From assembly GCA_964349945.1 (NCBI GenBank), contig CAYGIH010000001.1, forward strand, positions 297,218 through 361,217: DNA of 64,000 nucleotides, in the 5' to 3' direction. This document shows positions 1 to 64,000 of the stretch, in pieces. The stretch's first letter is position 1, and the number at the start of each line of letters is the position of its first letter. This stretch comes from an uncultured Candidatus Saccharibacteria bacterium (GTDB lineage: Bacteria > Patescibacteriota > Minisyncoccia > Phycocordibacterales > Zambryskibacteraceae). The translations under genes were made by a program, and so were the position numbers. The notes beneath the pieces were generated by a model. The model was not told the origin of the DNA. It saw only the letters and a program-made list of their open reading frames with translations, and made no database searches.

Positions 1-316
1 TAGATTCACCCTTAGAAAGCAGGAGAAAATCATTGGCTCCAAGTTTAGTGGCAACTTCTGCGCAAGTGTCTGCGTTCACTAAAGCAGAACGAAGGCTTGT
101 GAGTTCACCCTCATCCATATCTTTGTATTTTTTATAAAGAAAATCTGTAATGACCAGTTCAAGGACCGCATCACCAAGGAACTCCAAACGTTCGTTATGT
201 TCAAGTTCTGATGAACGATTTTCATTTATATATGAGCGGTGAATAAACGCTTGCTTTAAAAGCGCTTTGTCCTTAAATATTACTCCTGCTGTTTGCTCAA
301 ATTTACTAAAATCCAT
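1..316 (-). CDS. rnc: Ribonuclease III, N-terminal part. The gene continues past the window start.
   Basis: Minus-strand translation from ATG at 316 gives MDFSKFEQ...HNERLEFLGDAVLELVITDFLY, the RNase III signature ERLEFLGD. No stop occurs before the window edge. Confidence 0.8.
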   Translation of the reverse strand, partial: MDFSKFEQTAGVIFKDKALLKQAFIHRSYINENRSSELEHNERLEFLGDAVLELVITDFLYKKYKDMDEGELTSLRSALVNADTCAEVATKLGANDFLLLSKGES

Positions 317-331
317 TGTCTTTATATACGC

Positions 332-1270
332 TTATGAACTCTTTTGTGCAAGCATGGTGATAGCCTTAGTAATAATAGGCAGAATATCATCATAGAAGTT
401 CAAATCCAAAATATCAGCTAGTTTAAACCAACGAACATCATCGAGCCCACCCTTTTCTTCCTTTTTCTCTAGAGTCAGTTCTTTGTATGGGGCTTCAGCT
501 AGGAAATATGTCACTTGCTTCATTATCTTCCCGTGTTCTGGATGAAAGGTTGAATAAGAGTTTTGTCCCAACTTCTCTCCCACATTCACCTTTACTCCTA
601 ATTCCTCTTCTGCTTCACGTTCAAGGCATTGCTCATCGCTCTCATCTTTTTCTACCTTACCCTTTGTGAGAGTCCAGTGACCAAAGATATCATGAACAAG
701 AGCGAGATAAGTAGTACCTTCATGATGCGCATAGACAACAGCTCCAGCCAGTCGATGAATTGGGAGTTCCTCATCCGGGACGTTTCCAAATTTCTTTTTT
801 GGTCTTGGTTTCTCATCTTTGCCTGGTTCTCCCATCTCTTTATAGACAGCACCAAGCACACCATTCACAAATCTACCAGATGTCTCTCCGCCGAAAGATT
901 TGGCCAATTCTATGGCTTCATTTATAGCTACCTTTGGAGGTACTTCTTTTCTATCAGAAAACAATAACTCAGAAAGACCAATACGGAGAATATTTCTATC
1001 AACTATGGAAATTTTATCTATAGGCCAATCAGGAGCAGCCTTCTCTATAATAATATCTAAATCCTTTTTCTTATCTATAACCTGAGCAAGTAGAGCTTCC
1101 ATAAACGGACGATCGTTTGACCCAGCTGCAAATTCTATAAAATTCCTTGCGAAGATTGTTTGTGGATCTATCTTCCTTGCGCCTTTCTCTACAGCAGTTT
1201 CAAAATCCCACTCAAAAAGAGTTTGAAGTACAACTGAACGTGATAAGTGTCTGTTGGCCATAAAGAACAA
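332..1270 (-). CDS. nusB: NusB antitermination factor fused to a C-terminal Nudix hydrolase domain
   Basis: The N-terminal 140 aa are NusB-like (…KISIVDRNILRIGLSELLF…AINEAIELAKSFGGETSGRFVNGVLGAV). The C-terminal part carries a Nudix box GKVEKDESDEQCLEREAEEELGV. It is a single uninterrupted 312-aa ORF. Confidence 0.7.
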   Translation of the reverse strand: MFFMANRHLSRSVVLQTLFEWDFETAVEKGARKIDPQTIFARNFIEFAAGSNDRPFMEALLAQVIDKKKDLDIIIEKAAPDWPIDKISIVDRNILRIGLSELLFSDRKEVPPKVAINEAIELAKSFGGETSGRFVNGVLGAVYKEMGEPGKDEKPRPKKKFGNVPDEELPIHRLAGAVVYAHHEGTTYLALVHDIFGHWTLTKGKVEKDESDEQCLEREAEEELGVKVNVGEKLGQNSYSTFHPEHGKIMKQVTYFLAEAPYKELTLEKKEEKGGLDDVRWFKLADILDLNFYDDILPIITKAITMLAQKSS

Positions 1271-1314
1271 AAAAGAGCTTATATATAAATTCTATCCTAA
1301 ATCAAGGTATTCGA

Positions 1315-1530
1315 CTAGCGAGATTTTGATTTAGCTTTTGATGCCTTTTTAGAAGCCTTGGCTCCCATGTCCACAACCTTTCTACCACGATAGAGACCAG
1401 TGGTAGGACTCATGCGATGTCGCATATGAGATGCACCCGTAGAATCCTTTGTAAGAGAAGGATTAGAAAGCGCATGATGTGATCGCCTTTGTTTTGTCTG
1501 CGATCTGGTATGTCTCATTCGAACTGTCAT
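1315..1530 (-). CDS. rpmF: 50S ribosomal protein L32 with a Lys-rich C-terminal tail
   Basis: …[39 protein letters not shown] matches the L32 consensus (RRSHDAL…HLRHH…YRGRKV). Confidence 0.8.
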
Positions 1531-1566
1531 AAAAAGAGTCTATCAAATATAGCTTAAAAAGAAAAG

Positions 1567-1598
1567 CCCCACGAAAATCCGCAGGGATTTTCGTGGGG
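1567..1598 (-). terminator. Rho-independent terminator downstream of the Nudix gene
   Basis: Perfect 14-bp stem CCCCACGAAAATCC/GGATTTTCGTGGGG with a GCAG loop. On the minus strand it is followed by CTTTTCTTTTT. Confidence 0.6.
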
Positions 1599-1606
1599 TA
1601 CAAGCC

Positions 1607-2056
1607 TCACTCAAACTGGCTGATGACTGCCCTGAGTCCTGCAAGGTGCGTCGGGTAAATCTTCGGCACCAAGAGTTGGGCAACAACCCAGCGAGGGGCA
1701 GACATCTTGTCACCGTTGTCAGTCATTTCGTTCGAACGAATTTCACCTTCGCACTCATGAAGCCATGCGAAGTAGAAGTTCTTGAAATGCCCAACAATCA
1801 TCTTCGAATACACGAGTCTGGGACGGAATCCCTGCTTGAGACGCAGGCCGGTTTCCTCGGTGAGTTCTCGAGCCTGCGTACCCAGCACATTCACATCTTC
1901 CTCATGTCCATCTTCGGTTCCGCCCGGGAACTTAATCTGGACTGGTTGATGTGAATATCTTGGATCAGTGAACGAACAGTCAATGACGAGCACTTCGAGT
2001 GCTCCTTCACTGTTCCTACGACCAATGATTGTCCCCGCATACCAGCGACCAGGCAT
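1607..2056 (-). CDS. Nudix hydrolase (GC-rich segment)
   Basis: Nudix box GGTEDGHEEDVNVLGTQARELTEETGL. Strong RBS GGAGG lies upstream of the ATG. The local GC is clearly higher than in the flanks. Confidence 0.8.
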   Translation of the reverse strand: MPGRWYAGTIIGRRNSEGALEVLVIDCSFTDPRYSHQPVQIKFPGGTEDGHEEDVNVLGTQARELTEETGLRLKQGFRPRLVYSKMIVGHFKNFYFAWLHECEGEIRSNEMTDNGDKMSAPRWVVAQLLVPKIYPTHLAGLRAVISQFE

Positions 2057-2102
2057 GTTTCCTCCTCAATGAGCGAGGCGCGATATGCGCTCTCTATGTA
2101 GT

Positions 2103-2166
2103 ATACTAGCACATATTATATATAAAGTCAATATAGTGTGTTAAACACCGAGTGTTAAACACTATA
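2103..2166 (-). promoter_or_regulatory. Sigma70-like promoter (-35 TTGACT, 17-nt spacer, -10 TAGTAT on the minus strand) abutting a duplicated GTGTTAAACAC operator-like palindrome
   Basis: Plus-strand 2133-2166 reads tatagtgtgttaaacaccgagtgttaaacactata, two copies of AGTGTTAAACAC forming a larger imperfect palindrome. The -35 element is at 2126-2131 and the -10 at 2103-2108, both minus sense, upstream of the Nudix ATG at 2056. Confidence 0.4.
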
Positions 2167-2170
2167 TATG

Positions 2171-2194
2171 AAAAAAGCCAGCCGAAGCTGACTA
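2171..2194 (-). terminator. Rho-independent terminator directly after the stop of the 2195..3166 gene
   Basis: Minus sense reads AGTCAGC-TTCG-GCTGGCT followed by TTTTTT. The 7-bp stem includes one G-U pair. Confidence 0.6.
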
Positions 2195-3166
2195 TTAGGA
2201 CACTACTCCACTCTCCAAACATTCATAGGCAAGTTGCACAACCTTGTGCATGGCCTCAGAATCAATTGAGAGTCTTGATTTACGACCTTCTCCCTCAGGA
2301 GAAGATGTGATGTTCGCGTTTCCTCCCCAATCGAGATTAAAACCGTGCAATTCACCAATCGTCATCCCTCTGTATTCCGCCTCGAGTCGATTGATTTCAT
2401 TATCAAATCTGACCTTATCGAAACAACCAGTTTGACGAATGACAGTGAATCGCTCGAAATTCAAATCATAAACGACGGTGACCTTGTATCTCTTGCTCCC
2501 CCAAGTTCTGGCGTTATGGTATTCACCAAAAGATTCGATGAACGCCACTTCGCCGTACAACACCACTCGTTGACTGAAATCAACTTGCTTTTTAGGGCGA
2601 AGCCTAAGAGTCAGTTCTTCGATCTCCTTTTGACTCATCTCATGGCAAAGAATCTGGGCGATCATATCCACCCTCTTGGCCAATGAATACTCCTTGGCCT
2701 GATGAATAATGTAATCCATCGCGAAGATTTCTTTGCTCGTCTTGAATAGTTTAGCAAGTTCTGGATGATTTTTGACCGCCCCCATGAATCCATGGCGATC
2801 AATCGCACCAATCCAGGAAACCATACACCTATCAATCTTGTCCTCGCCTCCTTCAAGACGAATGCAGAGAACCGCCATCGCCCCTATCGCATCCTTGTCC
2901 AGGCGGATTGTCACCAATCGTGAGCCGTCCGGTGGCAAGGGCCACACAAGAGCCTCTTCGATAGCTGAGGAAAGTGACCGAGAATGTTCTCCGTGCTGTG
3001 GATCAATATTTCCGAGCTCACACTGTCTGGCGAAGCCATTGTGAGTAACTTCAATGCCCAAGGTGTCTGGGCCGAGGAGAGATTCGTTGTTTGCTTCGGC
3101 TTCTAATACGTTTGTGATCAGAAGCCCAACGTCGTAAGCCATCGAGCCTCCAATGTGAAAGTTCAA
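2195..3166 (-). CDS. Hypothetical protein of 323 aa (GC-rich, no family recognised)
   Basis: Long uninterrupted ORF with its own terminator. GC-rich like the adjacent Nudix gene. No motif recognised by eye. Confidence 0.5.
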   Translation of the reverse strand: MNFHIGGSMAYDVGLLITNVLEAEANNESLLGPDTLGIEVTHNGFARQCELGNIDPQHGEHSRSLSSAIEEALVWPLPPDGSRLVTIRLDKDAIGAMAVLCIRLEGGEDKIDRCMVSWIGAIDRHGFMGAVKNHPELAKLFKTSKEIFAMDYIIHQAKEYSLAKRVDMIAQILCHEMSQKEIEELTLRLRPKKQVDFSQRVVLYGEVAFIESFGEYHNARTWGSKRYKVTVVYDLNFERFTVIRQTGCFDKVRFDNEINRLEAEYRGMTIGELHGFNLDWGGNANITSSPEGEGRKSRLSIDSEAMHKVVQLAYECLESGVVS

Positions 3167-3187
3167 CTCTATTGCAACTATACTTAT

Positions 3188-3775
3188 TTATAAGATATTT
3201 GTCAAATATGTCTTTCTATGAATTTTAGAGGGGTTAAATTTCTTGATTGCTCTTATATGTTTAGCTGTCCCATAACCTTTGTGTTCTTCAAATCCATACT
3301 CCGGATAATTCATTGCTATCTTTATCATATATCTGTCTCTGATAACTTTAGCCAATATTGAAGCCATAGAAATCACGGGTACCTTATCATCCCCTCTTAT
3401 AATAGTCTTTTGTTTCTTAAACTCTTTTGGTGCTTTCAATCCTCCATCCAAATATATTTGAGACTGTTTAGAAACTTTAAGTTTTTTCAAGGAATCTTCT
3501 ATGCCCACCCTTATAGCTTCCACTATCCCCTTTCTATCTATTATTTTTTCTGAAACTAAAGCCACCTTATAGTCTAATATTCCACTCTTTTTCATCACCA
3601 CCGCTCTTTCAAACCATTCTTCTCGTTTCTTCTCACTTAATTTTTTTGAATCTCTAATACCTTTAAAAAACTTTTTATTTATCTTACTATTTACCACAAC
3701 AACTCCAACAGAAACAGGCCCAGCCAGAGGACCCCTGCCCGCTTCATCTATCCCGACAATAAAACTAGAATTCAT
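3188..3775 (-). CDS. rnhB: Ribonuclease HII
   Basis: N-terminal GIDEAGRGPLAGPV motif and the overall RNase HII pattern. Confidence 0.9.
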   Translation of the reverse strand: MNSSFIVGIDEAGRGPLAGPVSVGVVVVNSKINKKFFKGIRDSKKLSEKKREEWFERAVVMKKSGILDYKVALVSEKIIDRKGIVEAIRVGIEDSLKKLKVSKQSQIYLDGGLKAPKEFKKQKTIIRGDDKVPVISMASILAKVIRDRYMIKIAMNYPEYGFEEHKGYGTAKHIRAIKKFNPSKIHRKTYLTNIL

Positions 3776-3778
3776 AAA

Positions 3779-4339
3779 CTATCTCCCCAAGTATACATAA
3801 CAATAGTACCTCGTGACACCATCTACAACTTCTAATTCTAAATGACCATTTGGACCACAGTCTTTTGCCGTCATTGGTAGAGTCTGTCCCCAAAACAAAG
3901 CTGCTCCTTCTGGTACATCAGGTATACCGCTTTGATAAGGCGCATAAACGTATGAGTCAGAGCCATATGTATTTGAAGGAAAAAGATTACTTGGCATCAG
4001 TGGAACGCTTGGTATATAAGGAGCAATTTTACTCATCACGTTATTGGCACCAGTATCTGCTGAAAGTTCATAATTACCATTCATATAAAAACAAGAGCCA
4101 CTCGCTTTCAAACATTGCCAAGAACCATTTCCGGGCCATGCACCTGTTATGGGATCTCTAGCGAGATATAATGCATTCGCGATAGATTTAGCATTCATTC
4201 TAATCTTAGAATTATTGGCTTTTATCTTTGCTGTATTTAAACTGGCCAAAACAACAGTTGAAAGTAATCCAATAATAGCTACCACAGTCATGAGCTCAAT
4301 TAGGGTAAAACCTTTATTATATTTTTTATAATGATTCAT
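3779..4339 (-). CDS. Type IV pilin / pseudopilin with prepilin N-terminal methylation motif
   Basis: KGFTLIELMTVVAIIGLL class III signal-peptide motif followed by a Cys-containing C-terminal domain. Confidence 0.8.
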   Translation of the reverse strand: MNHYKKYNKGFTLIELMTVVAIIGLLSTVVLASLNTAKIKANNSKIRMNAKSIANALYLARDPITGAWPGNGSWQCLKASGSCFYMNGNYELSADTGANNVMSKIAPYIPSVPLMPSNLFPSNTYGSDSYVYAPYQSGIPDVPEGAALFWGQTLPMTAKDCGPNGHLELEVVDGVTRYYCYVYLGR

Positions 4340-4340
4340 A

Positions 4341-4607
4341 TTATTTTAAATTCATCATTGCTTTAATTTGTTCTGGAGTTTTTACTGATTGTTGCGCTTC
4401 GTTATTTATTGATGGTTTATTCGATATAATCACAAAAACTATCCCCACAATGCACAATATTGAAACTATTATAAGAGCTATATTTGCCTGAGCATCATTT
4501 TTGGCCAAACCAGTTTTTATAACCAAACCGATTAAACCCTTGTAAACTGTGCTCCTTTTAAAAAGCTGATTATTGACGTCTTCTTCTTCGAATTGAACAT
4601 TATCCAT
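4341..4607 (-). CDS. Small membrane protein, hypothetical. The start was chosen at an internal Met to avoid overlapping dnaE.
   Basis: ORF 4341..4661 has one C-terminal TM segment and lies upstream of the pilin gene. An alternative start at 4661 would overlap the divergent dnaE start. Confidence 0.35.
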   Translation of the reverse strand: MDNVQFEEEDVNNQLFKRSTVYKGLIGLVIKTGLAKNDAQANIALIIVSILCIVGIVFVIISNKPSINNEAQQSVKTPEQIKAMMNLK

Positions 4608-4647
4608 AAAATTATTTATATTACTTCTCTGTATTATACTATAAGCT

Positions 4648-7600
4648 ATGGCGCGATTCACCCACCTCCATACACACAGTCACTATTCCCTTCTTGAAGC
4701 ACTACCCAAGATTCCTGACCTTATTAAAACGGCCAAAAAACTTCAAATGGAATCTTTGGCCTTAACTGATTCAGGAAATCTCTATGGAGCCATAGAATTC
4801 TATAAGGAGTGCAAAGATGAAGGTATTAAACCTATCATAGGTGTAGATGCTTATGTGGCTTCAAGGACTAGATTGGATAAAGAAGCACGTATAGACAACA
4901 ATCGCTTTCGTTTAGTGATTTTAGTGGAAAACGAGACTGGTTATAAAAATCTTCTTAAGCTCGTCACCGCATCATATTTAGAAGGATTTTATTATAAACC
5001 TCGAATTGATAGAGAACTTATAGAGAGACATCATGAAGGTTTGATTTTCATTATGCCAAGTTTCAGTGGAGAAGTTATTAAGGTTCTTAAACATGATGAC
5101 ACAGACAAAGCAAAGGACATATTAAATTGGTATAAAAAGACTTGTGGAGAGGATAGTTTTTATCTTGAGATTACTCATCACCCTGAAATAAATGGTCATG
5201 AAGAGAGAATGGACGAACTTCTCGCTCTAGCCAAAGAAACCAAGACTAACATAGTGGCGGCGCATGACGTTTATTATTTAAAACCAGAGGACAGAGAAGC
5301 CAAGGAAACTTTGCTAAAAATCCAAGGCAACATGTCTTTTGGTGGAGATACGAGTCTGAACGAAAGTGATGAAGATTTCTCTTTTATCTCTGAGAATGAA
5401 GCATTAAAAAGATTTAAAAAGACTCCCGAAGCACTTGAAAACAATCAAATAATAGCGAATAGATGTAACCTTGAGCTCAAACTCGGTTCGTGGGTCTTCC
5501 CTGATATAGACATACCTAGTGGACTGACTCCAGATGATGCACTTAGGAAAATTGTTGAGGAAGGACTAGACAAACGTGGTCTAACTAAAACCAAAGAGAT
5601 AGAAGATAGAGTTGAGTATGAACTTAAAATTATTAAGGATAAAGGTTATCCAAAATACTTTTTGGTTGTGTCTGATCTTCTCCGTTTTGCACACGAAAAC
5701 GGCATCCTTACAAACATTAGAGGCTCTGTGGCTGGTTCAATGGTCACATATCTATCTGGGATTACAAACATTAACCCTATTGAGTATAATCTTCCCTTTG
5801 AAAGATTTCTTAACCCAGACAGACCCTCTCCCCCAGATATAGACATGGACTTTGCTGATGATAGACGAGATGAAGTTATTGAGTATGCAAGGCAAAAATA
5901 TGGAGCAGATCACGTGGCCCAAATCGGTACCTTTGGAACCATGATGGCTCGTGGAGCAGTACGAGATGTGGCTCGGGCCCAAGGCTTTGCTTATTCTGTT
6001 GGAGATACAATAGCTAAATTGATTCCTCTTGGAGCACAAGGTTTCCCTATGACCATTGATAGAGCAATGAAGGAAAATCCTGAACTAAAGAAACTTTATG
6101 AAACAGACACTGATTCAAGGAAAGTAATGGACATGGCGAAAGCTATCGAAGGAAATGCAAGGCATATTTCTGTACACGCCGCTGGGGTTGTTATCGCGCC
6201 AGGACCACTGACCGACTATACCCCACTACAATACGATACAAAGGGTGACAACAAAATAATTACCCAATACGACATGTACAGTATTGAGGATGCAGGTCTT
6301 CTTAAGTTCGACTTTTTGGGTATTAGAAATCTTTCTATTATCGCTGACACCATTGCTCGCATAAAAAAAATTGAAGATAAAGAAATCGATATAGAGAAAA
6401 TCCCTGTGGATGATAAGAAAACTTTTGCCATGCTTGCTCGTGGAGAAACCGAGGGCACTTTCCAGCTCAACGGAGACGGGATGACCAAATCACTAATTGA
6501 GCTAAAACCTAACACTATTCATGACATCAATGTGATGGTGGCTCTCTATCGTCCTGGTCCGATGGATAACATTAATGAATATATTGCTCGCAAGCACGGC
6601 AAGAAACCTATCACTTATATGCACCCAGCCATGAAAGAATTTTTGGATACTACTTATGGTGTGCTTGTCTATCAAGATGACCTCCTTATGACCGCCATAA
6701 AAGTAGCTGGTTACACTTGGGGTGAAGTAGATAAATTCAGAAAAGCTGTCGGCAAAAAGATTCCAGAAGAGATGAAGAAGCAACATATTATGTTCGTAGA
6801 AGGTTGCCAAAAATTTGGAAGGATGACAGAGGAAGATGCAGAGAAGCTTTGGGATTTGTTCGTACCCTTCCAAGGTTATGGGTTCAACAAAGCTCATGCT
6901 GCAAGTTATGGACACATTGCTTATATTACGGCTTATTTAAAGGCTAATTATCCAGAAATTTATATGTCCGCTGTTCTCACCGCAGAATCAGGTGATGTAG
7001 AAACAATTGGGATAATGGTCAATGAATGTAAGCGTATGGGTATTGACGTTCTACCTCCATCAGTTAACGAAAGCTTTTCCCAATTCACTGTTCCACCACG
7101 AGCAGATAAACATGAAAAATATAAAATTCGTTTTGGTTTAACTACAATAAAAAACTTTGGCCAAGGTATTTCCACAGCTATTATCGCAGAAAGAAAACGA
7201 GGTGGTCCATTTGTGTCTTTAATAGATTTCTTAGACAGAGTGAAAGATAAAAACTTAAATAAAAAATCACTTGAAGCATTAATTAAATCCGGGGCTATGG
7301 ATGAATTTGGTGACAGAGGAGTTTTATCTGCCAACATTGAAAGTCTGCTCGGATATCACAAAGAAAGGATGAATGCCCCAGAGAATCAAGATTCACTTTT
7401 TGGTTCAATGTCTGACACCACTTCCCTTCCAACTCTTCAACTTGCACCGGCAGAAAAAGCTACCCAAAAGGAAAAACTGATGTGGGAGAAAGAATTGCTC
7501 GGATTATATATTTCTGGTCACCCACTCCAGGCTTATAAAGAAAAATTAGATAAGCTAGAGCGACCAATTTCAAAACTGAGTGAACTTAGAGAGGGAGACG

Positions 7601-7839
7601 TCTGTGTGACAGCAGGACTCATTACAAACATTCGAGAAGTGACAACCAAAAGAAACGAACGAATGATCTTCCTCGGTTTAGAGGATTTGACTGGTGAACT
7701 CGATGTTGTTGTCTTCCCCGCTGTTTTTGAAGAATTCCGTGCATTACTAGTACCCGACAATTGTATTGCCATAAAAGGCAAGATTTCAAAACGCAATGGA
7801 GAAACTAGCCTTATTGCAGACAAAATCAAAAGCCTCTAA
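4648..7839 (+). CDS. dnaE: DNA polymerase III alpha subunit
   Basis: 1063 aa with an N-terminal PHP domain (HLHTHSHYSLLEA…) and polymerase core motifs (FDFLGIRNL, YRPGPM…). Confidence 0.95.
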   Translation: MARFTHLHTHSHYSLLEALPKIPDLIKTAKKLQMESLALTDSGNLYGAIEFYKECKDEGIKPIIGVDAYVASRTRLDKEARIDNNRFRLVILVENETGYKNLLKLVTASYLEGFYYKPRIDRELIERHHEGLIFIMPSFSGEVIKVLKHDDTDKAKDILNWYKKTCGEDSFYLEITHHPEINGHEERMDELLALAKETKTNIVAAHDVYYLKPEDREAKETLLKIQGNMSFGGDTSLNESDEDFSFISENEALKRFKKTPEALENNQIIANRCNLELKLGSWVFPDIDIPSGLTPDDALRKIVEEGLDKRGLTKTKEIEDRVEYELKIIKDKGYPKYFLVVSDLLRFAHENGILTNIRGSVAGSMVTYLSGITNINPIEYNLPFERFLNPDRPSPPDIDMDFADDRRDEVIEYARQKYGADHVAQIGTFGTMMARGAVRDVARAQGFAYSVGDTIAKLIPLGAQGFPMTIDRAMKENPELKKLYETDTDSRKVMDMAKAIEGNARHISVHAAGVVIAPGPLTDYTPLQYDTKGDNKIITQYDMYSIEDAGLLKFDFLGIRNLSIIADTIARIKKIEDKEIDIEKIPVDDKKTFAMLARGETEGTFQLNGDGMTKSLIELKPNTIHDINVMVALYRPGPMDNINEYIARKHGKKPITYMHPAMKEFLDTTYGVLVYQDDLLMTAIKVAGYTWGEVDKFRKAVGKKIPEEMKKQHIMFVEGCQKFGRMTEEDAEKLWDLFVPFQGYGFNKAHAASYGHIAYITAYLKANYPEIYMSAVLTAESGDVETIGIMVNECKRMGIDVLPPSVNESFSQFTVPPRADKHEKYKIRFGLTTIKNFGQGISTAIIAERKRGGPFVSLIDFLDRVKDKNLNKKSLEALIKSGAMDEFGDRGVLSANIESLLGYHKERMNAPENQDSLFGSMSDTTSLPTLQLAPAEKATQKEKLMWEKELLGLYISGHPLQAYKEKLDKLERPISKLSELREGDVCVTAGLITNIREVTTKRNERMIFLGLEDLTGELDVVVFPAVFEEFRALLVPDNCIAIKGKISKRNGETSLIADKIKSL

Positions 7840-7864
7840 TTTGAGCAACATCGGATGTTACTCA

Positions 7865-9793
7865 TTATTTAAGTTTTCGAGTGAGAGCAGTAAGGAGTGT
7901 ATCTAATTTCATTGTAGCCACTCCGACTACTTTGTCTGCCCCACCATAATAGATATAGAGAGTTCCTTTATTCAAAATTACTCCACAAGGAAAGACAACG
8001 TTGCTCACTAGGCCTTGTTTTTCATACTCTTCTCTCGGTTCGAAGATTGGATCGGCTAAACGAGAGATAACCACCGTTGGATCCTTCAAATCAAGCAAAA
8101 CAGCCCCGACTCTGTATTCATGGTGGGCTCTTGAAATCGCATGATATAAGAGTAACCAACCCTTTTTTGTCTTTATGGGTGGCGCAGTAATGCCTACCTT
8201 CACACTATCCCAAGCTCGCTCTCTTGGGCCTAAAACCCTAATGCATTTAGTAACCTTATCCTTCTTGAAATTCAATGAATTCAAATAGTCCGCACAAATA
8301 TCTGTGCCTATGCGATGAAGCACTAAATATTTTTTGTTTATTTTCTCTGGGAAAAGACAAGCATCTTTGTCATCTATGCCTCCTGGAGTTATAAGCTCCG
8401 GCGGAGTCCAATTGAAATTTTGTTTGAGAAAATCTTTGACTAGAATTGAAGAAGCGGCGACTCGTGGTGGTCCTATGCCATCATATGCAGTGTAGAACAT
8501 ATAGATACTGTCTCCAATTTTTGTCAGTCGTGGATCCTCACATCCAGAATTATTACCTTCAATCTTTTTCATTTCAAAACCTTCTCTAGGTACATAGACT
8601 GGCTCCTTTAGACGATTTTCAATATTTAAACCATCTTTGCTTATGGCGTACCCTATCGTAGATGTATTGTCATTCGAGATAGCTCTATAGAGAATATGCG
8701 TTCTACCATTAAGATATATAGCAGCAGGGTTAAGGACTGCCTGAGCCTCCCAAGCGTGATTCTTATTAGGTAGAAGTATTGGATTACTCATGTATCGTTT
8801 CGGCTCACTTCTATCTCTTTCCATAGGATTCATGGTATTGAGCAAATCATTTAAATTGACTGTGGCTCTACAACCAGTAGTATCTGCAGCGCCATAAAAT
8901 ATGTGCAGATTATCTTTCTCTAAAAGTGCTCCAGAGGGGAAAACTACTTCCCCCACAAAACCTACTACTTCATAAGTTTCCTCTGGAATCAAAATTGGAC
9001 CTCTGGTTTGGCCAATTATTTTATAAGGATTCTTTAAATCCAAAAGCATAGCTTCAATACCAAATATTTTTGGTTTATTTTCAGGATTAGGAAAATAATA
9101 CTGAATATATGAGTAAACAAGTAACCAACCTTGTTTGGTTTTAATTGGTGCTGCTCCAATCTCTATGTGGTCATATGGAGAACGTCTAGGATCTATTTCA
9201 AATTTATCCAAATTTCCCTCTAAATCTTTCCATGTATTTTCTGACCACAAGTCCTCAACTTTGTTTGTTTGCACAATAACTATTTTTGATGGAGGAGAAT
9301 CAGTATGGGCACTAAGTATGGCAGTCACCTTGCCTCCAATTCTCTCTGGGAAAAGTGTCATAGCCTTCGCATTAAATGGTGTCACCAAATGCTTAGAATC
9401 GACTTTCTTTAAATCTCTTGAAGTCGCCACAGCCACCTTTATCCCGCTGGCTTCAAATGGGTATTTAGAAAGTGCAGTATAAAACGTATAATACTTCTTC
9501 TCAAAATATGTTACCCGAGGGTCCTCACATCCATATTTCTCCCATTCCTCTGTGGGCAAAATAAACTGAACGTGATCATCAAAATAATTCTCATCTTTAC
9601 TTTTGGCCACACCAATAATCGACCTTTGACTTGGAGTATTCAAAACATCTGGCGCAGAAATAGCTCTGTAGAGCAAATATGTTGTCTTGCCCTTTTTAAT
9701 CGGCGAAGGATTAAAGGTGGCAAAACCATCCCAGGCATGTTCGTTTGATGGTATCAGAATCGGATTGTGATGTGATCTTTTGACAATATACAT
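7865..9793 (-). CDS. Tandem double-domain GH130 family glycoside phosphorylase/hydrolase
   Basis: Two complete GH130 domains in one ORF, each with NPIL(I/L)P…FNP…LLYRAIS and CEDPR motifs. The start was chosen at Met15 (9793), which leaves a 1-nt gap after the upstream stop. Confidence 0.8.
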   Translation of the reverse strand: MYIVKRSHHNPILIPSNEHAWDGFATFNPSPIKKGKTTYLLYRAISAPDVLNTPSQRSIIGVAKSKDENYFDDHVQFILPTEEWEKYGCEDPRVTYFEKKYYTFYTALSKYPFEASGIKVAVATSRDLKKVDSKHLVTPFNAKAMTLFPERIGGKVTAILSAHTDSPPSKIVIVQTNKVEDLWSENTWKDLEGNLDKFEIDPRRSPYDHIEIGAAPIKTKQGWLLVYSYIQYYFPNPENKPKIFGIEAMLLDLKNPYKIIGQTRGPILIPEETYEVVGFVGEVVFPSGALLEKDNLHIFYGAADTTGCRATVNLNDLLNTMNPMERDRSEPKRYMSNPILLPNKNHAWEAQAVLNPAAIYLNGRTHILYRAISNDNTSTIGYAISKDGLNIENRLKEPVYVPREGFEMKKIEGNNSGCEDPRLTKIGDSIYMFYTAYDGIGPPRVAASSILVKDFLKQNFNWTPPELITPGGIDDKDACLFPEKINKKYLVLHRIGTDICADYLNSLNFKKDKVTKCIRVLGPRERAWDSVKVGITAPPIKTKKGWLLLYHAISRAHHEYRVGAVLLDLKDPTVVISRLADPIFEPREEYEKQGLVSNVVFPCGVILNKGTLYIYYGGADKVVGVATMKLDTLLTALTRKLK

Positions 9794-9794
9794 A

Positions 9795-10925
9795 TTATTT
9801 TTTTGATTGAAGCCTGATTGGTTTATTTGAAACAATATCCTTTAATAATGATTCTAATTTAATAGTGGCTACACACACCACCGAATCTGCTCCTCCGTAA
9901 TACACGAACAACCACCCATCAACTACTACTGCGCCGCATGCATAAACAACTCCTGCCTTAAATCCCTCGTTCTCATAAACTTCATCTGGTTCAAGAATGG
10001 GTTGTTTAGAAATAGACACAACCTTTTTGGGATCCTTTAAATCAAGAATCATAGCTCCAAGCTTATATCTATTTGGGTCCTTTATATCCATCGCATGATA
10101 AAGCACTAACCAACCATACTTAGTCTTGATTGGGGCTGGCCCAACACCACGTAGCCATGTATCCCAAGACTTCGAGTGACCTTTACCTGATGGTGGAATA
10201 CTGTGTATAAATTTTGTCCCATCAAATTCTTTTAAATCTTTTATATACTCAATTTGTATATGTGGGGAAATCCCATGTAGGATTGCATACTTTCCGTTTA
10301 TTTTTTGTGGAAAAAGCACCCAATTTTTATGTATTTCATCAGGAGGAGAGATAAAAACATGTGGACTCCAATTCCACCTTTCGTTCACAAAATCTTTAAA
10401 ACTGATTGAGGTCAAAGCAATCCTTATGGCATTCCAACCATTAAACGATGTGTAGAGCATATAAACTCTATCATCTATGAGAGTAAGTCTTGGATCCTCT
10501 ACCCCACCATTCCAGCCACCACCAGAAGAATAATTTATTTTTTTAATATTATCTTTATCTATTGTCTCAAAATGGTAGTTCCGTTGAATATACGCTGGTT
10601 TAGAACCCCTTTTTTCTATAGTAAAGCCGTCTTTGCTCGTCGCATAGCCAAATACTGAAACATCACCAGCTCCAATAGCTCTATAAATTATATGAATTTG
10701 TCCATCTCCAAAAACTGCAGTTGGGTTAAAAGTAGCTTTTGATTGCCAATGAGAGTGGTGCACTGGAGCAATAATCGGATTGGCCACGAACCTTTGGAGC
10801 TGGTGAGGTTTCTTGGCTACTACTCGTTTCTTTATACTAACTTTTGTACGACTCTTTCTGACAACTTTTTTTACAGTTTTTTTCTTTAAAACTTTTTTAA
10901 CTTTCTTTTTCTTAGGTGCGGCCAT
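9795..10925 (-). CDS. GH130 family glycoside phosphorylase-like enzyme with a 45-aa Lys-rich N-terminal extension
   Basis: ANPIIAPVHHSHWQSKATFNPTAV…GGVEDPRLT is a GH130 domain. The N-terminus reads MAAPKKKKVKKVLKKKTVKKVVRKSRTKVSIKKRVVAKK. The ATG overlaps the cupin stop, which suggests translational coupling. Confidence 0.8.
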   Translation of the reverse strand: MAAPKKKKVKKVLKKKTVKKVVRKSRTKVSIKKRVVAKKPHQLQRFVANPIIAPVHHSHWQSKATFNPTAVFGDGQIHIIYRAIGAGDVSVFGYATSKDGFTIEKRGSKPAYIQRNYHFETIDKDNIKKINYSSGGGWNGGVEDPRLTLIDDRVYMLYTSFNGWNAIRIALTSISFKDFVNERWNWSPHVFISPPDEIHKNWVLFPQKINGKYAILHGISPHIQIEYIKDLKEFDGTKFIHSIPPSGKGHSKSWDTWLRGVGPAPIKTKYGWLVLYHAMDIKDPNRYKLGAMILDLKDPKKVVSISKQPILEPDEVYENEGFKAGVVYACGAVVVDGWLFVYYGGADSVVCVATIKLESLLKDIVSNKPIRLQSKK

Positions 10926-11262
10926 ATTTATCTTCTAAACGCTCTATATCATTCTCATCAAATTCTCCATGGGAAATTTCAAGAAACTCCACATCATCAT
11001 CTATGGCGGAAATTCTATGTGCTACTCCTATCGGCACAGTAAATTCATCACCAATATTCGCCCTCGTTACTATTTCACCATCTGTGACTTCTGGAGTACC
11101 TTTCAAAATTTTCCAAAATTCACTGCGCTTATGATGTTCTTGGAGACTCAAACTTTCTCCCCTTTTTACTTTTATGAGCTTCACTGTGACCTTGTCATTT
11201 AGAGTAAATTCTCTAAACTCGCCCCACGGCTTTTGAATTGTAAAAGGTAATTTTGTAGACAT
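10912..11262 (-). CDS. Cupin-domain protein, type II mannose-6-phosphate isomerase (ManC C-terminal)-like
   Basis: KPWGEF…ESLSLQEHHKRSEFWKILKGTPEVTDGE…PIGVAHRISAI…LEISHGEFDENDIERLEDKYGR parallels the PMI cupin of ManC. Confidence 0.7.
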   Translation of the reverse strand: MSTKLPFTIQKPWGEFREFTLNDKVTVKLIKVKRGESLSLQEHHKRSEFWKILKGTPEVTDGEIVTRANIGDEFTVPIGVAHRISAIDDDVEFLEISHGEFDENDIERLEDKYGRT

Positions 11263-11274
11263 AATATGTAGATA

Positions 11275-12063
11275 TCATACACCCATTTGACTCTGTTTTA
11301 TAAGCCCTCTTATGAATTGCTTTGTGTCCTCAATACCAGGGTCCCCTACAGATTTATAGCCAATATTGAGGCGAATTATTGACGTATCGTTGCCATCTTT
11401 ATAAAAAGCATCACCCACATAAAACACTTGTTCACTATTCAAATTGAGAAACTTCATGAGTTTTTCTATCCCATACGCCTTATCTATGCCTTTGGGGGTG
11501 ATGTCTATAGAAGTGGTGCCACCCAACTTCACTGAATATTCAGGGAGTTTCCTTGATAGGACATCTTTTAATTCATCTCTAATTTTCCTGTCTGGGTCCC
11601 ATTTTTCTTTTAGCTCAATGGGCGCCTTCATTCCTAATCCAGAGAAAGTTATCTGCGAACCTCTGTCTTCTATGAGTTCTCCATAGATTCTTTCTTCTTT
11701 TTGAAATCCTGTTTCTTTAAAAGTTTCTTCAAAGGCTTTCAGGATTTTTAGCTTTTCTTCTTGTGCTAACTCATGACTATATACACGTTGCCACTTGTCT
11801 TTATACTCATAAAACGCAGCTCCGTCTGTAGGTAATAAATATAAATTCTTTAATAATTCTGATGGACACACAAGACGGTCCAAAAACTGCTCCTCAAACT
11901 GTTTAAACGATGCCCCAGAGATAACAGCCACCTTTTTAATATTGAGTAAATCACAAAGCAAATCATTCATCTCCACATCAAGTGGAGACTTGCTCTCAGT
12001 GAGGGTTTGATCCAAATCAAAAACAATTACCTCGACTTTTTCCATAGCATAATTATACACCAT
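11275..12063 (-). CDS. HAD-IIB hydrolase, eukaryotic-type phosphomannomutase-like
   Basis: FDLDQTLT DxD motif, ISGASFKQ, and C-terminal GGTTSIDITPKGIDKAYGI…YVGDAFYKDGNDTSI resemble PMM (PF03332). The true start may be Met7 at 12045. Confidence 0.65.
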   Translation of the reverse strand: MVYNYAMEKVEVIVFDLDQTLTESKSPLDVEMNDLLCDLLNIKKVAVISGASFKQFEEQFLDRLVCPSELLKNLYLLPTDGAAFYEYKDKWQRVYSHELAQEEKLKILKAFEETFKETGFQKEERIYGELIEDRGSQITFSGLGMKAPIELKEKWDPDRKIRDELKDVLSRKLPEYSVKLGGTTSIDITPKGIDKAYGIEKLMKFLNLNSEQVFYVGDAFYKDGNDTSIIRLNIGYKSVGDPGIEDTKQFIRGLIKQSQMGV

Positions 12064-12065
12064 TC

Positions 12066-12091
12066 AAAAGCCACCCAGTTGGGTGGCTTTT
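12066..12091. terminator. Bidirectional hairpin terminator
   Basis: AAAAGCCACCCA-GTT-GGGTGGCTTTT is a perfect 9-bp stem flanked by an A-run and a T-run. Confidence 0.6.
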
Positions 12092-12165
12092 GACTATTTC
12101 TTAGCCTTTTTTGGCTTCTTTTTTTCTTTGTTTCCTCTAAGTTGTCCTTTGGCCATATATTTTTT

Positions 12166-12432
12166 TTATACTGCTACTAATTTATTCCATAACCATCCGA
12201 AAACAAGCCCTAGTATGTATCCAATAACTGCCGTCACCACAATGAGAGTCAAGGCGGTCCACACATTGAAAGCAGAAACTACATAAACAGGATTAATCAT
12301 GTGTAGATTGAAAATAAAATCCATCAATCCTTGAGCCCATCCAAACATTATTAATAGTGACCAAGCAAGATGAATACATCCAAACAAAGCACCAAAAGCT
12401 AATCCTACTTTGTGTACATTATGTTTGCTCAT
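12166..12432 (-). CDS. Small integral membrane protein, hypothetical
   Basis: 88 aa with two or three TM segments. Confidence 0.5.
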   Translation of the reverse strand: MSKHNVHKVGLAFGALFGCIHLAWSLLIMFGWAQGLMDFIFNLHMINPVYVVSAFNVWTALTLIVVTAVIGYILGLVFGWLWNKLVAV

Positions 12433-12484
12433 GATACTAAATTTAATAATAATTAGATCCTTTATAATTATACTCTTCTTTTAT

Positions 12485-12515
12485 AAATAAAAATCCACAA
12501 AACATACTTGTGGAT
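12485..12515 (-). terminator. Rho-independent terminator abutting the stop of 12515..12739
   Basis: ATCCACAA-aacatac-TTGTGGAT stem-loop followed by TTTTTATTT on the minus strand. Confidence 0.5.
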
Positions 12516-12739
12516 TAAGACCCTTCAAGGTGATAGAGAAACATGAGCATCACCGAAACTCCAAGACAAAAGAGTGAGGGCCAGAAAACGAGCATCGCCA
12601 TCTTGGAGGCGCGACTGAATGAACCATGAGTCAAACTTACCTTACCATCCTCTCTTAACTGGTTACGTGCGACATATCCAACAGAAAGGATGGTGGCCAC
12701 AAACCACAGCAATGGATAGCTGACAATGAAATTCCACAT
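12515..12739 (-). CDS. Small membrane protein, hypothetical
   Basis: 74 aa, two TM segments. Confidence 0.4.
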   Translation of the reverse strand: MWNFIVSYPLLWFVATILSVGYVARNQLREDGKVSLTHGSFSRASKMAMLVFWPSLFCLGVSVMLMFLYHLEGS

Positions 12740-12807
12740 GAATTTCCTTGGGCTGAATGTTCAATGAATCTCAGACGATTATGACTTTCTAGAAATTCTT
12801 TGTCAAT

Positions 12808-13197
12808 TTATACTTGGGTTTCAATTTTTGGCTCTACAGAGTTCTTTGTGTAAATAAGTGAGAGTGAAAGAGAAGACAAAATGAGGCCGAAATCACGAAC
12901 AGCATTTGGACTTAGTCCGAGGTTAATGGTGATAGGTATAAGGTGAAGAGCAAAGATAAAGGAAATTATCCTTACAAAAAATCCCATGGCAAGCAAGCTT
13001 CCAAGGATAATTTCAAATATTCCATTACCCATCACAATCATGGCGGGAGGTAGATTAAGCAAATTTACAGCCCATTCAGGCACCATCTTCACCCAATTTA
13101 AACTACTTGTTAGCTGAGAAAAACCAAACCACAAGAAAACCGCCGCAAGTCCTAAACGTAATATATGTACTCCTAATTCTTGTCTTGAAATTTTCAT
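12808..13197 (-). CDS. DoxX family membrane protein
   Basis: LRLGLAAVFLWFGFSQL… is a DoxX-like pattern. 129 aa with four TM segments. Confidence 0.65.
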   Translation of the reverse strand: MKISRQELGVHILRLGLAAVFLWFGFSQLTSSLNWVKMVPEWAVNLLNLPPAMIVMGNGIFEIILGSLLAMGFFVRIISFIFALHLIPITINLGLSPNAVRDFGLILSSLSLSLIYTKNSVEPKIETQV

Positions 13198-13203
13198 ATT
13201 TTA

Positions 13204-13545
13204 TTATTTTACTAACACACCAATTTTAAATCCTCCGAGGACGGTTGCTGGTTTTGAACTATCACCATGCTTGCCATTATAACCAGCTGAACCGTCTACC
13301 CCACACAGAGAAAGAATCTTATCCTCGCCCCCAGGATGCTTTGGTATCCAACTGGTAAGATCATATACTCCTCCATTAACTGCTGACCAACAAGAAGTGC
13401 GAGTATTGTGTTTGCTAATTTGCTCCAAGGCAATACTGCTAGTTGTTGATGGTAGAGTAGCAGGCTTCTTGGTCATATAAACCAATGTACCTACGCCTAT
13501 TACTAATAATATTCCAATGAAGATTCCAATTAATTTATTTTGCAT
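13204..13545 (-). CDS. Membrane-anchored cytochrome b5-like heme-binding domain protein
   Basis: N-terminal TM segment followed by HNTRTSCWSAVNGGVYDLTSWIPKHPGG, matching the cyt-b5 H…HPGG motif. Confidence 0.7.
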   Translation of the reverse strand: MQNKLIGIFIGILLVIGVGTLVYMTKKPATLPSTTSSIALEQISKHNTRTSCWSAVNGGVYDLTSWIPKHPGGEDKILSLCGVDGSAGYNGKHGDSSKPATVLGGFKIGVLVK

Positions 13546-13566
13546 TCCACTATTTTATATTAATTT

Positions 13567-14013
13567 TTAATATTCTACATTAATTTCAAACGACACTGAC
13601 GCATCCCTTACACTATCTCCACTTGGATTATCTTTCTTTAGAATCAATGTTCCCTTGCCTATATAATCATTATTTGTCACTTTCAAATCTATTTTAAAAG
13701 GCACAAATTCTGTAGTCATCCACTCCCCTTGTGCCTGAGCTGCTCCTTGGGCGAGTACTTGTCCATCTTTATCCAAAAGTACAACAGGGAAAGAAGCTTC
13801 AAAAAACCATGTGCCTCTAGCTTTACCTAAAACACTAAACTCCTTTCCCACTACCGCATCTGGATATGGAAGTTCAACTTGAATTAAATCCGCACTAGCA
13901 TTTGTATAAACAATATCTCCTATCACCGGTGCCGATGCTTTTGATTTGTACAAAAATAAAATTAGAAAAACCAAAACTATAATAACTCCAATCCAAATAA
14001 ATATTTTTTTCAT
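13567..14013 (-). CDS. Membrane-anchored Gmad2-type immunoglobulin-like domain protein
   Basis: N-terminal TM segment, then GKARGTWFFEASFPVVLLDKDGQVLAQG, a pattern like PF10648. Confidence 0.55.
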   Translation of the reverse strand: MKKIFIWIGVIIVLVFLILFLYKSKASAPVIGDIVYTNASADLIQVELPYPDAVVGKEFSVLGKARGTWFFEASFPVVLLDKDGQVLAQGAAQAQGEWMTTEFVPFKIDLKVTNNDYIGKGTLILKKDNPSGDSVRDASVSFEINVEY

Positions 14014-14014
14014 T

Positions 14015-14413
14015 TTATTTTAATGCGGTGATGATGAAGTACGCAGCAACGCTTGTGAGAGCTGTGACAACCATTCCCCAAGCTATATCTACCAAGGTCA
14101 TAACAAATGGCCAGTTTTCTATAGTCGCATGGTTAGTGAGATCATATGCCCCATATGCCACAAGTCCAAGCAAAGCTCCACGCCAGAGTGCTTCAATCCA
14201 AGATTGTGAGATGACTGCGGGTAAAACAACAAGCACCAGAACTCCAACTGCATAAAGCGGATAGAAGAAAGCCACGGGTACTAAATTCACTGATTTTGTA
14301 AACAGAAACCCCATATGCTCTGCATAAAATCCTTTGGCCAGACCCAAAATCCAAACTGCGTCTAAAACTAATAAGGGAATCAGTACCGCAACGTATGAAA
14401 TAAATATGTTCAT
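14015..14413 (-). CDS. DUF2177-like integral membrane protein
   Basis: 132 aa with four TM segments and an LDAVWILG…FY start typical of DUF2177. The assignment is tentative. Confidence 0.45.
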   Translation of the reverse strand: MNIFISYVAVLIPLLVLDAVWILGLAKGFYAEHMGFLFTKSVNLVPVAFFYPLYAVGVLVLVVLPAVISQSWIEALWRGALLGLVAYGAYDLTNHATIENWPFVMTLVDIAWGMVVTALTSVAAYFIITALK

Positions 14414-14430
14414 ACTCTAATTATACATTA

Positions 14431-14937
14431 TTAAAACTTCCTAGAATCATATGCCCAATGCAGGAGTGCTTGCCTTTGTCTGGGTCTGCAGAAAATATCT
14501 CCAGCTCTACAATTATTCTTGATTTGAGTGATATGCCTTTTCATCGCGAGCCACCTCTTTATCTGCCTTTCATCATCTTTTGTTCGTCGGCCAAGATAAT
14601 ATCTGCAATACCACTGAAACCACCCCCTAGGGTCTTGTGGATTTATCCAACCCTTGGCTCTCCAAACTGCAAGCGACTGACTGGCATTTATTTTAAAGAA
14701 GTTGAGCTCCTTGTGCCTCTTTTTGTCTGTGGTCAACTTAGCTTTAGTGAACCAACTCCGTGGAAACTCTCTGGGTTTATCAGACATATACAAACCACCA
14801 AAAACCCCAAGCTCGAGCATTTGTTTAGGAGTCAAATCTGGTTTAAAGAGTGCTTCAAAATTTTCTATATTTTTTTTCATATATTCTTGAGAAGATTGAA
14901 AAGCTATTTCACTAATTCTCCACCATTTTTCTGCCAC
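14431..14937 (-). CDS. Hypothetical Trp/Arg-rich protein of 168 aa
   Basis: Uninterrupted ORF containing GWINPQDPRGWFQWYCRYYLGRR. No family recognised. The antisense ORF 14458..15024 was judged spurious. Confidence 0.5.
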   Translation of the reverse strand: MAEKWWRISEIAFQSSQEYMKKNIENFEALFKPDLTPKQMLELGVFGGLYMSDKPREFPRSWFTKAKLTTDKKRHKELNFFKINASQSLAVWRAKGWINPQDPRGWFQWYCRYYLGRRTKDDERQIKRWLAMKRHITQIKNNCRAGDIFCRPRQRQALLHWAYDSRKF

Positions 14938-15209
14938 TCAACCACACCACCCATATTCCTTGCATTAGAAAAACCTAATTCGTGCAATTTGTTTTCTGCC
15001 CAACCAGCCCTACCCCCTGACTGACAATATGTATAAATTGGCAAATTTTTAGGTATAGTCTTCACCACATCTACTTCTCTTTCTAATTCTCCTAGTGGTA
15101 TGTGTAGAGCACCTTGGATGTGCCCAGCGTTCCATTCATCTTTCTCCCTTACATCTATAATGACTATCTCTCCACTCTCTATTAGTTTTGATATTTGCTT
15201 GGGATTCAT
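14904..15209 (-). CDS. Single-domain rhodanese (sulfurtransferase)
   Basis: IIDVREKDEWNAGHIQGALHIPLGEL…YCQSGGRA carries the active-site Cys loop. Confidence 0.8.
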   Translation of the reverse strand: MNPKQISKLIESGEIVIIDVREKDEWNAGHIQGALHIPLGELEREVDVVKTIPKNLPIYTYCQSGGRAGWAENKLHELGFSNARNMGGVVEWQKNGGELVK

Positions 15210-15535
15210 ATTTGAATATTAAGAGAGTAGAGGCGGATGGAGAGGACGGAGAGAAGGATGAGGACAAGGAAACCGAGGGTATAGAAGATGAGCTTCACCG
15301 CTTCCCTTTTCAAACCTTCCCAATACATATAGATTGGACGACCAAAGAACAGACTGCTTGTGGTAGCTGCAGAAACTACGAAGAGAAGAAGGAAAATAAT
15401 AGGGTCAATAAACTTTTTGTCCTGCTGACCCAAAGTCTCGCTCGCATGAGTCATGAAGTATGCGACCAAAGCCACATAAACAAATATTCCTAATGCATCT
15501 ACTAGGGCCCAGAAGATTAATTTAGAATTTTTCAT
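15206..15535 (-). CDS. Membrane protein, hypothetical
   Basis: 109 aa with three TM segments. The ORF is 4-nt overlap with the rhodanese gene start. Confidence 0.45.
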   Translation of the reverse strand: MKNSKLIFWALVDALGIFVYVALVAYFMTHASETLGQQDKKFIDPIIFLLLFVVSAATTSSLFFGRPIYMYWEGLKREAVKLIFYTLGFLVLILLSVLSIRLYSLNIQI

Positions 15536-15542
15536 AACTTTT

Positions 15543-15962
15543 TTATATAGTTTCCAATAACTTTATGATTTTATCTCTGGTTATTCTATAAAATTCCAAA
15601 TTTTGTTCATCTGGATCTGTAATGTCCCAATAAGTAATTTTATTATTGTTCTTCAAAAAATCTGGGACTGCATCAGGCTTTACTATAACGATTATTTTAT
15701 CTGCATTCTGAACCATTGCGGGTGTAAGTCTTTTAATAAAATGATTTGATACGTCAACCCCAATTTCATTCAAGCATTCAATCACATATTTGGATGATGC
15801 ACGGTCTTTTAAAAGCATCCCATCAAGATCTTTACCTTCACTACCCATCGCCTCTGTCCCCGCTGACTGCACAAAAAATTCACTATTCATTTTTTGCCTT
15901 AAAATAGCCTCGGCTATTTGGCTCCTTCCTACATTACCTCTGCATACAAAAAGGATATTCAT
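15543..15962 (-). CDS. LMW protein-tyrosine-phosphatase family / ArsC-like arsenate reductase
   Basis: N-terminal ILFVCRGNVGRSQIAEA, the CX5R(S) P-loop. An ArsR regulator is encoded directly upstream. Confidence 0.75.
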   Translation of the reverse strand: MNILFVCRGNVGRSQIAEAILRQKMNSEFFVQSAGTEAMGSEGKDLDGMLLKDRASSKYVIECLNEIGVDVSNHFIKRLTPAMVQNADKIIVIVKPDAVPDFLKNNNKITYWDITDPDEQNLEFYRITRDKIIKLLETI

Positions 15963-16004
15963 GAGGTAAGTTTACTACTATTAATGCATTACTCAACTAT
16001 TCGC

Positions 16005-16268
16005 TTATTCGAGCGAATTAGAGATGTATTTTACAATGTGATGAAGATTAGTTGAAAATTTATAGAACATCTGCAAGCTTCTATGCTCTTTGTCTACAAT
16101 ATCGGCTCCATACAAAACAGCCAGATGTTTTGACGTGGCCTTGAATGACAACTTTATTTCATCAGCAATTTCGCTTACAGTCATTTCCCTTCTCTTTTTT
16201 AAACATCTCACAATCTCAAGTCTGCGTTTGTTCGCCAAAGCTTTCAAAATTCTTTCTAAATTTTTCAT
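16005..16268 (-). CDS. ArsR/SmtB family transcriptional regulator
   Basis: ALANKRRLEIVRCLKKRREMTVSEIADEIKLSFKATSKHLAVL is a winged-HTH ArsR signature. Confidence 0.8.
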   Translation of the reverse strand: MKNLERILKALANKRRLEIVRCLKKRREMTVSEIADEIKLSFKATSKHLAVLYGADIVDKEHRSLQMFYKFSTNLHHIVKYISNSLE

Positions 16269-16289
16269 ATTTTAATTATATTACCTTTT

Positions 16290-16538
16290 TCAAACTATTC
16301 TACCATTCGCGCGAATAAGAGATATGTTTAATGCTGGTGATTGTGTAAATTTATACTTGATGCAAGGACGGTCCTTGCATATTATGGTTTTCACCACATC
16401 TGCCTCAGCTTCTAATTCCCCGAGTGGTATATGCAAAGCTCCTTGTATGTGTCCAGCGTCCCATTCATTTTTCTCTCTTACATCTATAAGTATTATTTTC
16501 CCGTTTTTTATTTGTGCGCTTATTTGTTTAGGATCCAT
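16290..16538 (-). pseudogene. Rhodanese paralogue disrupted by insertion of a 28-bp palindromic element
   Basis: The first 48 aa are about 80% identical to the 14904..15209 rhodanese (…GHIQGALHIPLGELE.E.DVVKTI). The frame then runs through the palindrome at 16359-16386. The 3' end derives from an ArsR-3'-end-like repeat and the catalytic Cys loop is lost. Confidence 0.6.
16359..16386. repeat. Palindromic element copy 1 (gatgcaaggacggtccttgcatattatg)
   Basis: 28 nt, identical to copy 3. The core TGCAAGGAC|GGTCCTTGCA is a perfect palindrome. Confidence 0.8.
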
Positions 16539-16558
16539 ATCTATATTTTATACTATTT

Positions 16559-16581
16559 GATGCAGGACGGTCTTTGCATTA
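16559..16581. repeat. Palindromic element copy 2 (degenerate: gatgcaggacggtctttgcatta)
   Basis: It shares the left flank tttatact…ttgatgca with copy 1. Confidence 0.6.
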
Positions 16582-16608
16582 AAAAATCCGCAAACTACGT
16601 TTGCGGAT
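16581..16608 (-). terminator. Rho-independent terminator after the 16608..16883 gene
   Basis: ATCCGCAAAC-gtag-GTTTGCGGAT (minus sense) is a perfect 10-bp stem followed by TTTTTT. Confidence 0.65.
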
Positions 16609-16883
16609 TAACCCTTCTGAACGAACTGGATGATGTTCAGCACGATTGAAATCGCAAGGAGAATTCCAGAAACCCAAGCGATGACACCAGCGATGGCCAA
16701 GCCGGCAGTACCCTTGAAGAACGCTTGAGAGGTGCTGTCGAACCCTCGCGGATTCAGCATTCCTGAAGGCATCGGGCTCCGACTCATCCTTCTCATCCGT
16801 GAAATCTGGTTGAAGATGAGGTAAATGAACGACACGGCTGCGATAAACAGCCAAACGTACCAATGTTCCATGATGTAGATCAC
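16608..16883 (-). CDS. Membrane protein, hypothetical (GC-rich)
   Basis: 91 aa with two TM segments. GC is higher than in the flanks. The alternative frame 16579..16863 was judged spurious. Confidence 0.45.
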   Translation of the reverse strand: MIYIMEHWYVWLFIAAVSFIYLIFNQISRMRRMSRSPMPSGMLNPRGFDSTSQAFFKGTAGLAIAGVIAWVSGILLAISIVLNIIQFVQKG

Positions 16884-16941
16884 ACAGTCCTCGCGGTTGA
16901 AGGTGCAGAAAACAGCTAGGAGCTATTATGCATATATTGAA

Positions 16942-17181
16942 TCACTTTGTCAATCCAATATATTTGAAGCGGGGTTGGGTGACGCCGTCGCGGGTGACTG
17001 TCTCAAGGAACATGCTGAGTGGGCGGACCCACATTGTGTTCCCTTCCTCACCTTTCACTGGGTCTGGATGAACATAAACAACCATTTTTTCTAAAGTCTC
17101 ACTATCTAATGCAACCCCAATCACCTCAACTTTCATCCCCTTAAAATGTTCGTATAACCCGAGTTTTATTTCTGAATTCAT
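16942..17181 (-). CDS. DUF1653 domain protein, copy 1
   Basis: LGLYEHFKG…SETLEKMVVY…WVRPLSMFLETVTRDGVTQPRF is a DUF1653-like pattern. It is a paralogue of 18454..18669. Confidence 0.65.
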   Translation of the reverse strand: MNSEIKLGLYEHFKGMKVEVIGVALDSETLEKMVVYVHPDPVKGEEGNTMWVRPLSMFLETVTRDGVTQPRFKYIGLTK

Positions 17182-17597
17182 ACTAAATATTTATTTATTA
17201 GTCCACTTATATCATAATCAAAATTAGTTCCAACATTTACAAATTCTAGTGGTAATTCAATAAATTCAAATATTTCTTTCTTCTCTTTATCACTATCTTT
17301 TCTATCATTTCTCATATGCGATGATCCGTTTAATTCGATTGCCAAAATTGGGTGAAAAAATGAATTACAAATTAAAAAATCAATATGTTTAGGAAGAATC
17401 TCATTTCTGTGAGAGTAATACCCCCTGCCACTAGTTGTTTCAATGATATCTGCCACTCTCATTTTTGGAAAAACATAAAAACCATCTGGTAATTGTTTTA
17501 ATAATTCTAGATAAAAAACTTCTTCACTTTTCTCCATTACGCTTTCGCGCTTTTTAAATTCGGATGATTTATCTAAGCTAAAATATTTTTTAAACAT
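17178..17597 (-). CDS. DUF2726-like protein (tentative)
   Basis: 139 aa containing KMRVADII…HIDFLICN…PILAIELNGSSH, a pattern recalled for DUF2726. Confidence 0.4.
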   Translation of the reverse strand: MFKKYFSLDKSSEFKKRESVMEKSEEVFYLELLKQLPDGFYVFPKMRVADIIETTSGRGYYSHRNEILPKHIDFLICNSFFHPILAIELNGSSHMRNDRKDSDKEKKEIFEFIELPLEFVNVGTNFDYDISGLINKYLV

Positions 17598-17610
17598 AAT
17601 ATATTTTTTC

Positions 17611-17638
17611 GATGCAAGGACGGTCCTTGCATATTATG
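17611..17638. repeat. Palindromic element copy 3 (gatgcaaggacggtccttgcatattatg)
   Basis: Identical to copy 1. It lies between the DUF2726-like gene and mscL. Confidence 0.8.
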
Positions 17639-17640
17639 AT

Positions 17641-18042
17641 TTAAATGACAACTTGTGTACAATGCGCACAACGCTTCGCATCAAGTGGTATTTCACTCAA
17701 ACACTCTTTGCATTTCTTTGTTGTTGGATCTGCTGGTGGTTCCTTGCGAGCTTTGGCTATAAGCATATTCATAGGCTTCACTACAAAGAAAAACACTGCC
17801 CCAGCTACAAGGAGAAATGATATAAGAGCATTAATAAAATGCCCATACATAAACTGACTGCCATTCAGACTAAACGAAAGCCCATTAAAATCAGGGACTT
17901 TGGTTATCGCAGCTATTAATGGGGTGAGGAGATCAGACACCAAAGCGCTCACAATTGTTCCAAACGCTGCTCCTACTACAACACCGACAGCTAGGTCAAC
18001 TACATTACCCCTAAGTAAAAATTGTTTAAATTCTTTAATCAT
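17641..18042 (-). CDS. mscL: Large-conductance mechanosensitive channel with a C-terminal zinc-ribbon
   Basis: MIKEFKQFLLRGNVVDLAVGVVVGAAFGTIVSALVSDLL is the MscL N-terminus and TM1. The C-terminus KKCKECLSEIPLDAKRCAHCTQVVI (CxxC-x10-CxxC) replaces the usual helical bundle. Confidence 0.8.
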   Translation of the reverse strand: MIKEFKQFLLRGNVVDLAVGVVVGAAFGTIVSALVSDLLTPLIAAITKVPDFNGLSFSLNGSQFMYGHFINALISFLLVAGAVFFFVVKPMNMLIAKARKEPPADPTTKKCKECLSEIPLDAKRCAHCTQVVI

Positions 18043-18108
18043 ATAATTAACAAATGTTATGTATTAATTTTTCCTTTTTGTATTTTACCACTAATTTAGC
18101 TTCGATTC

Positions 18109-18381
18109 TTATTCTAGTTTTTTGCAAAATACTAGAATAGATTCGGCGCGAGGTGTCAGCTTATGTAATACGTTATTACCCTTATTCCTTTTCAAAACCA
18201 ACCCAGCAATGGCCATTTTGCGAATATGATCTGAAGCATTCTGATAACCAATTTTTAATTTCTCTGATATGTCTTCCACTGATAATTCTGGTTCATTTTT
18301 CAGTAATTCTAATATTTGTATTCTCCTATGATTCGCAAAACCTTTTACTGCCCTTTCTATCCTTCTATAATTTGTTGCCAT
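18109..18381 (-). CDS. ArsR/SmtB family transcriptional regulator (second copy)
   Basis: FANHRRIQILELLKNEPELSVEDISEKLKIGYQNASDHIRKMAIAGLV is a winged-HTH ArsR signature. Confidence 0.8.
   Translation of the reverse strand: MATNYRRIERAVKGFANHRRIQILELLKNEPELSVEDISEKLKIGYQNASDHIRKMAIAGLVLKRNKGNNVLHKLTPRAESILVFCKKLE
18110..18139. promoter_or_regulatory. Operator-like palindrome B1 (tattctagttttttgcaaaatactagaata)
   Basis: Near-perfect 30-bp palindrome with a TTTTGCAAAA core. It overlaps the arsR-2 3' end and lies 70-100 nt upstream of mscL. Confidence 0.45.
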
Positions 18382-18416
18382 AAAATATTTTTATATTTTA
18401 AAATACCTCCTTAATT

Positions 18417-18448
18417 CTATTACGTAATTTTGCAAAAAACTAGAATAG
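18417..18448. promoter_or_regulatory. Operator-like repeat B2 (ctattacgtaattttgcaaaaaactagaatag)
   Basis: Same TTTTGCAAAA…ACTAGAATA half-site as B1, with the other arm replaced by ctattacgtaa. It lies upstream of the arsR-2 start. Confidence 0.45.
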
Positions 18449-18453
18449 ATATA

Positions 18454-18669
18454 CTAAGAAAGGGGTTTGAAGCGGGGTTGGGTGACGCCGTCGCGGGTGA
18501 CAGTCTCGAGGAACATACTGAGTGGGCGGACCCAGAGAGCTTCTTCACCAAAGTGTTTGTAGATGACCATTTTCTCCAATGTCTCACTGTGTTGAGCAAA
18601 CCCAACCACTTCGTATTTCCCTCCTTTGAAATGCTCATACAACCCAAGTTTTATTTCTTCATTATTCAT
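18454..18669 (-). CDS. DUF1653 domain protein, copy 2
   Basis: MNNEEIKLGLYEHFKGGKYEVVGFAQHSETLEKMVIYKH…WVRPLSMFLETVTRDGVTQPRFK. About 70 nt of DNA in the 3' half are near-identical to copy 1. Confidence 0.65.
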   Translation of the reverse strand: MNNEEIKLGLYEHFKGGKYEVVGFAQHSETLEKMVIYKHFGEEALWVRPLSMFLETVTRDGVTQPRFKPLS

Positions 18670-18702
18670 ATCTGTATTTTACATCATTTATAATTTTTAA
18701 AT

Positions 18703-18732
18703 CTATTACGTAATTTTGCAAAATACTAGAAT
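18703..18732. promoter_or_regulatory. Operator-like repeat B3 (ctattacgtaattttgcaaaatactagaata)
   Basis: Third copy, located upstream of DUF1653 copy 2. Confidence 0.45.
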
Positions 18733-18810
18733 AAGGACTATTTAACTATTCGCCTATTCCCTCCTTCGTATAAAACTACGGACGGGCGCGGCGCGCGAAT
18801 TAGAGAAGAG

Positions 18811-18879
18811 AAAATGCATCACCTCATACTTCCCTCCCTTAAAATGTTCGTATAACCCGAGTTTTATGGATTGATTCAT
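18811..18879 (-). pseudogene. 5' fragment of a third DUF1653 gene
   Basis: Encodes MNQSIKLGLYEHFKGGKYEV…. 33 nt are identical to the 5' end of copy 1. It is truncated at a junction with the aactattcgc…gcgcgaattagag repeat. Confidence 0.5.
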
Positions 18880-18881
18880 AA

Positions 18882-19742
18882 TTACCATATTAAATCATTT
18901 AATATGCCGTTCTCAATCATGTTTAGATTAAAAACATATTCATTATGATTATATGTCTCTTCGAGGGGTCTGAGTGCTGTCTCCCAGCCTTTCCCATCGG
19001 TAATCCAAATAAAATCAATGTTTTGCTTTCTTAAATCTGTATATAGACTCTTGAATTCGCCACATACAGCTTTCAGTTTTGATCCTCCCCCATTATAAAA
19101 ATTTACTTCTAAAAGTTTGATTTTATTATTTTTGGGATTATATATTGCGAAATCAAAACTTCTGCTAGATTTATCTACTTCAACGATTAACCCCCATTCT
19201 TCCTTTATTTTTTTAGCATTAACCTGTTTAAGATAAGCTAAACCTTTGTCATTACAAAATTTAATAATATTAGCTTCAGTTATATCTTCCATTAGAGTTC
19301 CTTCTCTGTTTTTTCTGCCATTACTATCTAAACCAACCTCAACTCCAATAACGTAATCAACAAGATTTTTTATACCATCTTCATTAAATAATTTTGCTAG
19401 TCCAGTATTTTTTATAAAATCATAGTATTCTTCAGCTTTTTTATTAGCATTGTTATTAAAATTGAAAAACATGCTTTTTTTAGTTTCTAAATCAAAAAGC
19501 TCAATATTTTTTTCACGTATCGCAAGAAGTGCTGGTATAGCTCTTATAATATCTGGATTTGACGAATAAAGTTTAATAAATTCTTCTTTTAAATTTTTCT
19601 TTCCTAAAAGATAATTCAATTTATTTAGAATTATTTCTAACTCTGAACTATGAGAAAATACTTTATTCCAATTAACAAAATAATCCCATGTTTTAATAGA
19701 ATTTTTGAAGGTATTAACTAAATAATTAAAATCTTTTTTCAT
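18882..19742 (-). CDS. Type II restriction endonuclease, DpnII/MboI (GATC) family
   Basis: 286 aa. LVDYVIGVEVGLDSNGRKNREGTLMEDI, LLEVNFYNGGGSKL and FIWITDGKGWE align with recalled R.DpnII segments (LVDYVTGVEVGMDTNGRKNRTG…, LIEVNFYSGSGSKL, FMWITDGQGW). Confidence 0.8.
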   Translation of the reverse strand: MKKDFNYLVNTFKNSIKTWDYFVNWNKVFSHSSELEIILNKLNYLLGKKNLKEEFIKLYSSNPDIIRAIPALLAIREKNIELFDLETKKSMFFNFNNNANKKAEEYYDFIKNTGLAKLFNEDGIKNLVDYVIGVEVGLDSNGRKNREGTLMEDITEANIIKFCNDKGLAYLKQVNAKKIKEEWGLIVEVDKSSRSFDFAIYNPKNNKIKLLEVNFYNGGGSKLKAVCGEFKSLYTDLRKQNIDFIWITDGKGWETALRPLEETYNHNEYVFNLNMIENGILNDLIW

Positions 19743-19743
19743 G

Positions 19744-21339
19744 TTATTTTGTAATATTATTTTTAAGATAATTCCATGTTTCTATACTTTTTGTAAAAAT
19801 TTTATTTTCATTCAGATTTTTATCTTTCCTCATTTGCTCAATATAATATTTTTGTAAAATATTAAATATTTCATTTATATCTGTTTCGCTGTTTGATTTT
19901 AAATAATAGAGACCAGCTATAATATGAAAGTCCATATGCCTAAGCATGCTTTTTTTGTTTTTATTTTTTTCACTTTTAATTTTTTTATCTACCAAAATTC
20001 CAATATCACATAATTCTATTATCCTGTTTGAATTAGTTTTGATTAGCTTTTGAACTTTTTCATATTCTCCGCGTATATCATTTTCAAAAATACTTTTTCT
20101 TGCATTTTTTGCTTGAGCTGGTTGCATATAGAATGCAGCATAAGACCATTGAAAAAATTTAATATATGGAATATTCATAATTTTTTTATCATGAAGTGAG
20201 CCTTTCCTGTTATAAATATATTTTCCTTTGCTTTTATTAAAAATAAAAATCTCCAATTCCTTTTGAAATAAATCATTTGTCCTAAGATCTTCCACTCTAA
20301 CAGCTTTTTGCGTATTAGATGATTCACAAATTCTATCAATCAACTGTTGGTCAACTGCTTGTATAAGCTTACATACAACCTTCGCATTTTTAAAATGAAT
20401 ATCTTTAGGGTTATTTTTATATAAACTAGAAAGATTACCAATAGTTTGCGCCCCATTAACAACTTGTGGCTCAATAATTTTATATTGCCTACTTTCACTT
20501 ATTATTTTTTTAGCAATAATCGTAATACCATTATGAAAAAGAAAAAACTTTTTAGTTTCATTTTGAATTGTCTTCAAAAGACCGTTTTGAAATTTAAAGT
20601 TTTTATGAGGAATCCTCACATTACTTGAAAATAAATCCTTATTATCATCAATATGTTTCTGATAAAGCTTTAGTAAGTCTAAAACGTTTACATTTACTAT
20701 TATTTCAGAGTACTCTTTTCTATCATCAATGGGCCACATTTTTGTTGCCGAGTTTACTGATAAATTCCATTCTGACAAAAAATCTATCTCAAGTAATTTA
20801 GAAATAACTTCATCAAGTGTTAGCAATGTTAAATTAACATTCGCTATATTTTTTATATCCTGTAACATAGCATCAACTTGCTTCCCAAACTTTTTAGGAT
20901 ACTTTTTTCTTATTATAAAAAGATTAATGACTTTGCGCTTATTTTGAGAAGAATGCCATTGTTTTATTTGCTTTTTTAAACGTTCACATATAGAAAAATC
21001 TTTTGGTTTTGCCTTTAAAAAATTTCTTATAATGCTTTCTCTAAAATTCTTTAGATCATTTGTTCCTAATCCCTCTTCAATTTTAAAATCAAATAGATCT
21101 AAAGACTCCTTAGCGAACACAACAGCGTCTACACCGTCATCAAAAATCCCATCTGTTATTATTAATTTAAAATCTTCATCTGTATGTTCTTTTTTATAAA
21201 TTATATTTAAACAAGTAATTATTAGAGAGTATGCCTTTTCACTAGAACCATCAAATCCTTTGCTTTGAAAATACTGAACAAGTCTTCTTGCTTGCGTTGT
21301 GTTTTTATCAATCAATGATGTCAATATCTCATTCTTCAT
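19744..21339 (-). CDS. AIPR-like abortive-infection protein (tentative) embedded in the R-M operon
   Basis: 531 aa. The N-terminal ITDGIFDDGVDAVVF is a Mrr-like DGxxDxG motif. The internal FHNGITI and VVNGAQT motifs resemble AIPR family hallmarks recalled from memory. Gaps of 1-3 nt separate it from the flanking MTase and REase genes. Confidence 0.55.
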   Translation of the reverse strand: MKNEILTSLIDKNTTQARRLVQYFQSKGFDGSSEKAYSLIITCLNIIYKKEHTDEDFKLIITDGIFDDGVDAVVFAKESLDLFDFKIEEGLGTNDLKNFRESIIRNFLKAKPKDFSICERLKKQIKQWHSSQNKRKVINLFIIRKKYPKKFGKQVDAMLQDIKNIANVNLTLLTLDEVISKLLEIDFLSEWNLSVNSATKMWPIDDRKEYSEIIVNVNVLDLLKLYQKHIDDNKDLFSSNVRIPHKNFKFQNGLLKTIQNETKKFFLFHNGITIIAKKIISESRQYKIIEPQVVNGAQTIGNLSSLYKNNPKDIHFKNAKVVCKLIQAVDQQLIDRICESSNTQKAVRVEDLRTNDLFQKELEIFIFNKSKGKYIYNRKGSLHDKKIMNIPYIKFFQWSYAAFYMQPAQAKNARKSIFENDIRGEYEKVQKLIKTNSNRIIELCDIGILVDKKIKSEKNKNKKSMLRHMDFHIIAGLYYLKSNSETDINEIFNILQKYYIEQMRKDKNLNENKIFTKSIETWNYLKNNITK

Positions 21340-21341
21340 AC

Positions 21342-22148
21342 TTAGGATTTTTTATTTTTCAAATTCTTATCTAATTCCTCATATCTTTTTATAGATACAT
21401 CTAAGTACTTTTTTTCTAAGTCTACACCTATAAACGTTCTTCCGTACAAGTGAGCCGCCACCCCAGTAGTTGAGCTACCTGTAAATGGGTCTAAAATAAC
21501 ATTTCCTTTATTTGTACTAGCCAATACAATTCTCTTCAATAAATCTTCTGGTTTTTGGGTAGGATGCTTCCCAAATTTCTTTTCAATTGGTTTTGGTGTC
21601 CCCATTGACCAAACTGAGCGCATTTGAAGGCCTGGTTTTTTTAACGCATCTTCTGGCCATGTTCCATTCTTCATCAAATCATAGTTAAATATGTGTTTTG
21701 CCTTTTTATCTTTTCTGGCCCAAATAAGAGTTTCATGACTTGCTGTGAAAAATCTACAACTTAAATTTGGTGATGCATTTGGTTTAAACCATGCAATATC
21801 ATTCAACACGTGAAATCCCGCAACTTGTAGGGCAAAACCACATTGATAAATTGAATGATATGTTCCACTTATCCAAATTGTCCCACTTGGTTTTAATACC
21901 CTATGAACCGCTTTTATCCATTCAAGATGGAATTCAAAATCTTTTTTTAGTCCATTGCTTTTATCCCAATCTCCTTTATGAACGCTGACCATTTTCCCCG
22001 CATGAACAGTAAAACCTCCATTTGAAAGCAAATATGGAGGATCTGCAAAAACCATATCAACAGAATTTTCTTCCATATCAGCCAAAATATCCAAACAATT
22101 TGCTTGATAGAGGGTAAAATTTTTATCTTTGTAATATGGTTTCTTCAT
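21342..22148 (-). CDS. Beta-class N6-adenine DNA methyltransferase, DpnA/M2.DpnII-like (GATC inferred)
   Basis: N-terminal DMVFADPPYLLSNGG (motif IV, DPPY) and C-terminal VILDPFTGSSTTGVAA (motif I). There is extended similarity to the recalled DpnA sequence (…VLKPSGTIWISG…GKHPTQKPE.LL.RI.LAST…). Confidence 0.9.
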   Translation of the reverse strand: MKKPYYKDKNFTLYQANCLDILADMEENSVDMVFADPPYLLSNGGFTVHAGKMVSVHKGDWDKSNGLKKDFEFHLEWIKAVHRVLKPSGTIWISGTYHSIYQCGFALQVAGFHVLNDIAWFKPNASPNLSCRFFTASHETLIWARKDKKAKHIFNYDLMKNGTWPEDALKKPGLQMRSVWSMGTPKPIEKKFGKHPTQKPEDLLKRIVLASTNKGNVILDPFTGSSTTGVAAHLYGRTFIGVDLEKKYLDVSIKRYEELDKNLKNKKS

Positions 22149-22553
22149 CTATCTATTCAAATAAGTAATAGTTAACTGCAATACTGTTGCAAAACTGACC
22201 CAAAGGAGATATGGGATGTTTATATAAGCAATCCAGCGAGCGATTGGGTAGATGACAACTAAAGCCCAGATGAGAGTACCTAGAACCAAAAGGATATCTA
22301 CGGCGGCGAGGTAGTTGTTCTTCAAGCCGAATTGGAAGTAAGTGAAAGAGAAGTTGAAAATGAGGTTGAGGATGAAAGGCAGAGCGACAGCGAAAGGAAT
22401 CTGTTTTTGGAAAAGGAGGATGAAAACCTTGCCGAATGAGATGGCTATTAATATATATAAAATTGGCCATACAATTCCAAAGATTGATGGATCAGGTGAC
22501 CATTGCGGTTTAATCAGCGATTGATATTCAATTTGAGTTTCATTCATGGCCAA
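22149..22553 (-). CDS. TspO/MBR family membrane protein (short form)
   Basis: IKPQWSPDPSIFGIVWPILYILIAIS parallels the TspO LKPxWxPPxWVFPLAWTSLY motif, and the C-terminal NIPYLLWVSFATVLQL resembles VPYLIWATAATGLN. It is the first gene of the R-M operon, with a 0-nt gap to the MTase. Confidence 0.65.
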   Translation of the reverse strand: MAMNETQIEYQSLIKPQWSPDPSIFGIVWPILYILIAISFGKVFILLFQKQIPFAVALPFILNLIFNFSFTYFQFGLKNNYLAAVDILLVLGTLIWALVVIYPIARWIAYINIPYLLWVSFATVLQLTITYLNR

Positions 22554-22649
22554 TTTTAATGTCTCCCGATTTTGTGCCGACTTCGCTTTCGAAGTCGAGC
22601 ATCCACGATACTATAAATAGTACCGGGACAAAATCGAGGACCCTCGATT

Positions 22650-22892
22650 TCATAAAAATTTTAATCTTTCGAGCGACTTCCTGCTTTTCCAGGATTTAAG
22701 CTGTAATTCCCTACGTCTTGCTTCCACGCTTGTATTATATTCTTCTTTATAAAATAAATCCCATGGCATCGAACTCTTCGTAGACTTCACTTTTCCTGAG
22801 TTATGAAGTCTAAGTCGCTCGTTTATATCATTGGTGTAACCAACATAATACTTACCATTTTTATTAGATTTTAAAATATATGTGTAATACAA
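22650..22892 (-). CDS. GIY-YIG nuclease domain protein (small, stand-alone)
   Basis: YYTYILKSNKNGKYYVGYTNDINERLRLHN matches the GIY-x10-YVG…R…HN pattern. Confidence 0.75.
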   Translation of the reverse strand: MYYTYILKSNKNGKYYVGYTNDINERLRLHNSGKVKSTKSSMPWDLFYKEEYNTSVEARRRELQLKSWKSRKSLERLKFL

Positions 22893-23049
22893 AATTAAAA
22901 TTTAATGAAATCGGGGCACACGGGTCCAAAGAGATACGCCGGTGGTGCCCAAGTGGGTTTGATGAGTTCGCTGAAGTAAATTTTAGTACTATCCATATAA
23001 AGATTATCTTACACTCATTTAGAGGCTTAAACTAGGCTTGGTTTGTCTA

Positions 23050-23078
23050 TTGACAAACCAAGCTGTTGGGTGTATAAT
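23050..23078 (+). promoter_or_regulatory. Consensus sigma70 promoter (TTGACA, 17-nt spacer, TATAAT)
   Basis: ttgaca at 23050-23055, a 17-nt spacer, then tataat at 23073-23078. It lies about 45 nt upstream of the RBS GGAGG and ATG at 23125. Confidence 0.65.
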
Positions 23079-23124
23079 ATGGGTAGAACAGGTGGTCGCA
23101 GTCCCCTACGAATACGGAGGCACC

Positions 23125-23517
23125 ATGGGTACCTTGAACAGGAAGTTTGGGAAGTTCTTGGTCGGTCTCGGATGCTCGCTCTTGTGGGCATGCGGTGCTG
23201 ACACCAGCGACTATCCCTTCCAGATTGTTGCGAATTCGCACCTCTCGGAAGCTGGTCGCTTGGACATCGGTCCAAAGGCAGTGAACCTCGGCGCCGGTGC
23301 CAAGGCCAACATGGACCCGATTCACCTGCCCGTCGATGACTGCCACGGCACCTCGACCGGTCCGTGCGGCAACTACTGGTACGGCTCTGTGACCTTCACC
23401 ACCACGAGTGGTGAGTACATCACCGAGTACTGCCAGTTCTACAGCCGTCGGCAGGGCTCGATTGACATCTTCCGCGACAGCAACAAGAAGCTCCGACTCT
23501 CATGCCAATCCGGCTGA
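23125..23517 (+). CDS. Small secreted/lipoprotein-like protein of 130 aa (GC-rich island)
   Basis: MGTLNRKFGKFLVGLGCSLLWACGADTS is a signal peptide with a lipobox-like LWAC. A Cys-rich mature part follows. RBS GGAGG precedes the ATG and a terminator follows the stop. Confidence 0.5.
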   Translation: MGTLNRKFGKFLVGLGCSLLWACGADTSDYPFQIVANSHLSEAGRLDIGPKAVNLGAGAKANMDPIHLPVDDCHGTSTGPCGNYWYGSVTFTTTSGEYITEYCQFYSRRQGSIDIFRDSNKKLRLSCQSG

Positions 23518-23540
23518 GAACAGGACTTCAACACCATACA

Positions 23541-23571
23541 CCCCGTTCCGATTCTGTCGGAACGGGGTTTT
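23541..23571 (+). terminator. Rho-independent terminator
   Basis: CCCCGTTCCGA-ttctg-TCGGAACGGGG followed by TTTTCAC. Confidence 0.65.
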
Positions 23572-23611
23572 CACTTGCAAATTTTTTCATCCTAAACACT
23601 TCGTGTCGGAC

Positions 23612-23640
23612 AAAGAAAAAGCTCGAGGGTTACTCGAGCT
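23612..23640 (-). terminator. Rho-independent terminator for the NMO gene
   Basis: AGCTCGAG-taacc-CTCGAGCT (minus sense) followed by TTTTTCTTTG. Confidence 0.6.
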
Positions 23641-23650
23641 GTTGTTGGGT

Positions 23651-25051
23651 TTAACCGCGGAGATACCGGATGGCATCCACTGCAGTGTAACTACTGTATT
23701 CATCCTGCATGAGGTGAGGAAGGAAACTCACATCATCACCCATGGTGAAAACTGGAAGTTCACGCGGATTACCCAGACCCGCGGCTGAAAAGAGTCCGTT
23801 GCACAGACACCTTACCCCGAGAGTATCTTCAATCTTGCCACCCTTGCGGAGATAGTCTGCTTCTGGTTCGGCCGAGCAACGAAAGCCAATCTTCCCATTC
23901 GGCATCTCATACGGATACACTAGCGCCGAACGATCACAAACTCTTGGCCTTGATTCGTACACTTGCGATTCTGATTGTGTACCCGCAAGTTGGACAACTT
24001 TGAACGGGAAGCCAGTTGGTGAAGCACATGGGTCAGTCAGAATCTGCAATTCTCCAAGAAACCCAAGTCTCCGAATCTTGTTGCGATACATCCGATCCAT
24101 CCCCGAATCATCGGAGAGTGCAAAGATGGAGCCCGCTTGGATACCAACTGCGCCGAGTGACTGTGCGCGAGCGAGCCCAGAGGGCGAAGCGAGCGACCCA
24201 CCAATCCAGAATGGAATCCCTAGATCGATGAGCTTTTGGAAATTCACTTCATCTCGTTCTCCGTACACGGGCTGACCCAAAACATCGAACACACCCTTCT
24301 TGCGTGGAGGAGCGTTGTGTCCTCCAGCAGTCGGCAGTTCGACGACGATGCCCTGCATACTATCTGGACCGAGCTTGGACTTCATGAGTGAAGCCAACAC
24401 ATCAGTAGAGACAATGGGCAGAAAGCCTGGACGCCGAAGCTCGCTCGGATATGATGCTCCAAAGAAAGCCTTCGGATCAAAACTAATCGTCCGAGTCCCC
24501 TCCTTGCTACCCTCCACAGAAACTCGATACTCTGGATTCCTACCGGAAGCCAACGCATCGAGCACCCCAGGGATTTGGAGCGTGATGCCCGCACCCATGG
24601 TGATGAAGTCTGCTCCTGCGAGCATCGCACCAGTGAGGTGATAGATGTGAGGAATCTGAAGCTTCTCCAGATAGTTCACACTTATCGGACCTTCGTGGCC
24701 CTCCTTGGCCAACCACACGAGTGCGAAGCTCGCAGCCACGGTGAGTTCAATGAGATCCCGTCGAGACTCCAAAGTGAACGCGGGTACTCGCTTGAAATTC
24801 GAGTTTGGGACCTTGCCACCTTCGATGAAATACTTCCTCAGAACCCTATCCACTACTCCTTGGAACGGAAACGTGGCCAGTGCACGACGATAATGCCCTC
24901 CTTCATCTCCGAGTTGGAGAATATGAGCGAGCACACGTTCTGCACCAGTGCACGACACTGTACCTAGTACACCAGCTTCTGAACAAACCTTCGCGAGGTG
25001 GGGGCTCGAGATGTAGATCCCCATGCCCCCTTGTATGATGGGTCTCTGCAT
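23651..25051 (-). CDS. Nitronate monooxygenase / 2-nitropropane dioxygenase family FMN oxidoreductase (GC-rich)
   Basis: 466 aa. N-terminal IIQGGMG…SS.LAKVCSEAGVLGT and downstream AGADFITMGAG and TAGGH are NMO/FabK-like motifs. Confidence 0.75.
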   Translation of the reverse strand: MQRPIIQGGMGIYISSPHLAKVCSEAGVLGTVSCTGAERVLAHILQLGDEGGHYRRALATFPFQGVVDRVLRKYFIEGGKVPNSNFKRVPAFTLESRRDLIELTVAASFALVWLAKEGHEGPISVNYLEKLQIPHIYHLTGAMLAGADFITMGAGITLQIPGVLDALASGRNPEYRVSVEGSKEGTRTISFDPKAFFGASYPSELRRPGFLPIVSTDVLASLMKSKLGPDSMQGIVVELPTAGGHNAPPRKKGVFDVLGQPVYGERDEVNFQKLIDLGIPFWIGGSLASPSGLARAQSLGAVGIQAGSIFALSDDSGMDRMYRNKIRRLGFLGELQILTDPCASPTGFPFKVVQLAGTQSESQVYESRPRVCDRSALVYPYEMPNGKIGFRCSAEPEADYLRKGGKIEDTLGVRCLCNGLFSAAGLGNPRELPVFTMGDDVSFLPHLMQDEYSSYTAVDAIRYLRG

Positions 25052-25161
25052 TTCGAACTCCTTGTGAAAGAACTATGGTTGTAGTACGTCTATATAAATG
25101 ATAGCAGATTTAGAAAGAATGAGATTCTATCTATATATCTGCAATCACGTATACTGAGTTT

Positions 25162-25419
25162 ATGGACACACTACTTCAGTCACAAATATTCTTCTTTATT
25201 TCATCTGTTGGGTTTGTTTTGTTGTGGATTTTCCTCGCTGTCTTTCTCTACTATCTAATCCGCACCACTCGGGCGCTCTCTAGAATAGTAGAGAAGGCCG
25301 AAAAGGATATCGAAGCAATCGGCGACACCACTAGAGAAGTGATTGAAGAAATGCAAGACAGTACAGTGTTTAAATTTTTGTTCGGAAGCAAAAGAAAACG
25401 AAACAAGAAATCAAAATAA
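25162..25419 (+). CDS. Small membrane-anchored protein, hypothetical
   Basis: 85 aa with an N-terminal TM segment and a charged coiled-coil-like tail. Confidence 0.4.
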   Translation: MDTLLQSQIFFFISSVGFVLLWIFLAVFLYYLIRTTRALSRIVEKAEKDIEAIGDTTREVIEEMQDSTVFKFLFGSKRKRNKKSK

Positions 25420-25439
25420 TTATTAATTAAATTATAAAT

Positions 25440-25703
25440 ATGAAGAAAAAAATGTCAGCCGGCAAGATAGTTGCCATCGGCGCAGGTGTGGCCGCAGTCG
25501 GAGCAGGTGCTTATGCTCTACTCGGACCCAATGGGAAGAAGAATCAAAAGAAAGCGATGCGAGCAATAAAAAAAGTTGAGAAGAAAGTCGTAAAGGTAGC
25601 AAAGAAAGAGCTCAAGAAGAATGAAAAGCTCGTAAACAAAGGCAAAACCCTCGTAAACAAGGGTAAGGCTGTTGTAAAAAAGTTAGAGAAGCAAATTAAG
25701 TAA
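25440..25703 (+). CDS. Lys-rich small protein, hypothetical
   Basis: 87 aa. A Gly/Ala N-terminal stretch is followed by KK-rich repeats. Confidence 0.4.
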   Translation: MKKKMSAGKIVAIGAGVAAVGAGAYALLGPNGKKNQKKAMRAIKKVEKKVVKVAKKELKKNEKLVNKGKTLVNKGKAVVKKLEKQIK

Positions 25704-25706
25704 TCA

Positions 25707-26363
25707 TTAAACCGCCTTATCTGCAAAGACTACAAGTCTGTTGGGGCGGTTTTGTGTTTTAGCATCCCATTTACCTGAACAGGTGATGAGGTTTAAGTGA
25801 GCCTTGCCATCGTTTGAAGAAAATACTTCTGTGGCATCTGCATCATTGGCCATGATTTTTGTCTTCATTACTATAAAAGTGACTGTCACGCCATTTTCAT
25901 CTATCACTTTTATTTTGTCCCCTATTTTTATCTTGGATAGGTTATCAAAAACCGCTGGAATTCCATTCTTCCAACCAAAATGTCCTGCAATGGTCGCACT
26001 ACCTATGTCCCCTGGTTTGGGTCCGTACTTGTACCATCCTGTGTTTATAGGTCCAGCTGGAGAATCCATGGCTCCTTCCTTGGTTAGACCTAGTCGCTCG
26101 ATGGGTGCATCTACATTTATACTTGAAATGATTAGACGAGAAAGTTTTGGTTTGGAAGTATTTGCCACTATGACCTTCGCTTCCTCCGTACTGCTCTTGG
26201 TTATAGTGAGAGGTGTGGTGGTTGCTTCTACGACTTGAATTACATTTGCGGCTTGAACAAGATCTTTGTTTTGTTCGACAAATTTATCTGCATTAATCCA
26301 GAGAACGATAACCCCAACACAGACTAGTAATAAGACCCATTTTAGTGAGATAAGAGTCTTCAT
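25707..26363 (-). CDS. Sortase (transpeptidase)
   Basis: N-terminal TM segment, ATIAGHFGW (sortase AGH motif) and HLNLITCSGKW (TLxTC catalytic Cys). Confidence 0.8.
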   Translation of the reverse strand: MKTLISLKWVLLLVCVGVIVLWINADKFVEQNKDLVQAANVIQVVEATTTPLTITKSSTEEAKVIVANTSKPKLSRLIISSINVDAPIERLGLTKEGAMDSPAGPINTGWYKYGPKPGDIGSATIAGHFGWKNGIPAVFDNLSKIKIGDKIKVIDENGVTVTFIVMKTKIMANDADATEVFSSNDGKAHLNLITCSGKWDAKTQNRPNRLVVFADKAV

Positions 26364-26378
26364 AGATGTTTTGTGAGA

Positions 26379-27635
26379 TTAAACTAACTTCTTCTTATCA
26401 ACTAGAACTATCACCAAAGACAAGAGAGTGAAGATGCCAAGATAAGTAAGGAATACTGAGGCGAAGGAAGCTTCCTCTGTGTATAGTCCAGTATTTGGAA
26501 GAGCGGGTATAAAGTAAGGAGGAGGTACAAAGGTTGTTGTTGCTATAGAAGTAGTCGTAGCTGTTGGAGTAGTGTAAGTGGTAACTGTATTTCTTCGGTG
26601 TCCACCCAGTGTAGGGGCAGCAATATCATCATTTGTAACTGTACATTGATAATTTCCATCTGCTGAAAGTGTAATATTTCCATTTGCATCACAATCTCCT
26701 GCAAATGATTGAGTGTAATTTACATCTGAAGTTTCTGTTATTGCATAAGTTGTAGCCGCAAAGTTATTTAGTATTCCTGAAACAACAGCTGTCGCACCTA
26801 CAAACAATGGGAAGTCTGAAACTATTTTTGTTCTACCGCTGTCATTAATAACCGTCTTAGTAATTGTTAATGAGGCTGGGTTAGAACAAGAAGGCACAGT
26901 GATAGTATTTATGGCTGCGATTCCACCGTTTGAAGTAACTGTTCCTCCATAAGCAAGTGCTCGTCCTACCCAATCAACCGTATCTCCGATAGTGATTCCT
27001 GCTGCATCTAGAACTGTTCCCTTGAATGTTGAATTCGCACCAAGAGTTGTGGCTGCAACTGGAGTCCAAAAGACATCACAAGCCGAAGCGCCGTTTAGGA
27101 CAACTGAAGTATTGGCACCTGTAGTGACTGCTCCACCTGTTGATTTGAAAATATAAGTTCCAGATCCATTTAGAGTGATGGAACCGTTGTCAACAATATT
27201 CATGGCTCCTGCTCGATAGTAACAACCTGGAGGAAAGTGCCCTGGTGTTCCTCCATTTATGACTATGGCATCCAAGTTGCCAACTTCACCAATATTTGTA
27301 CAACTTAAGAGATATTGGTTGTTTAGATTAGCTAGAGCAGCATTTTGGGCAATACCGGCAGCTGTCCAAGCGGCATTGTTTACTTCTGTAGTACCGTTTG
27401 AAGTATTGATTATCCCTAGTCCTGCTATAGAAGAATAGCCGAGAACTCCTAAGGTATTACCTACCACACCAGTGATGGTAGTCGTGGCATTGTGTTGAAA
27501 CAAGTTAGAAATGAGGCCAAAGGTGTTGGCTGTCCCTAGAGAAGGAGTTGTGGCTGCAAGAGCTCTATTTGGCCCTATAAGAGAGAATAGAGCAAACATT
27601 ACCAAACTTGGGATTATATAGTTAATTTTTTTCAT
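26379..27635 (-). CDS. LPXTG-anchored surface protein with an ice-binding-like (DUF3494) N-terminal domain
   Basis: Signal peptide, then LGTANTFGLISN…TTITGVVGN (DUF3494-like). A Thr-rich stalk follows, and the C-terminus has LPNTG, a hydrophobic segment and KKK. Confidence 0.8.
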   Translation of the reverse strand: MKKINYIIPSLVMFALFSLIGPNRALAATTPSLGTANTFGLISNLFQHNATTTITGVVGNTLGVLGYSSIAGLGIINTSNGTTEVNNAAWTAAGIAQNAALANLNNQYLLSCTNIGEVGNLDAIVINGGTPGHFPPGCYYRAGAMNIVDNGSITLNGSGTYIFKSTGGAVTTGANTSVVLNGASACDVFWTPVAATTLGANSTFKGTVLDAAGITIGDTVDWVGRALAYGGTVTSNGGIAAINTITVPSCSNPASLTITKTVINDSGRTKIVSDFPLFVGATAVVSGILNNFAATTYAITETSDVNYTQSFAGDCDANGNITLSADGNYQCTVTNDDIAAPTLGGHRRNTVTTYTTPTATTTSIATTTFVPPPYFIPALPNTGLYTEEASFASVFLTYLGIFTLLSLVIVLVDKKKLV

Positions 27636-27668
27636 ATTTTATTTGATGTTTAATGGTTCATATCTATA

Positions 27669-27694
27669 GACGCACCGGAAGCTGTAATATTACA
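27669..27694 (-). promoter_or_regulatory. ECF-type promoter candidate TGTAAT-N16-CGTC upstream of the LPXTG/sortase operon
   Basis: Minus sense reads tgtaat attacagcttccggtg cgtc. It ends about 34 nt upstream of the ATG at 27635. The same motif occurs upstream of the ECF sigma gene. Confidence 0.45.
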
Positions 27695-28271
27695 GTGCTG
27701 TAATGGAGTTCTCTTTTAAAACGTTAATTTCCTTCTCTAATTTGTGAATGTGTAATTCCATCTTTTTTGTTTTCTCTGTGAATTTATCTGTAAGTCGATT
27801 GGCATGTTGAGCTACTGTCCCAGCTACAGCCATCATGTCTGTAATATCCTCCATGGCGAGCAGTATTATAGGTGGAAATGTACCAGAAGTGGTCTCTTCT
27901 TCAGAGTGAATCTGACGAGCATTCAAAATCATCACCTTGTGCCCAATAAATGGAAACTCATGTTCGACTTCAAAGCCTTTGAAAAAGGTGTTCTTGGGTA
28001 AAATATCTTCTAGTAGTTTTTTTAGAGCGGGAATATCCCATTGACCATCCCCAAGTTCATAAACAACCTTTTTTTCTGTGTCTCTTTGTTCGACTTGAAA
28101 AGTTCTATAAAAAGCTTCGTTGGCAGTCATGACTCTGAGATCCTTATCAAGAATCAAAACTGGTTCTCGCACAACATCCACCACTGTTTTGATGTATGTC
28201 CAACTTTTATTCCACATTTTTTCTATATCTGTCTGCGGATCATCTCGTCTGCGGTTTATTTGTGTTTGCAT
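27690..28271 (-). CDS. PAS-domain protein with a C-terminal coiled coil
   Basis: EPVLILDKDLRVMTANEAFYRTF is a PAS fold signature. No output domain was recognised. Confidence 0.55.
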   Translation of the reverse strand: MQTQINRRRDDPQTDIEKMWNKSWTYIKTVVDVVREPVLILDKDLRVMTANEAFYRTFQVEQRDTEKKVVYELGDGQWDIPALKKLLEDILPKNTFFKGFEVEHEFPFIGHKVMILNARQIHSEEETTSGTFPPIILLAMEDITDMMAVAGTVAQHANRLTDKFTEKTKKMELHIHKLEKEINVLKENSITAL

Positions 28272-28417
28272 ATCTCAAAAGACGTCTTTCTAAGCAAATG
28301 ATTACAAGAAATAACAGTTTTATAAATGTGCTATACTATAGGTGTTTGGATGTCCCCCTTTCGTGCAACATTACTGTAATGCCGTACTAGGCATACTCCT
28401 CTAAATTCACACATTAT

Positions 28418-28444
28418 TGTAATACTTCGGTAATAAAACACGTC
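28418..28444 (+). promoter_or_regulatory. ECF-type promoter candidate TGTAAT-N17-CGTC upstream of the sigma factor gene
   Basis: tgtaat at 28418-28423, a 17-nt spacer, then cgtc at 28441-28444. It lies 24 nt upstream of the ATG at 28468. Confidence 0.45.
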
Positions 28445-28467
28445 TTTGGACGTCTCTAATTACATAT

Positions 28468-28986
28468 ATGACTAAGAAACAGGAAATAAAGAGAAATGAT
28501 GTAATGACTACAGCCCATCATGACTTCAACAAGGGGCTCAATACTCATGCCTTCTTTAAGGTGCACGACCACAACCTCGGTGAAGATTTGGTTCAAGAGA
28601 CTTTTTTGAAGACTTGGAGCTACTTGGTCAAAGGAGGAAAAATCGACGTCATGAAAGCCTTTCTCTATCACATCCTAAATAACCTAATCATCGATGAATA
28701 TAGAAAGAAAAAAGCTACTTCACTCGAAGTATTGATGGAAAAGGGGTTCGAACCAAGCAACAATGATGCTGAAAATATTTTTAATGCCTTGGATGGTAAG
28801 GCACTCCTTCTACTCATTCAACGTCTCCCCATTAACTATCAAAAGATAATGCGCATGCGTTTTATCCAGGATCTATCACTATCTGAGATGTCTCTTATTA
28901 CTGGTAAAACGAAGAACACCCTAGCTGTACAAGTACACCGAGGTTTAGAAAAACTTAGACATCTATACGACCCTGTAATACTTTAA
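28468..28986 (+). CDS. ECF-subfamily RNA polymerase sigma factor
   Basis: Region 2 (LVQETFLKTW…DEYRKKK) and region 4 (LPINYQKIMRMRFIQDLSLSEMSLITGKTKNTLAVQVHRGLEKLR). Confidence 0.85.
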   Translation: MTKKQEIKRNDVMTTAHHDFNKGLNTHAFFKVHDHNLGEDLVQETFLKTWSYLVKGGKIDVMKAFLYHILNNLIIDEYRKKKATSLEVLMEKGFEPSNNDAENIFNALDGKALLLLIQRLPINYQKIMRMRFIQDLSLSEMSLITGKTKNTLAVQVHRGLEKLRHLYDPVIL

Positions 28987-29008
28987 CCCTGACCACGGCA
29001 CGATATGT

Positions 29009-29782
29009 ATGAATAAAAATACAATCATTGGAGGGTTAATCATATTACTAATAATCGGAGGATTTATTATTTACAACAAACCTAGTACTGCCCCATTGTC
29101 TGAAAACAATGTCGCTGATACTACAGAGGAGACCACAAATGTGGTTTCTGATGAGACAAGACAAGGAAATGTGCCTATTATAACTACGAGTGACAAAGTC
29201 GCTCCATCAGACACCACTATGGTAGTCACTGGATCAGTAAACCCAAATGGGGCCTTTACTAACTATTGGTATGAATACGGACTTACAACAAATCTCGGTT
29301 TAAAAACACCTAGCCAGTCAGTGGGGTCAGGATTTGTCTCTATCCCTGCACCAGCGTATATCACTGGACTCAAACAAAGCACCACTTACTATTTCCACCT
29401 TGTTGGAGAAAATCAATTTGGGAAGGCTATCGGTTCAAGATATTCATTTGTCACTACTCAAAATATTCCTGCTCCTACTGGAAGTTCTCCGGTTAGTAAA
29501 ACAATAGCTGCAAGCAAGGTGTCAAGAACTACAGCCACTTTGAATGGTCAAATTAGCTCAAACAAGGCTATCACTCAGTACTGGTTTGAATATGGAACAA
29601 CTCCAAACCTCGGTAATACTACCTCGTTCACCACTCTTGGTTCAGATAATTCAAACATCTTTGTATCTTTACCACTCTCTGGTTTAAGTCCAAATACTAC
29701 TTACTACTTTAGAGTAGACGCTCAAAATCAATTCAGTACGGTCAATGGATCAACCTTAAGCTTCAAAACCAACAAAAATTAA
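29009..29782 (+). CDS. Membrane-anchored protein with two FN3-like tandem repeats
   Basis: N-terminal TM segment. Two ~95-aa repeats (…NYWYEYGLTTNLG…TTYYFHLVGENQFG and …QYWFEYGTTPNLG…TTYYFRVDAQNQFS). It is co-directional with the sigma gene, separated by a 22-nt gap. Confidence 0.55.
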   Translation: MNKNTIIGGLIILLIIGGFIIYNKPSTAPLSENNVADTTEETTNVVSDETRQGNVPIITTSDKVAPSDTTMVVTGSVNPNGAFTNYWYEYGLTTNLGLKTPSQSVGSGFVSIPAPAYITGLKQSTTYYFHLVGENQFGKAIGSRYSFVTTQNIPAPTGSSPVSKTIAASKVSRTTATLNGQISSNKAITQYWFEYGTTPNLGNTTSFTTLGSDNSNIFVSLPLSGLSPNTTYYFRVDAQNQFSTVNGSTLSFKTNKN

Positions 29783-30603
29783 CTACTTCTTCGTGCATAA
29801 GCTTCTATGAGATTCTCAAACAAAGCACAAACAGTCATAAGACCAACTCCACCAGGGACAGGAGTGATCGCCGAGACAATCTCCTTCACATCTTCATAGT
29901 TCACATCTCCACATAGAACCTTTTTACCTTCTTTGTCCTGACTGACATTGATACCCACATCTATAACTACCTGCCCCTCTCGTATGTACGAAGGATCCAC
30001 TAATTTTGGTTTGCCTATGGCCACCACGAGAATTTCTGCTTGTTTAGTCACCTCTCTAATATTCTCTGTTTGGCTATGGGCGACAGTCACCTTGGCCCCA
30101 AGGTTTAGTAAAGCCTCGGCAGTTGGTTTGCCTACAAGTTTTGACCTTCCCATCACTACAACATTCTTCCCCACTGGATTGATTTTATAATAATTAAGTA
30201 AATTCAATATTCCTCGGGTGGTGGCGGGCATGAAATTCGTGGTGCTAGTCAAACCATCTACATCCTTGGATGGAACAATTGTTTGTATGATTTCATTTTC
30301 ATCAAAACCTTTTAGTAGTGGAAGTTGAACAATTATTCCGTGAACATTCTCATCTGTATTTAAATTTCTTATTTCTTCGATTATTTGTTCTTGGGGTTTA
30401 TCTGCTTTGGATTTAATATGCCTAACTACTGCTCCAATTTTCTCCCCAAAGATTTGCTTTTGTCTGATATAAACTCCTGATTCTTCATTGTCTCCAATCT
30501 GAATAATGGCCAAGGTTGGTTTAGAAGAAAAATTTTCAATTTTCTGTTTAAGCTGTTCAATAATTCTTTCCCTAACTGTTTTACCTTCTAGTATTAGAGT
30601 CAT
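29779..30603 (-). CDS. folD: Bifunctional methylenetetrahydrofolate dehydrogenase/cyclohydrolase
   Basis: GKTAEALLNLGAKVTVAHS…PVPGGVGLMTVCALFEN and overall FolD collinearity. Confidence 0.9.
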   Translation of the reverse strand: MTLILEGKTVRERIIEQLKQKIENFSSKPTLAIIQIGDNEESGVYIRQKQIFGEKIGAVVRHIKSKADKPQEQIIEEIRNLNTDENVHGIIVQLPLLKGFDENEIIQTIVPSKDVDGLTSTTNFMPATTRGILNLLNYYKINPVGKNVVVMGRSKLVGKPTAEALLNLGAKVTVAHSQTENIREVTKQAEILVVAIGKPKLVDPSYIREGQVVIDVGINVSQDKEGKKVLCGDVNYEDVKEIVSAITPVPGGVGLMTVCALFENLIEAYARRSS

Positions 30604-30755
30604 AAATAGAATTATATCTTATTTATCTTGGTCCAAAGTACCATCAATCTTTCACTCAAATCTAAGGGTAATTATATTGACATTTGAAGCAAAATATGCT
30701 ATTATCTATATTAGCTAAGTGTAACCACTTTGTTCTCTACAGCGCAAGGAGCTTT

Positions 30756-31265
30756 ATGCCACTATTCAGGGTAGCCGTACCAACGACAACCATTCTGGCT
30801 CAAAACCCCAGCAATCCATTCTGGATTGCGGTGTTCCGGAGTGGGAAGAAGCACAACGGCAAACTTGTCCTCCCCGGAGGTCGAGTGAGAGTTGGTTATC
30901 AGAACCACCTCGTTACCGGCGAACGCGAACTCGAAGAAGAGCTCTCGATACACATCGTCGAACCGCAGTTCTTCTGCGTTTCCGACAATCCACTTCGTGA
31001 TGTGAGAATCATCCCGATTGAGAAGTTGGCGGATGGAAATCCCATCCCACCAGAACTCGTCGGCATGTCGTTCGAAGGTCACTTCTGCTTCGACATCTCC
31101 ATCTACGGCGAACCAACCGCTGATGGAGAAGAAGGAGTAGAGGCGTTCTGGTACGATCTTCGTACACTCAACACTGATGAATTCACCCTCGACCACGGCA
31201 TCCTCGCCATGCGCTTCCGAATTTTCCTCGAGACCGGCCAAAAGCCAGAACTCGGCGATATCTAA
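30756..31265 (+). CDS. Nudix hydrolase (GC-rich)
   Basis: Nudix box LPGGRVRVGYQNHLVTGERELEEELSI. RBS AAGGAG lies 4 nt before the ATG at 30756. The antisense ORF 30762..31274 was rejected. Confidence 0.65.
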   Translation: MPLFRVAVPTTTILAQNPSNPFWIAVFRSGKKHNGKLVLPGGRVRVGYQNHLVTGERELEEELSIHIVEPQFFCVSDNPLRDVRIIPIEKLADGNPIPPELVGMSFEGHFCFDISIYGEPTADGEEGVEAFWYDLRTLNTDEFTLDHGILAMRFRIFLETGQKPELGDI

Positions 31266-31308
31266 CCACGCCACAACGAACCCGTCTGTTGTAGGCGGGT
31301 TTGTTGTT

Positions 31309-32808
31309 TTATTTCTCCAAATCCAATGTTTCGTCTATACGGATTTTCTCTACAAAATCTGGGGCGTGGGAGACTAGGACCATCGCTCCTTCATATTTGT
31401 TCAAAGCTTCTGCGATGATGGGCAGGTGACGAAAATTTATATGGTTTGTAGGTTCATCGAGTATTAGAAGTCCGGGCTTTTGTAGAACCAATCGTGCGAA
31501 AGCCACTAACCCCTTCTGTCCCTCTGATAGACTACCTATTTTTTTATTTATAAAATCTCCAGTTATGAGAAAACCCGCTGCCACAGAGCGCATATTTTCT
31601 TCTATCTTTTCTTTCATCACAGACATAAGAGATTCCTTGACTGTATCCTCAAAATTTAAAGTAGAAAAATCTTGTCTATAATATCCGACATTGGTGCCAG
31701 ACATAATCTCTGAACCCTCTGCTTTGCCCCCAGCAATGGCTTCGAGCAAGGTACTCTTACCTATCCCATTTGGACCTTTAAGGAGCAGATGCTTTTTCTG
31801 TCTAAGAATCACATTGGCTTTTCTCTTCACTGGTTTATGAGTCTTTGGGCTAAGCACAGAGAAAAAAGAGATGGTGAGAATATTCCCAATTAATCCTGCT
31901 TGGGTAGGTATGGTGAAGGGACGAATGGTTTTATCTTCCCTCCTTGTATCTACCATACTTTCTTCAAGCTCTTCTGCCTTATCCCTCATACGACGAGCAA
32001 CGAGGCGCATTTGTCCTCCTTTGTTCGCGAAGAAGTTTGCCTTATCCTTGTTGGCTTGAATCTCTTTCTCCTTTAGTGCATTTGCTCGCCTGTCTTTCTC
32101 CATCTTTACTTTAATCTGCTCAACCACATCAAAATAGTTTCCAACATATTGCTCCACCTTTTGGGTGAAAACATCGAGATATAAAACTCCATCAGTAAAA
32201 GCATTTAGAAAATCTGCATCGTGAGAAATAACCATCACCGTCTTATTATAGTTCTTTAGAAATTCTGTGAGGTGTGATATCCCCGCTTTATCCAAATTGT
32301 TTGTTGGTTCATCAAGGAGTAATAAATCTGGATCTTGGATAAGTGCAGAAGCGAGAAGTAGTCGTGCTTGTTGCCCACCAGAAAAAGTCCTCACAATACG
32401 GTCATGCATCTTCTCATGACCCTTGAGATTCACAACCTCGAGTACATCATCAATCTTTGGATCTATGTCATGGATCTTGCCCGTTTTTCTACGAAGGCCG
32501 GCTTCAGCAGAATCCTGAAAAGCCTTTTGGAAAAAGTCCCTGACTGTGAGATCGAGTTCATTTCTAGGAATTACCTGACGCGCGATAGCTATGGTGATAT
32601 TGTTTGAAATAATCACATTACCTTCTTCTGGTCGTAGGGCTTTGGTTATGAGACCGAACATAGTACTCTTTCCCCCACCGTTTTGACCCATAATGGTTAT
32701 CTTCGAATTCCTGCGTACACTAAAATTCACCTCATTTAGAATGGGTTTGTTTTCTTCATAATGAAAGCTTAAATTTTCAAATCTAAGTATTACCTCTCCG
32801 CTCGACAT
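31309..32808 (-). CDS. ABC-F family ATPase (tandem ABC domains, translation-associated)
   Basis: Two Walker A motifs (GQNGGGKST and GPNGIGKST), two signature/Walker B regions and no TM segments. Confidence 0.85.
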   Translation of the reverse strand: MSSGEVILRFENLSFHYEENKPILNEVNFSVRRNSKITIMGQNGGGKSTMFGLITKALRPEEGNVIISNNITIAIARQVIPRNELDLTVRDFFQKAFQDSAEAGLRRKTGKIHDIDPKIDDVLEVVNLKGHEKMHDRIVRTFSGGQQARLLLASALIQDPDLLLLDEPTNNLDKAGISHLTEFLKNYNKTVMVISHDADFLNAFTDGVLYLDVFTQKVEQYVGNYFDVVEQIKVKMEKDRRANALKEKEIQANKDKANFFANKGGQMRLVARRMRDKAEELEESMVDTRREDKTIRPFTIPTQAGLIGNILTISFFSVLSPKTHKPVKRKANVILRQKKHLLLKGPNGIGKSTLLEAIAGGKAEGSEIMSGTNVGYYRQDFSTLNFEDTVKESLMSVMKEKIEENMRSVAAGFLITGDFINKKIGSLSEGQKGLVAFARLVLQKPGLLILDEPTNHINFRHLPIIAEALNKYEGAMVLVSHAPDFVEKIRIDETLDLEK

Positions 32809-32839
32809 AGACTACGAGGATACCATAAATTGCGCCAAT

Positions 32840-33235
32840 TTACATAAACCAAACGACGTAAGCCATGACTGTGAAGTTTATAGCCGAGACAACACACCAC
32901 GTGCAGAAGGCTCTGAGGACGAAAGCTTGAACATAAGTAAAATACATTGAGAAGAGAAAGCCGAAAGTGACAATATACTTTACCCAAAGAAACGAAGCCT
33001 GACCCAAACTAAAATAATAAGTGAAGACTAGAATCAAAACATACATCGCAAACCCTGCGTACGAGTTAGGAATCCCCAATGTTTTACTCTGTGGACTATG
33101 TTGAACTTTGTAGCACCACTCTTTAGGGAAGAAGATACAAGCCACGTCTGTCCCCTTCATCTTGTGGTAAATGAGGTAAAGAGTATCTAAAACACCAATC
33201 ACTCCACAAATATACAAAATGTTTAATGCGGTCAT
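32840..33235 (-). CDS. Vitamin K epoxide reductase (VKOR) family membrane protein
   Basis: Loop cysteines (GTDVACIFFPKEWC) and a TM4 CTWC redox motif. Confidence 0.65.
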   Translation of the reverse strand: MTALNILYICGVIGVLDTLYLIYHKMKGTDVACIFFPKEWCYKVQHSPQSKTLGIPNSYAGFAMYVLILVFTYYFSLGQASFLWVKYIVTFGFLFSMYFTYVQAFVLRAFCTWCVVSAINFTVMAYVVWFM

Positions 33236-33277
33236 TTTATTTGATTATTTTTAACTCCTTAATTATAACTCCAAAAG

Positions 33278-34156
33278 TTATTTATAGTGCTCAAAAATCG
33301 CTTTTATACCTTCTAGATTTTTCTCCCACTCAATTCCCTCATGAGTCGTCAGCTCTACAGTAAACGCTGGGATATTTATAGAAGCAAGCCAGTCGTCCGC
33401 ACCTCCGGTCGTCGCATAAGCATCAAAAGTTTTAGAAACCTTATATCCAGAAGCCTTTCCATATGCAGTAATTAGACTCAGTGTCTCTGGGAGTATTCCG
33501 TTCTCACATTGTGATGCATAAACTGTGCCTGACTGACTGTGCCAAAAAACCACCACGGCTGATTTATCTTTAAAAACAAAATTTTTAATCGCCTGTGCTT
33601 CAGGTTCAGAAAAAGGTGCGGTGCCAGCGCTGACCACCTTGCTCTGCCAAGTACTCTTTGGTTGCCACTTACAATCAAAATTTCGATTCAGATCAACCTT
33701 GTTCGCATTAAACCTACCTGAAGCCAAGACTTCTTTGTTTGTGGGTACATCTTCACTATCAAATCGTCCCTCCTTCCCAACAACTTTATACAAACCATCA
33801 GGATTGGCAGAAGGAATAACTGTCACTGTTAAATAATTTGGGATAAATCTTGGATTCGCATTTAAATAATCCATAAATTCATAAGCCAAAACAACACTAT
33901 TCCATTCATAACCCCCGTGTATACCTCCAACAAAGGCAATATGAGTTTCGCCTGTGCCATAAGTATAAGCATTAATTTTTCTACCTTGTACAGATTCTCC
34001 GATAACTGTATGAACGGTACTTAAAACAACATCTTCTGGAACTGGTAATACAGGAAGGGGTTCTGTTTTATTTTTTAATAACAGAAAAACTCCTATGGCT
34101 AAAACAATAAATACCAGACTGACTACGAATACTTGCTTACCTGAGTAGGTTCGCAT
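33278..34156 (-). CDS. M14 family zinc carboxypeptidase (secreted), paralogue A
   Basis: GGIHGGYEW (the H..E zinc ligands) and NANKVDLNRNF motifs, with an N-terminal TM/signal segment. Confidence 0.75.
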   Translation of the reverse strand: MRTYSGKQVFVVSLVFIVLAIGVFLLLKNKTEPLPVLPVPEDVVLSTVHTVIGESVQGRKINAYTYGTGETHIAFVGGIHGGYEWNSVVLAYEFMDYLNANPRFIPNYLTVTVIPSANPDGLYKVVGKEGRFDSEDVPTNKEVLASGRFNANKVDLNRNFDCKWQPKSTWQSKVVSAGTAPFSEPEAQAIKNFVFKDKSAVVVFWHSQSGTVYASQCENGILPETLSLITAYGKASGYKVSKTFDAYATTGGADDWLASINIPAFTVELTTHEGIEWEKNLEGIKAIFEHYK

Positions 34157-35109
34157 TATTGAGAATAATATTCTAAGAGAGCTTTAATTCCCTTTTGGTT
34201 TTTATCTAATTCTGTATCTGTGTGGTTTGTGAGGAGAACACTAATGGCTGGAACCTTAACCTTGGCCAACCAATTAACCATGTCACCAGTTGTCGCATAC
34301 GCATCAAAGGTATCATAAGCCTTATAGCCAGACGCCTTGGCATAAAGTTGTGTGATGGTCTTTGTTTGAGGAAGGATGCCATCTCCACAACTTGAAGCGT
34401 AGACCCCACCAGCAGCGCTGTACCACACGACGACCGCTTTTGGTTTATTTTTCTCTACATAGTTTTTTATAATTAGACTTTCTGGTTCAGAAAATACTGT
34501 CCCTCCTCCACTGACTGTTGTATTTTGCCACTTGGCATTTGTTTGCCAATTGCAGTCAAAATTGCGACTCAAATCTACCTTGTTCGCATTAAACCTGCTC
34601 GCAGTAAGTATTGTTTGTGACTTCGATACATCCTCTGGAGCAAATCTGCCTGTCTTGCCTGTGGCTTTATACAGACCATCTGGGTTTAGTACTGGGATAA
34701 CTGTAACCTTTGTGTTGGTGGGAATAACAGATGGATTGGCCTTCAAATAATCCATTGTCTCGAATGCAACAAGAGCCGTGTTCCAAGAATATCCACCATG
34801 AATATCTCCAACGAGTAATAACTCTCTATCTCCTGTCCCAAAGTAATATGCAGTGATATCTCTTCCTTCTACTGATCTACCTATAACTACTTCTTCTTTA
34901 TTTTGAGTAATTGGAGCTGGATTAGCTGGTGCTTCACCTGTGGGTATGTCTACATCTAAAGCACTTGGAACCTCGGCTACTTTGGTTGGGTTTGAATAAT
35001 TCTTAATAAAAAAATACCCTCCTATAATAATACCTATGGCTAAAATCGTGATAAAAGTGTTTTTCATAAACCCATTATAACACGAACCAAATATGTTTTT
35101 CTTAGTCAA
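34156..35109 (-). CDS. M14 family zinc carboxypeptidase (secreted), paralogue B
   Basis: GDIHGGYSW and NANKVDLSRNF. It is collinear with paralogue A at about 45% identity by eye. Confidence 0.75.
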   Translation of the reverse strand: MTKKNIFGSCYNGFMKNTFITILAIGIIIGGYFFIKNYSNPTKVAEVPSALDVDIPTGEAPANPAPITQNKEEVVIGRSVEGRDITAYYFGTGDRELLLVGDIHGGYSWNTALVAFETMDYLKANPSVIPTNTKVTVIPVLNPDGLYKATGKTGRFAPEDVSKSQTILTASRFNANKVDLSRNFDCNWQTNAKWQNTTVSGGGTVFSEPESLIIKNYVEKNKPKAVVVWYSAAGGVYASSCGDGILPQTKTITQLYAKASGYKAYDTFDAYATTGDMVNWLAKVKVPAISVLLTNHTDTELDKNQKGIKALLEYYSQ

Positions 35110-43001: not shown

Positions 43002-44744
43002 ATGCAAGAAATAGAAAAAATAAGGCACTCACTCGCCCATTTACTCGCTGCGGCCGTTCTCGAACTTTATCCTGATACTTTAAACACTATTGGACCAGCA
43101 GTAGACAATGGTTTCTACTATGACTTTGAATTCTCTGCCCCACTACCTGAAAGCGCTTTGAAAGATATAGAGAAGAAGATGAAAAAGCTCTCGAACACTT
43201 GGGAGAGCTTTGAAAAAAAAGACGTGACGGAGAAAGAAGCCAAGGAAGTTTTCAAGGGTAATCCATACAAACTCGAACTCATCGAAGAGATTGTGGCCAA
43301 GGGAGAGAAGCTTACACTTTATACTTCAGGTAAATTCACCGACCTCTGTCGTGGAGGACATGTAGAAAATATGAAAGATGTTTCTATGGATGCTTTCAAA
43401 CTCTCTCGAATTGCCGGAGCTTATTGGAGAGGAGATGAGAAGAATAAAATGCTTACTCGTATTTATGGATTGGCTTTCACTACAGCCGAAGAACTTGAGG
43501 TCTATGAAAAGCAACAAGAAGAAGCTCGCAAGAGAGACCACAGAAAGATTGGCAAGGAGTTGGACCTTTTCACTTTCTCTGATTATGTTGGCAGTGGTTT
43601 GCCTCTATATACTCCAAACGGCGCACTGATAAGAAGACTCTTGAATGACTATGTAGAATCACTCCAAAGCAAATCTGGATATACCCAGGTTTGGACTCCT
43701 CAAATAGCCAAGGCCTCCCTTTTCAAACAATCTGGCCACTATGACAAATACAAAGACGACATGTTTAGAGTGGTTTCAAACTACACCGAAGAAGAATTTT
43801 TCTTGAAGCCGATGAACTGTCCTCAACATACTCAGATTTATGCGAGTCAACCAAGAAGCTATAGAGATTTGCCTCTTCGCTACTCTGACTTCGCCATGCT
43901 CTATAGAGACGAACAACCTGGGCAACTTTCTGGTCTGGCTCGAGTACGTTCTTTCTCCCAAGATGACTGTCATATTTTCTGCAGAGAGGACCAAGTAGAT
44001 GAGGAAATAGATGTGGCTCTAGAGATGACTAGAAAAATCATGGAAACTTTTGGCCTTAAATATAAATACAGACTTTCAACCAGAGACCCAAACAAAATTG
44101 ACTCTTACCTCGGTGACCCAAAAATCTGGGACAAAGTAGAAGCTTGGGCAGAAAATATTATGCAGAGGAACAATATTGAATTCATCCCTGGACCCGGTGA
44201 AGCTGCCTTTTATGCACCCAAAATGGACCTTATAGCCACTGATGCACTCGGACGTGAATGGCAACTTTCTACAGTTCAAATTGATTATGTTATGCCTGAG
44301 AGGTTTGATTTAACTTATACAGATTCAGATGGGAAGCAAAAACGCCCAGTAATGCTCCACCGAGCTATCATCGGTTCAGCTGAGAGGTTTATGATGATTC
44401 TCCTTGAACACACAGCAGGCAATCTACCCCTTTGGCTTTCTCCAACTCAAGTGAAAGTTATTCCTGTAAGAACCAACCACAATGAATATGCAGAGAAAAT
44501 TTCTAAACTACTTGAAGAACAAGGTGTTCGTATTAATCTTGATTTAAGAGATGAAAACCTTGGGGCCAAAGTTAGAGAAGCCAAGAATCAAAAAATTCCT
44601 TATTGGATAGTTATTGGAGACAAAGAAGTCGAATCAAACACTGTCACCCTAGAATCCAGAGACCACGGTCAACTCGGACAAATTACTAGAGAAGAATTGG
44701 TTTCAAAACTCACTGAAGAAATACAAAACAAAAAACAAAGCTAG
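43002..44744 (+). CDS. thrS: Threonyl-tRNA synthetase
   Basis: N-terminal editing/second-additional domain (HSLAHLLAAAV), class II catalytic core (FRDEQPGQLSGLARVRSFSQDDCHIF) and anticodon-binding C-terminus. Confidence 0.95.
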   Translation: MQEIEKIRHSLAHLLAAAVLELYPDTLNTIGPAVDNGFYYDFEFSAPLPESALKDIEKKMKKLSNTWESFEKKDVTEKEAKEVFKGNPYKLELIEEIVAKGEKLTLYTSGKFTDLCRGGHVENMKDVSMDAFKLSRIAGAYWRGDEKNKMLTRIYGLAFTTAEELEVYEKQQEEARKRDHRKIGKELDLFTFSDYVGSGLPLYTPNGALIRRLLNDYVESLQSKSGYTQVWTPQIAKASLFKQSGHYDKYKDDMFRVVSNYTEEEFFLKPMNCPQHTQIYASQPRSYRDLPLRYSDFAMLYRDEQPGQLSGLARVRSFSQDDCHIFCREDQVDEEIDVALEMTRKIMETFGLKYKYRLSTRDPNKIDSYLGDPKIWDKVEAWAENIMQRNNIEFIPGPGEAAFYAPKMDLIATDALGREWQLSTVQIDYVMPERFDLTYTDSDGKQKRPVMLHRAIIGSAERFMMILLEHTAGNLPLWLSPTQVKVIPVRTNHNEYAEKISKLLEEQGVRINLDLRDENLGAKVREAKNQKIPYWIVIGDKEVESNTVTLESRDHGQLGQITREELVSKLTEEIQNKKQS

Positions 44745-44989
44745 ACGCTTTGTTGTGGATCGTAGTGACACGGATTGTTGTGACATCTCACCACAACACT
44801 CGTATCATGTGCGAAGAAAACTTTCTGACACTTCGGACAAACTTCATCCTTGGCCCCTGCCGCCAGAGCTTGTTTTCTGCTTATGGCGGAGCAAAAATCT
44901 AGCCCAGCTGCTTCTGTTTCAACATGAATGGAAAGATCAATCTTGTCATCTTCTTCAAACGTACCACCAAACAAGTCTTTCGTCGACAT
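44741..44989 (-). CDS. Hypothetical zinc-ribbon protein
   Basis: 82 aa with CPKC…CHNNPC. It overlaps the thrS 3' end tail-to-tail by 4 nt. Confidence 0.35.
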   Translation of the reverse strand: MSTKDLFGGTFEEDDKIDLSIHVETEAAGLDFCSAISRKQALAAGAKDEVCPKCQKVFFAHDTSVVVRCHNNPCHYDPQQSV

Positions 44990-45032
44990 AGACTCTCCTT
45001 GGAGTTTCTTTGTTTATTATCTCACATTAAAA

Positions 45033-47102
45033 CTAGGCATCAATGTTGGCTTTCTTTGCGTTTGATTGAATGAAAGATTTTCTACTTGGGACATCTGTAC
45101 CCATAAGGATATCAAAGACTTTATCTGCATCACGACCATCTTCTACTGTCACTTGTTTGAGGATTCTCACAGCAGGATCCATAGTGGTTTCCCATAACTC
45201 CTCTGCATTCATCTCTCCGAGACCTTTATATCTTTGGATTGAAACCTTCGAAGATTTTTTGGATTTCTCATTTGTTTCTTCTTCAACCTCTTCAACTTCT
45301 GGGGCTTCATCCGTTTCAATAATATCTTCTATCTTTACATCTTTACCAATTATTTTATTTTTCTCTTCATCAGAGTACGCATAATGAATCTCTTTTCCTA
45401 TTTTTATTTTATAAAGAGGTGGTTGAGCAATGTATACGAATCCAGAATCAATAAGTGGACGGAAGAATCTATAAAGCAAGGTTAAAAGCAATGTACGAAT
45501 GTGTGCACCGTCCACATCGGCATCTGTAGCAATAATTATTTTATGATATCTGAGTTTAGAAATATCAAATGTATCCCCGATGGCTGTCCCTAGAGCAACC
45601 ACAAGATTTTTGATTTGTTCTGATGCAAGCATTCTGTCTAAACGAGCACGTTCAATGTTCAAAATCTTTCCTCTAAGTGGCAGTATGGCTTGGGTTCGAC
45701 GGTCACGTCCCATTTTGGCTGTACCTCCGGCTGAATCTCCCTCTACTATGAATATTTCTGATTCTTCTGCTGATTTGGACTGACAATCTGCGAGTTTACC
45801 CGGGAGAGTCATACCCTCTAGGGCACCCTTTCTGAGTACTGAATCCTTGGCTGCTTTGGCTGCCTTACGTGCTCTAAGGGCCAAAACAACCTTTTGAATC
45901 ATCGCCTTTGCATCATCTGGATTCTCTTCTAGAAAGGCAGTAAAAGCATCTCCAAAAACTGTTCCTACCATACTCTGAGCTTCTACTGAACCTAATTTAC
46001 CCTTTGTCTGACCTTCAAATTGAATCTCTCGGAGTTTAACTGAGATAACCGCAGTGAGTCCCTCGAGCACATCTTCACCAGTAAAATTGTCCTCTTTGTC
46101 GCTCACCAAATTATTCTTGCGGGCATAGGTGTTTATAGTCCTCGTAAGAGCAGTTTTAAATCCAGTGACATGTGTTCCTCCTTCACCATTATAAATATTG
46201 TTCGCAAACGGTAGGATGCGAGAAGAAATATCATCTACATATTGGAGCGCCACTTCGACTGTCTCATAATCATTGCCGTTCGTAGCCTTCTCTACATAAA
46301 AAATATTTTTATGAATTGGTTTTTGAAGTGCGTTTTCAAATCGAACGAGAGACACAAGTCCTCCTTCAAAATAAAATGACATCGAAGGTACATCAAGCTC
46401 AAGCTCTCTAATATAAAATACTTCTGTATCTTCTACATTCGAAAGTTCTCGAGCATCGATGACAGTAATACGAAGACCTTTGACCAAATATGCTTGCTGA
46501 CGAAGATGTTCAACTACTTTATGAAAATCAAATGTGGTGTCAGGGAAAATTGAACCATCTGGTTGAAAGGTAATTATCGTTCCATTGTTTTTTGTCGTTC
46601 CAACTTTTTTTACAGAACCTCGTTTCTTGCCTATAGAATATTCTTGGACATAAATACCTCCGTCTTTGTGTACTTCAGCTCTGCAATATGTTGAGAGTGC
46701 ATTCACCACCGATGCCCCTACTCCATGCAAACCTCCAGAAACTTTGTAACCACTATCTTCTCCTCCAAATTTTCCTCCAGCATGAAGTTGGGTCATTACC
46801 ATCTCAAGAGCTGAAATTTTTGTTTGCTTGTGAACATCAACAGGAATACCTCGTCCATTGTCTACTACTCGGACTTTGTTTTCGGGCAAAAATGCCACCT
46901 CAACATCATTCGCGAATCCACCCATAGCCTCATCCCTAGAGTTATCAAAAATCTCCCAAACTAAGTGGTGCAAACCATCTGGGCCAGTTGTCCCTATATA
47001 CATTCCTGGTCGTTTTCGAACAGGATCAAGTCCTTCGAGAACAGTGATAGATTCGGCGCTATAGTTAGCCGTTTTTTTGTCTTTTTTATCTTCCTTAGCC
47101 AT
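45033..47102 (-). CDS. gyrB: DNA gyrase subunit B
   Basis: GLDPVRKRPGMYIGTTGPDGLHHLVWEIFDNSRDEA (GHKL ATPase), a Toprim region (EIFIVEGDSAGG) and a C-terminal tail. Confidence 0.95.
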   Translation of the reverse strand: MAKEDKKDKKTANYSAESITVLEGLDPVRKRPGMYIGTTGPDGLHHLVWEIFDNSRDEAMGGFANDVEVAFLPENKVRVVDNGRGIPVDVHKQTKISALEMVMTQLHAGGKFGGEDSGYKVSGGLHGVGASVVNALSTYCRAEVHKDGGIYVQEYSIGKKRGSVKKVGTTKNNGTIITFQPDGSIFPDTTFDFHKVVEHLRQQAYLVKGLRITVIDARELSNVEDTEVFYIRELELDVPSMSFYFEGGLVSLVRFENALQKPIHKNIFYVEKATNGNDYETVEVALQYVDDISSRILPFANNIYNGEGGTHVTGFKTALTRTINTYARKNNLVSDKEDNFTGEDVLEGLTAVISVKLREIQFEGQTKGKLGSVEAQSMVGTVFGDAFTAFLEENPDDAKAMIQKVVLALRARKAAKAAKDSVLRKGALEGMTLPGKLADCQSKSAEESEIFIVEGDSAGGTAKMGRDRRTQAILPLRGKILNIERARLDRMLASEQIKNLVVALGTAIGDTFDISKLRYHKIIIATDADVDGAHIRTLLLTLLYRFFRPLIDSGFVYIAQPPLYKIKIGKEIHYAYSDEEKNKIIGKDVKIEDIIETDEAPEVEEVEEETNEKSKKSSKVSIQRYKGLGEMNAEELWETTMDPAVRILKQVTVEDGRDADKVFDILMGTDVPSRKSFIQSNAKKANIDA

Positions 47103-47181
47103 TGTATGTGTGCCTTATATTATAGCAAATTTAATAACCAAAGGAAAGTCATTTTATGGCTTAAAATGGGGATAAAATTGT

Positions 47182-48330
47182 CTAAACTAACCTAATTGAA
47201 CCTCCAAATTCAGAAGTCGTCATTTCTTCTATTTTTGAATGGAAATCATTCACTTCTGCATTAGTTAAGGTTCTGTCCAAGCGTCTATAAGTGATGCGGA
47301 AGGTATAGCTCAATTTGCCTTCTCCGAATTTCGCTACATTCTCATATTTGTCCAAAAGTTCTACCTCTTCCACGAAACCTTCTCCTACTTCTCTAATACG
47401 ATCAAAATAATCATTCGGTATAAATTTATTGGAAACAACAAAAGAAATGTCTCTAACCACGCTTGGGAACTTGCTGACCTCCTTGAATGTTTGGCCAAGT
47501 ACTAGTTGTTTTTTTACTCTCTCATCATCTGACCAAAGAAGCCTAATATCTGGAAGTTCCATACTAACCATAGCCAATCGTTCAATACCTTGTCCGAAAG
47601 CCCAGCCAGTCCAGATGCTCGAATCAATACCAAACTTTTCTAAAACACTCCCCTTCACCACTCCACTTCCAAGTACTTCTAACCACTTACCGTTTTTTTC
47701 TATTTCCATTTCTAGTGATGGATGCGTATAAGGGAAAGTGTCTTCATTAAATCTATACTTCACATCTGGGCCATAAACCGCCTTGGCTATGCTTATAAGC
47801 GCATTCTGCAAATCTTCTATTCCAATTGTTTTCTCATCTTTATGAACCAAATACCATCCATCTATTTGGTGAAAGACGTTCATGTGATTTCTATCTATTT
47901 CATCCTTGCGATAAACTTTGCCATAACTGAAACAACCCACTGGTTTACCTTCAGCCATCTTTTTCTTCACCTCAGGTTCAAGCAGATAGTAATACCACAT
48001 TACTGTTGTGTGAGTACGGAGAATATGTTTGTCATCCACATAATATGTATCAGACTTTGAACGTGCTGGGTGATCTGCGGGGAAATCAAATAGATCAAAG
48101 CTTATATCAGCCCTGACTATTTCAGGTACCTCTATGACATCAAGGTCCTTAAAGTCAGGAGAAGCGATTATCTTTTCAACTATATCGTTTATAGGGCTAC
48201 CCTTGGTCCTCGAAAGATCGGGCATAGAAAGATAGCGCTTTATTCTCTCTGAATCAAAATCATGCTTGGTACCAAGCATTTCTACAAACTTTTTTTGCTC
48301 ATCGAGCGGAACTTTGTACGTATTTTTCAT
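47182..48330 (-). CDS. pheS: Phenylalanyl-tRNA synthetase alpha subunit
   Basis: Class II motifs (…RFNEDTFPYTHPS.EMEI…, FGQGIERLAMV). Confidence 0.9.
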   Translation of the reverse strand: MKNTYKVPLDEQKKFVEMLGTKHDFDSERIKRYLSMPDLSRTKGSPINDIVEKIIASPDFKDLDVIEVPEIVRADISFDLFDFPADHPARSKSDTYYVDDKHILRTHTTVMWYYYLLEPEVKKKMAEGKPVGCFSYGKVYRKDEIDRNHMNVFHQIDGWYLVHKDEKTIGIEDLQNALISIAKAVYGPDVKYRFNEDTFPYTHPSLEMEIEKNGKWLEVLGSGVVKGSVLEKFGIDSSIWTGWAFGQGIERLAMVSMELPDIRLLWSDDERVKKQLVLGQTFKEVSKFPSVVRDISFVVSNKFIPNDYFDRIREVGEGFVEEVELLDKYENVAKFGEGKLSYTFRITYRRLDRTLTNAEVNDFHSKIEEMTTSEFGGSIRLV

Positions 48331-48397
48331 TAGTCCTTAATTATACAAAATAGGTTGAAAAAGTCTAAATAAACGCTATAATTGATGGGATTTCAAC

Positions 48398-49645
48398 ATG
48401 ATGACAGTCAGCCAGATAATCCTATCTGTTTCTCTATTTATCTCACTTTTTTTTGAGATATTTGTATTAATAACTTTTTTTGAGACAAAAGAGGAACTTA
48501 AACGCGAAGAGGAGTTTTTGAAAAAGAAAATTGAACACTATCCTTCTGTGACTATTATTGTCCCCGGATTTAATGAAGGAGAAACTGTCACTGCGACGGT
48601 TAAGTCACTTTTATCCTTGGATTATCCAAAAGAGAAATTGTATCTAATGCTCGTGGATGATGGTTCAACAGACAATACTTTTGAGGTTATGAATCGATTC
48701 AAGAACCATCCTCAAATTCAAATCTTTAGAAAAGAAAATGGGGGGAAACACTCTGCTTTAAATTTTGCACTTGAAAAAATTGACACTGATCTTGTTGGAT
48801 GCCTAGATGCTGATTCGTTTGTATCTACTAATGCACTAAAGTTGATGGTTCCGCTTTTCTTGGATAAGGCAACTATGGCAGTAACACCAAGCATTAAAGT
48901 TCAGGAGGAAACAAATATTTTACAAAAAATTCAGAAAATTGAATATAACTGGGGAATTTTCTTTCGTCGCATGCTTTCTTCGATGGGGGCAATGTATGTG
49001 ACTCCTGGACCATTTTCTATATTTAGAACCAAAGTTTTTAGAGACCTAGGTGGCTACAGACATGCCCATCATACAGAAGATATGGAAATGGCTCTTCGTA
49101 TGCAAAAGAATCACTATAAAATTGTAAATTCAGTTAACGCTCATGTTTACACCATTACTCCAAAGAAGTTTAAAAACTTGTTCAAACAGAGAACACGCTG
49201 GACCTATGGTTTTTTAAATAATGTTATTGACTACAAGGAGATGTTTTTCAATAAAAAATATGGCCACATTGGTTTCTTTATTCTCCCTATAGCCAGTATT
49301 TCTATACTAAGTTGTTTATATGCAGCTGGTATGCTTATTTGGCACCTTGGACAGAATTTTATGGATATGATCAATAGATTTAATGCTGTAGGATTCTCTC
49401 CTAAATTCCCAAATTTTCATTTAGATTGGTTCTTCTGGAGTACAAGCATTACTACATTTTTAGTAATAACAGCTGTAGCCATAAACATCGCATTACTCAT
49501 TATGTCTGCAAAAATGGCTAAAGAGAAAAGTTTGATAGGCAAACCTCTGCTTTATTACCTTGCAATTTATGCATTAATTGTACCTACTTGGATAGCCAAG
49601 GCTACATACAGCACTCTGTTCTCCAAAGAGATTAGTTGGAGATAA
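48398..49645 (+). CDS. Family 2 processive beta-glycosyltransferase (NodC/PgaC/chitin-synthase-like)
   Basis: VTIIVPGFNEGE, LVDDGSTDNT, CLDADSF (DxD) and KQRTRWTYG (QxxRW), with C-terminal TM segments. Confidence 0.8.
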   Translation: MMTVSQIILSVSLFISLFFEIFVLITFFETKEELKREEEFLKKKIEHYPSVTIIVPGFNEGETVTATVKSLLSLDYPKEKLYLMLVDDGSTDNTFEVMNRFKNHPQIQIFRKENGGKHSALNFALEKIDTDLVGCLDADSFVSTNALKLMVPLFLDKATMAVTPSIKVQEETNILQKIQKIEYNWGIFFRRMLSSMGAMYVTPGPFSIFRTKVFRDLGGYRHAHHTEDMEMALRMQKNHYKIVNSVNAHVYTITPKKFKNLFKQRTRWTYGFLNNVIDYKEMFFNKKYGHIGFFILPIASISILSCLYAAGMLIWHLGQNFMDMINRFNAVGFSPKFPNFHLDWFFWSTSITTFLVITAVAINIALLIMSAKMAKEKSLIGKPLLYYLAIYALIVPTWIAKATYSTLFSKEISWR

Positions 49646-50355
49646 ATATTATGAGCAGTAAAAAATACATTTTTGCTTTTTTAATTACCGCCTTGATTTT
49701 TGGTACTGCAATTTATACTAGTAACTTTTTAAATCAAAAAAAATTAGAGGATATTAGAAGTGTAGAGAACAGAATGTCTTTAAACATTTTATCTGGAGAA
49801 ACTCAAACCGCTTTACTCCAAGAAACTTCCTGCAAGGATGTAACCAGTTCCTTTCTTTCCCATGAATTGAGTGACCTAGGAGACAAACTTTCTTATGCTG
49901 CCAGCCAAAACAATCCTGATAGTGCTGAGATACAAAGTTTGAAACAGTATTATTCTCTTCTTGAAATTAAGGATTACTTACTAATGAAACACATTTCAGC
50001 TAAGTGCGGAATCTATCCGGCCTTTATACTTTATTTTTATTCAGATAAAGACAGGTGTCCTGATTGTGAGAAAACTGGTTATGTCTTAGATGCTCTTCAT
50101 GACAAATACCCAAATCTACGCATATATTCTTTTGATTATTACTCAACTGAACCTGCGGTTAAAACACTCATCTCAATTTATCACGTTGAGAACAACCTCC
50201 CTGCACTTATTATAAATACAGATCCTTATTATGGATTTAGAAGTCTAGACACCTTAGAAACCACTGTCCCAGCCATCAAAAGACTTAAAGCAGAATATAC
50301 AAGAAATCTCGAAACAAAAAAACAGAATACCTCTAGCACCAGTTCAGAAATATAA
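49636..50355 (+). CDS. Membrane-anchored hypothetical protein with a CPDC motif, co-transcribed with the GT2 gene
   Basis: 239 aa with an N-terminal TM segment, overlapping the GT2 stop by 10 nt. DRCPDCEKTGYV suggests a thioredoxin-like CxxC. Confidence 0.45.
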   Translation: MEINIMSSKKYIFAFLITALIFGTAIYTSNFLNQKKLEDIRSVENRMSLNILSGETQTALLQETSCKDVTSSFLSHELSDLGDKLSYAASQNNPDSAEIQSLKQYYSLLEIKDYLLMKHISAKCGIYPAFILYFYSDKDRCPDCEKTGYVLDALHDKYPNLRIYSFDYYSTEPAVKTLISIYHVENNLPALIINTDPYYGFRSLDTLETTVPAIKRLKAEYTRNLETKKQNTSSTSSEI

Positions 50356-50360
50356 TTTTT

Positions 50361-50433
50361 GAGCCACCTCCCAGATTCGAACTGGGGACCTTCGCTTTAC
50401 AAAAGCGTTGCTCTACCAACTGAGCTAAGGTGG
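50361..50433 (-). tRNA. tRNA-Thr (anticodon UGU)
   Basis: Minus sense reads GCCACCT TA GCTC AGTTGGTA GAGC A ACGCT TTTGTAA AGCGA AGGTC CCCAG TTCGAAT CTGGG AGGTGGC T. It forms a full cloverleaf with U33 and A37 and a TGT anticodon. No CCA is encoded. Confidence 0.85.
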
Positions 50434-50448
50434 CAAACGAGCCCTATA

Positions 50449-50889
50449 CTAACCTTTTTTCTGTCCCCCTTCAAGGGTCTCTTTGTTCGCTTCATCCATA
50501 TCCTTTATGGCTTCGGCGGTCTCCTCCTCTAAATCCTTCATATTCTTGAAAAACTCTGAGATACCCTCCTTGTTTCTAGAGTTTAAAAATTTAGTATTTC
50601 TGATATCACCAACATACTTTTCAAATTTTTCTCTAAGTAATGCTTCTGTTTTGTTGGCAATATTCTTTGCTTGCAGTGGAAGCTGCTTTTTTATCACTAC
50701 TTCAGACTTCTCTTTATAGAAAGAATATTTATGAATTAAATTATTTGAATATTCTCTGATATGTTCGTCAGCTCTGCTTATCATTCTGAGGGCCCAAACC
50801 GATCGATGTCTACGTAGTTCAAAACTCTTTGCAAGTAAGAGAAGAATAATAACTACTCCAGAGAGAACAAAAATAATAAAAGAAAACAT
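50449..50889 (-). CDS. Membrane-anchored coiled-coil protein, hypothetical
   Basis: 146 aa with an N-terminal TM segment. Confidence 0.4.
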   Translation of the reverse strand: MFSFIIFVLSGVVIILLLLAKSFELRRHRSVWALRMISRADEHIREYSNNLIHKYSFYKEKSEVVIKKQLPLQAKNIANKTEALLREKFEKYVGDIRNTKFLNSRNKEGISEFFKNMKDLEEETAEAIKDMDEANKETLEGGQKKG

Positions 50890-50903
50890 AGATTTATTTT
50901 ACA

Positions 50904-51494
50904 CTATTCTGAGACAGAGAACCTTACAAACCGACGAATTTCTGTTCTTTCACCGAATTTTTGAACCGCACTGTTTACTACATCCTTGATTTTCAATTCT
51001 GGGTTCTTTATAAACTCCTGATCTAGCAATACCTTGTCTGCAAAGTATGCGTCTACCTTCCCATTAAGGATTTTCTCCTGCATTTCTACTGGTTTATCTG
51101 CTACTTCTGCTTTAAATGTCTCACTGACCTTAATCCTATCTGCATCACTTATATCTTCTCTCTTTAGATATGATGGGCTGGTCGCTGCGACGTGCATAGC
51201 TATGTCATAGGCCACTGCCTTGAATTCAGGATTCTTGGCTACAAAATCAGTCTCGCATGAAAGTTCAACCAAGACTCCTATTGATCCTGATGAATGAATA
51301 TATGAGGCGATAACACCTGAACCAAGGTTTCTATCCCCTTTCTTTCCTGCGATTTCACCTCCTTTCTTCTGCAATAAAATTTTTGCTTTTTCTTTATCTC
51401 CGCCCGCGTCTTCTAAAGCTTTTCTGCACTGCATTATAGAGAGTCCTGTTTCCTCTCTGAGTTTCTTGATTTCTTCTGTGGTAATTGTTGTCAT
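50904..51494 (-). CDS. tsf: Elongation factor Ts
   Basis: EEIKKLREETGLSIMQCRKALEDAGGDKEKA (UBA-like N-terminus) and the dimerisation core. Confidence 0.9.
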   Translation of the reverse strand: MTTITTEEIKKLREETGLSIMQCRKALEDAGGDKEKAKILLQKKGGEIAGKKGDRNLGSGVIASYIHSSGSIGVLVELSCETDFVAKNPEFKAVAYDIAMHVAATSPSYLKREDISDADRIKVSETFKAEVADKPVEMQEKILNGKVDAYFADKVLLDQEFIKNPELKIKDVVNSAVQKFGERTEIRRFVRFSVSE

Positions 51495-51526
51495 ATTAAA
51501 AACAAACTTAAACCTATTAAAAGAAC

Positions 51527-52282
51527 TTATTTAACTTTTGGTGCTTCTGCTTCAACAGGCTTCTGTCTCATTTTGCCTGCCCTGAAAGCATTTACTATCT
51601 CTCCTAAAACAAGATTTATACTTGAAACACTTGAATCATTTGCTGGGATGGCAAACTCGACATCATGGAGATTACAATCAGAGCCAGCTAGCGCCACAAC
51701 AGGAATCCTCATACGTTTAGCTTCTTCAACAGCGATATGTTCTTTCTTTGGATCTATAACCACCATAATCTTTGGAAGAGCTTTCATAAGGTGAAGACCA
51801 CTAAAATACATAGTGAGCTTGGCAATATCTCTGTCTATTAGGAGTCTTTCCTTCTTTGTATATTTTCCAAGTTCTCCCTTTTCTTTTTGAGTAGTAAGGT
51901 CTTCAAGCTTCATCACTCTCTTTCTTATCTCTGGGAAGTTAGTAAGAGTTCCTCCAATCCATCGTCCGTGTACATAAGGCATAGAGAGAGCGTCCCCAGC
52001 ATTCTTTACTCCTTGTCTTGCTTCACTCTTGCCTCCAACAAAAATAAGTGTGGCTCCTTCTGCAGCCTTGTCCTCAATAAACTTTAGAGCCTTCTCAAGC
52101 TCTAGCTTTACCTTCTCTAGGTCGAAGATTTCAATCTTATTTTTTGAGCCAAAGATAAAAGGCTTGGCACTTGGGTGTCTTCGGCTTTTTACGAAACCAA
52201 AATGAGCTCCTGCCTTGAAGAGCTCTGCGATTTTGGGGTCATTTATTACTACTTTGTCTGCCATATTTGGTCGAACTATCAT
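51527..52282 (-). CDS. rpsB: 30S ribosomal protein S2
   Basis: …LFKAGAHFGFVKSRRHPSAKPFIFG…, collinear with S2 and arranged in the canonical rpsB-tsf order. Confidence 0.95.
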   Translation of the reverse strand: MIVRPNMADKVVINDPKIAELFKAGAHFGFVKSRRHPSAKPFIFGSKNKIEIFDLEKVKLELEKALKFIEDKAAEGATLIFVGGKSEARQGVKNAGDALSMPYVHGRWIGGTLTNFPEIRKRVMKLEDLTTQKEKGELGKYTKKERLLIDRDIAKLTMYFSGLHLMKALPKIMVVIDPKKEHIAVEEAKRMRIPVVALAGSDCNLHDVEFAIPANDSSVSSINLVLGEIVNAFRAGKMRQKPVEAEAPKVK

Positions 52283-52306
52283 AACAAAAGGGCTCTATTA
52301 TTGCAA

Positions 52307-53287
52307 TTATTCCCCATCTTCCCCCCCTGTTCCGAACTCTTTCGCATTGGCTAAGGCATCTATGATTGGGTCGAGATACCCGAGGAAAATCTTCTCTATA
52401 TTGTGCCAAGATTCTTTGATTCTGTGGTCGGTGATACGGTCTTGAAGGATATTATAAGTTCGAATCTTCTCTGAACGGTCGGCTGTCCCTATCTGGCCCT
52501 TTCTGTTGGCTGAATGTTTAGACGCTTCTTCTTCATCTTGCTTGGCTTGAAGTTTGGCTATGAGGATAGACATAGCTGCTTCACGATTCTTCAACTGACT
52601 TCTTTGTGAGGTTGAGCGCACATCTATGCCTGTGGGTTTATGTATAATCCTGACCGCCGTTTCTACTTTGTTCACATTCTGTCCTCCAGCTCCACCTGAA
52701 CGGGAAGTTTCTATTTCTAAATCTGTTGGCTTTATTTCTATATTAGTTTTCTTCCTTAGAGGCAAGATAGCGACAGTGGCTGTAGAAGTATGTACGCGTC
52801 CCATTTTTTCTGTGGCCGGTACTCTCTGTACTCGATGAACACCTGTTTCGAACATAAGTTTTTTGTAGCAATCACGACCACGAATTTCAAATGAAGCTTC
52901 TTTGTATCCACCCATAGAACTATCTGATGAATAAAGTTTCTCCACTGTCCATCCTTGGAGAGCTGCATACTTTGAATACATCACTGCCAATTCTTCAGCA
53001 AAGAGTGATGCCTCTTCTCCACCAGCTCCAGCACGAACTTCAAGGATAACTTCATTTGGGAACTCTTCTTCTTTCTCTTCTTCCTTTAAAATATTCTCCA
53101 TCTGCCCCATTATCTCTTTCTTTTGTATCTCAATATTCTTAAGTTCCTCCTCGGCCATAGCTTTCATCTCTGCATTTTCACCGGCCATATCCATGATATC
53201 TGCTTCTTCTTTTTCTAAACGAAGAAAGCTCTCAGCCAAGTATGAGGTTTTTGGATTATCTTTAAATTTTTGAATATCTTCGTTCAT
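52307..53287 (-). CDS. prfA: Peptide chain release factor 1
   Basis: GGQ motif ([17 protein letters not shown]) and the PAT tripeptide ([17 protein letters not shown]) that defines RF1. Confidence 0.85.
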
Positions 53288-53303
53288 TGTTATTATCTTA
53301 CCA

Positions 53304-53402
53304 AAAAAAGTAAGTTTCTACTGACTTGCACAGGCTGTCGAGCCGAGCATGAGCAAAATTTCCAGCAGGAAATTATTGCGTTCAGTAGAAACTTACTTTT
53401 TT
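53304..53402 (-). terminator. Long structured hairpin (21-bp perfect arms) between rpmE and prfA
   Basis: AAAAAAGTAAGTTTCTACTGA …57 nt… TCAGTAGAAACTTACTTTTTT. The inner loop contains a further AATTTCC-TGCT-GGAAATT hairpin. A U-tract follows on the minus transcript. The right arm overlaps the rpmE stop. Confidence 0.5.
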
Positions 53403-53656
53403 GATTTGGTTGCTTTAGCTTGCTTGTTCTTGAATCTTTCCACACGACCAGCAGTATCTAGAACCTTTTCTTGTCCTGTATAAAATGGGTGTGAGCTTGA
53501 GGTGATTTCTACCTTAAAAACTGGATATTCCTTGCCATTCTTAGCTTTGGCTGTTTCCTTAGTAGCCACAGTTGATGGTATGAGAAATTCAGCTCCGTTT
53601 GAGCTGTCAATAAATAAAACTGGTCTATATTCCTGTGGGTGTATCTCCTTTTTCAT
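53393..53656 (-). CDS. rpmE: 50S ribosomal protein L31 (type B, no Cys)
   Basis: MKKEIHPQEYRPVLFIDSSNGAEFLIPSTV…SSSHPFYTGQEKVLDTAGRVERF. The start was set at Met16. Confidence 0.85.
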   Translation of the reverse strand: MKKEIHPQEYRPVLFIDSSNGAEFLIPSTVATKETAKAKNGKEYPVFKVEITSSSHPFYTGQEKVLDTAGRVERFKNKQAKATKSKK

Positions 53657-53678
53657 AGGAAGTTTACTATAGCACAGA

Positions 53679-55106
53679 TTAGATACCTTGCAATGGGTCA
53701 ATCATGGTGGTTTGAATTTTTGCCGCCTTAGCTAAAACGTCATTTCCATAGGCAGCCGTTGTTGATGTACATGATTTACCACCTCCATAATACTTGCATG
53801 CAGCAGTTCTTTCTGCAGCATATGTACCTACTGATGCACCGTTGCTTGATAAAAGAAAAGCTGAGGCCCAGATGGCGTCTTCTGCATTCCATGGATCTGG
53901 CATATTTCTGTTTAAGGCTGAGGCAACTTTATTATTAATTAGATTCCATGTTGTTGGAATAAATTGTGTAGGTCCCATACCACCACCATAGCCAATACTT
54001 AACGGACACGATAACGGAGTGTTATTCAAATCTCTCCCTAGATTAGAAACTATTTGTTTAAAAATGGTTTGATCATCTCTGTATGAACACGGAGTTTTTG
54101 CACCACTACATGATTTACCATTTGCTAAATAGTTTGCATAATGTATCGGCCCAGGCATTATCATATTCCAACGTTTTTCTGGAGGATCAATTGCTCTATT
54201 ACAACGACCAACATTTGCCCCCATGTCTGTTTCTTTTTGAAGTATAGCTAGGATTAGCGCTGGTCTTACGCCAGTTTTTATTCCTGCAGCAGTTGCGTAT
54301 TTTAGCGCGATTCCAAATTGAATAGGACCAGCATCTTGTAGGGGAAAGAGAGCTGCCCTAATCTGTGCAGCTTTAGCTTGTCTGTCAGCAAGAACCTTCC
54401 CATAAGTAACTTCTTTGTTCTTGCTCTCTGCGAGTAGAACTTTCTTTTGGGCCTGACTCACTTCTACTTCTTTTTTTGCTAATTCTATAGCTGCCTTCGC
54501 TGCGGCCTCAGCTTCACGTTGCTTTTTTAAAGCTTCTTTTTCTGATTGTGTTTGGACCTTTATGCCACGAAGTTCAGCAAAAACAACAGCCATAGCTTTC
54601 TGTGTGGCAGAATAAGCTTCCACATCAGCAAAAAAATCAGAAAGATTTTTACTCGAAAGCACTGTTTCTGCTAACGAAAAATCATCAATAATCTTTGTTT
54701 TTCTAATTAATTCCCCTAATGAATTTCTACCTTCCTCAATTCTATTATCTAGAGCAGTAATTTTGGCTTCCTTTTCAACTATATTTTTCCCTAAATTAGT
54801 TATGGCAATATTCTTGGCTTTTATATTTGCCTGTGCTGCATTTATCTTGGCAGTCAAGTAAGCAACATCGTTCGCATACGAAGCGCTGTCCTTCTTAGTA
54901 TTATTTAAAATATTGGTCCATTTATCTATCTCTGCATTGCAAGCATCAAGTTCAATGGCCAACTGAGATCTACTTTTCCCCGCGATATCCATAGTACAAA
55001 CATCTGCCTGAATATGAGCAAGTGGTATTAAAGCAAAAAATATTACAAAAGCGCCTATTATAGAAACCAAACTATTCGATCTAACAAATGAGCTTCTTTG
55101 ATTCAT
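53679..55106 (-). CDS. Secreted coiled-coil protein with a C-terminal MltB-like lytic transglycosylase domain
   Basis: Signal/TM segment, about 230 aa of coiled coil, then ALILAILQKETDMG…GMGPTQFIPTTW (compare MltB GPMQFMPSTW). Confidence 0.6.
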   Translation of the reverse strand: MNQRSSFVRSNSLVSIIGAFVIFFALIPLAHIQADVCTMDIAGKSRSQLAIELDACNAEIDKWTNILNNTKKDSASYANDVAYLTAKINAAQANIKAKNIAITNLGKNIVEKEAKITALDNRIEEGRNSLGELIRKTKIIDDFSLAETVLSSKNLSDFFADVEAYSATQKAMAVVFAELRGIKVQTQSEKEALKKQREAEAAAKAAIELAKKEVEVSQAQKKVLLAESKNKEVTYGKVLADRQAKAAQIRAALFPLQDAGPIQFGIALKYATAAGIKTGVRPALILAILQKETDMGANVGRCNRAIDPPEKRWNMIMPGPIHYANYLANGKSCSGAKTPCSYRDDQTIFKQIVSNLGRDLNNTPLSCPLSIGYGGGMGPTQFIPTTWNLINNKVASALNRNMPDPWNAEDAIWASAFLLSSNGASVGTYAAERTAACKYYGGGKSCTSTTAAYGNDVLAKAAKIQTTMIDPLQGI

Positions 55107-55132
55107 AACTATAAGCCAATTGGCTCTAGTAT

Positions 55133-55786
55133 TTAGGCTGTCGCAGCAACTTCTTCTGCTCCTTCTTCTGGTTCATCCTTGCCCTTCTTTTCTACTTCTA
55201 TAGCTTCAAGATCAATTGGGGCAACTACTTCTTCTTTCTCTTCTCTTGGAGCTGATACTAGAGCTACAACTTCGTCTGGACTTTCGAGGGAAACAACCCC
55301 TGAAGGTAATTTTATATCCTTAACCGTTATCTGTGAACTAAAGTCTATGAGTGTAGAAATGTCAGCTACAACATTGTGTGGCAAATCTTTAGGCATTGCC
55401 TCAATTTTAAGGTCATAAAGAACTTTAACCAAAGTACCACCAAGATCTTTGATAGCTGGAGAAACTCCTTCGAACTCTATTGGTACTTCCACTTCAACCT
55501 TGGCACCCTTTTCAAAGACATAAAAGTCTACATGGCGAGGTGTGTCCAGTACTGGATCAAAATCTACATCATGAATAAGACATTCTACTGTTTCCTTTCC
55601 TGTCTCAAGACTTATAACTGATGACTCTCCGGCTTCTTTCCATACCTTGAGAAAATCAACCATTTTAATAGAAATAGGGGTTGATGGCTCTTTTTTGCCA
55701 TAAAAAACTGCAGGGATGCTCCCTGATTTTCGTAAATCTCCAAGCTTAGTGCTTAGATCGCGAAGTTCTGCTTTTAACGTTGTCAT
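55133..55786 (-). CDS. rplY: 50S ribosomal protein L25 / general stress protein Ctc
   Basis: …GSIPAVFYGKKEPSTPISI… N-terminal domain plus a Ctc-type C-terminal extension. Confidence 0.85.
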   Translation of the reverse strand: MTTLKAELRDLSTKLGDLRKSGSIPAVFYGKKEPSTPISIKMVDFLKVWKEAGESSVISLETGKETVECLIHDVDFDPVLDTPRHVDFYVFEKGAKVEVEVPIEFEGVSPAIKDLGGTLVKVLYDLKIEAMPKDLPHNVVADISTLIDFSSQITVKDIKLPSGVVSLESPDEVVALVSAPREEKEEVVAPIDLEAIEVEKKGKDEPEEGAEEVAATA

Positions 55787-55885
55787 TTCCCTATTTTACC
55801 CACTTTGATACATAAATCAACCCCTTAGCTATAAATATAAAGCTAAATATAAAAAACCATTGACAATTAATGTATTTATGTAATT

Positions 55886-56122
55886 ATGAGCAAAGACTCA
55901 CTGCTGGAGGTGGTTATGACCGTTGTAGACGCCCAACCAACAATTGATGAACACAACAAGGAGCTGTCCGCTTTGTTGATGCAATTGGAAGCGCCGAAAG
56001 CCACGGGCCGGCTTACGCTTATGAGACGCATGTCCATGCTTCATAAGCTAGTTCAAGACCTTGGCGGGAAACCGTCTGTCCCTGAATACAAGTTCAAACT
56101 ATTCCTCACCCTGCAAAAGTAA
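55886..56122 (+). CDS. Hypothetical small protein (GC-rich)
   Basis: 78-aa ORF preceded by TTGACA-N17-AATTAT-like promoter at 55859-55887. Confidence 0.35.
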   Translation: MSKDSLLEVVMTVVDAQPTIDEHNKELSALLMQLEAPKATGRLTLMRRMSMLHKLVQDLGGKPSVPEYKFKLFLTLQK

Positions 56123-56137
56123 AGCCGGGTGATTTTT

Positions 56138-57787
56138 TTATTCTAAAGTTATATGACTAGTGAGGTATTCTATAGTGCCCCCCACCTTCTTTCCTGGATT
56201 GAGAATATTATGTGGATCAAAGATATCCTTGGTTTTTTTGAATAAATCCAAAACTTCTTTAGAATACATTTTATCCAAGTAAGGCGTTCGGACTATACCA
56301 TCGTTATGTTCACCCGTAATGGAACCTTTGTATTTGGCCACCAAGGTATAAATTTTCTCCCCCACCTCTTCGATCACTCTCACATTCTTATGATTATGCA
56401 TATCCATCAGTGGGATTATGTGGAAATTACCGTTGCCCGCATGACCAGCAATAGTGTAAACAAGTTTATATTCATCAAGCACAGCTTTCATTTCAGGTAG
56501 AAATTTTGGCATATCTCCTGGTCTAACCACTACATCATCTACGAATGGAGCAGTGCGAGAATTCTTTATATGTTTTCTTAAAAGGCTGAAACTCTCTCTG
56601 CGGATAGTCCAATATTTATTTGACTCTTCTTCTGATTTTGTTTCTCTTATAATAAAGTTAAAATGCGATATCTTAGATTTGAGGGTACTCATTTTTTGAT
56701 TTACCTCTCCCTCAGTAGCTCCAGCGTATTCAACAAGTACAACAAGTTTTGGGAATCCACCACGAATCATCATAAAAGCTTCAGGGATAAAACTCATGAT
56801 AAGTTTGAAAAAACTTTTTGCTTTCATTGATTTGAGCATCTCAGGAAAAAATTTAAATGCGAGTTTAAGAGTAGCATCATCATAAGTTTCAAGTGAATCA
56901 GGGTTAGTGGGCAAGACTTCATTCACTAAATCTGCAAGGTGAGTGAGATCCTTCATAAAGATCACAAAGAGTTTAGATGTTTTATCTGTTTTAACCAATT
57001 TTATTTTGGCTTCAGTCACTAACCCAAGTGTGCCCTGTGAACCGACGATGAGTTTATTTAAATCAAATATCTCCTCTGTGTTTGACCCCGAGGGTCGCAC
57101 AACATTCCAAAGATAATACCCAGCTGAATTTTTAGATACATTTGGCCTGGCATCATTAATTATCTTTTTGTTGGCTGAGATTAAATTGGAAAGATTTTTA
57201 TAAACACTACCTTCAAAATCATTTTGATTCTTCTTCACTTCTAATTCATTTTTAGTCAAAGGCTTCACTGTATACTCGTTGCCGTCTGCAAAGATAACTT
57301 TTGATTCCAAAACATAGTCTTCCATTTTGCCGTATTTTAATGTTTTCTCTCCAGCACAATTATTTCCTATCATTCCCCCCAAAGCATTCATATTCTTCGA
57401 AGCTGTATAGCAAGGCAGGATAAGGTTTTTTTCTAATGTTTTAGGCTCAAAATCTCTGTATAAAACCCCTGGCTCAACTACTGTCCCATCAATCTTTATC
57501 TCTCCCAAATGATTCATATATTTCATCACATCCACAATAATTGACTCACCTAGAGGTCCTCCGGACATACATGAACCTGCTGCTCGAATAGTAATAGAAA
57601 GCGAAGAATCTTTGGATTTATTCTCCCTGACCCATTTAACCAAATTTTGGATATCAGCTGAGTCTTTAGGAAAAACAACAAGCTTGGGTAGGACTGTAAA
57701 AAGACTGGCATCATGACTATATAACCTAAGAGTCGCTTCATCATCCTGAATATCTCCTTTAAAAAATTTCTGTATTTCTTCCTTCAT
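56138..57787 (-). CDS. FAD-linked oxidase (PCMH-type FAD-binding; D-lactate dehydrogenase/GlcD-like)
   Basis: N-terminal FAD-binding domain (ITIRAAGSCMSGGPLG) and a C-terminal oxidase domain (GSITGEHNDGIVRTPYL). Confidence 0.7.
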   Translation of the reverse strand: MKEEIQKFFKGDIQDDEATLRLYSHDASLFTVLPKLVVFPKDSADIQNLVKWVRENKSKDSSLSITIRAAGSCMSGGPLGESIIVDVMKYMNHLGEIKIDGTVVEPGVLYRDFEPKTLEKNLILPCYTASKNMNALGGMIGNNCAGEKTLKYGKMEDYVLESKVIFADGNEYTVKPLTKNELEVKKNQNDFEGSVYKNLSNLISANKKIINDARPNVSKNSAGYYLWNVVRPSGSNTEEIFDLNKLIVGSQGTLGLVTEAKIKLVKTDKTSKLFVIFMKDLTHLADLVNEVLPTNPDSLETYDDATLKLAFKFFPEMLKSMKAKSFFKLIMSFIPEAFMMIRGGFPKLVVLVEYAGATEGEVNQKMSTLKSKISHFNFIIRETKSEEESNKYWTIRRESFSLLRKHIKNSRTAPFVDDVVVRPGDMPKFLPEMKAVLDEYKLVYTIAGHAGNGNFHIIPLMDMHNHKNVRVIEEVGEKIYTLVAKYKGSITGEHNDGIVRTPYLDKMYSKEVLDLFKKTKDIFDPHNILNPGKKVGGTIEYLTSHITLE

Positions 57788-57791
57788 TCAG

Positions 57792-58640
57792 CTATATTTT
57801 ATTGAATAATTTTAATTTGGCAGTGACTACTTTTTTCATTTCTTCTACTCCTAGAGCCAAGAATTTATATGGAGCTACTTCGTCTTTTTTCATTCCCTCT
57901 TCTACACCATGTTTGTACGCGAGTCGAATTTCTGTATTTATATGCACAATAGAGATACCTGCTTCTATGGCAGAGACGACATCTGCATCACTATTACCTG
58001 ATGCTCCATGGAGCACGAGTGGAATTTTCACCTTCTCATGGATAGCTTTAATAAGTTCTACATTAAGTTTTGGCTCCCCTGTCTTCACCATCCCGTGGAT
58101 ATTACCTACTGATGGAGCGAACATATCTATGCCTGTCTCATTGATAAATCTTTCTGCATCTTCTGGTTTGGTTTGTGTTTCTTCGCTTACTCCTTCTGGT
58201 ACTTTGTCTATTATCTTCGATGATTGTCCAATGAATCCAAGTTCTGCTTCTACTAAAATATCTGGATTTTTTGACTTGGCATAAATTACTGCTTCTTTGG
58301 TCAGCTTCACATTCTCTTCAAAAGAAAGTTTGGCTCCATCTATAATGACCGAGTCAAAACCTGCATTGACTGCTTCCTTCACCTTTTCTATAGAATAAGT
58401 ATGGTCTGCATTAAGAAATACTGGGTATTCCTTAAACCGCTCTGCATCTACCATCGCTCTGATTTCATCAACTCCGATAAAATCTCTTTCTCCTTCTGAA
58501 ACCCCAATAATCACTGGTACCCCAAGTTCTTTGGCTGATTCAACAACAGCCTTAAATCCTTCAGAATCTGAGATGTTGAAATGCCCTATGGCTACCTTTT
58601 TTTGTACTGCTTCATCCACATATTCTCTTAGTGTTTTCAT
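57792..58640 (-). CDS. fba: Class II fructose-bisphosphate aldolase
   Basis: …VAIGHFNISDSEGFKAVVESAKELGVPVIIGVSEG…LNADHTYS…LVLHGASG are class II aldolase motifs. Confidence 0.9.
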   Translation of the reverse strand: MKTLREYVDEAVQKKVAIGHFNISDSEGFKAVVESAKELGVPVIIGVSEGERDFIGVDEIRAMVDAERFKEYPVFLNADHTYSIEKVKEAVNAGFDSVIIDGAKLSFEENVKLTKEAVIYAKSKNPDILVEAELGFIGQSSKIIDKVPEGVSEETQTKPEDAERFINETGIDMFAPSVGNIHGMVKTGEPKLNVELIKAIHEKVKIPLVLHGASGNSDADVVSAIEAGISIVHINTEIRLAYKHGVEEGMKKDEVAPYKFLALGVEEMKKVVTAKLKLFNKI

Positions 58641-58676
58641 AGTCTCATTTTAACACGTCATGCTACAATATTATAA

Positions 58677-59663
58677 ATGCACGATTTTATCGCTATTGGA
58701 GACACTGTTATTGATGCTTTCATAAAACTCAAGGAAGCTACGGTAGTTGGCACACCCGATGAAGCCAATTATAAAATCTGCCTCCCCTTTGCTGATAAGG
58801 TACCTTACGAAAGCGTCAATGTTATCCCTGCTGTTGGTAATTCTGCTAATGCAGTCGTTACTGCATCGAGGCTTGGATTAAAAACCGCTATTGTCACCAA
58901 TCTTGGAGATGATACTTATGGTCAAGATTGTCTAGATGCACTAAAGAAAAACAACATTGATACAAGTTTTGTGAAGATTCATGTTGGAGCAAAAACAAAT
59001 TATCATTATGTTTTGTGGTACGAAGCAGATAGAACCATACTCATTAAACACGAAACTTATCCATATTCACTTCCAGAAATTGATACACCCAAATGGCTAT
59101 ACTTTAGTTCTGTGAGCGAGAATGCCTATCCATTTCACAACACAATCGCAGATTTTTTAGATACTCATCCAGAAACAAAATTAGCTTTCCAACCAGGGAA
59201 GAATGAAATCAAATTAGGTAAAGAAAAATTGGAGAGACTTTATAAGCGCGCTGATATTTTCTTTTGTAATGTTGAAGAAGCTGAAAAAATCCTCGGCATA
59301 GAAACCTTGGGTATAAACGAATTAATTAAAAGAATGTTTGAACTTGGTCCAAAGATAGTTGTTATCACCGATGGCCCTAAGGGTGCATATGCGTATGATG
59401 GCACTGATTTATGGTTTGCTCCTGTTTATCCAGATCAAAGACCTGCATACGAACGCACAGGGGCTGGAGACGCTTTCGCTTCAACCGTTGCCTCTGCTAT
59501 TGCTCTGGGTAATGACTTAAGAACTGCCCTTATGTGGGGAGCCACAAATTCTATGTCTGTAGTCCAAAAAGTTGGTGCTCAAGAGGGATTGTTAACAAAA
59601 GAAGCGCTTGAGAGTCTCCTCCAAAGCGCCCCTTCTGACTTTAAACCTCAAAAAATTAATTAA
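58677..59663 (+). CDS. PfkB family carbohydrate kinase
   Basis: Ribokinase-like fold with a C-terminal ERTGAGDAFAS (DTxGAGD anion hole). Confidence 0.8.
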   Translation: MHDFIAIGDTVIDAFIKLKEATVVGTPDEANYKICLPFADKVPYESVNVIPAVGNSANAVVTASRLGLKTAIVTNLGDDTYGQDCLDALKKNNIDTSFVKIHVGAKTNYHYVLWYEADRTILIKHETYPYSLPEIDTPKWLYFSSVSENAYPFHNTIADFLDTHPETKLAFQPGKNEIKLGKEKLERLYKRADIFFCNVEEAEKILGIETLGINELIKRMFELGPKIVVITDGPKGAYAYDGTDLWFAPVYPDQRPAYERTGAGDAFASTVASAIALGNDLRTALMWGATNSMSVVQKVGAQEGLLTKEALESLLQSAPSDFKPQKIN

Positions 59664-59674
59664 AAAGAGCACCA

Positions 59675-59872
59675 CTAGGCGCTCTCTGTGGCTGGAAGCT
59701 CGACCCTCACTACGAATGGTGGGTCAACATCAGAGTCATGGCAACACATGATGTATATCTGCCAATCATTGAATCCACTGTCACGTAGAAGCCGATAAGT
59801 CTTTTCGGGTATTTCTCTCCTCGTGTTTTGACTCGAGTGTCCGCTCATCGGTTCTCCAAAGAGAAAGAGCAT
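59675..59872 (-). CDS. Hypothetical small ORF or gene remnant (GC-rich)
   Basis: 65 aa with no recognised motif. Confidence 0.2.
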   Translation of the reverse strand: MLFLFGEPMSGHSSQNTRREIPEKTYRLLRDSGFNDWQIYIMCCHDSDVDPPFVVRVELPATESA

Positions 59873-59922
59873 GAATTCTCTAGGAAGAATAACTTCTTAA
59901 TCAATTTGAGTCAATTCACATT

Positions 59923-61848
59923 TTACTGAGCTGGAAGGGTTTTTGTTTGACTGTCAGTTACTCCATGAGCACCTTCACTCACAGTAAGAGTAAGGGGTCG
60001 AGCAATATCACTTCTCCCTATATTCATTGACCCTGATGGTAGCACTATGCTACCTGCATCATAAGGATAGTTTGGATTATAACCAAGCAAGGTGGCATTC
60101 GTACAAGATGGACTGACAGAATAGTTAACCACCCATTCACTTCTTCTTGTAGAACCATTCCAAACAGACGTTGCATCCCAAGAATTAATTTTGCATGTCG
60201 CAACTGTGTCTGCCACATTGATATAAGTGACACTAGCTTGGGCTTGCCCACCAGGACCAGTACATGAATACGTAAATGTTCTAGGTAAGGTGCTCTCAGT
60301 CAACCACCCAGGACCAATTGCAATACTGCCACTCCTAGTGATTGGTTGATTAGCATATCGACACCCTTCGCCTGCACACAAGCCTCTACTAAATACACTG
60401 TCACCATTCATTAAACATGTTGTGGCATATCTGGCAGAAAAATCCAAAGCAGATAACGAACCTGGGGCTACTACATTACTTCCAGCCCACCAAGAAGGAC
60501 TGACCGAAAGACTCACTTCTGGTCTTCTGCAAACTCCGTTAAGCATCCAATCACTCTGACAAGTTGTTGTTGGAGTTGATGTGGCTGTTGGAGAAGTGGA
60601 AGTTGCTGTTGATGTTGCAGCGGGTCCTCCTGTGTTTCCTGAACCTGAAGTGCCTATATTGACCTGAACACTATCACTAATATTTTTTACACCCGTATTG
60701 TCCATATATGCACAAGCGATTTCGTATTTAGTGTTAGCAGTTAAATTACCTGTAGTTCTATTACCATTTGTCTGAACAATATCTGCTGGGTATTGATTGT
60801 TGGTTGATATGGCACAAAGTAACAAATTACCTGTCGATGTCCACCTTAAACTCACTGAACTGCCACTAGATACCATTACCGGACCATCAGAATTATTTAC
60901 TTTTATATCCAATGTCGGAGTAACAAATGCCTGATTCGCACCGTTGCCCGATCCGTTCCCTGTGCCAGTATTACCGCTATTACCAGAACCAGTGCCTGTG
61001 CCAGAACCCGCACTACCAATTTCATCCTCATCAGCTGGAGCCTGTGCAATAGATGTTCTCGTTTGAACACCAACGAAGCCAGTTGTTTGAATGTTATTCG
61101 CTCGTTGATATGCTTGAACAGCCGCTCGAGTTAATCCAAAAAAGTTACCTGTAGGGGCACCAGTCATATAACCTCTATCAATCAAAAATTGTTGGATTGC
61201 TCTTACTTCAGTGTTGTTTCTCATTCCATAGCGCAAATCACTGGTTATAGAAATAATACTATTTCTATTTGTAACCGAATTATTTGTTGAACCAGAAGTA
61301 GAATTTTTTAACAAACAAGAATCACAATTTATAGGAGGCCAAGCGGGTATAGAGTTTGTAACGCTACTACCCAACCAAAAACCCATTTCGTAAAACCAAA
61401 CAGCAGGATGAATTGTAAAACGATTCTGATTAATATATTGCAAAACAGAAATTGCGTCTTTGCATGTTAGATATAAATTATAATTTACATCATCTTGAGC
61501 TGGAGGTTGCCATGTAGGATCACCAAAAGCTCCTAATTTGCTGATTGGAGATAAATCAGGAGTGCATCTATTCCAGTTTGGGTACTGGTTTAAAACACCT
61601 TGCATGCGATCAAAATATATTTTTTGCTGTGATGATGAATTATAACCAAGATAAACACAATAATTTCCTTCTAAATTGCTCATGTTTTGAGCAATAATTG
61701 ACCCATTTGGATATTTGTAACAACCTTTACTGCTTGTAGTAGCTTGATCAATTGTCTTTAAAATACTATTAGGTATAACAGCTTGAACTGAATTTGTACT
61801 TATTAATATAACGAAAGTAAAAATGGCAACAGCTAAAAATCTTTTCAT
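59923..61848 (-). CDS. Secreted protein with a peptidoglycan-binding (PG_binding_1) domain and a Gly/Ser/Thr-rich C-terminal region
   Basis: Signal peptide. EVRAIQQFLIDRGYMTGAPTGNFFGLTRAAVQAYQRANNIQTTGFVGVQT is the PGBD consensus. A low-complexity GSGTG stretch is followed by Cys-containing Ig-like segments. Confidence 0.6.
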   Translation of the reverse strand: MKRFLAVAIFTFVILISTNSVQAVIPNSILKTIDQATTSSKGCYKYPNGSIIAQNMSNLEGNYCVYLGYNSSSQQKIYFDRMQGVLNQYPNWNRCTPDLSPISKLGAFGDPTWQPPAQDDVNYNLYLTCKDAISVLQYINQNRFTIHPAVWFYEMGFWLGSSVTNSIPAWPPINCDSCLLKNSTSGSTNNSVTNRNSIISITSDLRYGMRNNTEVRAIQQFLIDRGYMTGAPTGNFFGLTRAAVQAYQRANNIQTTGFVGVQTRTSIAQAPADEDEIGSAGSGTGTGSGNSGNTGTGNGSGNGANQAFVTPTLDIKVNNSDGPVMVSSGSSVSLRWTSTGNLLLCAISTNNQYPADIVQTNGNRTTGNLTANTKYEIACAYMDNTGVKNISDSVQVNIGTSGSGNTGGPAATSTATSTSPTATSTPTTTCQSDWMLNGVCRRPEVSLSVSPSWWAGSNVVAPGSLSALDFSARYATTCLMNGDSVFSRGLCAGEGCRYANQPITRSGSIAIGPGWLTESTLPRTFTYSCTGPGGQAQASVTYINVADTVATCKINSWDATSVWNGSTRRSEWVVNYSVSPSCTNATLLGYNPNYPYDAGSIVLPSGSMNIGRSDIARPLTLTVSEGAHGVTDSQTKTLPAQ

Positions 61849-61883
61849 ATGGTAATAATTATTTATAAACTACCTTAATAATA

Positions 61884-62864
61884 CTATATTAATTCCTTCA
61901 CCGCCCTTATGATATCCTTCTCTCCCATTCCATAGTGCTCTATGAGCTCATCTGGTGTGCCAGACTGGCCAAATTCGTCTTTTACCCCTATAAATCGCAT
62001 TTTTACTGGATAATTCTTGGACAAACATTCAGCCACAGCAGAGCCCATCCCTCCAGCAACCTGATGTTCTTCAACTGTCACTATCGCTCCTATTTTTTTT
62101 GCCAAATTTATAATTGCTTCTTTATCAAGTGGCTTAATAGTCGAAAGATTCATCACTTCTACATCAATTTTTTGTTTTTCTAATTCTTTGGCTGCCTTTA
62201 AAGCTTTGTAGAGCAATGCCCCTGTGGCAATTATCCCCACCTTTGGATTATTTCCTTGCCAGAAAGTTTGAGCCTTGCCTATTTCAAAGGGAGTTTCAAC
62301 TGATGTCATCACTGGAGTTTTCTCTCTGGCTAGGCGTAGATAAACTGGAGTGTTTGTTTTGGCTAAAGCGATAGTGGCTTTCTTGGCCTCAATAGAATCA
62401 CATGGAGAAATCACCACCATGCGAGGAATAACTCTAGTGAGAGCAATATCCTCTATGGCTTGATGAGTGCCTCCATCAGGACCAACTGACACCCCAGAAT
62501 GTGAACCAATAATTTTCACTGGTTGATTGTTGTAGCAAATAGTTGTTCGTATCTGTTCCCAATTTCTCCCTGGCGAAAACATCGCATAAGAAGAGATGAA
62601 AGGAATTTTACCCATCGCTGCCATACCTGAACCTACACTAGCAAGGTTTTGTTCGGCTATACCCATCTCTGTAAACCTGTTTGGGAACTTCTCCTTAAAT
62701 AAATGCATTTGGGTTGATTCAGTAAGGTCTGCACAAAGACCCACCACCTGAGGATTCTCTTCTCCAGCCACAACTAAACCTTCTCCAAAACCTTTGCGTA
62801 TTGGTACTTGTTCAACATCCTTATCAAACATCTTCACATTAAGTTTTAAATCTGGATTAATCAT
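61884..62864 (-). CDS. tkt: Transketolase, C-terminal (pyrimidine-binding plus C-terminal domain) subunit
   Basis: …FTEMGIAEQNLASVGSGMAAMGKIPFISSYAMF…GPDGGTHQAIEDIA… The start was set at Met20 (MINPD). Confidence 0.85.
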   Translation of the reverse strand: MINPDLKLNVKMFDKDVEQVPIRKGFGEGLVVAGEENPQVVGLCADLTESTQMHLFKEKFPNRFTEMGIAEQNLASVGSGMAAMGKIPFISSYAMFSPGRNWEQIRTTICYNNQPVKIIGSHSGVSVGPDGGTHQAIEDIALTRVIPRMVVISPCDSIEAKKATIALAKTNTPVYLRLAREKTPVMTSVETPFEIGKAQTFWQGNNPKVGIIATGALLYKALKAAKELEKQKIDVEVMNLSTIKPLDKEAIINLAKKIGAIVTVEEHQVAGGMGSAVAECLSKNYPVKMRFIGVKDEFGQSGTPDELIEHYGMGEKDIIRAVKELI

Positions 62865-62868
62865 ATAT

Positions 62869-63162
62869 TTAGACCGTTGAGAAAATAAGTACAAAGAACA
62901 AAAAAGCCATAATAAATGCAAGAATTACATATCCAACTATACTTTTTAACTGATTTTTGGTTTCAAGCTTACCTGTTCTTTCTAATTTTTTAGATCGAAA
63001 AAATACAAAAGGAATAATTAATAAAAGCATTATACTTGGAAATGTTAATAGAGAAGACAAAGAGGACAAAACAGGAAATCTATTTGCCATTGGATCAATA
63101 GTTCCCATAAAAATTATAAATATAAAAGTTATCCCTACAATCCAAGAAAGTTTTTTTGTCAT
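62869..63162 (-). CDS. Small membrane protein lying between the two transketolase halves
   Basis: 97 aa with three TM segments. Confidence 0.4.
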   Translation of the reverse strand: MTKKLSWIVGITFIFIIFMGTIDPMANRFPVLSSLSSLLTFPSIMLLLIIPFVFFRSKKLERTGKLETKNQLKSIVGYVILAFIMAFLFFVLIFSTV

Positions 63163-63166
63163 AAAT

Positions 63167-64000: not shown

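Follow-up and report, generated by a model that had tools for sequence, protein, structure and literature searches.

The window, meaning the whole 64-kb stretch of DNA that was analysed, carries four co-directional genes on its minus strand that form one unit and run from a PMM/PgmH-type HAD mutase through a PMI-type cupin and a single GH130 to a tandem GH130-GH130. The features of the locus are as follows:

12064 to 12093, strand not given: terminator-like hairpin with a 13-bp stem containing 7 G-C pairs
12051 to 12056, minus strand: TATAAT, a -10-like box read from the sequence
11275 to 12045 (reading frame to 12063), minus strand: HAD-IIB phosphohexomutase of the PMM/PgmH type (PF03332, PF08282, TIGR01484)
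10912 to 11262, minus strand: stand-alone type II PMI-like cupin of 116 aa (PF01050, 7.6e-19)
9795 to 10925, minus strand: single GH130 gene (PF04041, 8.6e-43)
10803 to 10925, minus strand: polybasic N-terminal tail of the single GH130, with 20 Lys/Arg among 41 residues
9795 to 10802, minus strand: catalytic module of the single GH130, "GH130s" (PF04041; 9fj8, 2.9e-53)
7865 to 9793 (corrected from the listed 7865 to 9835), minus strand: tandem GH130 gene (PF04041, 4.2e-89, in two stretches)
8804 to 9793, minus strand: N-terminal module of the tandem GH130, sugar subsites intact and phosphate ligands replaced
7865 to 8797, minus strand: C-terminal module of the tandem GH130, with the full β-1,2-mannoside phosphorylase signature

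This layout agrees with the initial annotation, which had placed four co-directional genes at 7865-12063, packed three GH130 domains into two genes and noted that the cupin stop overlaps a GH130 start: these coordinates are confirmed for all four genes, each on the minus strand, and the PF04041 matches, split in two in the tandem gene, account for the three domains. The overlap is 14 nt long (ATGGCCGCACCTAA) and comprises the first 14 nt of the stretch that codes for the polybasic tail; judged by reading-frame coordinates, an identical overlap occurs in at least 13 other loci. For the tandem gene the correct start is ATG 9793 instead of TTG 9835; it lies one base past the upstream TAA and gives a product of 642 aa, the length found in all relatives. 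Reading frames that overlap or abut in this way would fit co-translation of the operon genes. The HAD is probably read from ATG 12045, which makes it a 256-aa protein, the length annotated in relatives; as the TATAAT box lies a few bases further upstream, the transcript may have next to no leader or none at all. A promoter scan around 12051-12056 found no signal above chance, and for this reason the box is a lead only. The hairpin closes the small gene upstream and isolates the operon; hairpin and box together are predicted to mark the cluster as its own transcription unit. None of the four translations, read by eye, has a signal-peptide-like N-terminus, and the window contains no further paralogues.

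How widespread is this arrangement? Relatives of the tandem protein are encoded by at least 466 species-level genomes, out of which 82 distinct loci made up the synteny sample. In 80 of the 82 the tandem gene is immediately preceded by the single GH130, and the remaining two loci end at a contig edge. A cupin gene accompanies the pair in ~62 loci and a HAD gene in ~49, leaving ~25% and ~40% of neighbourhoods without them, absences that are explained partly by cut contigs. Loci L001-L007 and L088 have the same gene order; elsewhere the HAD may lie upstream, downstream or divergently, and HAD and cupin recur next to the GH130 pair over deep lineages despite such rearrangements. The genome records are mostly labelled Patescibacteria/Paceibacteria, the cultured Minisyncoccus archaeiphilus among them, and genomes whose labels name groundwater, lakes, bogs and other habitats share the cluster at 50-90% identity. 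The operon is a conserved feature of many Paceibacteria and no peculiarity of one genome, and the synteny across 82 loci establishes that the gene arrangement is not due to chance. Functional coupling is further supported by rare natural fusion proteins, one joining HAD and cupin (P0206) and one joining a nucleotidyltransferase to the HAD (P0217).

A fundamental question is which linkage the GH130 modules recognise. Diagnostic positions taken from published work (PMC7660257, PMC12814180, PMC4599007) were mapped on 82 + 54 orthologues and then on an independent 120 + 120. A Glu/Lys pair marks enzymes of β-1,2 linkages and Tyr/Arg those of β-1,4 linkages (PMC7660257), and each of the three modules carries Glu/Lys without exception. 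The closest solved structures are likewise β-1,2-mannoside phosphorylases, whereas the β-1,4 enzymes 4udg, 5ayd and 3was match far more weakly. On both grounds the β-mannan and N-glycan cores proposed in the initial annotation are unlikely substrates. Its view of all three domains as phosphorylases also has to be revised, since the key phosphate-binding Arg is missing from two modules in essentially all orthologues; the full phosphate-site set, with the Arg/His pair, Lys and Tyr, is confined to the C-terminal module of the tandem protein.

That C-terminal module finds its best match in 9fj8 (2.2e-60, residues 346-645 of the listed 656-aa reading frame) and is 44% identical to Teth514_1788, and its N, R, E, D, K, R, K/R, H and D signature is kept in 82/82 and 120/120 orthologues. 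Because this signature is complete and the related enzyme is characterised, the module is expected to catalyse the reversible reaction β-1,2-Man(n) + Pi <-> Man(n-1) + α-Man-1-P. The residues of the -1 and +1 subsites do not vary in the other two modules, which are therefore predicted to bind the same sugar, though not as standard phosphorylases.

In the N-terminal module the motif HRR has become HTD, R has become H with Glu211 at +2, YH has become YS and YRxG has become FGxE. In terms of the published positions, R202 is replaced by S/T, R242 by H/Q, H261 by S/A and the Tyr by Phe; conservation is 100% for D165 and E211 and 92-99% for E247. The exchange of phosphate ligands for three invariant carboxylates makes the module hydrolase-like, and most likely it would hydrolyse or otherwise trim β-1,2-mannosides. 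The single GH130 retains its sugar subsites and has likewise lost the phosphate-binding Arg (Gly218 here), R202 being replaced in orthologues by S/G/N/A, with Arg in 1/120 and 2/54. The position after R242 is basic (Arg in 120/120, R/K in ~97% of 54), and a gained Lys323 beside the -1 subsite is 100% conserved in orthologues. Among 54 short-form orthologues, 29 have a polybasic tail and 20 have one transmembrane helix, with a net charge of <=0 before the helix and >=0 after it (N-out/C-in). The polybasic tail, or the anchor of other lineages, would keep the single GH130 on the cytoplasmic side of the membrane, and it is therefore probably a modified phosphorylase or transferase acting on a membrane-proximal substrate. 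However, how far can function be read from the phosphate site? In the related family GT108, active-site residues alone fail to decide between phosphorylase and transferase (PMC10913872), and the R202A variant of Uhgb_MS lost transferase activity but kept weak phosphorylase activity (PMC12814180); such readings are therefore uncertain.

The HAD scores against PF03332 PMM (4.4e-12), PF08282 (3.7e-13) and TIGR01484 (2.1e-22), and D16, D18, T20, R134, S141, K195, D218, N225 and D226 are at least 90% conserved across 47 orthologues. By sequence it groups with the mutases PgmH and the PMMs and away from other phosphatases, so that the grouping with non-PMM phosphatases that would have counted against the initial annotation is not seen. 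The motifs are intact, but the closest solved and characterised relative is an α-phosphoglucomutase, PgmH of L. lactis (4bnd, 2.5e-38, 35% identity), and PMMs score 1e-13 or weaker. Neves et al. reportedly found in 2006 that PgmH is inactive on mannose phosphates. Family, context and fusions nevertheless point to Man-1-P <-> Man-6-P as the putative reaction. The cupin matches positions 11-116 of the 116-position PF01050 profile (68.5 bits, cut-off 23.6) and aligns with the C-terminal part of GMP_PMI TIGR01479; its Q-x-H...E...H metal ligands (Q41, H43, E48, H82) each occur in at least 90% of 58 orthologues. Family and ligands suggest Man-6-P <-> Fru-6-P. Among solved or characterised proteins, our search turned up no PF01050 cupin that stands alone.

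We hypothesize, with a probability of roughly 60%, that these proteins are a cytoplasmic, partly membrane-associated enzyme set that links β-1,2-mannosides to fructose-6-phosphate without ATP. Phosphorolysis, mutase and isomerase would be three near-equilibrium, reversible steps, none of which needs ATP. The class-wide synteny and the HAD-cupin fusion argue for a route through Man-1-P, Man-6-P and Fru-6-P, and that part of the initial annotation is still the most economical reading, now with β-1,2-mannosides as substrate and a single standard phosphorylase. If this is correct, hundreds of related species would tie an unusual β-1,2-mannose chain to central sugar metabolism in an ATP-free manner.

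Where would the mannoside come from? We know of no natural β-1,2-mannoside source for these bacteria. No transporter is conserved beside the cluster, and no transporter family recurs near it in the 82 loci; for this reason the salvage of host glycans named in the initial annotation is an assumption. We lean slightly towards a pool made by the cell over a scavenged one.

One tentative explanation is a self-made β-1,2-mannan reserve like the mannogen of Leishmania, in which Fru-6-P would be converted to Man-1-P (NDP-mannose in some lineages), polymer would be built by reverse phosphorolysis or transfer and phosphorolysed when host supply stops, and the three diverged GH130 modules would share out priming, elongation/phosphorolysis and trimming. 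All steps are reversible and ATP-free, and the operon is strongly conserved over a broad range of genomes without a linked transporter. High cellular Pi, however, usually favours phosphorolysis. Paralogues with different phosphate sites parallel the GT-only and GT/GP enzymes of Leishmania (PMC10913872), and GH130 enzymes with β-1,2 specificity can accept GDP-mannose as well (PMC12814180), although R202 loss ended transferase activity in Uhgb_MS. An RfaE-domain-II-like sugar-1-phosphate nucleotidyltransferase lies directly upstream of the HAD in ~9 loci, besides the P0217 fusion; yet no nucleotidyltransferase is encoded near the operon in the window, the nucleotidyltransferase beside the GH130 genes of Thermoanaerobacter is read as salvage toward GDP-mannose (PMC4264767), and a literature search found no report of β-1,2-mannan for any Patescibacterium.

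An equally tentative explanation is that β-1,2-mannosides from hosts or the environment are imported by an unlinked transporter, met by the tethered GH130 at the inner membrane face and both phosphorolysed and hydrolysed by the tandem protein, with HAD and cupin feeding glycolysis. The hydrolase-like module suits degradation, and among the enzymes encoded in the window are an aldolase, a PfkB kinase and a transketolase, of glycolysis and the pentose-phosphate pathway. In one close relative (90% identity) the gene immediately upstream of the HAD encodes an MFS sugar transporter, but this is one genome among the 82 loci, and the window has no such gene. The bacterial relatives that have been characterised are interpreted as working inside the cell in catabolism or salvage, but β-1,2-mannans are rare in nature (PMC4264767) and the cluster is widely retained.

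Envelope glycan synthesis, with the tethered GH130 transferring β-1,2-mannose onto an acceptor in the membrane or linked to lipid and the rest of the operon supplying Man-1-P, is unlikely. It would suit the membrane anchor or polybasic tail, and the anchor-bearing lineage has GT2 glycosyltransferase, BacA/UppP, DedA/VTT and PAP2 neighbours in 7-8 loci each; but these are on the opposite strand and limited to one sub-lineage, so that they may reflect shared ancestry of gene order, and the tandem protein has no membrane feature. To our knowledge no GH130 enzyme acts on lipid-linked acceptors. It is decidedly unlikely that the genes are neighbours in separate pathways, with the HAD a general α-phosphoglucomutase and the cupin in another role: the best characterised HAD relative and the variable HAD position would fit, but not the recurrence of both genes beside the GH130 pair, the HAD-cupin fusion or the 14-nt overlap in many loci. 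Least probable of all is catabolic salvage of host or partner β-1,4-mannan, Man-β-1,4-Glc or N-glycan cores (Man-β-1,4-GlcNAc) by three phosphorylase domains, which draws on the β-1,4-mannoside phosphorylases through which GH130 first became known and which gave the Pfam model its name, and on PMM and PMI genes that point toward glycolysis, but conflicts with Glu/Lys in place of Tyr/Arg in all modules, the far weaker β-1,4 matches, the Arg missing in two of three modules, and a neighbourhood in which no conserved transporter or endo-mannanase was found.

Among known systems, the β-1,2-oligomannan and β-1,2-mannobiose phosphorylases Teth514_1788 and Teth514_1789 of Thermoanaerobacter sp. X-514 (GH130_6; 9fj8, 7fip) are the best solved matches of all three modules, and the C-terminal module shares every catalytic, phosphate-site and β-1,2 signature residue. 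Both systems have two adjacent GH130 genes and no signal peptides; here, however, one gene is a GH130-GH130 fusion, two of three modules have altered phosphate sites, and scores against the NCBIfam equivalog models (413.5 and 222 bits) fall below the 450 cut-off. The Thermoanaerobacter cluster contains an ABC transporter, GH5, Man-1-P guanylyltransferase and GT4 (PMC4264767), in place of the HAD mutase and PMI cupin. Uhgb_MS and Lin0857 (GH130_4, dual phosphorylase/weak transferase) have the β-1,2 specificity residues in common at ~30-32% identity, and their long lid loop appears from the alignments to be absent here, with matches beginning at about query residue 57.

The N-terminal module resembles the Bacteroides GH130_3 β-1,2-mannosidases BT3780 and BACOVA_03624 in lacking the Arg/His pair, in placing carboxylates beside the lost ligands and in keeping the catalytic Asp and β-1,2 Lys, and carboxylates in place of that pair follow the published phosphorylase-to-hydrolase logic (PMC4599007, PMC7660257). 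Of the BT3780 carboxylates Glu227 and Glu268, the latter would correspond to E211 by residue spacing only. Unlike BT3780, the module lacks a signal peptide and shares its polypeptide with a cytoplasmic phosphorylase, and its profile is nearer the β-1,2 phosphorylases (9fj8, 1.7e-59, versus BT3780, 9.7e-23), so that a conversion to hydrolase would be independent.

The HAD, which belongs with PgmH and the eukaryotic-type PMMs (HAD-IIB), matches 4bnd over its full length, with HAD core and cap Arg/Ser motifs conserved, although the operon context is predicted to favour mannose over glucose phosphates. The cupin matches nearly the whole C-terminal PMI domain of ManC/AlgA (type II PMI, PF01050), metal ligands included, but stands alone at 116 aa with no guanylyltransferase domain; the literature searched holds no documentation of isomerase activity for such stand-alone forms. 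Finally, the mannogen enzymes of Leishmania (GT108 MTP1-7) are also paralogous five-bladed propellers that act on β-1,2-mannan, differ in role with their phosphate sites and are linked to Man-1-P and sugar-phosphate metabolism (PMC10913872). The present system is GH130 and not GT108, and has no GDP-mannose pyrophosphorylase in the operon, and the resemblance is one of a possible working mode, not of family membership.

The ORF listing of the window places four co-directional genes on the minus strand between positions 7865 and 12063, as the initial annotation had described, with the expected families and as a unit of their own:

11275-12063, minus strand: HAD-IIB ORF (PF03332 'eukaryotic PMM', 4.4e-12; PF08282, 3.7e-13; TIGR01484, 2.1e-22)
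10912-11262, minus strand: cupin of 116 aa (PF01050 'mannose-6-phosphate isomerase C-terminal', 68.5 bits against a cut-off of 23.6)
9795-10925, minus strand: single GH130 protein of 376 aa (PF04041, 8.6e-43)
7865-9835 as listed, minus strand: two-module (tandem) GH130 protein (PF04041, 4.2e-89, in two stretches)
12064-12093: 13-bp hairpin, after the upstream small gene
12051-12056: TATAAT, a lead only

The separate status of these four genes follows from the hairpin and TATAAT upstream and from a convergent dnaE 25 nt downstream. The hairpin and TATAAT were used as leads only, given that a promoter scan of the operon region returned 12 promoters against 14.9 expected, which is not above chance. 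No riboswitch, other Rfam family or tRNA was found near the operon, and the 64-kb window holds no further paralogues of the four genes. The stop of the cupin gene overlaps the start of the single GH130 gene by 14 nt, which bears out the overlap noticed initially, and the TAA of the single GH130 lies one base ahead of the tandem gene ATG. Since the relatives of the tandem protein among the matches listed are 637-664 aa long, its start is assigned to the ATG at 9793 (642 aa) and not to the upstream TTG; a wrong TTG start accounts for the lack of an exact database match to the 656-aa ORF. The HAD gene is predicted most likely to start at the ATG at 12045, which gives 256 aa and matches the gene calls of its relatives. 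Directly upstream of the hairpin is a 20-codon Lys-rich ORF (MAKGQLRGNKEKKKPKKAKK; 12097-12156, minus strand) that is 100% conserved in a 90%-identical relative (locus L001, 4442-4501), in which an MFS transporter gene follows it.

Several other features of the window were observed in passing. An 824-aa protein encoded at 40307-42781 on the minus strand, where the G+C content of the window peaks (0.52 vs ~0.38), matches the shoulder domain of the eukaryotic Major Vault Protein (PF11978, 1.4e-24) as well as a vault repeat and an SPFH/Band-7 domain. A stretch with a G+C content of 0.29-0.30 at 18882-22148 (minus strand) encodes a DpnII-type restriction endonuclease, an AIPR abortive-infection-like protein and an N6/N4 DNA methylase, and is probably a mobile defence island. 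At 25707-27635 (minus strand) a sortase gene adjoins the gene of a 418-aa protein with an ice-binding-like domain (PF11999), which may be a sortase-anchored surface protein. Genes of sugar-phosphate metabolism form a cluster at the window's far end (57792-63976), with a class II fructose-bisphosphate aldolase, a kinase of the PfkB family that is ribokinase-like and below cut-offs, and a transketolase split in two genes. A membrane GT2 synthase resembling the poly-beta-1,6-GlcNAc synthase PgaC/IcaA (179 bits, below cut-off) lies at 48398-49645 on the plus strand and is followed by a 239-aa protein without a Pfam match.

Which of the three GH130 modules would be expected to act as phosphorylases? 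The diagnostic positions of GH130 enzymes include the proton-donor Asp, the Asn/Asp of the -1 subsite, and an Arg/His pair with which all GH130 phosphorylases bind phosphate and which hydrolases lack (PMC7660257, PMC4599007, PMC12814180). A second pair, in the +1 subsite, goes with the linkage: Tyr/Arg marks beta-1,4, Glu/Lys beta-1,2 and Glu/Arg beta-1,3 (PMC7660257). Reference sequences were rebuilt from alignments to the PDB entries 9fj8, 7fip and 9erh, their numbering was checked on E136, K184, R202 and R242 of Uhgb_MS as named in PMC12814180, and they were aligned with 82 N-modules, 82 C-modules and 54 single GH130s from related loci; the residue count was then repeated on independent 120 + 120 database proteins. 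The sugar-subsite Asn, Arg, Glu, Asp, Lys and Asp are kept in 98-100% of sequences in all three modules, and the beta-1,2 Glu/Lys pair is likewise kept in all three (98-100%).

The C-module (PF04041 in the two-stretch match of 4.2e-89; 9fj8 at 2.2e-60) is 44% identical to the characterised enzyme Teth514_1788. Its N356, D421 and D621, representing the catalytic Asp and the Asn/Asp of the -1 subsite, are present in 82/82 + 120/120 orthologues. The phosphate-site residues R495, H552, Y561 and K/R533, the Arg/His of which correspond to R168/H231 of Uhgb_MP, are 100% conserved, as are E420 and K477 of the +1 subsite, which indicate beta-1,2 linkage. The motifs HR (Arg 100%), K/R, YH (His 100%) and Tyr-Arg form a complete phosphorylase signature, and judged by the published criteria this module is a predicted beta-1,2-mannoside phosphorylase.

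By the same criteria the N-module is predicted to be hydrolase-like, with the basic ligands swapped for carboxylates. The phosphate Arg/His pair is missing, such that HRR becomes H-(T/S)-D and YH becomes Y-(S/A); His or Gln takes the place of the second basic residue, with an invariant Glu211 two positions on, and Y-R-x-G becomes F-G-x-E with replacement of Tyr by Phe. Carboxylates stand beside the lost ligands at D165 (100%), E211 (100%) and E247 (92-99%) and are candidates for the catalytic base. The module is fused to the phosphorylase module and, as read from the translation, opens straight into the domain (MYIVKRSHHNP...) with no signal peptide. By its spacing, E211 may correspond to Glu268 of the Glu227/Glu268 pair in BT3780 (GH130_3). 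When the PDB was queried with the N-module and with a 10-sequence profile, the best five alignments were all to phosphorylases, and the profile matched the 9fj8 phosphorylase at 1.7e-59 compared with 9.7e-23 for the Bacteroides mannosidase 5a7v. Because the profile is nearer to the phosphorylases, any conversion to a hydrolase would have been independent of GH130_3.

The single GH130 would belong, by the published criteria, to neither the phosphorylase nor the hydrolase class. The phosphate Arg (R168 in Uhgb_MP, R202 in Uhgb_MS) is replaced by Gly218 in the window and by Ser, Gly, Asn or Ala in orthologues, with Arg retained in 2/54 + 1/120 (3/174). The other phosphate ligands persist as H277 (94-95%), Y287 (100%) and K/R288 (about 90-99%), a basic residue stands one position after R242 of the Uhgb_MS numbering (Arg in 120/120; Arg or Lys in ~97% of the 54), and the sugar-subsite N, R, E, D, K and D are 98-100% conserved. 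An invariant Lys323 has been gained, beside an aromatic residue that matches the -1 subsite cradle by spacing.

The initial annotation had read all three GH130 domains as phosphorylases, and that reading is supported for the C-module with its full phosphate site but fails for the N-module and the single GH130, from which the phosphate-binding Arg is absent. NCBIfam scores of the GH130 modules lie below the equivalog cut-offs, which argues that they are new subgroups and not orthologues of characterised enzymes, and the alignment of all three modules is ambiguous at the Trp120 loop of Teth514_1789, a chain-length determinant. Two cautions would apply to reading mechanism from such residues: in the related family GT108 the choice between phosphorylase and transferase is not decided by active-site residues alone (PMC10913872), and the R202A substitution in Uhgb_MS abolished transferase activity and left some phosphorylase activity (PMC12814180).

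The best solved relative of the HAD protein is the alpha-phosphoglucomutase PgmH of Lactococcus lactis (4bnd; 2.5e-38, 35% identity over 230 residues), and eukaryotic-type PMMs match at 1e-13 to 1e-6. PgmH and PMMs account for the top 17 PDB matches, and no other HAD hydrolase matches better than E = 0.0029; the protein sorts with the mutases and not with the phosphatases of the superfamily, a distinction named beforehand as the refuting test. Residues of the DxDxT motif and of motifs II-IV (D16, D18, T20, K195, D218, N225 and D226) are at least 90% conserved among 47 orthologues, in which the Arg/Ser motif of the cap is also conserved. The HAD is thus a predicted PMM/PgmH-type mutase. Its proposed PMM-like nature is upheld as to family, but a preference for mannose is not given by homology, the nearest characterised enzyme being an alpha-PGM. 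The L. lactis enzyme is reportedly glucose-specific, and no statement on PgmH sugar specificity was found in the literature citing the primary PgmH work. We infer that the substrates are mannose phosphates because the HAD recurs beside GH130 genes, the product of which would be alpha-Man-1-P, and occurs fused to a PMI-type cupin. The cupin itself aligns with the isomerase portion at the C-terminus of bifunctional ManC, and its metal site Gln-x-His...Glu...His (Q41, H43, E48, H82) is conserved among 58 orthologues. No solved or characterised stand-alone PF01050 relative was found; the domain and the metal site point to a type II phosphomannose isomerase-like enzyme.

Two further arrangements were seen around these genes. 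A JGI metagenome protein of 363 aa (P0206) is a natural in-frame fusion of the HAD mutase and the PMI-type cupin. A ~160-aa cytidylyltransferase-like protein is encoded directly upstream of the HAD in ~9 loci (L004, 5135-5611; L006, 5240-5740; also L019-L022, L060 and L072), has RfaE domain II (manno-heptose-1-phosphate adenylyltransferase) as its best match at 69 bits, below cut-off, and is fused to the HAD in database protein P0217; the window carries no such gene.

A database search at E<=1e-10 gives 5995 relatives of the tandem protein. Its best 120 matches are full-length and 63-90% identical, and those with a name are listed as Minisyncoccia, Patescibacteria, Parcubacteria, Nomurabacteria or Paceibacterota. 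When one genome per species was scanned, 466 stretches proved to encode a relative of the tandem protein, and the best 80 were taken as loci L008-L087. Among these is the complete genome of the cultured Minisyncoccus archaeiphilus (L069), which carries the GH130 pair and the cupin and can be grown in co-culture. In the searchable part of the expression tables from the Minisyncoccus metatranscriptome study, Pfam codes for GH130 and PMM did not turn up. Gene order was analysed in 82 non-redundant loci. The single GH130 is directly upstream of the tandem gene in 80 of these, and in the remaining two the end of the contig truncates the locus. About 62 loci have the cupin and ~49 the HAD, the latter upstream, downstream or divergent depending on the lineage. 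Clustering of all neighbouring genes revealed no family besides the operon genes in more than 17 of the 82 loci, and no recurrent transporter or glycanase family beside the operon. The linked transporter and upstream depolymerase of a catabolic GH130 locus of the polysaccharide-utilisation type are therefore missing here: an MFS sugar transporter adjoins the HAD in one genome only, the 90%-identical relative, and is absent from the window. An identical copy of the window HAD occurs on public contigs with unchanged gene order. The Paceibacteria-type operon was also seen in records titled Saccharibacteria, Nanoarchaeota, 'archaeon' or Gammaproteobacteria (L009, L020, L045, L071, L074 and others), labels that are probably binning or labelling errors. 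HADs ~50% identical to that of the window come from records labelled DPANN (P0166, P0178, P0189 and P0199; Nanoarchaeia, Aenigmarchaeota and Micrarchaeota), which hints at exchange between two groups of ultra-small symbionts or at mis-binning.

The N-terminus of the single GH130 is strongly basic in the window, with 20 Lys/Arg among its first 41 residues, and a polybasic tail of 30-120 residues is found in 29 of the 54 short-form orthologues. Another 20 of the 54 have one hydrophobic helix in its place, the N-terminal end of which is neutral or acidic with basic residues after the helix, so that by the positive-inside rule the catalytic domain is placed on the cytoplasmic side; tail and helix occur together in the Minisyncoccus protein. 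Because tail and anchor alternate at one position, a common job is suggested, namely that both hold this GH130 on the cytoplasmic side of the membrane. A further 26 single GH130s form a longer class of 600-650 aa (L030, 6147-7973; L023, 2353-4191; L062, 6106-7989; and 23 other loci), with an N-terminal extra domain of ~270 residues that is degenerate and matches GH130 weakly (roughly 5-38 bits); it may be a fourth module that replaces the tail or anchor.

We propose a shared biochemical core for the operon, to which we assign a probability of about 0.6. From its signature and homology, the C-module would convert beta-1,2-Man(n) and Pi reversibly to Man(n-1) and alpha-Man-1-P. Family, context and fusions suggest that the HAD would interconvert Man-1-P and Man-6-P and that the cupin would interconvert Man-6-P and Fru-6-P, every step being reversible and ATP-free. 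More speculatively, the N-module might hydrolyse or trim beta-1,2-mannosides; the single GH130, held at the membrane with a rebuilt phosphate site, might be an atypical phosphorylase or a transferase. Weak GDP-mannose transferase activity is known for beta-1,2-specific GH130 enzymes (PMC12814180).

Where would the mannoside come from? The salvage of beta-mannan or N-glycans put forward in the initial annotation is unsupported because the modules carry a beta-1,2 linkage signature and no transporter is linked to them. Two other origins have roughly even standing. The cell may salvage imported beta-1,2-mannosides, which is the customary role of bacterial GH130 enzymes but is set against the lack of both a linked transporter and a known source of the substrate (PMC4264767). 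Alternatively, the cell may draw on a self-made, mannogen-like pool of beta-1,2-mannan or oligomannosides, in keeping with the wide and strong conservation of the operon, the specialisation of the GH130 paralogues, the membrane tether of the single GH130, and the RfaE-domain-II-like sugar-1-phosphate nucleotidyltransferase found upstream of the HAD in ~9 loci and HAD-fused in P0217. However, such a polymer is unreported in these bacteria, and salvage towards NDP-mannose could just as well be the role of the nucleotidyltransferase, as has been suggested for Thermoanaerobacter (PMC4264767). In the lineage with the hydrophobic anchor (L026, 3656-5805; L025, L027, L033, L039 and L040), undecaprenyl-pyrophosphate phosphatase (BacA), a 253-aa GT2 glycosyltransferase, DedA/VTT and PAP2 flank the operon, the GT2 and DedA genes being divergent. 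A tie between the operon and lipid-carrier genes (GT2, UppP, DedA, PAP2) is down-weighted, as these neighbours are limited to one sub-lineage.

The route from GH130 phosphorylase through PMM to PMI is conceptually known, and the parts of the operon are known families. What appears to be new is an operon conserved across the class Paceibacteria, a tandem protein pairing a canonical phosphorylase module with a hydrolase-like one, a membrane-tethered GH130 without the phosphate-binding Arg, and a PgmH-type HAD in a mannose context. CAZy lists only four GH130-GH130 sequences, all uncharacterised (PMC7660257). In the searchable literature on GH130, DUF377 or PH1107 together with CPR or Patescibacteria, we found one incidental mention only, a line on 'two GH130 enzymes' in a Microgenomates genome (PMC7143001).

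For enzymology, the operon offers a natural GH130-GH130 fusion in which one half has seemingly turned hydrolase independently of the Bacteroides mannosidases, a tethered GH130 with a rebuilt phosphate site that lies outside the published mechanism classes, and a possibly mannose-specific PgmH-type HAD mutase. Paceibacteria (Parcubacteria) rank with the most widespread of all uncultured bacteria, their genomes are no larger than roughly 1 Mb, and little is known of their diet, storage and host-derived supplies. An operon of 4 kb that hundreds of species have kept at 50-90% protein identity must be important to these bacteria, and it provides a concrete, testable handle on their carbon metabolism.

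We tentatively hypothesize, while regarding it as rather unlikely in this full form, that Paceibacteria build and remobilise their own intracellular beta-1,2-mannan as a bacterial counterpart of mannogen, through a nucleotide-sparing cycle of Fru-6-P, Man-6-P and Man-1-P in which the modules would serve as membrane-tethered primer or elongase, phosphorylase and trimming hydrolase. If true, this self-made mannan would be the main carbon buffer of ultra-small, host-dependent cells. Its likeness to the mannogen of Leishmania (GT108) would be one of function only, the modules of the operon being assigned to GH130. A nucleotidyltransferase-like neighbour is present only in some lineages.

What the first reader, a model, noticed from the sequence alone, without database searches (positions are those of the whole stretch)
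16290..17638. 28-bp palindromic mobile-like element in three copies, one inserted into a rhodanese paralogue
gatgcaaggacggtccttgcatattatg occurs identically at 16359-16386 and 17611-17638, with a degenerate copy at 16559-16581. Its core is a perfect 18-bp palindrome TGCAAGGACGGTCCTTGCA. Copy 1 sits inside ORF 16290..16538. Its first 48 aa match the intact rhodanese at 14904..15209, after which the frame reads through the palindrome and the catalytic Cys loop is lost. This indicates a REP/MITE-like small element that disrupts genes in this genome.
Basis: seen in the sequence. Interest (0 to 1): 0.55.

Follow-up and report, generated by a model that had tools for sequence, protein, structure and literature searches.

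The report
REP-type palindrome at gene-cluster rearrangement seams
The repeated 19-bp palindrome is a local copy of a hairpin repeat found across the ultra-small CPR bacteria, where it brackets REP-associated (RAYT-like) transposase genes; here its three copies sit at the seams of a reshuffled gene cluster and are not a simple insertion into a gene.

Summary
The 28-mer occurs exactly twice (16359-16386, 17611-17638), with a decayed copy at 16559-16581 and nothing else in the 64 kb. The core is 19 nt (9+1+9), not 18.

TGCAAGGACNGTCCTTGCA is heavily enriched in Patescibacteria/CPR genomes: 59 of 68 hit loci, with the rest at chance level. In 11 independent loci this palindrome, or a compensatory variant, directly brackets a Y1/HUH transposase gene. 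That gene family's only solved relative is E. coli TnpA-REP. So this is a REP-type element tied to RAYT-like genes.

It is not a simple insertion into a rhodanese gene. After copy A the sequence is the 3' end of an ArsR gene (0 of 2000 shuffles), so ORF 16290..16538 is a rhodanese-5'/palindrome/ArsR-3' fusion. A close relative has the compact order TspO-LMWPc-membrane-rhodanese-MscL and no palindrome. All three window copies lie within about 10 nt of homology breakpoints against it.

Elsewhere in CPR about 30% of copies lie in frame inside housekeeping genes. All five checked against solved homologues are same-length replacements, not insertions.

No RAYT gene is in the window, and genome-wide copy number could not be measured.

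The parts
17611..17638 (.). Copy B: exact 28-mer (core palindrome 17613-17631), 2 nt after the mscL stop codon and 13 nt before the DUF2726 start codon. Inferred donor copy.
   Evidence: Its outer parts are collinear with the relative's MscL-downstream spacer (anchored alignment p=0.013). RNA hairpin -11.5 kcal/mol.
16359..16386 (.). Copy A: exact 28-mer (core 16361-16379) at the junction between the rhodanese 5' fragment and the ArsR 3' remnant.
16559..16581 (.). Copy C: decayed copy (1 substitution, 1 deletion; the hairpin has collapsed). It lies between an intrinsic terminator and the start of the rhodanese fragment, at the upstream homology breakpoint.
16383..16550 (-). Duplicated fragment: 12 nt of the membrane-gene/rhodanese spacer plus the first 52 codons of a rhodanese gene.
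   Evidence: 76.6% identical to the intact paralogue. 79.7% identical to the relative L082 over 16408-16550. Pfam Rhodanese.
16271..16355 (-). Remnant of the 3' end of an ArsR-family gene plus its downstream spacer, homologous to ArsR1 at 16064..15971.
   Evidence: Local alignment score 28 vs 9.9 +/- 1.7 in shuffles, 0 of 2000.
16290..16538 (-). Chimeric 82-aa ORF (rhodanese N-terminus + CKDRPC encoded by the palindrome + scrambled ArsR tail). Probably a pseudogene.
16585..16609 (-). Canonical intrinsic terminator (11-bp stem followed by T6) ending the high-GC membrane ORF 16608..16883, immediately upstream of copy C.
14904..15209 (-). Intact rhodanese paralogue, last gene of the ArsR1-LMWPc-membrane-rhodanese cluster (16268..14904).
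17641..18042 (-). mscL. It follows rhodanese in the relative but lies upstream of the cluster here.
15963..22146 (-). About 6.2 kb mosaic lying between TspO and LMWPc, which are adjacent in the relative. It contains a low-GC DpnII island, three DUF1653 copies, ArsR2, mscL, DUF2726, a high-GC membrane ORF, the gene remnants and all three palindromes.

Best explanation
The palindrome TGCAAGGAC-N-GTCCTTGCA is the REP (repetitive palindrome) of a Patescibacteria-wide REP/RAYT-like system. It is a DNA hairpin that brackets the genes of a large family of HUH/Y1 transposases related to E. coli TnpA-REP, and it is scattered at a few to a few dozen copies per genome.

In this Parcubacteria window the three copies are not independent insertions. 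They mark the seams of a rearranged, partly foreign 6-kb mosaic.

- Copy B (inferred) arose in place, downstream of mscL. A native weak quasi-palindrome there was overwritten, and its outer bases (ATAAnATG...CTTGCAT) are still shared with the relative.
- Copy A (inferred) is a 28-32 bp patch copied from B. It carries B's native left flank CATAATA and seals a deletion that joined codon 52 of a duplicated rhodanese gene to the last ~20 codons of an ArsR gene. Short microhomologies lie at both edges: CATA on the rhodanese side and CTTGCA on the ArsR side. This is the pattern expected from template switching or microhomology-mediated repair at a hairpin-forming site.
- Copy C is a decaying copy at the other end of the rhodanese fragment.

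Shown: the repeat itself, its CPR-wide distribution, the RAYT bracketing, the chimeric junction, and the breakpoint positions.
Inferred: the direction B to A, the template-switch mechanism, and any activity of a RAYT in this genome.
For: (1) Distribution. The genome-contig scan gave 68 loci: 55 named CPR from at least six lineages, 4 unclassified, and 9 non-CPR. Chance expectation is about 9-17. One genome has 27 exact copies, mostly as 60-bp doublets, 7 of 8 in inverted orientation.

(2) RAYT link, forward test. Seven of the palindrome-selected loci contain a PF01797 Y1_Tnp gene. The best NCBIfam model is REP_Tyr_transpos, at sub-threshold score. Each gene is bracketed by the palindrome just outside its start and stop.

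(3) RAYT link, reverse test. Four family members chosen without regard to the palindrome are all bracketed by palindromes of the same design. Two paralogues in one genome carry different compensatory variants: TACAAGGAGAGTCCTTGTA and TGCGAAGACTGTCTTCGCA.

(4) The family has invariant HUH (MPNHFH) and YIHxNP motifs. Its only PDB match is 4ER8, TnpA-REP. The PPDK|Y1|PGI gene order is conserved at 55% protein identity.

(5) Window junctions. The sequence after copy A is an ArsR 3' end and not rhodanese. The relative L081-L084 (77-87% nt identity) has TspO-LMWPc-membrane-rhodanese-MscL-ORF129 and no palindrome at up to 5 mismatches. Its homology blocks end at 17648, 16550 and 16408/16383, next to copies B, C and A.

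(6) Copy B is collinear with the relative's spacer (p=0.013).

(7) A parallel case. In Nomurabacteria locus L031 a truncated M16 peptidase fragment is bracketed by two inverted copies.
Against: - No Y1 transposase gene is in the 64 kb, and the rest of the 381-kb contig could not be read.
- Only three copies are visible, all within 1.3 kb, so dispersal in this genome is unproven.
- The 28-mer was not found at any other locus.
- The classic GT(A/G)G or CGTC REP head is absent.
- About 30% of CPR copies are intragenic, unlike classic REPs.
- Two rayt genes (L021, L064) are flanked by direct rather than inverted copies.
- The polarity of the rearrangement relative to L082 rests on the presence of remnants, not on an outgroup.
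- The in-place origin of B rests on p values of about 0.01-0.04.
Confidence: 0.75

Rival explanations
1. Simple transposition: a REP/MITE-like 28-bp element inserted into an intact rhodanese paralogue and broke it.
For: Rhodanese homology ends at the edge of the 28-mer. The two copies are identical over 28 bp.
Against: - The 90 nt downstream are not rhodanese (p 0.14-0.41). They are an ArsR 3' end (0 of 2000 shuffles).
- No target-site duplication and no terminal inverted repeats.
- The 28-mer is absent from other loci.
- In five other host genes the palindrome adds no length.
Confidence: 0.04
2. Operator of a transcription factor, such as the neighbouring ArsR-family repressors, controlling the promoters of DUF2726, the rhodanese fragment and the ArsR1 operon.
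For: - It is a perfect dyad with a free centre base.
- All three copies lie upstream of start codons on the minus strand, next to AT-rich TATAAA-like boxes.
- The relative that lacks ArsR genes also lacks the palindrome.
Against: - Across CPR, 22 copies lie inside long housekeeping ORFs.
- The consistent neighbour is a Y1 transposase. Only one ArsR homologue occurs in 91 loci, and it is 3 kb from the site.
- Promoter-like matches in the region do not exceed shuffles (11 vs 10.1).
Confidence: 0.05
3. A purely structural RNA hairpin (terminator or mRNA stabiliser) with no mobility. The copies are similar because of local duplication.
For: The RNA hairpin is stable at -11.5 kcal/mol, z = -3. Copy B sits right after the mscL stop. 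REPs in E. coli are known to stabilise upstream mRNA (general knowledge).
Against: - No U-tract follows it on the coding (minus) strand. It scores as terminator-like only on the antisense strand.
- A terminator does not need an 18-base sequence conserved across a superphylum, nor bracketing of transposase genes.
- This could be a secondary effect rather than a rival origin.
Confidence: 0.08
4. A chromosomal protein-binding site kept by selection (parS/matS/Noc-site-like), perhaps bound by a domesticated RAYT. New copies arise by point mutation at near-matching native sequence, with no copying at all.
For: - The sequence is exactly conserved across CPR classes, with a few to tens of copies per genome in both genes and spacers.
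- Intragenic copies are same-length replacements at sites where homologues already resemble the encoded peptide.
- rayt genes hold conserved syntenic positions.
Against: - Copies A and B share 9-13 asymmetric flanking bases beyond the dyad, which needs copying rather than convergence.
- Flanks are genome-specific (CC..GG in Beckwithbacteria, T..A in a Saccharibacteria genome), and that Saccharibacteria genome has whole doublet units repeated with their linkers.
- No positional clustering could be tested.
Confidence: 0.12
5. DNA uptake sequence for the competence machinery of CPR bacteria.
For: Like USS/DUS, copies occur in frame in genes by substitution.
Against: - Density is far too low: 3 per 64 kb here and at most about 30 per genome, against roughly 1 per kb for USS/DUS (general knowledge).
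- The specific bracketing of Y1 transposase genes is unexplained.
Confidence: 0.02

Closest known systems
REP / REPIN sequences with their RAYT (TnpA-REP) transposases of Proteobacteria (E. coli yafM/BIMEs, Pseudomonas, Stenotrophomonas; Nunvar 2010 PMC2817692; Bertels 2017 PMC5581495)
   Same: - Short palindromes bracket a single Y1/HUH transposase gene.
- Each paralogue has its own variant, and arm changes are compensatory.
- Inverted doublets with conserved linkers occur in one genome.
- The transposase gene is syntenic and looks vertically inherited.
- The only PDB relative is TnpA-REP, 4ER8.
   Different: - The palindrome is a perfect 9+1+9 dyad without the GT(A/G)G or CGTC head.
- The same 18 bases are conserved across a whole superphylum instead of being genus-specific.
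- Copy numbers are low (3 seen here, at most about 30 exact elsewhere).
- About 30% of copies lie in frame inside genes, including two fixed positions inside the rayt gene itself.
- The proteins are longer (about 215-226 aa) and score below the NCBIfam cutoff (42-51 vs 80 bits).
IS200/IS605-family insertion sequences and their palindrome-associated derivatives (PATEs)
   Same: A Y1 HUH transposase gene of about 0.7 kb lies between subterminal hairpins. No target-site duplications.
   Different: - Both ends carry the same palindrome rather than distinct left and right ends.
- The gene sits at a conserved syntenic site at 55% protein identity.
- The family profile hits TnpA-REP but no IS200/IS608 TnpA structure.
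Rickettsia palindromic elements (RPEs) (my knowledge: Ogata et al. 2000)
   Same: Palindromic repeats found in frame inside protein-coding genes that stay open.
   Different: RPEs are 100-150 bp insertions that add 30-50 residues. Here the 19-mer replaces native codons with no length change.
DNA uptake sequences (USS/DUS) of Pasteurellaceae and Neisseriaceae (my knowledge)
   Same: Copies arise inside genes by substitution, in the reading frames that are best tolerated.
   Different: Those are 9-12 bp, non-palindromic, occur about once per kb, and are not tied to a transposase.

Membership tests
REP/RAYT system | A cognate Y1/HUH transposase with an HUH motif and a catalytic Tyr | tested here: met
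   In related CPR loci: PF01797 hits, invariant MPNHFH and YIHxNP motifs, and 4ER8 TnpA-REP as the only PDB match. The NCBIfam REP_Tyr_transpos score is below cutoff.
REP/RAYT system | The rayt gene is flanked on both sides by the REP | tested here: met
   Seven loci found through the palindrome and four found through the protein. Copies lie 2-37 nt from the start or stop.
REP/RAYT system | The two flanking REPs are in inverted orientation (Nunvar 2010: 'always') | tested here: inconclusive
   Inverted in L003, L036, L047 and L085. Direct in L021 and L064. Orientation can only be read from the centre base or arm mismatches, because the dyad is otherwise perfect.
REP/RAYT system | Each RAYT has its own REP class, with palindromy kept by complementary changes | tested here: met
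   L088 and L090 come from one genome and carry different variants. L003 and L085 carry further variants.
REP/RAYT system | A conserved GT(A/G)G or CGTC head next to the palindrome | tested here: not met
   Flanks are CC..GG, T..A or A..T depending on the genome. No GTAG or CGTC head appears.
REP/RAYT system | Over-represented, dispersed, extragenic copies in the genome | tested here: inconclusive
   There are 27 exact copies on 10 contigs of Saccharibacteria QS_5_54_17 and 8-9 in a Beckwithbacteria MAG. But 22 of about 70 CPR copies are intragenic, and the window has only three copies in 1.3 kb.
REP/RAYT system | A cognate RAYT gene in the same genome as the window's copies | not testable with these tools
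   None in the 64 kb. The source contig is 381,535 bp and cannot be read beyond the window.
REPIN (REP doublet) | Two REPs in inverted orientation separated by a short conserved spacer, repeated as a unit | tested here: met
   Met in QS_5_54_17 only: eight doublets at 58-61 bp spacing, seven with C then G centres, and two linker types. Not present in the window, where A and C are 200 bp apart, in the same orientation, with a gene fragment between them.
MITE | Terminal inverted repeats plus target-site duplication | tested here: not met
   No direct repeats flank A or B. The left flank is shared (CATAATA) and the right flanks differ (TCAAG vs TCGAA).
Intrinsic terminator | A GC-rich hairpin followed by a U-tract on the transcribed strand | tested here: not met
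   On the minus (coding) strand the hairpin is followed by TCGAAAAAA or TCAAGTAT. It scores as terminator-like only on the plus strand.
ArsR/SmtB operator | A dyad upstream of ArsR-regulated operons that recurs with ArsR genes | tested here: not met
   One ArsR homologue in 91 loci, 3 kb from the palindrome.

The most novel reading that the evidence does not exclude
Patescibacteria carry an ancient, vertically inherited RAYT-REP system whose REP spreads by templated overwriting of native near-palindromic sequence (short conversion or template-switch patches) rather than by insertion. This lets it colonise essential coding sequences in frame (read as ARTVLA or LQGxSLQ), sit at two fixed sites inside the rayt gene itself, and seal deletion junctions such as copy A in this window.
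Probability: 0.35. Interest if true: 0.8.

Novelty: new variant of a known kind. Interest (0 to 1): 0.6.

Why it matters
REP/RAYT systems have been described mainly in Proteobacteria, and how REPs multiply is still unsettled.

A single 19-bp REP conserved across the whole CPR radiation gives a compact, comparative system for asking how REPs are copied and what RAYTs do for the host. In CPR it brackets a family of at least 8000 Y1-transposase clusters and is written in frame into genes such as CTP synthase, SOD, BipA, MnmA, LeuRS and SecA without changing their length.

Practically, the motif flags rearrangement seams and gene remnants in CPR genomes, as it does here. It explains recurrent ARTVLA/LQGxSLQ peptides in CPR proteins. 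It can also break assemblies, since several copies lie at contig ends.

Tried and rejected
- Rfam (local permissive scan and whole-window gathering scan) found no RNA family at the palindromes, only two tRNAs elsewhere.
- Literature searches by sequence string and by keywords found no description of this motif.
- ArsR operator idea: rejected.
- Promoter idea: spacing to the AT-rich boxes is wrong, and promoter-like matches do not exceed shuffles.
- Sigma-54 and parS resemblance, considered from memory: spacing or sequence does not fit.
- Continuation of rhodanese homology past copy A (TATAAATTTACACAAT vs TAAAAATTTGCCAAT): not significant, p=0.14.
- Y1 transposase in the window: tblastn was negative. 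The one HMM hit (E=4.5e-4) lies in a GT2 glycosyltransferase with no HUH motif.
- Metagenome scan with the window-type 21-mer: 10 contigs, none related to the window and none sharing the 28-mer flanks.
- Viral contigs: one hit only.
- No orthologues of the palindrome-bearing host genes exist in the window for an internal empty-site comparison.
- A full step-by-step reconstruction of the rearrangement (tandem-duplication models) was attempted on paper and left open, because no outgroup is available.
Full report
OBSERVATION

The 28-mer GATGCAAGGACGGTCCTTGCATATTATG is present exactly at 16359-16386 (copy A) and 17611-17638 (copy B). There is no other match at up to 3 mismatches in the 64 kb, and none in shuffles. 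Self-BLAST extends the identity to 32 nt with one mismatch. A decayed copy C lies at 16559-16581, with one substitution and one deletion.

The core is 19 nt, with 9-nt arms around a free centre base. It is 21 nt if the flanking A/T pair is counted. A broader scan for related dyads found no further copy or variant in the window.

All genes here are on the minus strand. Read on that strand the copies are:
- A: CATAATA-TGCAAGGACCGTCCTTGCA-TCAAGTATAAATTT
- B: CATAATA-TGCAAGGACCGTCCTTGCA-TCGAAAAAATATATT-ATG (DUF2726 start)
- C: TTTTTAA-TGCAAAGACCGTCC-TGCA-TCAAATAGTATAAAATATAGAT-ATG (rhodanese fragment start)

ORF 16290..16538 matches the intact rhodanese (14904..15209) over its first 52 codons (40/52 identical) and hits Pfam Rhodanese. 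The catalytic CQSGGR loop is missing.

WHAT THE PALINDROME IS

A scan of one genome per species (596 Gb) for TGCAAGGACNGTCCTTGCA returned 68 loci.
- 55 are named Patescibacteria/CPR: Saccharibacteria, Beckwith-, Woese-, Nomura-, Collier- and Gottesmanbacteria.
- 4 are unclassified MAGs.
- 9 are non-CPR, which is about what chance predicts for 18 fixed bases (roughly 9-17).

The centre base can be any nucleotide.

Some genomes hold many copies.
- Saccharibacteria QS_5_54_17 has 27 exact copies on 10 contigs. Eight are doublets spaced 58-61 bp apart, seven of them with a C centre then a G centre (inverted orientation), and with two recurring 41-nt linkers.
- A Beckwithbacteria MAG has 8-9 copies, all extended to CC...GG.

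The decisive association is with a transposase. Seven of the palindrome-selected CPR loci contain a homologue of one protein family. That family is Pfam PF01797 Y1_Tnp. Its best NCBIfam model is 'REP-associated tyrosine transposase', though below cutoff at 42-51 bits against 80. HUH (MPNHFH) and YIHxNP motifs are invariant. The only PDB match of the family profile is 4ER8, E. coli TnpA-REP.

In every one of these loci the gene is bracketed by the palindrome or a close variant a few nucleotides outside its start and stop. Examples are L036 (433-451 and 1131-1149 around gene 464..1129) and L047 (1724-1742 and 2425-2443, exact reverse complements of each other).

For the reverse test I took four family members from a protein search, chosen without regard to the palindrome. 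That search returned at least 8000 clusters, mostly Patescibacteria, some labelled RayT by JGI. All four are bracketed by palindromes of the same design.

Two paralogues in one genome (GCA_034718535.1) carry different, internally compensated variants: CC-TACAAGGAGAGTCCTTGTA-GG and CC-TGCGAAGACTGTCTTCGCA-GG. Each variant also occurs elsewhere in the locus and inside its own gene.

P0081 and P0020 occupy the same PPDK|Y1|PGI position in two genomes at 55% identity. This points to vertical inheritance, not insertion-sequence behaviour.

These are the defining traits of REP/RAYT systems: rayt genes 'always flanked by two REPs', complementary mutations preserving palindromy, inverted doublets, and single-copy vertically transmitted genes (Nunvar 2010, PMC2817692; Bertels 2017, PMC5581495).

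Differences from classic REPs are:
- no GT(A/G)G or CGTC head;
- a perfect dyad conserved across a superphylum;
- low copy numbers;
- direct rather than inverted flanking copies in two loci (L021, L064);
- frequent intragenic copies.

INTRAGENIC COPIES ARE REPLACEMENTS

Of about 70 CPR copies, 22 lie inside long ORFs of ordinary genes. These include LeuRS, SecA, CTP synthase, BipA, MnmA, ArgRS, MurT, DinB, endonuclease III, SOD, glycosyltransferases and the rayt genes themselves. All are in frame: 11 read as ARTVLA, 10 as LQGxSLQ and 1 as CKDxPC.

Alignment to solved homologues shows no added length in any of the five tested:

| Host gene (locus) | Palindrome-encoded stretch | Solved homologue | Homologue stretch |
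|---|---|---|---|
| CTP synthase (L068) | efARTVLAm | 3nva | efARDVLGl |
| SOD (L028) | DLQGLSLQELL | 6pro | DLQNKSLEELL |
| BipA (L034) | VLQGQSLQM | 5a9v | VDLDGPFQM |
| Endonuclease III (L004) | LARTVLAKY | 9nzc | LAKKLVEDY |
| MnmA (L010) | LQGQSLQL | 9hlv | VKGEKTEV |

The orthologous RAYTs P0020 (DLQRLSSQV, encoded by its own REP variant) and P0081 (LDEKKIVI) show the same pattern. So in CPR genomes the palindrome is written over native sequence that already resembles it. It is not inserted, and the genes stay open.

WHAT HAPPENED IN THE WINDOW

The window belongs to a Parcubacteria/Paceibacteria (Minisyncoccia) bacterium, judged by the named top hits of its PheS. The source contig is 381,535 bp.

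The 90 nt after copy A (16358..16269) show no significant similarity to the rest of the rhodanese gene (p 0.14-0.41). They are clearly homologous to the last ~20 codons of ArsR1 plus its downstream spacer: score 28 against 9.9 +/- 1.7, 0 of 2000 shuffles. The 82-aa ORF is therefore a chimera of rhodanese 5' end, palindrome and ArsR 3' end. It is a fusion junction and not an interrupted gene.

A close relative was recovered through the only homologue of the ORF (P0002; contigs L081-L084; 77-87% nt identity). It has the compact order TspO-LMWPc-membrane-rhodanese-MscL-ORF129-Gmad2, no ArsR gene, and no palindrome at up to 5 mismatches.

In the window, about 6.2 kb lie between TspO (22457-22147) and LMWPc (15962). 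This stretch contains:
- a 21-29% GC island with a DpnII endonuclease gene;
- three DUF1653 copies;
- ArsR2;
- the relocated mscL;
- copy B;
- DUF2726;
- a 46-49% GC membrane ORF with its own terminator;
- copy C;
- the rhodanese fragment;
- copy A;
- the ArsR remnant;
- ArsR1.

Homology blocks to the relative end at 17648 (copy B starts at 17638), at 16550 (copy C ends at 16559), and at 16408/16383 (copy A ends at 16386). All three palindromes therefore sit within about 10 nt of a breakpoint. The rhodanese|ORF129 junction, where mscL lies in the relative, carries no palindrome.

Copy B's surroundings are collinear with the relative's MscL-downstream spacer:
- window: TAAATCATAATATG-CAAGGACCGT-CCTTGCATCGAAAA
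- relative: TAGGAGTATAAAATGTGAAGAAATTTAACTTGCAT-AAACA

The anchored global alignment gives p=0.013. The relative has only a weak quasi-palindrome there (-2.0 kcal/mol, against -11.5 for copy B).

This suggests B arose in place by the same overwriting seen in coding regions. B's left flank CATAATA would then be native. Copy A shares that flank, preceded by native rhodanese codons (AAAACCATA, against AAGACTATA in the paralogue). On its right, ArsR1 has CTTGCA natively (AGC TTG CAG) a few bases before the shared TATAAATTT.

I therefore infer that A is a 28-32 bp patch templated from B. It joined rhodanese codon 52 to the ArsR tail through microhomologies (CATA and CTTGCA), as in template switching at a hairpin-forming site. 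This step is inference. Copy C has lost its hairpin and looks like a decaying copy.

A parallel case exists in Nomurabacteria locus L031. There a truncated M16 peptidase fragment is bracketed by two inverted copies.

ALTERNATIVES

- An ArsR operator is unlikely. Only one ArsR homologue occurs in 91 loci, and it is 3 kb from the site. Many copies are intragenic.
- A terminator role fails on the coding strand, where no U-tract follows. The copies score as terminator-like only on the antisense strand.
- Promoter-like matches do not exceed shuffles.
- Rfam finds nothing.
- A DNA-uptake role is contradicted by the low density.
- A selected protein-binding site that arises only by point mutation cannot explain the shared asymmetric flanks of A and B, or the repeated doublet units. 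A host-beneficial role for a domesticated RAYT remains open.

LIMITS

- No Y1 transposase gene is in the window, and the rest of the genome could not be read.
- The 28-mer was found at no other locus.
- The polarity of the rearrangement lacks an outgroup.
- I found no paper describing this motif. That covers only the open-access library searched.

VERDICT

The repeat is real, and it is a REP-type element of a CPR-wide RAYT-like system, which is a new variant of a known kind. The claim of a simple insertion that disrupts a rhodanese gene is not supported. Copy A is a fusion seam in a mosaic region.

Noticed in passing
L036 641-659 and 945-963; L047 1910-1928 and 2217-2235; L021 681-699; L088 10152-10170 and 10456-10474; L090 8467-8485: RAYT-like genes carry their own REP variant in frame at two fixed internal positions (about aa 51 as LQGxSLQ, about aa 155 as ARTVLA). 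The internal copies covary with the variant that flanks the gene. This suggests concerted evolution or self-regulation.
   Followed up: partly
L005, L006, L013, L020, L042, L051, L052, L053 (Saccharibacteria QS_5_54_17, PXOU01): REPIN-like doublets: two palindromes 58-61 bp apart (C centre then G centre in 7 of 8), with two alternative 41-nt linkers. One linker occurs in both orientations relative to the same outer flank. The doublets are embedded in larger repeats that carry further hairpins (gtcattccg...cggaatgac).
   Followed up: partly
L078 8003-8057: A 55-bp perfect palindrome built around the 19-mer core: TAGCACATCCAGTCCTTA-core-TAAGGACTGGATGTGCTA.
   Followed up: no
L031 4567-5171 (Nomurabacteria): A 176-aa N-terminal fragment of an M16 peptidase is bracketed exactly by two inverted copies of the palindrome. 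This parallels the window's rhodanese fragment between copies C and A.
   Followed up: partly
window 16942-17181, 18454-18669, 18754-18888; also 18411-18447 vs 18697-18733: Three DUF1653 paralogues, one truncated to 44 aa, share a GC-rich 3' segment. A 37-bp direct repeat (94.6% identical) lies downstream of two of them. This indicates repeated local duplication in the same mosaic region.
   Followed up: partly
window 18882-21400: A very low-GC island (21-29% against 39.5% for the window) begins with a DpnII-family restriction endonuclease gene (18882..19742, Pfam E=2e-91). It is probably an acquired restriction-modification cassette and is absent from the relative.
   Followed up: partly
window 16608-16960: A 46-49% GC segment encodes a 91-aa membrane ORF with no Pfam hit, ended by a textbook terminator (16585-16609). 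It looks foreign to this genome.
   Followed up: no
window 23100-25051: A stretch of 50-60% GC in a 39.5% GC genome contains a 466-aa ORF (23651..25051) and two 8-bp-stem hairpins (23544-23564, 23620-23640). No Rfam hit. Possibly horizontally acquired.
   Followed up: no
window 16306-16317 and 16000-16022: The palindromes ATTCGCGCGAAT (upstream of ArsR1) and ATTCGCTtattcgAGCGAAT (at the ArsR1 stop) are homologous pieces of the ArsR 3' end and its remnant. Either could double as an ArsR operator.
   Followed up: no
L001 1-19; L031 5153-5171; L059 6964-6982; L063 3374-3392: Several palindrome copies lie at or near contig ends. This suggests the repeat breaks CPR metagenome assemblies.
   Followed up: no

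Follow-up and report, generated by a model that had tools for sequence, protein, structure and literature searches.

Two regulator genes of the ArsR type, three copies of a DUF1653 gene and several palindromic repeats lie side by side in the region described here, and the question is whether this crowding records the active shuffling of cassettes, as was proposed in the initial annotation, or more familiar processes. The analysis was made on a window of 64,000 nucleotides, the window being the whole stretch of DNA that was analysed. The locus is real but fairly ordinary, and all of the genes, the GC-rich core and the repeats first described are present in the sequence. It belongs to a Minisyncoccia (Patescibacteria, candidate-phyla-radiation) chromosome, just downstream of an insertion hot spot for defence islands. 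Two small ArsR-type repressor modules, unrelated to each other, are found there together with two intact DUF1653 genes and the old 5' relic of a third paralogue (Table 1). The explanation that we hold to be likely for the whole combines operator repeats, ectopic gene conversion and a reordering of modules by ordinary recombination.

Gene content of the locus

Table 1. Coordinates of genes, repeats and tracts, as positions of the window
Feature	Position	Strand	Description
LMW-phosphatase gene	15543..15962	(-)	downstream of arsR1 site A
Site A, putative second ArsR1 operator	15995-16024	(-)	overlaps the last arsR1 codons (ISNSLE, then stop)
ArsR1	16005..16268	(-)	ArsR/SmtB-family winged helix; Pfam HTH_5 (PF01022), E=1.9e-12, above gathering score
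Rhodanese paralogue, 5' relic	16290..16538	(-)	partial Pfam match; homology over 16387-16550
Site B, putative ArsR1 operator/promoter	16293-16322	(-)	ATTCGCGCGAAT starts 48 nt upstream of the arsR1 ATG, then TGGTAGAAT
DUF1653-1	16942..17181	(-)	79 aa; Pfam E=3.5e-21
Core copy 1, in DUF1653-1	16963..17031	(-)	encodes WVRPLSMFLETVTRDGVTQPRFK; 66/69 identical to 18466-18534
Second putative conversion tract, in DUF1653-1	17138..17169	(-)	32/32 identical to the truncated copy at 18836-18867
DUF2726	17178..17597	(-)	Pfam; start overlaps the DUF1653-1 start region; between the two core copies
Third palindrome family, TGCAAGGACGGTCCTTGCA	17613..17631, also 16361-16379	.	degenerate copy at ~16558-16578; fold z=-4.4
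MscL	17641..18042	(-)	Pfam; between the two core copies; syntenic in L017 and L106
ArsR2	18109..18381	(-)	Pfam HTH_5, E=6.1e-07, above gathering score; 27% identical to ArsR1
opR2 copy 1	18110..18141	.	perfect 15+15 palindrome; encodes the ArsR2 C-terminus; 68 nt upstream of the MscL ATG
opR2 copy 2	18416..18447	.	35 nt upstream of the arsR2 ATG, 6 nt past the DUF1653-2 stop; same position in L021
DUF1653-2	18454..18669	(-)	71 aa; Pfam E=1.4e-26
Core copy 2, in DUF1653-2	18466..18534	(-)	presumed tract donor; GC-rich 36-nt block at 18466-18501
opR2 copy 3	18702..18733	.	33 nt upstream of the DUF1653-2 ATG
Site C, putative split ArsR1-type operator	18744-18806	(-)	arms 18792-18806 and 18744-18759; 32-nt insert 18760-18791
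Conserved block	18744..18879	(-)	136 nt; first ~22 DUF1653 codons fused to site C
DUF1653 third copy, truncated	18814..18879	(-)	first ~22 codons only; within an ORF running on to 18754
Defence island	18882..22148	(-)	methyltransferase, AIPR/AbiU-like protein, DpnII-type endonuclease
TspO	22149..22553	(-)	defence island sits between TspO and the DUF1653 relic

Both intact DUF1653 copies cover positions 1-61 of the 62-position profile (PF07866) and are thus full-length matches. The match of the third copy is limited to profile positions 1-16, with a score below the cut-off. The PDB relative of the family, 3be3, is itself uncharacterised. In the literature, DUF1653 was mentioned once, incidentally, in a proteomics table, and nothing was found on ArsR operators in Patescibacteria. 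Directly downstream of DUF1653-1, a GC-rich ORF of 91 aa with its own promoter and terminator was observed. Exact-protein look-ups found neither this ORF nor ArsR2 on record, and PADLOC returned no defence-system matches for DUF1653, DUF2726 or the 91-aa ORF. The rhodanese relic is 82% identical to the rhodanese of the related locus L020, and its homology ends ahead of the catalytic loop, where the palindrome at 16361-16379 interrupts it.

Palindromes flanking the two arsR genes

A repeat placed at 16008, 16296 and 18764 had been taken to mark recombination junctions. The three sites are real, although their starts are at 15995, 16293 and 18744, slightly off the positions first given. Their meaning was sought in the relatives of ArsR1, found in 80 related loci of which 67 are distinct, with 48-83% identity to ArsR1. 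The core motif ATTCGNNCGAAT occurs within 100 nt upstream of arsR in 63 of these 67, mostly at -37 to -56, and it lies at, over or just after the arsR stop codon in 49, the TAA being inside TCTCTAATTCG in 17 of the latter. Altogether, 173 copies were counted in 478 kb of such loci, against about 0.5 expected by chance. The upstream consensus reads TctCTaATTCGcGCGAATgGTagAATA, with TGnTAnnWT, an extended -10, at a fixed offset in 18 of 62. Within each lineage the outer arms of the palindrome change together at both arsR sites, and 30-mers of the palindrome of the window also flank arsR in L017-L020. Site A is located about 45-56 nt upstream of the LMW-phosphatase gene, in a -11 position class common to nine relatives. 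This position upstream of arsR and over its stop codon in most relatives, together with the extended -10 that is often fused to it, makes the repeat (core ATTCGNNCGAAT, full form TCTCTAATTCGCGCGAATTAGAGA) a probable ArsR1 operator/promoter instead of a junction. The copy lying ~40-55 nt upstream of arsR1 and fused to an extended -10 would allow autoregulation, the one over the arsR1 stop codon would control the next gene, and a third, split copy of this putative operator precedes DUF1653-2.

The best PDB sequence matches for ArsR-type proteins were HlyU, PagR and NolR, to which ArsR1 is closest among solved structures. A metal or metalloid sensing site, in the form of the ELCVCDL alpha-3 motif or of alpha-5 ligands, was looked for in ArsR1 and was not found. 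The protein has a single cysteine (IVRCLKK) that is replaced in close relatives (ILRALKH, ILKTLKH). As this residue is not conserved and the CVC motif is missing, ArsR1 belongs with the non-metal members, with no metal or thiol sensing site evident.

A reading of the two ArsR genes as duplicated modules does not fit with an identity of only 27% and with the different palindromes that the two genes adjoin. The palindrome TATTCTAGTWTTTTGCAAAAWACTAGAATA, hereafter opR2, is probably the ArsR2 operator. It is found before DUF1653-2, before arsR2 and over the 3' end of arsR2 ahead of MscL, where ArsR2 would act. The first opR2 copy is identical at 36/36 positions upstream of MscL in L106, L107 and L110, and in L021 the arsR2 orthologue comes after a DUF1653 gene and a palindrome, the order DUF1653-palindrome-arsR2 being kept. 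Two observations speak against an operator role: opR2 is 100% conserved in L029 and in L106/L107/L110, whose fetched flanks contain no arsR2, and two such copies are placed between convergent genes, a position that offers an operator no evident task.

The DUF1653 relic and the order of modules

The truncation point of the third DUF1653 copy had been counted among the junctions marked by the repeat. The block that joins this copy to site C is 94% identical to L017 9141-9276, while the other genes of that species reach 74-86% identity, and it is also present in L018 and L019. The 32-nt insert of site C was found upstream of DUF1653 in L020 as well. Such conservation of the junction in another species indicates that the truncation is old.

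On the other side of the relic, the restriction-modification island first pointed out is indeed there, with its DpnII-type endonuclease, AIPR/AbiU-like protein and methyltransferase. The restriction or defence island that fills the slot after TspO changes from genome to genome (as in L017 and L106/L107), and in L021 a type I restriction gene abuts DUF1653. Moreover, the window, L017, L020, L106/L107 and L021 carry the same modules in different orders. The zone beside the island hot spot is plastic, as had been suggested.

Are the palindromes recombination sites?

The model initially put forward, in which the palindromes are recombination sites similar to integron attC or shufflon sites that bound mobile cassettes in an actively shuffled array, appears unlikely. 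It would accommodate the variable module order and the finding that nearly all relatives have another gene downstream of arsR. GC-rich inserts that vary in length split the palindrome in several lineages (L048, L057, L065, L070, L082) and at site C, which gives it a superficial likeness to an attC site, constant at its ends and variable in the middle. Gene relics of the 5' kind also adjoin operator copies, DUF1653 at site C and rhodanese ~60 nt from site B. Likewise, L100 and L101 share a 99.4%-identical arsR unit that ends at the downstream operator, their flanks being 89% identical or unalignable, and in L029 an NYN-domain gene lies between direct repeats of ~140-180 nt that end in the opR2 palindrome. 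However, the spacing between the motif and the arsR start is constant and typical of a promoter, an extended -10 is joined to the motif, and the motif overlaps the stop codon of the very DNA-binding protein that it flanks. The junction of relic and site C is old and stable. Beyond the palindrome, L106 and L107 remain identical over 70 nt or more of flank, even though they differ in a gene between the two opR2 copies. A Pfam scan of ORFs of at least 120 aa over 0.3-35 kb of the window returned no recombinase, integrase, invertase, transposase or reverse transcriptase, and nothing points to a mechanism like that of a shufflon or an integron.

Specific systems were rejected in the same way. An integron is not consistent with the missing tyrosine or serine recombinase in the scanned ORFs and with ATTCGNNCGAAT-centred palindromes that have no GTTRRRY-type attC core. 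A shufflon or other invertible segment does not agree with DUF1653 repeats that are direct, genes that are all on one strand and the lack of an invertase among the hits. A diversity-generating retroelement is excluded by core mismatches of the C/T, T/C and A/T kinds, not confined to adenine, and by the absence of a reverse transcriptase in the scanned ORFs.

A near-identical core in two diverged DUF1653 genes

The two intact DUF1653 genes are 65% identical (86/132) outside a 69-nt core in which only three mismatches were found, all of them synonymous third positions (C/T, T/C, A/T), so that the shared peptide first noticed is the same in both. The last 36 nt are identical. By column permutation, the 69-nt stretch has p<5e-5 and the run of 36 nt has p=1e-4. 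Where both proteins have the same degenerate amino acid, the same codon is used in 18 of 21 cases in the core vs 12 of 27 upstream (Fisher p=0.0036). GC3 is 0.78 in the core vs 0.36-0.42 in the upstream gene parts. The 36-nt block has 67% GC and a GC3 of 10/12, a value reached by only ~1.5% of the 12-codon windows in the long ORFs of the window. A direct repeat of GTCACCC, at a spacing of 15 nt, and a palindrome, GACGGCGTC, can also be read in its sequence.

Table 2. Nucleotide identity of the DUF1653 copies to each other and to orthologues, by gene part
Comparison	5' part	First 33 nt of core	Last 36 nt of core
Copy 1 vs copy 2	86/132	30/33	36/36
Copy 1 vs type-1 orthologue L111	108/147	21/33	11/36
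Copy 2 vs L106	119/135	32/33	15/36
Copy 2 vs L021	95/132	26/33	29/36

Comparison with orthologues separates the parts of each gene (Table 2). The flanks of DUF1653-1 are closest to type-1 orthologues (L111, P0126-P0128), in which the core region reads LDMFIETIERDGKxxKRFEYIG in the protein alignment, and its tract is closest to copy 2 and L106. At its 5' end, a second tract of 32 nt (run-length permutation p=5e-5) is shared with the truncated copy. The L017 relic also carries the sequence of this tract; on the alignment, L111, an orthologue of type 1, agrees with it at only some two thirds of the positions. By alignment, DUF1653-1 is thus a mosaic, of type 1 in its middle and tail and of type 2 in the 5' 32 nt and 3' 69 nt. 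DUF1653-2 is, on the same kind of evidence, chimeric. Up to 18500 it is 88-97% identical to its closest orthologue and orthologous to Minisyncoccia P0121 (locus L106), and the L106 alignment (91%) stops at that position. Its last 36 nt and tail resemble an L021-type module, L021 being the nearest relative sequence to the 36-nt block, at 81% identity and less GC-rich.

Gene conversion among the DUF1653 copies, which had been proposed from the core alone, is supported by these two tracts with their incongruent phylogeny and by the permutation and codon tests. For the 69-nt core the mosaic is evident, and ectopic conversion is the mechanism that we infer. DUF1653-2 would have become chimeric first, with a 5' part of the P0121/L106 type and the last 36 nt, the next palindrome and arsR2 of the L021 type. 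The 69-nt tract would then have been copied from DUF1653-2 into DUF1653-1, a direction suggested by few orthologues (at the three core mismatches, copy 2 keeps the L106 state at two). The 32-nt tract would have come from the relic copy. Changes in module order would proceed by ordinary homologous or illegitimate recombination, not by a dedicated recombinase, and the paralogues and repeated operators might have been among its substrates.

Other origins of the core

It is quite unlikely that the 3' segment entered each copy in a separate event of horizontal transfer and homologous recombination, with a foreign DUF1653 gene of higher GC content as the common source. In favour of this reading, lineages of higher GC, such as the Faecalibacterium, Caldilineaceae and L022 groups, natively have the peptide VTRDGVTQPRF, and the GC-rich 91-aa ORF follows copy 1 directly. 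Yet the sequences from those lineages are only 72-81% identical to the core, and two independent events would have to yield 36/36 identity and the same 5' breakpoint context. Moreover, the first 33 nt of the copy 1 tract match the local type-2 sequence, at 30/33 to both copy 2 and L106, which indicates a donor in the same genome. In genome and viral collections, no donor of the GC-rich block was identified. A degenerate-codon scan of GTDB genomes recovered the peptide in Faecalibacterium, Caldilineaceae, Kiritimatiellia and others at only 77-81% nucleotide identity, and the exact 33-mer is absent from viral contigs.

A broader reading would have the ArsR operators of Minisyncoccia/Patescibacteria, including the variants split by GC-rich hairpins, double as recombination breakpoints. 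Units of arsR plus operator, or opR2-bounded segments, would then be portable regulatory cassettes re-coupled to new downstream genes in very small genomes, with or without a recombinase yet to be recognised, and repeated conversion would be GC-biased. We regard this as very unlikely.

It is highly improbable that the DNA or RNA of the core is itself functional, as a structured RNA, a binding site or a recombination signal kept by purifying selection at the nucleotide level. The full identity of the last 36 nt, their odd composition (GC3 10/12) and the GTCACCC repeat and GACGGCGTC palindrome could be read in this sense. On the contrary, the block is missing from the orthologues of both genes and is found nowhere else in the window, it folds no more stably than shuffled sequences do (z=+0.42 and -0.11), and Rfam finds nothing at the core. 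A structured RNA at site C was rejected along with one in the core (fold z -0.22 there), Rfam giving only two distant tRNAs.

Finally, the chance that the core is an assembly artefact, a collapsed or chimeric repeat, which had been named as a possible objection, is negligible: nothing was found in its favour, and three independent assemblies rule it out. In another assembly, the k141 contigs L001 and L002 run through one core copy apiece and into unique sequence on either side, at 100% identity. The k=31 Logan contig L105 breaks off 30 nt (k-1) inside the exact repeat of 36 nt, as a genuine two-copy repeat in the reads would cause it to do. The other assemblies of the same organism are identical.

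Comparison with known systems

Autoregulated ArsR/SmtB repressors without metal sites include those of the HlyU, NolR and PagR type, and in E. coli YgaV-YgaP an ArsR regulator is followed by a rhodanese. As in these repressors, both proteins of the locus are small winged-helix HTH_5 proteins, and a palindromic site would lie over the regulator's own promoter. Regulation would likewise reach a rhodanese gene in L020 and also in the window, there by way of an operon of three genes. Unlike the HlyU/NolR/PagR type, the putative operator is duplicated at both arsR ends, its downstream copy holding the arsR stop codon, the following gene changes from one relative to the next and the ArsR1 cysteine is not conserved.

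The tufA/tufB genes of Salmonella are the classic case of ectopic gene conversion between bacterial paralogues. The DUF1653 genes share with them a short tract far more identical than the rest, homogenised synonymous sites and incongruent phylogenies of tract and flanks. They differ from them in the very small size of the tracts, 32 and 69 nt, within genes that have only ~65% identity elsewhere, and in that a truncated relic would have served as one of the donors. In addition, the tract is enriched in GC within an AT-rich genome, perhaps through GC-biased conversion. Pseudogene-templated conversion is known from Neisseria pilE/pilS and Borrelia vlsE. In the same way, a silent truncated DUF1653 copy, conserved across species, shares an exact 32-nt tract with an intact paralogue. 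Unlike those systems, the locus has one relic and a single tract, its ~70-aa DUF1653 product is no known surface antigen, and there is no sign of ongoing variation. Integron arrays resemble the locus through small same-strand genes between imperfect palindromes, some with variable central inserts, but the locus has neither an integrase nor the R'/R'' GTTRRRY core, and its palindromes lie at promoter distance and flank a DNA-binding regulator.

Significance

No current view is overturned by these findings. An apparent scrambled cassette array can be reduced to two familiar processes, the operator repeats of autoregulated repressors and short ectopic conversion beside a defence-island hot spot. 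The locus offers a small, clean case of mosaic evolution in the uncharacterised DUF1653 family; type-1 orthologues that natively carry the TVTRDGVTQPRFK block with the same codons would mean that the tract is ancestral. As a by-product, a candidate operator/promoter, with a ATTCGNNCGAAT core, lineage-specific arms and copies at both arsR ends, emerges for a subfamily of ArsR that is often met with among the Patescibacteria of groundwater. The motif could seed the prediction of regulons in organisms for which few transcription factors are known.

Locus organization

Between 14.4 and 25 kb, every gene of the window is carried by the minus strand; the features of the locus are listed below with the associated palindromes. 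The wider window has the gene content of an ordinary chromosome, including DnaE, NusB, RNase HII, FolD and a sigma factor; the GC content of the window is about 39% and its nearest protein matches belong to MAGs named Minisyncoccia bacterium. At 25707-27635, a sortase lies beside a 418-aa protein that carries an ice-binding-like domain. The stretch 38000-44000 has a GC content of 0.46-0.52, clearly above the remainder (~0.39), and contains an 824-aa ORF (40307..42781) with long overlapping ORFs on the opposite strand.

Features of the locus in order of transcription, in window coordinates
Feature	Position	Strand	Remark
TspO	22149..22553	-	
Defence island	18882..22148	-	type II methyltransferase, AIPR/AbiU-like protein, DpnII-type endonuclease
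DUF1653 relic	18814..18879	-	5' end only
Site C	18744..18806		split palindrome
opR2 palindrome	18702..18733		
DUF1653-2	18454..18669	-	copy 2
opR2, further copy	18416..18447		
ArsR2	18109..18381	-	last codons are the opR2 palindrome 18110..18141
MscL	17641..18042	-	
Palindrome of third kind	17613..17631		
DUF2726	17178..17597	-	
DUF1653-1	16942..17181	-	copy 1
GC-rich 91-aa membrane-like ORF	16585..16953		own strong promoter and canonical terminator
Rhodanese relic	16290..16538	-	5' end
Site B	16293..16322		
ArsR1	16005..16268	-	
Site A	15995..16024		
LMW phosphatase, small membrane protein, full rhodanese	14904..15962	-	

Probable gene conversion among DUF1653 copies

Copies 1 and 2 share a core (16963-17031 and 18466-18534) in which 66 of 69 nucleotides are identical, versus 65% identity outside it. 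The three mismatches are all synonymous and fall within the first 33 nt, leaving the last 36 nt identical. This confirms what the initial annotation had observed, and its DUF1653 and ArsR assignments stand. In alignment-column shuffling, a 69-nt window with 66 matches never arose in 20,000 trials and a run of 36 matches had p=1e-4. Identical degenerate amino acids use the same codon at 18 of 21 positions in the core versus 12 of 27 upstream (p=0.0036). GC3 reaches 0.78 in the core versus 0.36-0.42 elsewhere in both genes, a level attained by about 1.5% of equal-sized windows in the window's long ORFs. An assembly artefact was ruled out: two k141 contigs of another assembly carry one copy each, with unique flanks and 100% identity, and a k=31 Logan contig ends exactly 30 nt inside the 36-nt exact repeat.

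Copy 2 is closest to the orthologue P0121 of locus L106, with 88% identity in the 5' part and 97% across the core's first 33 nt; the alignment ends abruptly at 18500, and only 15 of the last 36 nt match. This last block matches locus L021 at 29 of 36 positions, where, as in the window, DUF1653 is directly followed by an opR2 palindrome and an ArsR2 orthologue. With its L106-like 5' part and L021-like last block, copy 2 is thus itself chimeric, combining two types of module. Copy 1 belongs to another subfamily (type 1), which has an HPDPVKGE insertion and the orthologues P0126-P0128 and L111; it reads LSMFLETVTRDGVTQPRFKYIG where these read LDMFIETIERDGKxxKRFEYIG. Its core matches L111 at 21/33 and 11/36 nucleotides, versus 30/33 and 36/36 for copy 2. 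Since the tract in copy 1 spans the chimeric junction of copy 2, and copy 2 retains the L106 state at two of the three core mismatches, we infer that copy 2 was the donor of the tract and copy 1 the recipient.

A second tract joins copy 1 (17138-17169) to the relic (18836-18867), with 32 of 32 nucleotides identical (p=5e-5), and the relic of L017 is likewise identical. At the protein level, type-1 orthologues differ here (LGKYKHF versus LGLYEHF). Two tracts in a mosaic copy 1, one shared with copy 2 and one with the relic, favour repeated short gene conversion as the best reading of these sequences, as initially proposed. Relative to L021, the 36-nt block has seven differences, five of them T-to-C at third codon positions and synonymous, a pattern in keeping with GC-biased conversion or with a donor richer in GC. 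A donor of this block was sought in genome and viral collections and none was found, and a folding test gave no RNA structure in it.

The DUF1653 relic, DUF1653 starts and the 91-aa ORF

Relic and site C form a 136-nt block for which L017, L018 and L019 show 94% identity, whereas orthologous genes of the same alignment reach only 74-86%. The relic's short ORF is uninterrupted in both genomes, at 41-43 codons. The truncation must therefore be old and does not mark a junction of recent date, and the block is either constrained or homogenized by conversion.

A TAAAAT/TAGAAT -10-like hexamer ends 6-8 nt before the ATG of DUF1653 genes and of the relic (window 18669-18700; L017 9975-10003 and 9120-9143), which suggests that DUF1653 transcripts may be leaderless. 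DUF1653 is, by its arrangement, a presumed recurrent translationally coupled tail gene. It is often last in unrelated operons, its start overlapping the stop of a type I restriction subunit, FolD or ThrRS (L021 2572-2575; L022 6001; L111 5001), and it overlaps DUF2726 in the window (17178-17181).

The 91-aa ORF (16608..16883; GC 50-58%) is two-helix membrane-like; its promoter comes close to consensus (TTGACA-17-CATAAT, 16953-16925), and its terminator lies at 16609-16585. Neither Pfam nor PADLOC gave a hit, no identical sequence is on record, and none of the fetched loci contains a homologue. It resembles a self-contained gene of foreign origin.

ArsR1 palindromes

Sites A, B and C had been read as junction repeats. 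The same 30-mers border arsR in L017-L020, where TCTCTAATTCGCGCGAATGGTAGAATAGTT precedes the start codon and TCTCTAATTCGCTCGAATAGGCGAATA spans the last arsR codons (ISNSLE*) and the stop. In a survey of 80 metagenome loci with ArsR1 relatives (48-83% identity, 67-68 distinct proteins), ATTCGNNCGAAT was found at most 100 nt upstream of arsR in 63 of 67 relatives, mostly at -37 to -56, and at or just past the stop in 49 of 67, including 17 with the TAA inside TCTCTAATTCG; one-mismatch or split versions occur in most remaining loci. The fetched loci (478 kb) hold 173 copies against ~0.5 expected. In 18 of 62, the upstream consensus is continued at a fixed offset by an extended -10, TGGTAgAAT. Outer arms differ among lineages, yet match between the two sites of a gene and are palindromic throughout; these lineage-specific arms may set specificity.

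At the locus, site B begins 48 nt ahead of the arsR1 ATG and site A overlaps the arsR1 stop, ~45-56 nt ahead of the phosphatase gene; TGGTAGAAT and TGGTAAAAT are predicted promoters. Position at arsR start and stop, together with the extended -10, argues for operator/promoter elements of the ArsR1 subfamily instead of junction repeats. Sites A and B have the placement of such elements and would be bound by ArsR.

Site C corresponds to site B interrupted by 32 nt, and comparable split forms with GC-rich hairpin inserts lie 3' of arsR in L048, L057, L065, L070 and L082. Operators split by GC-rich inserts, 20-60 nt long and in many cases a CCCGCC...GGCGGG hairpin, recur at the arsR 3' end in distant lineages, including L071; besides 18744-18806 in the window, split operators lie in L017 (9213-9275) and L020 (~1690-1790). 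They may represent nested terminators, tiny insertion elements or a separate class of site.

Groundwater Patescibacteria have many ArsR1-type genes that carry the ATTCGNNCGAAT core (L025-L104). Some loci contain several units (L044 has two ArsR1-type hits and six copies of the motif, L085 five copies), and the gene downstream of arsR changes at almost every locus (MsrB, GIY-YIG, DUF167, acylphosphatase and DUF1653, among others).

opR2 and a third palindrome family

The three copies of opR2 all lie around arsR2: 33 nt ahead of DUF1653-2, 35 nt ahead of arsR2 and over the arsR2 3' end, with TGGTAAAAT ~20 nt downstream of the last, ahead of MscL. This architecture mirrors that of ArsR1. The two regulators are only 27% identical and differ in their recognition helices. 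opR2 is a putative ArsR2 operator, with two reservations: in L029, L106, L107 and L110 it is 100% conserved with no arsR2 in the fetched flanks, and two such copies lie between convergent genes. In L029, an NYN-domain gene sits between direct repeats (2762-2938 and 3578-3754; 94% identity over 177 nt by blastn), each ending in the opR2 palindrome; this looks like an insertion through recombination at an opR2-bearing element.

A third palindrome family, ATGCAAGGAC-N-GTCCTTGCAT, has copies at 16361-16379 and 17613-17631, with 28 nt exact between the two, and a degenerate copy at ~16558-16578. Homology of the rhodanese paralogue ends exactly at 16361-16379; of the other two copies, one separates MscL from DUF2726 and one directly precedes the rhodanese relic. 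The palindrome folds strongly (z=-4.4), without a U-tract on the coding strand, and was found in none of the fetched relatives.

Plasticity of the region

L017, L020, L106/L107, L110 and L021 have the flanking genes NMO, TspO, DUF2177, MscL and Gmad2 in common, and the order of their ArsR, DUF1653, rhodanese and MscL modules differs. Among genomes with TspO on the fetched contig, the slot 3' of TspO holds another island in each: DpnII and AbiU in the window, a type III restriction-modification system in L106/L107, and Holliday-junction-type endonucleases with a Cas4-like protein in L017. In L021, a short contig without TspO, type I restriction-enzyme genes abut DUF1653 directly. Reordered modules and varying islands support a plasticity zone.

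Breakpoints at palindromes between close relatives are suggested by L100/L101 and countered by L106/L107, one case each, and no recombinase occurs among the ORFs of at least 120 aa scanned from 0.3 to 35 kb, which speaks against shufflon-like shuffling. The initial interpretation is thus right in part: gene conversion and a plastic region beside the R-M island are retained. Rejected are the reading of the repeats as junctions, a duplication of ArsR modules, a truncation of recent date and shuffling of the shufflon kind.

The searchable literature holds no description of ArsR operator architecture in Patescibacteria, which appears to be undescribed, though the element type is conventional. The mechanisms at the locus are of known kinds.

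Follow-up and report, generated by a model that had tools for sequence, protein, structure and literature searches.

In the general stress response of α-Proteobacteria, formed by EcfG, NepR and PhyR together with HWE/HisKA2 kinases, some of which have LOV/PAS inputs, the ECF sigma factor is placed under cytoplasmic sensory proteins and not under a membrane anti-sigma factor. Short LOV and stand-alone PAS proteins consist of a PAS core followed by a C-terminal J-alpha/coiled-coil-like helix, without an output domain; short LOV proteins are not known to have a sigma partner. The sigma factors W, M, X and V of Bacillus subtilis are small two-domain proteins with regulons of envelope and surface proteins and co-transcribed membrane anti-sigma factors of the RsiW/RsiV/YhdL type. 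Their bipartite promoters display AAC in the -35 element, a CGTC-type -10 element containing CGT and a spacer of 16-17 nt (PMC5758882). Autoregulation is the rule among ECF sigma factors (PMC5758882). In the sortase-LPXTG operons of Gram-positive bacteria and CPR, the sortase gene is located directly downstream of a substrate with an LPNTG motif, a hydrophobic stretch and a basic tail, and sortases are common in CPR (PMC6744442).

The locus analyzed here is part of a 64-kb window, by which we mean the whole stretch of DNA that was studied. Its features are listed in Table 1. The region 27669-28999 (1.3 kb), with its predicted promoters, is probably the hub from which an ECF-sigma regulon is controlled. 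The comparative set comprised 80 species-level loci of Patescibacteria (Paceibacteria/Minisyncoccia) and 28 metagenome loci.

Table 1. Genes, predicted promoters and other sequence elements of the locus (positions in the window)
Feature	Position	Strand	Description
Terminator-like hairpin and T-run	25647..25664	-	40 nt past sortase stop codon; consensus scan only
Sortase gene	25707..26363	-	218 aa; Pfam PF04203, 75 bits
Surface protein (IBP) gene	26379..27635	-	418 aa; signal peptide, Ice-binding-like (DUF3494) domain, C-terminal LPNTG, hydrophobic stretch, KKK
P_IBP, predicted promoter	27669..27694	-	TGTAAT 27694..27689, N16, CGTC 27672..27669; 33 nt to ATG 27635; PWM 18.6 bits
PAS-only cytoplasmic protein gene	27690..28271	-	193 aa; Pfam PAS_8; divergent from sigma gene
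P_PAS, predicted promoter	28281..28306	-	TGTAAT 28306..28301, N16, CGTC 28284..28281; 9 nt to ATG 28271; PWM 18.7 bits
Extended -10-like element TGCTATACT	28329..28337	+	Reads toward sigma gene; conserved block TGnTAYRnT in orthologs
Remnant of distal tandem hexamer pair	28364..28380	+	TGCAAC-N5-TGTAAT; by comparison with orthologs
Upstream tandem hexamer TGTAAT	28418..28423	+	11 bp upstream of sigma -35; specific to sigma promoter
P_sig, predicted promoter	28429..28454	+	GGTAAT 28429-28434, N16, CGTC 28451-28454; 13 nt to ATG 28468; PWM 17.2 bits
ECF-type sigma factor gene	28468..28986	+	172 aa; Pfam Sigma70_r2, Sigma70_r4_2; TIGR02937
P_FN3, predicted promoter	28974..28999	+	TGTAAT 28974-28979, N16, CGGC 28996-28999; 9 nt to ATG 29009; PWM 16.3 bits
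Surface protein (TM-FN3) gene	29009..29782	+	N-terminal membrane anchor, two FN3-like domains; Pfam fn3, Pur_ac_phosph_N

The sigma factor displayed Pfam matches to Sigma70_r2 (residues 33-83) and Sigma70_r4_2 (residues 112-163) separated by a gap of 28 aa, with no Pfam match to a sigma-3 domain in its 172 aa, and TIGR02937 (sigma70-ECF) scored 56.5 bits, above the cutoff of 42.9. By the domain criteria given in the main text of PMC7826278 (2021), it belongs to the ECF (group 4) sigma-70 family. None of the named ECF equivalogs SigW, SigM, SigV, SigX, SigZ and GFO_1088/PG0214 scored above its curated NCBIfam cutoff; the best score was obtained for GFO_1088/PG0214 (71, cutoff 130), the SigM subfamily was also among the best matches (68, cutoff 148), and SigW scored 56 (cutoff 209). 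As in the B. subtilis group the protein is small and two-domained, and SigW is its closest solved structure. Orthologs across Paceibacteria were 65-71% identical.

The earlier note on this DNA had described a motif, TGTAAT-N16/17-CGTC, shared by the sigma gene and the surface protein-sortase operon. Both copies were found where it had placed them, at 27694..27669 (minus strand) and 28418-28444 (plus strand), and a third exact copy lies upstream of the PAS gene. These three were the only matches on both strands of the window and all of them fall within 27669-28444, while the count expected from dinucleotide-preserving shuffles was 0.10 and none of 100 shuffles contained at least three. Since no copy was detected in the remainder of the window, the motif is not a frequent element of an AT-rich background. 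A PWM trained on the orthologous loci only, leaving out the window and its closest relative, identified four sites of 16.3-18.7 bits, all in 27669-28999 and each immediately before a start codon; the next-best site in the window reached 8.7 bits. Under a first-order Markov null, 0.085 sites of at least 16 bits were expected per window and at least four sites occurred in 0/200 simulations. This null was preferred to mononucleotide shuffles, which give too high a background in a genome depleted of CG. The motif is genuine and did not arise by chance. Two of the four promoters, those of the PAS gene (28306..28281) and of TM-FN3 (28974-28999), had been overlooked because only CGTC and only two genes were considered. 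Candidates for further regulon genes in the remaining window were rejected, as only weak sites were found (25065-25090, 7.5 bits; 45488, apparently within coding sequence). Around 25065 the sequence shares 88% identity with the closest relative throughout, so that conservation is uninformative there.

Across the species-level and metagenome loci the motif could be refined to TG(T/C)AAT-N16-CG(G/T)C-TT. The N16 spacing was invariant across orthologs while the spacer sequence itself was not conserved, and MAFFT, run unguided, aligned GTAA and C..C as invariant columns. The motif was about 10-fold enriched in sigma neighbourhoods (220 hits in 664 kb versus about 20 in shuffles); as the counted hits came from a regular expression, the constrained positions are circular, and the evidence lies in the unconstrained positions, in the fixed distances and in the gene-family associations. 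Between the -10 element and the start codon the median distance was 9 nt at PAS and TM-FN3 genes and 12 nt at sigma genes. With the -10 element only 9-13 nt from the ATG, the mRNAs of these three genes most likely have no leader, or almost none. An ECF-type promoter architecture, as proposed earlier, agrees with the bipartite form and the CGTC/CGGC -10 element, but the -35 element ends in AAT and not in the AAC that is typical of ECF promoters, those of B. subtilis included. The -10 element is also mostly CGGC in the orthologs. The EcfG promoters differ as well, displaying GGAAC-N16/17-CGTT instead of TGTAAT-N16-CGKC.

Regulon membership was counted in sigma neighbourhoods, in this genome within the 64-kb window, where the motif was located upstream of 52/63 PAS genes, 45/80 sigma genes, 27/42 PG-binding/FN3 genes and 11/19 IBP genes. 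Among smaller families it preceded TM-FN3 (4/4), GlsB (6/14) and YGGT (6/18), and it was upstream of none of 17 recurrent multi-locus gene families (0/2-0/7 each). The wall and surface genes preceded by the motif encode PG_binding_1/FN3 secreted proteins and Ice-binding-like proteins with LPNTG or PG-binding anchors. The small envelope-stress proteins Transgly_assoc/GlsB and YGGT were also among the products of motif-preceded genes. Envelope and surface proteins likewise make up the regulons of the B. subtilis sigma factors, and small stress proteins such as Transgly_assoc occur in the EcfG regulon. Motif, conservation, fixed geometry and gene associations are demonstrated.

PF11999 scored 62.5 bits (cutoff 28.7) on the Ice-binding-like surface protein and the NCBIfam ice-binding equivalog 18.9 bits (cutoff 400); an adhesin role of this protein may be supposed. 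Its C-terminus reads ...ALPNTG, then 29 mostly hydrophobic residues, then DKKKLV. The nearest NCBIfam model for the sortase was class_F_sortase (118.6 bits, below the cutoff of 166). By sequence, sortase and LPXTG-type substrate make up a sortase/LPXTG sorting system, with the gene order of the Gram-positive and CPR operons. The sortase gene starts 15 nt past the IBP stop codon, so the two genes are probably co-transcribed, and the downstream hairpin is the probable end of the transcript. The operon differs from those known in its ECF-type promoter and in the adjoining sigma gene that is presumably in control. P_IBP overlaps the PAS stop codon (27692..27690) and lies within a 14-bp palindrome, CTGTAATATTACAG; in the closest relative the hexamer and CGTC are kept and the mid-spacer has diverged. 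The order PAS-IBP-sortase was found in six other loci, including the closest relative.

The TM-FN3 protein had earlier been placed in the position of a classical anti-sigma factor. This assignment was rejected: the gene follows the sigma gene in only 3/80 loci and has its own sigma-type promoter, which is conserved in the closest relative and one further locus and the TGTAAT of which falls inside the last sigma codons. With a membrane helix that begins near residue 6, the protein has no cytoplasmic domain, and only FN3-type domains were found by Pfam. TM-FN3 is therefore ruled out as an anti-sigma factor, and its promoter suggests a regulon member. A classical co-transcribed anti-sigma factor with an N-terminal cytoplasmic domain was not found at this locus, which thus differs from those of the B. 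subtilis sigma factors, and no gene was conserved downstream of sigma across the loci compared.

The gene that is conserved beside sigma encodes the PAS-only protein. PAS_8 scored 24.4 bits on it, above the cutoff of 21.8. In an AF2 model (pLDDT 82) a helix at residues 12-33 is followed by a PAS core (38-142) and a C-terminal helix some 50 residues long (144-192), and Foldseek gave a probability of 1.0 against the PAS domains of short-LOV proteins, BvgS, FixL and NifL. Profile and model place it in the PAS domain superfamily. A search for a solved relative by sequence found none that was close (best E 0.21). The best Foldseek matches were SBW25-LOV and PpSB2-LOV, and the predicted layout without output domain is that of short LOV and stand-alone PAS proteins. 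However, sequence identity to the short LOV proteins was only 10-17%, and no LOV-type flavin/cysteine motif was recognised by eye at the equivalent position.

A PAS-only gene was located near sigma in 59/80 loci, at 58-78% identity, and in the reciprocal test sigma lay within 2 kb of the PAS ortholog in 17/21 loci. The P_PAS element was found at 9-11 nt from the ATG in 41/52 orthologous intergenic regions and 20/28 metagenome loci, and the distance from CGKC to ATG was 9-11 nt at 53/54 PAS promoters. Some species carry a REC-PAS-kinase-REC operon with the same motif in the PAS position; its kinase was found in 15 loci without PAS and in three with PAS, and the operon and the PAS gene are nearly mutually exclusive. 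Such type-B loci resemble the EcfG system, in that PAS-containing kinases and receivers are encoded beside sigma. They differ from it in receivers that are REC-only or OmpR-type and kinases of the HisKA type; neither PhyR (sigma-like plus REC) nor NepR was seen in the loci examined, and most loci have the PAS-only protein alone. The comparison thus points to the PAS-only protein as the conserved partner of sigma, divergently encoded and soluble, unlike the anti-sigma factors of B. subtilis.

Synteny and co-regulation are the grounds for a PAS-sigma interaction, and the PAS protein could be an ordinary regulon member. This alternative, in which the ECF regulon is genuine, PAS serves for example as a sensor of some other pathway and sigma is controlled only through transcription of its gene or by a factor that is not linked to it, has a considerable, if less than even, chance of being correct. 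It agrees with the absence of PAS from the vicinity of about a quarter of the sigma loci and with the general use of this PAS subtype as a sensory module in kinases and GGDEF proteins of other phyla. No sigma-PAS fusion was detected among the top 150 representative PAS homologs; the 10 largest or most varied of these contained kinases, GGDEF proteins or PAS repeats only, and no case of PAS fused to a sigma or anti-sigma domain was identified among the same ten. A candidate housekeeping promoter and tandem hexamers upstream of sigma would moreover suggest an additional transcriptional control. However, PAS is the gene most consistently linked to the motif, it is more conserved than sigma (about 75% versus about 68% identity), the adjacency is reciprocal, its place is taken by a two-component sensory operon in loci that lack it, and no other candidate anti-sigma factor is conserved.

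The sigma promoter itself is more complex. A hexamer-N16-CG(G/T)C arrangement was present upstream of the sigma gene in 62/79 orthologous loci, and P_sig, which follows it, is predicted to be a phylogenetically conserved autoregulatory promoter. The pair chosen in the earlier note, TGTAAT 28418-28423 and CGTC 28441-28444 (N17, 23 nt to the ATG), exists, but its register is off by 11 bp: the conserved arrangement places the -35 GGTAAT at 28429 and the -10 CGTC at 28451. That the upstream pair is the promoter, or that two overlapping promoters 11 bp apart both fire, is unlikely. The pair occurs in the window and in its closest relative, and a CGTC lies inside the spacer in four other loci; the pairing is lineage-specific. 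The invariant arrangement in orthologs is the proximal hexamer, N16 and CGKC, all other regulon promoters use N16, and a CGNC within the spacer, 15-18 nt from the distal hexamer, was no commoner in sigma promoters (6/53) than in control PAS promoters (3/40). Thus the distal hexamer was rejected as the -35 element of a second overlapping promoter in general.

Tandem hexamers with an 11-bp period were found at 44/49 sigma promoters and at 0/171 other promoters, and a simple model with sigma alone does not account for them, nor are they matched in the B. subtilis systems. A second, distal tandem pair, TGTAATgccggTGTAAT in most orthologs, precedes the proximal pair by about 85 nt and usually has no CGKC -10 element. 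Both the pho-box-like duplication with its 11-bp period and the distal pair would suit a model in which the TGTAAT hexamers are operator half-sites of a transcription factor, for example of the OmpR/PhoB type with its 11-bp direct repeats, and mark the regulon of that factor; an OmpR-family regulator indeed adjoins the sigma gene in some related loci. As an account of the whole motif this is improbable. Tandem copies are confined to sigma promoters, and a single hexamer at a strict 16 nt from CGKC and a fixed short distance from the start codon is the geometry of a promoter. OmpR-type regulators were found only in loci without TGTAAT elements, which have TTGACT-N17-TATAAT promoters, and a winged-helix regulator was absent from the repeat-bearing loci. 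For the extra tandem hexamers alone, an operator function may apply.

The element TGCTATACT is a candidate housekeeping-sigma promoter for basal expression of sigma. At the sigma genes of four loci a housekeeping-type promoter, TTGACT-N17-TATAAT, replaces the TGTAAT elements. For the long intergenic region between PAS and sigma, a structured RNA was rejected, as Rfam gave no match at E <=1 in 27400-29200 and RNAalifold predicted 0 pairs on 13 orthologous leaders. It is very unlikely that the motif is read by another sigma factor with its gene beyond the window, the clustering then reflecting a cascade and not autoregulation. In favour of this reading, 64 kb of the genome are visible, so another sigma could read the motif and distant regulon members would be unseen, and one related locus has a second, distant sigma-like ORF. 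Against it, the motif stands directly upstream of this particular sigma gene in 62/79 species, autoregulation is the rule among ECF sigma factors, and the four loci with housekeeping-type promoters indicate that the family can lose autoregulation as an exception.

We therefore return to a regulon read by the adjacent sigma factor. Sigma would recognise the TG(T/C)AAT-N16-CG(G/T)C-TT promoters and, through P_sig, would activate its own gene, a positive autoregulation like that of the B. subtilis sigma factors. P_PAS would drive the divergent PAS-only gene, the promoter in the PAS stop-codon region would drive the LPNTG Ice-binding-like protein together with its presumed anchoring sortase, and the promoter in the last sigma codons the membrane-anchored FN3 protein. 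The soluble PAS protein may be the signal input governing sigma activity, as the cytoplasmic sensory proteins are in the EcfG system. It would act probably by direct binding of sigma through the long C-terminal helix, with negative feedback of the kind that a co-expressed anti-sigma factor provides. In other species the REC-PAS-kinase-REC operon in the PAS position would provide the input. The output is expected to be a remodelling of the cell surface, for attachment or under envelope stress. The core idea of the earlier note, an autoregulated ECF sigma factor sharing its motif with an LPXTG Ice-binding-like/sortase operon, holds at the level of comparative genomics.

The CPR/Patescibacteria are uncultivated bacteria with very small genomes that encode few regulators, and a life attached to hosts is assumed for them. 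No published account of ECF-sigma regulation in CPR/Patescibacteria was found in full-text searches (none for Parcubacteria, none relevant for Patescibacteria), and Parcubacteria and a PAS partner are both absent from the main text of PMC7826278. An autoregulated ECF regulon is known in kind; the PAS partner is unusual. The sigma-PAS module is conserved in thousands of metagenomic sequences, a testable promoter consensus for CPR bacteria has been obtained, and the system is small enough for reconstitution in E. coli or B. subtilis, which would not require culture of the organism itself. If PAS directly controls sigma, it would be a new kind of ECF regulator. We tentatively propose, as a possibility to which we give somewhat less than even weight, that the PAS-plus-helix proteins of about 190 aa are a new class of soluble, ligand-sensing ECF regulators (anti-sigma or partner-switching), interchangeable in evolution with a REC-PAS-kinase-REC phosphorelay, and that together with the sigma-specific tandem -35 operator they may constitute a master switch of surface and attachment functions across Paceibacteria. 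The predicted regulon consists almost entirely of wall-anchored surface proteins, which are the likeliest mediators of attachment.

Both copies of TGTAAT-N16/17-CGTC on which the earlier note had based its proposed ECF promoters were present as described. TGTAAT-N16-CGTC lies on the minus strand, 33 nt before the ATG of the 418-aa open reading frame for the Ice_binding-like surface protein, and TGTAAT-N17-CGTC (28418-28444) lies on the plus strand, 23 nt before the ATG of the 172-aa open reading frame for the sigma factor. A third exact copy, absent from that note, was found before the gene for the PAS-only protein. These three matches on both strands of the 64-kb window compare with 0.10 expected, and at least three matches were obtained in 0 of 100 dinucleotide-preserving shuffles of the window, whose mean G+C is ~39%. 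The suspicion that the motif is common in an AT-rich background was not borne out, as no scatter was seen across the 64 kb.

A PWM trained on orthologous promoters, with the window and its closest relative (L001) left out, detected four sites of 16.3-18.7 bits, the next best in the 64 kb reaching 8.7. Under a Markov-1 null, 0.085 sites of at least 16 bits were obtained per window, and four sites appeared in 0 of 200 simulations. The promoter of the gene for the membrane-anchored FN3 protein (TM-FN3) was kept in L001 and in a second related locus (L075). In the L001 promoter of the Ice_binding-like gene, the hexamer and CGTC were kept and the mid-spacer had diverged.

Positions of the genes, predicted promoters and associated elements in the window
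Feature	Position	Strand	Basis or remark
Weak motif-like site, TGAAAG-N16-CGTC	25065-25090	+	7.5 bits; 71 nt before DUF948-like gene
TATACT -10-like hexamer	25150-25164		~6 nt before ATG of DUF948-like gene
DUF948-like gene	25162-25419		
Sortase	25707-26363	-	Pfam/NCBIfam
Ice_binding-like/DUF3494 protein	26379-27635	-	Pfam/NCBIfam; C-terminal LPNTG sorting signal
P_IBP, promoter of Ice_binding-like gene and sortase	27694..27669	-	PWM
Perfect 14-bp palindrome, CTGTAATATTACAG	27682-27695		Holds P_IBP -35
PAS-only protein	27690-28271	-	Pfam/NCBIfam; 193 aa
P_PAS, promoter of PAS gene	28306..28281	-	PWM; 9 nt before ATG
Extended -10-like element, TGCTATACT	28329-28337	+	Toward sigma gene
Distal remnant, TGCAAC-N5-TGTAAT	28364-28380	+	
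Hexamer copy, TGTAAT	28418-28423	+	
P_sig, promoter of sigma gene, GGTAAT-N16-CGTC	28429-28454	+	PWM; -35 at 28429-28434, -10 at 28451-28454
Inverted repeat, ACGTC-TTTG-GACGT	28440-28453		
ECF-type sigma factor	28468-28986	+	Sigma-2 and sigma-4; TIGR02937 above cutoff
P_FN3, promoter of TM-FN3 gene, TGTAAT-N16-CGGC	28974-28999	+	PWM; within final sigma codons, 9 nt before ATG
TM-FN3, N-terminal membrane helix and FN3-like domains	29009-29782	+	Pfam/NCBIfam
tRNA	37603-37673		Rfam
tRNA	50362-50434		Rfam

Pfam and NCBIfam confirmed the gene calls of the earlier note. The sigma factor scored below the cutoff of every named NCBIfam equivalog (best GFO_1088/PG0214, 71 bits versus 130). Among solved proteins the sigma factor is closest to B. 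subtilis SigW, and its homologs belonged to Patescibacteria (Minisyncoccia, Paceibacterota, Parcubacteria). A gap of 15 nt separates the Ice_binding-like and sortase genes, and a terminator-like hairpin comes after them. Since P_IBP and the PAS stop codon overlap, read-through from P_PAS into these two genes is also possible. The palindrome at this place overlaps the same stop codon and is conserved in L001. Elsewhere, positions 40001-44000 had 49% G+C compared with ~38-40% in the rest of the window; an assignment to rRNA was rejected, as Rfam found only the two tRNAs in the window.

The sigma factors of 80 species-representative genomes shared 65-71% identity. The element before these orthologs reads TG(T/C)AAT-A-a...N...CG(G/T)C-T-T-n-A, and its spacer is always 16 nt and unconserved in sequence. 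Of 79 loci, 62 had it before sigma, at a distance of 7-13 nt from the ATG; of 52 intergenic regions, 41 had it before the divergent PAS ortholog, where the distance to the ATG was 9-11 nt in every case. When 20 intergenic regions were aligned by MAFFT without guidance, GTAA and C..C stood out as islands of invariant columns. The loose pattern [TCG]G[TC]AA[TC]-N16-CG[GT]C gave 220 matches versus ~20 in shuffles (664 kb, loci and window), and positions independent of the pattern were also skewed (T preceding G, A-A following the hexamer and T-T-n-A following CGKC, the CGGC or CGTC -10 element). All motif counts are regex-based and cover 64 kb of this genome and ~±4 kb around each related-genome locus. 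The gene order PAS, Ice_binding-like, sortase was also found in six further loci (L001, L009, L031, L040, L046 and L055).

For the sigma gene, the motif proposed in the earlier note held and its register did not: in the conserved arrangement the second hexamer serves as -35 and the second CGTC as -10. The upstream TGTAAT is an element of its own that repeats the hexamer exactly 11 bp ahead of the sigma -35, and the CGTC at 28441 with which it had been paired falls inside the P_sig spacer. Such a tandem copy was present in 44 of 49 sigma promoters versus 0 of 171 other motif promoters. The internal pairing was rejected as a general feature, an internal CGNC occurring without enrichment in 6/53 sigma promoters versus 3/40 controls. 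The two CGTC elements make an inverted repeat, which a terminator scan flagged on the minus strand; L001 has a near copy.

Of the 52 PAS-sigma intergenic regions, 28 (such as L060 3869-3885, L009, L024 and L041) have a distal tandem pair, TGTAATgccggTGTAAT, ~85 nt further upstream, usually with no CGKC -10. Only TGCAAC-N5-TGTAAT is left of it in the window and L001, and the ~85 nt that they lack and other loci possess looks like a deletion. The tandem repeats are the one feature left unexplained by a plain sigma-only model; they may serve the holoenzyme as additional docking sites or act as an operator for another factor. The extended -10-like element is conserved in orthologs as TGnTAYRnT and may give basal, housekeeping-sigma-dependent expression of sigma. 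A housekeeping promoter at this place would possibly produce a long leader holding the tandem hexamers; that leader yielded no sign of a conserved RNA structure.

Crude ORF calls were clustered into families, each scored for the motif just upstream. The motif preceded PAS (52/63), sigma (45/80), secreted PG_binding_1 and FN3-like proteins (27/42), Ice_binding-like proteins (11/19), TM-FN3 (4/4), Transgly_assoc (GlsB/YeaQ-like, 6/14), YGGT (6/18), REC-only proteins (6/24) and a DUF948-like small membrane protein (3/4), while 17 recurrent multi-locus families had no match (0/2-0/7 each). About half of the Ice_binding-like C-termini carried an LPNTG/FPNTG sorting signal and the rest a PG-binding domain. 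From these families and C-termini, the predicted regulon consists mostly of wall-anchored surface proteins, with a few small envelope-stress proteins. The DUF948-like family, with the motif in 3/4 other loci, has a weak motif-like site in the window. The TATACT hexamer lies close to the ATG of the DUF948-like gene, a hint that leaderless starts could be frequent in the organism.

No conserved gene was found downstream of sigma in the orthologous loci. The TM-FN3 protein, suggested earlier to replace an anti-sigma factor, came after sigma in just 3 of the 80 loci and lacks a cytoplasmic domain; it is therefore not an anti-sigma surrogate. The neighbour that is conserved is the PAS-only gene, oriented divergently to sigma at 59 of the 80 loci (58-78% identity). 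An independent scan of metagenome contigs, centred on PAS, placed sigma within 2 kb in 17 of 21 orthologs with enough flank, and P_PAS was present in 20 of 28 PAS orthologs. In the AF2 model of PAS (pLDDT 82), the PAS core is flanked by an N-terminal helix and a C-terminal one of ~50 residues, a predicted architecture shared with short LOV proteins and with the PAS modules ahead of kinase DHp helices. Outside Patescibacteria (homologs P0241-P0390), the same subtype (~45-55% identity) forms arrays of 2-5 tandem sensory repeats within large histidine kinases, hybrid kinases and GGDEF proteins. Some PAS homologs are labelled CheB/CheR fusion proteins by JGI.

In ~15 sigma loci without PAS, including L003, L006, L007, L010, L012, L013, L027, L036, L045 and L061, a REC-(PAS-HisKA-HATPase)-REC operon with the motif upstream occupied the PAS position, divergent from sigma. 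The histidine kinase was found in 15 loci without PAS and three with it, so the two are nearly mutually exclusive. The strongest evidence so far that PAS is the signal input for sigma is this sharing of a single position by two alternative sensory modules; direct binding of PAS to sigma has, at best, close to an even chance. Four sigma genes (L042, L044, L070 and L077) had TTGACT-N17-TATAAT-type promoters followed by GTTAAA-like direct repeats, and no TGTAAT/CGKC promoter. An OmpR-type regulator and kinase adjoined sigma instead in L044, L070 and L077 (L042 also counted in one listing).

Beyond the observed motif, its conservation, geometry and gene associations, ECF biology (PMC5758882) suggests that sigma reads TGTAAT-N16-CGKC and boosts its own synthesis. 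It would co-induce its PAS partner, giving feedback, and turn on surface proteins along with the sortase anchoring one of them. Since only 9-13 nt separate the -10 from the ATG, little or no leader is expected on the PAS, FN3 and sigma mRNAs.

Judged from sequence, the system is in kind an autoregulated ECF regulon. The closest known systems, of the Bacillus sigma W/M/X/V type, likewise have a CGTC-type -10 and envelope targets. The present one differs in its AAT -35, a -10 that is mostly CGGC, no co-transcribed membrane anti-sigma, a soluble PAS (or REC-HK-REC) partner, and leaderless geometry with sigma-specific tandem hexamers. Full-text searches found no paper dealing with ECF sigma factors of Parcubacteria/Patescibacteria or with a PAS-only partner of an ECF factor, and the main text of the 2021 ECF reclassification (PMC7826278) mentions neither. 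For a large uncultivated lineage this gives a defined promoter and regulon, and a compact system that could be tested in a heterologous host.
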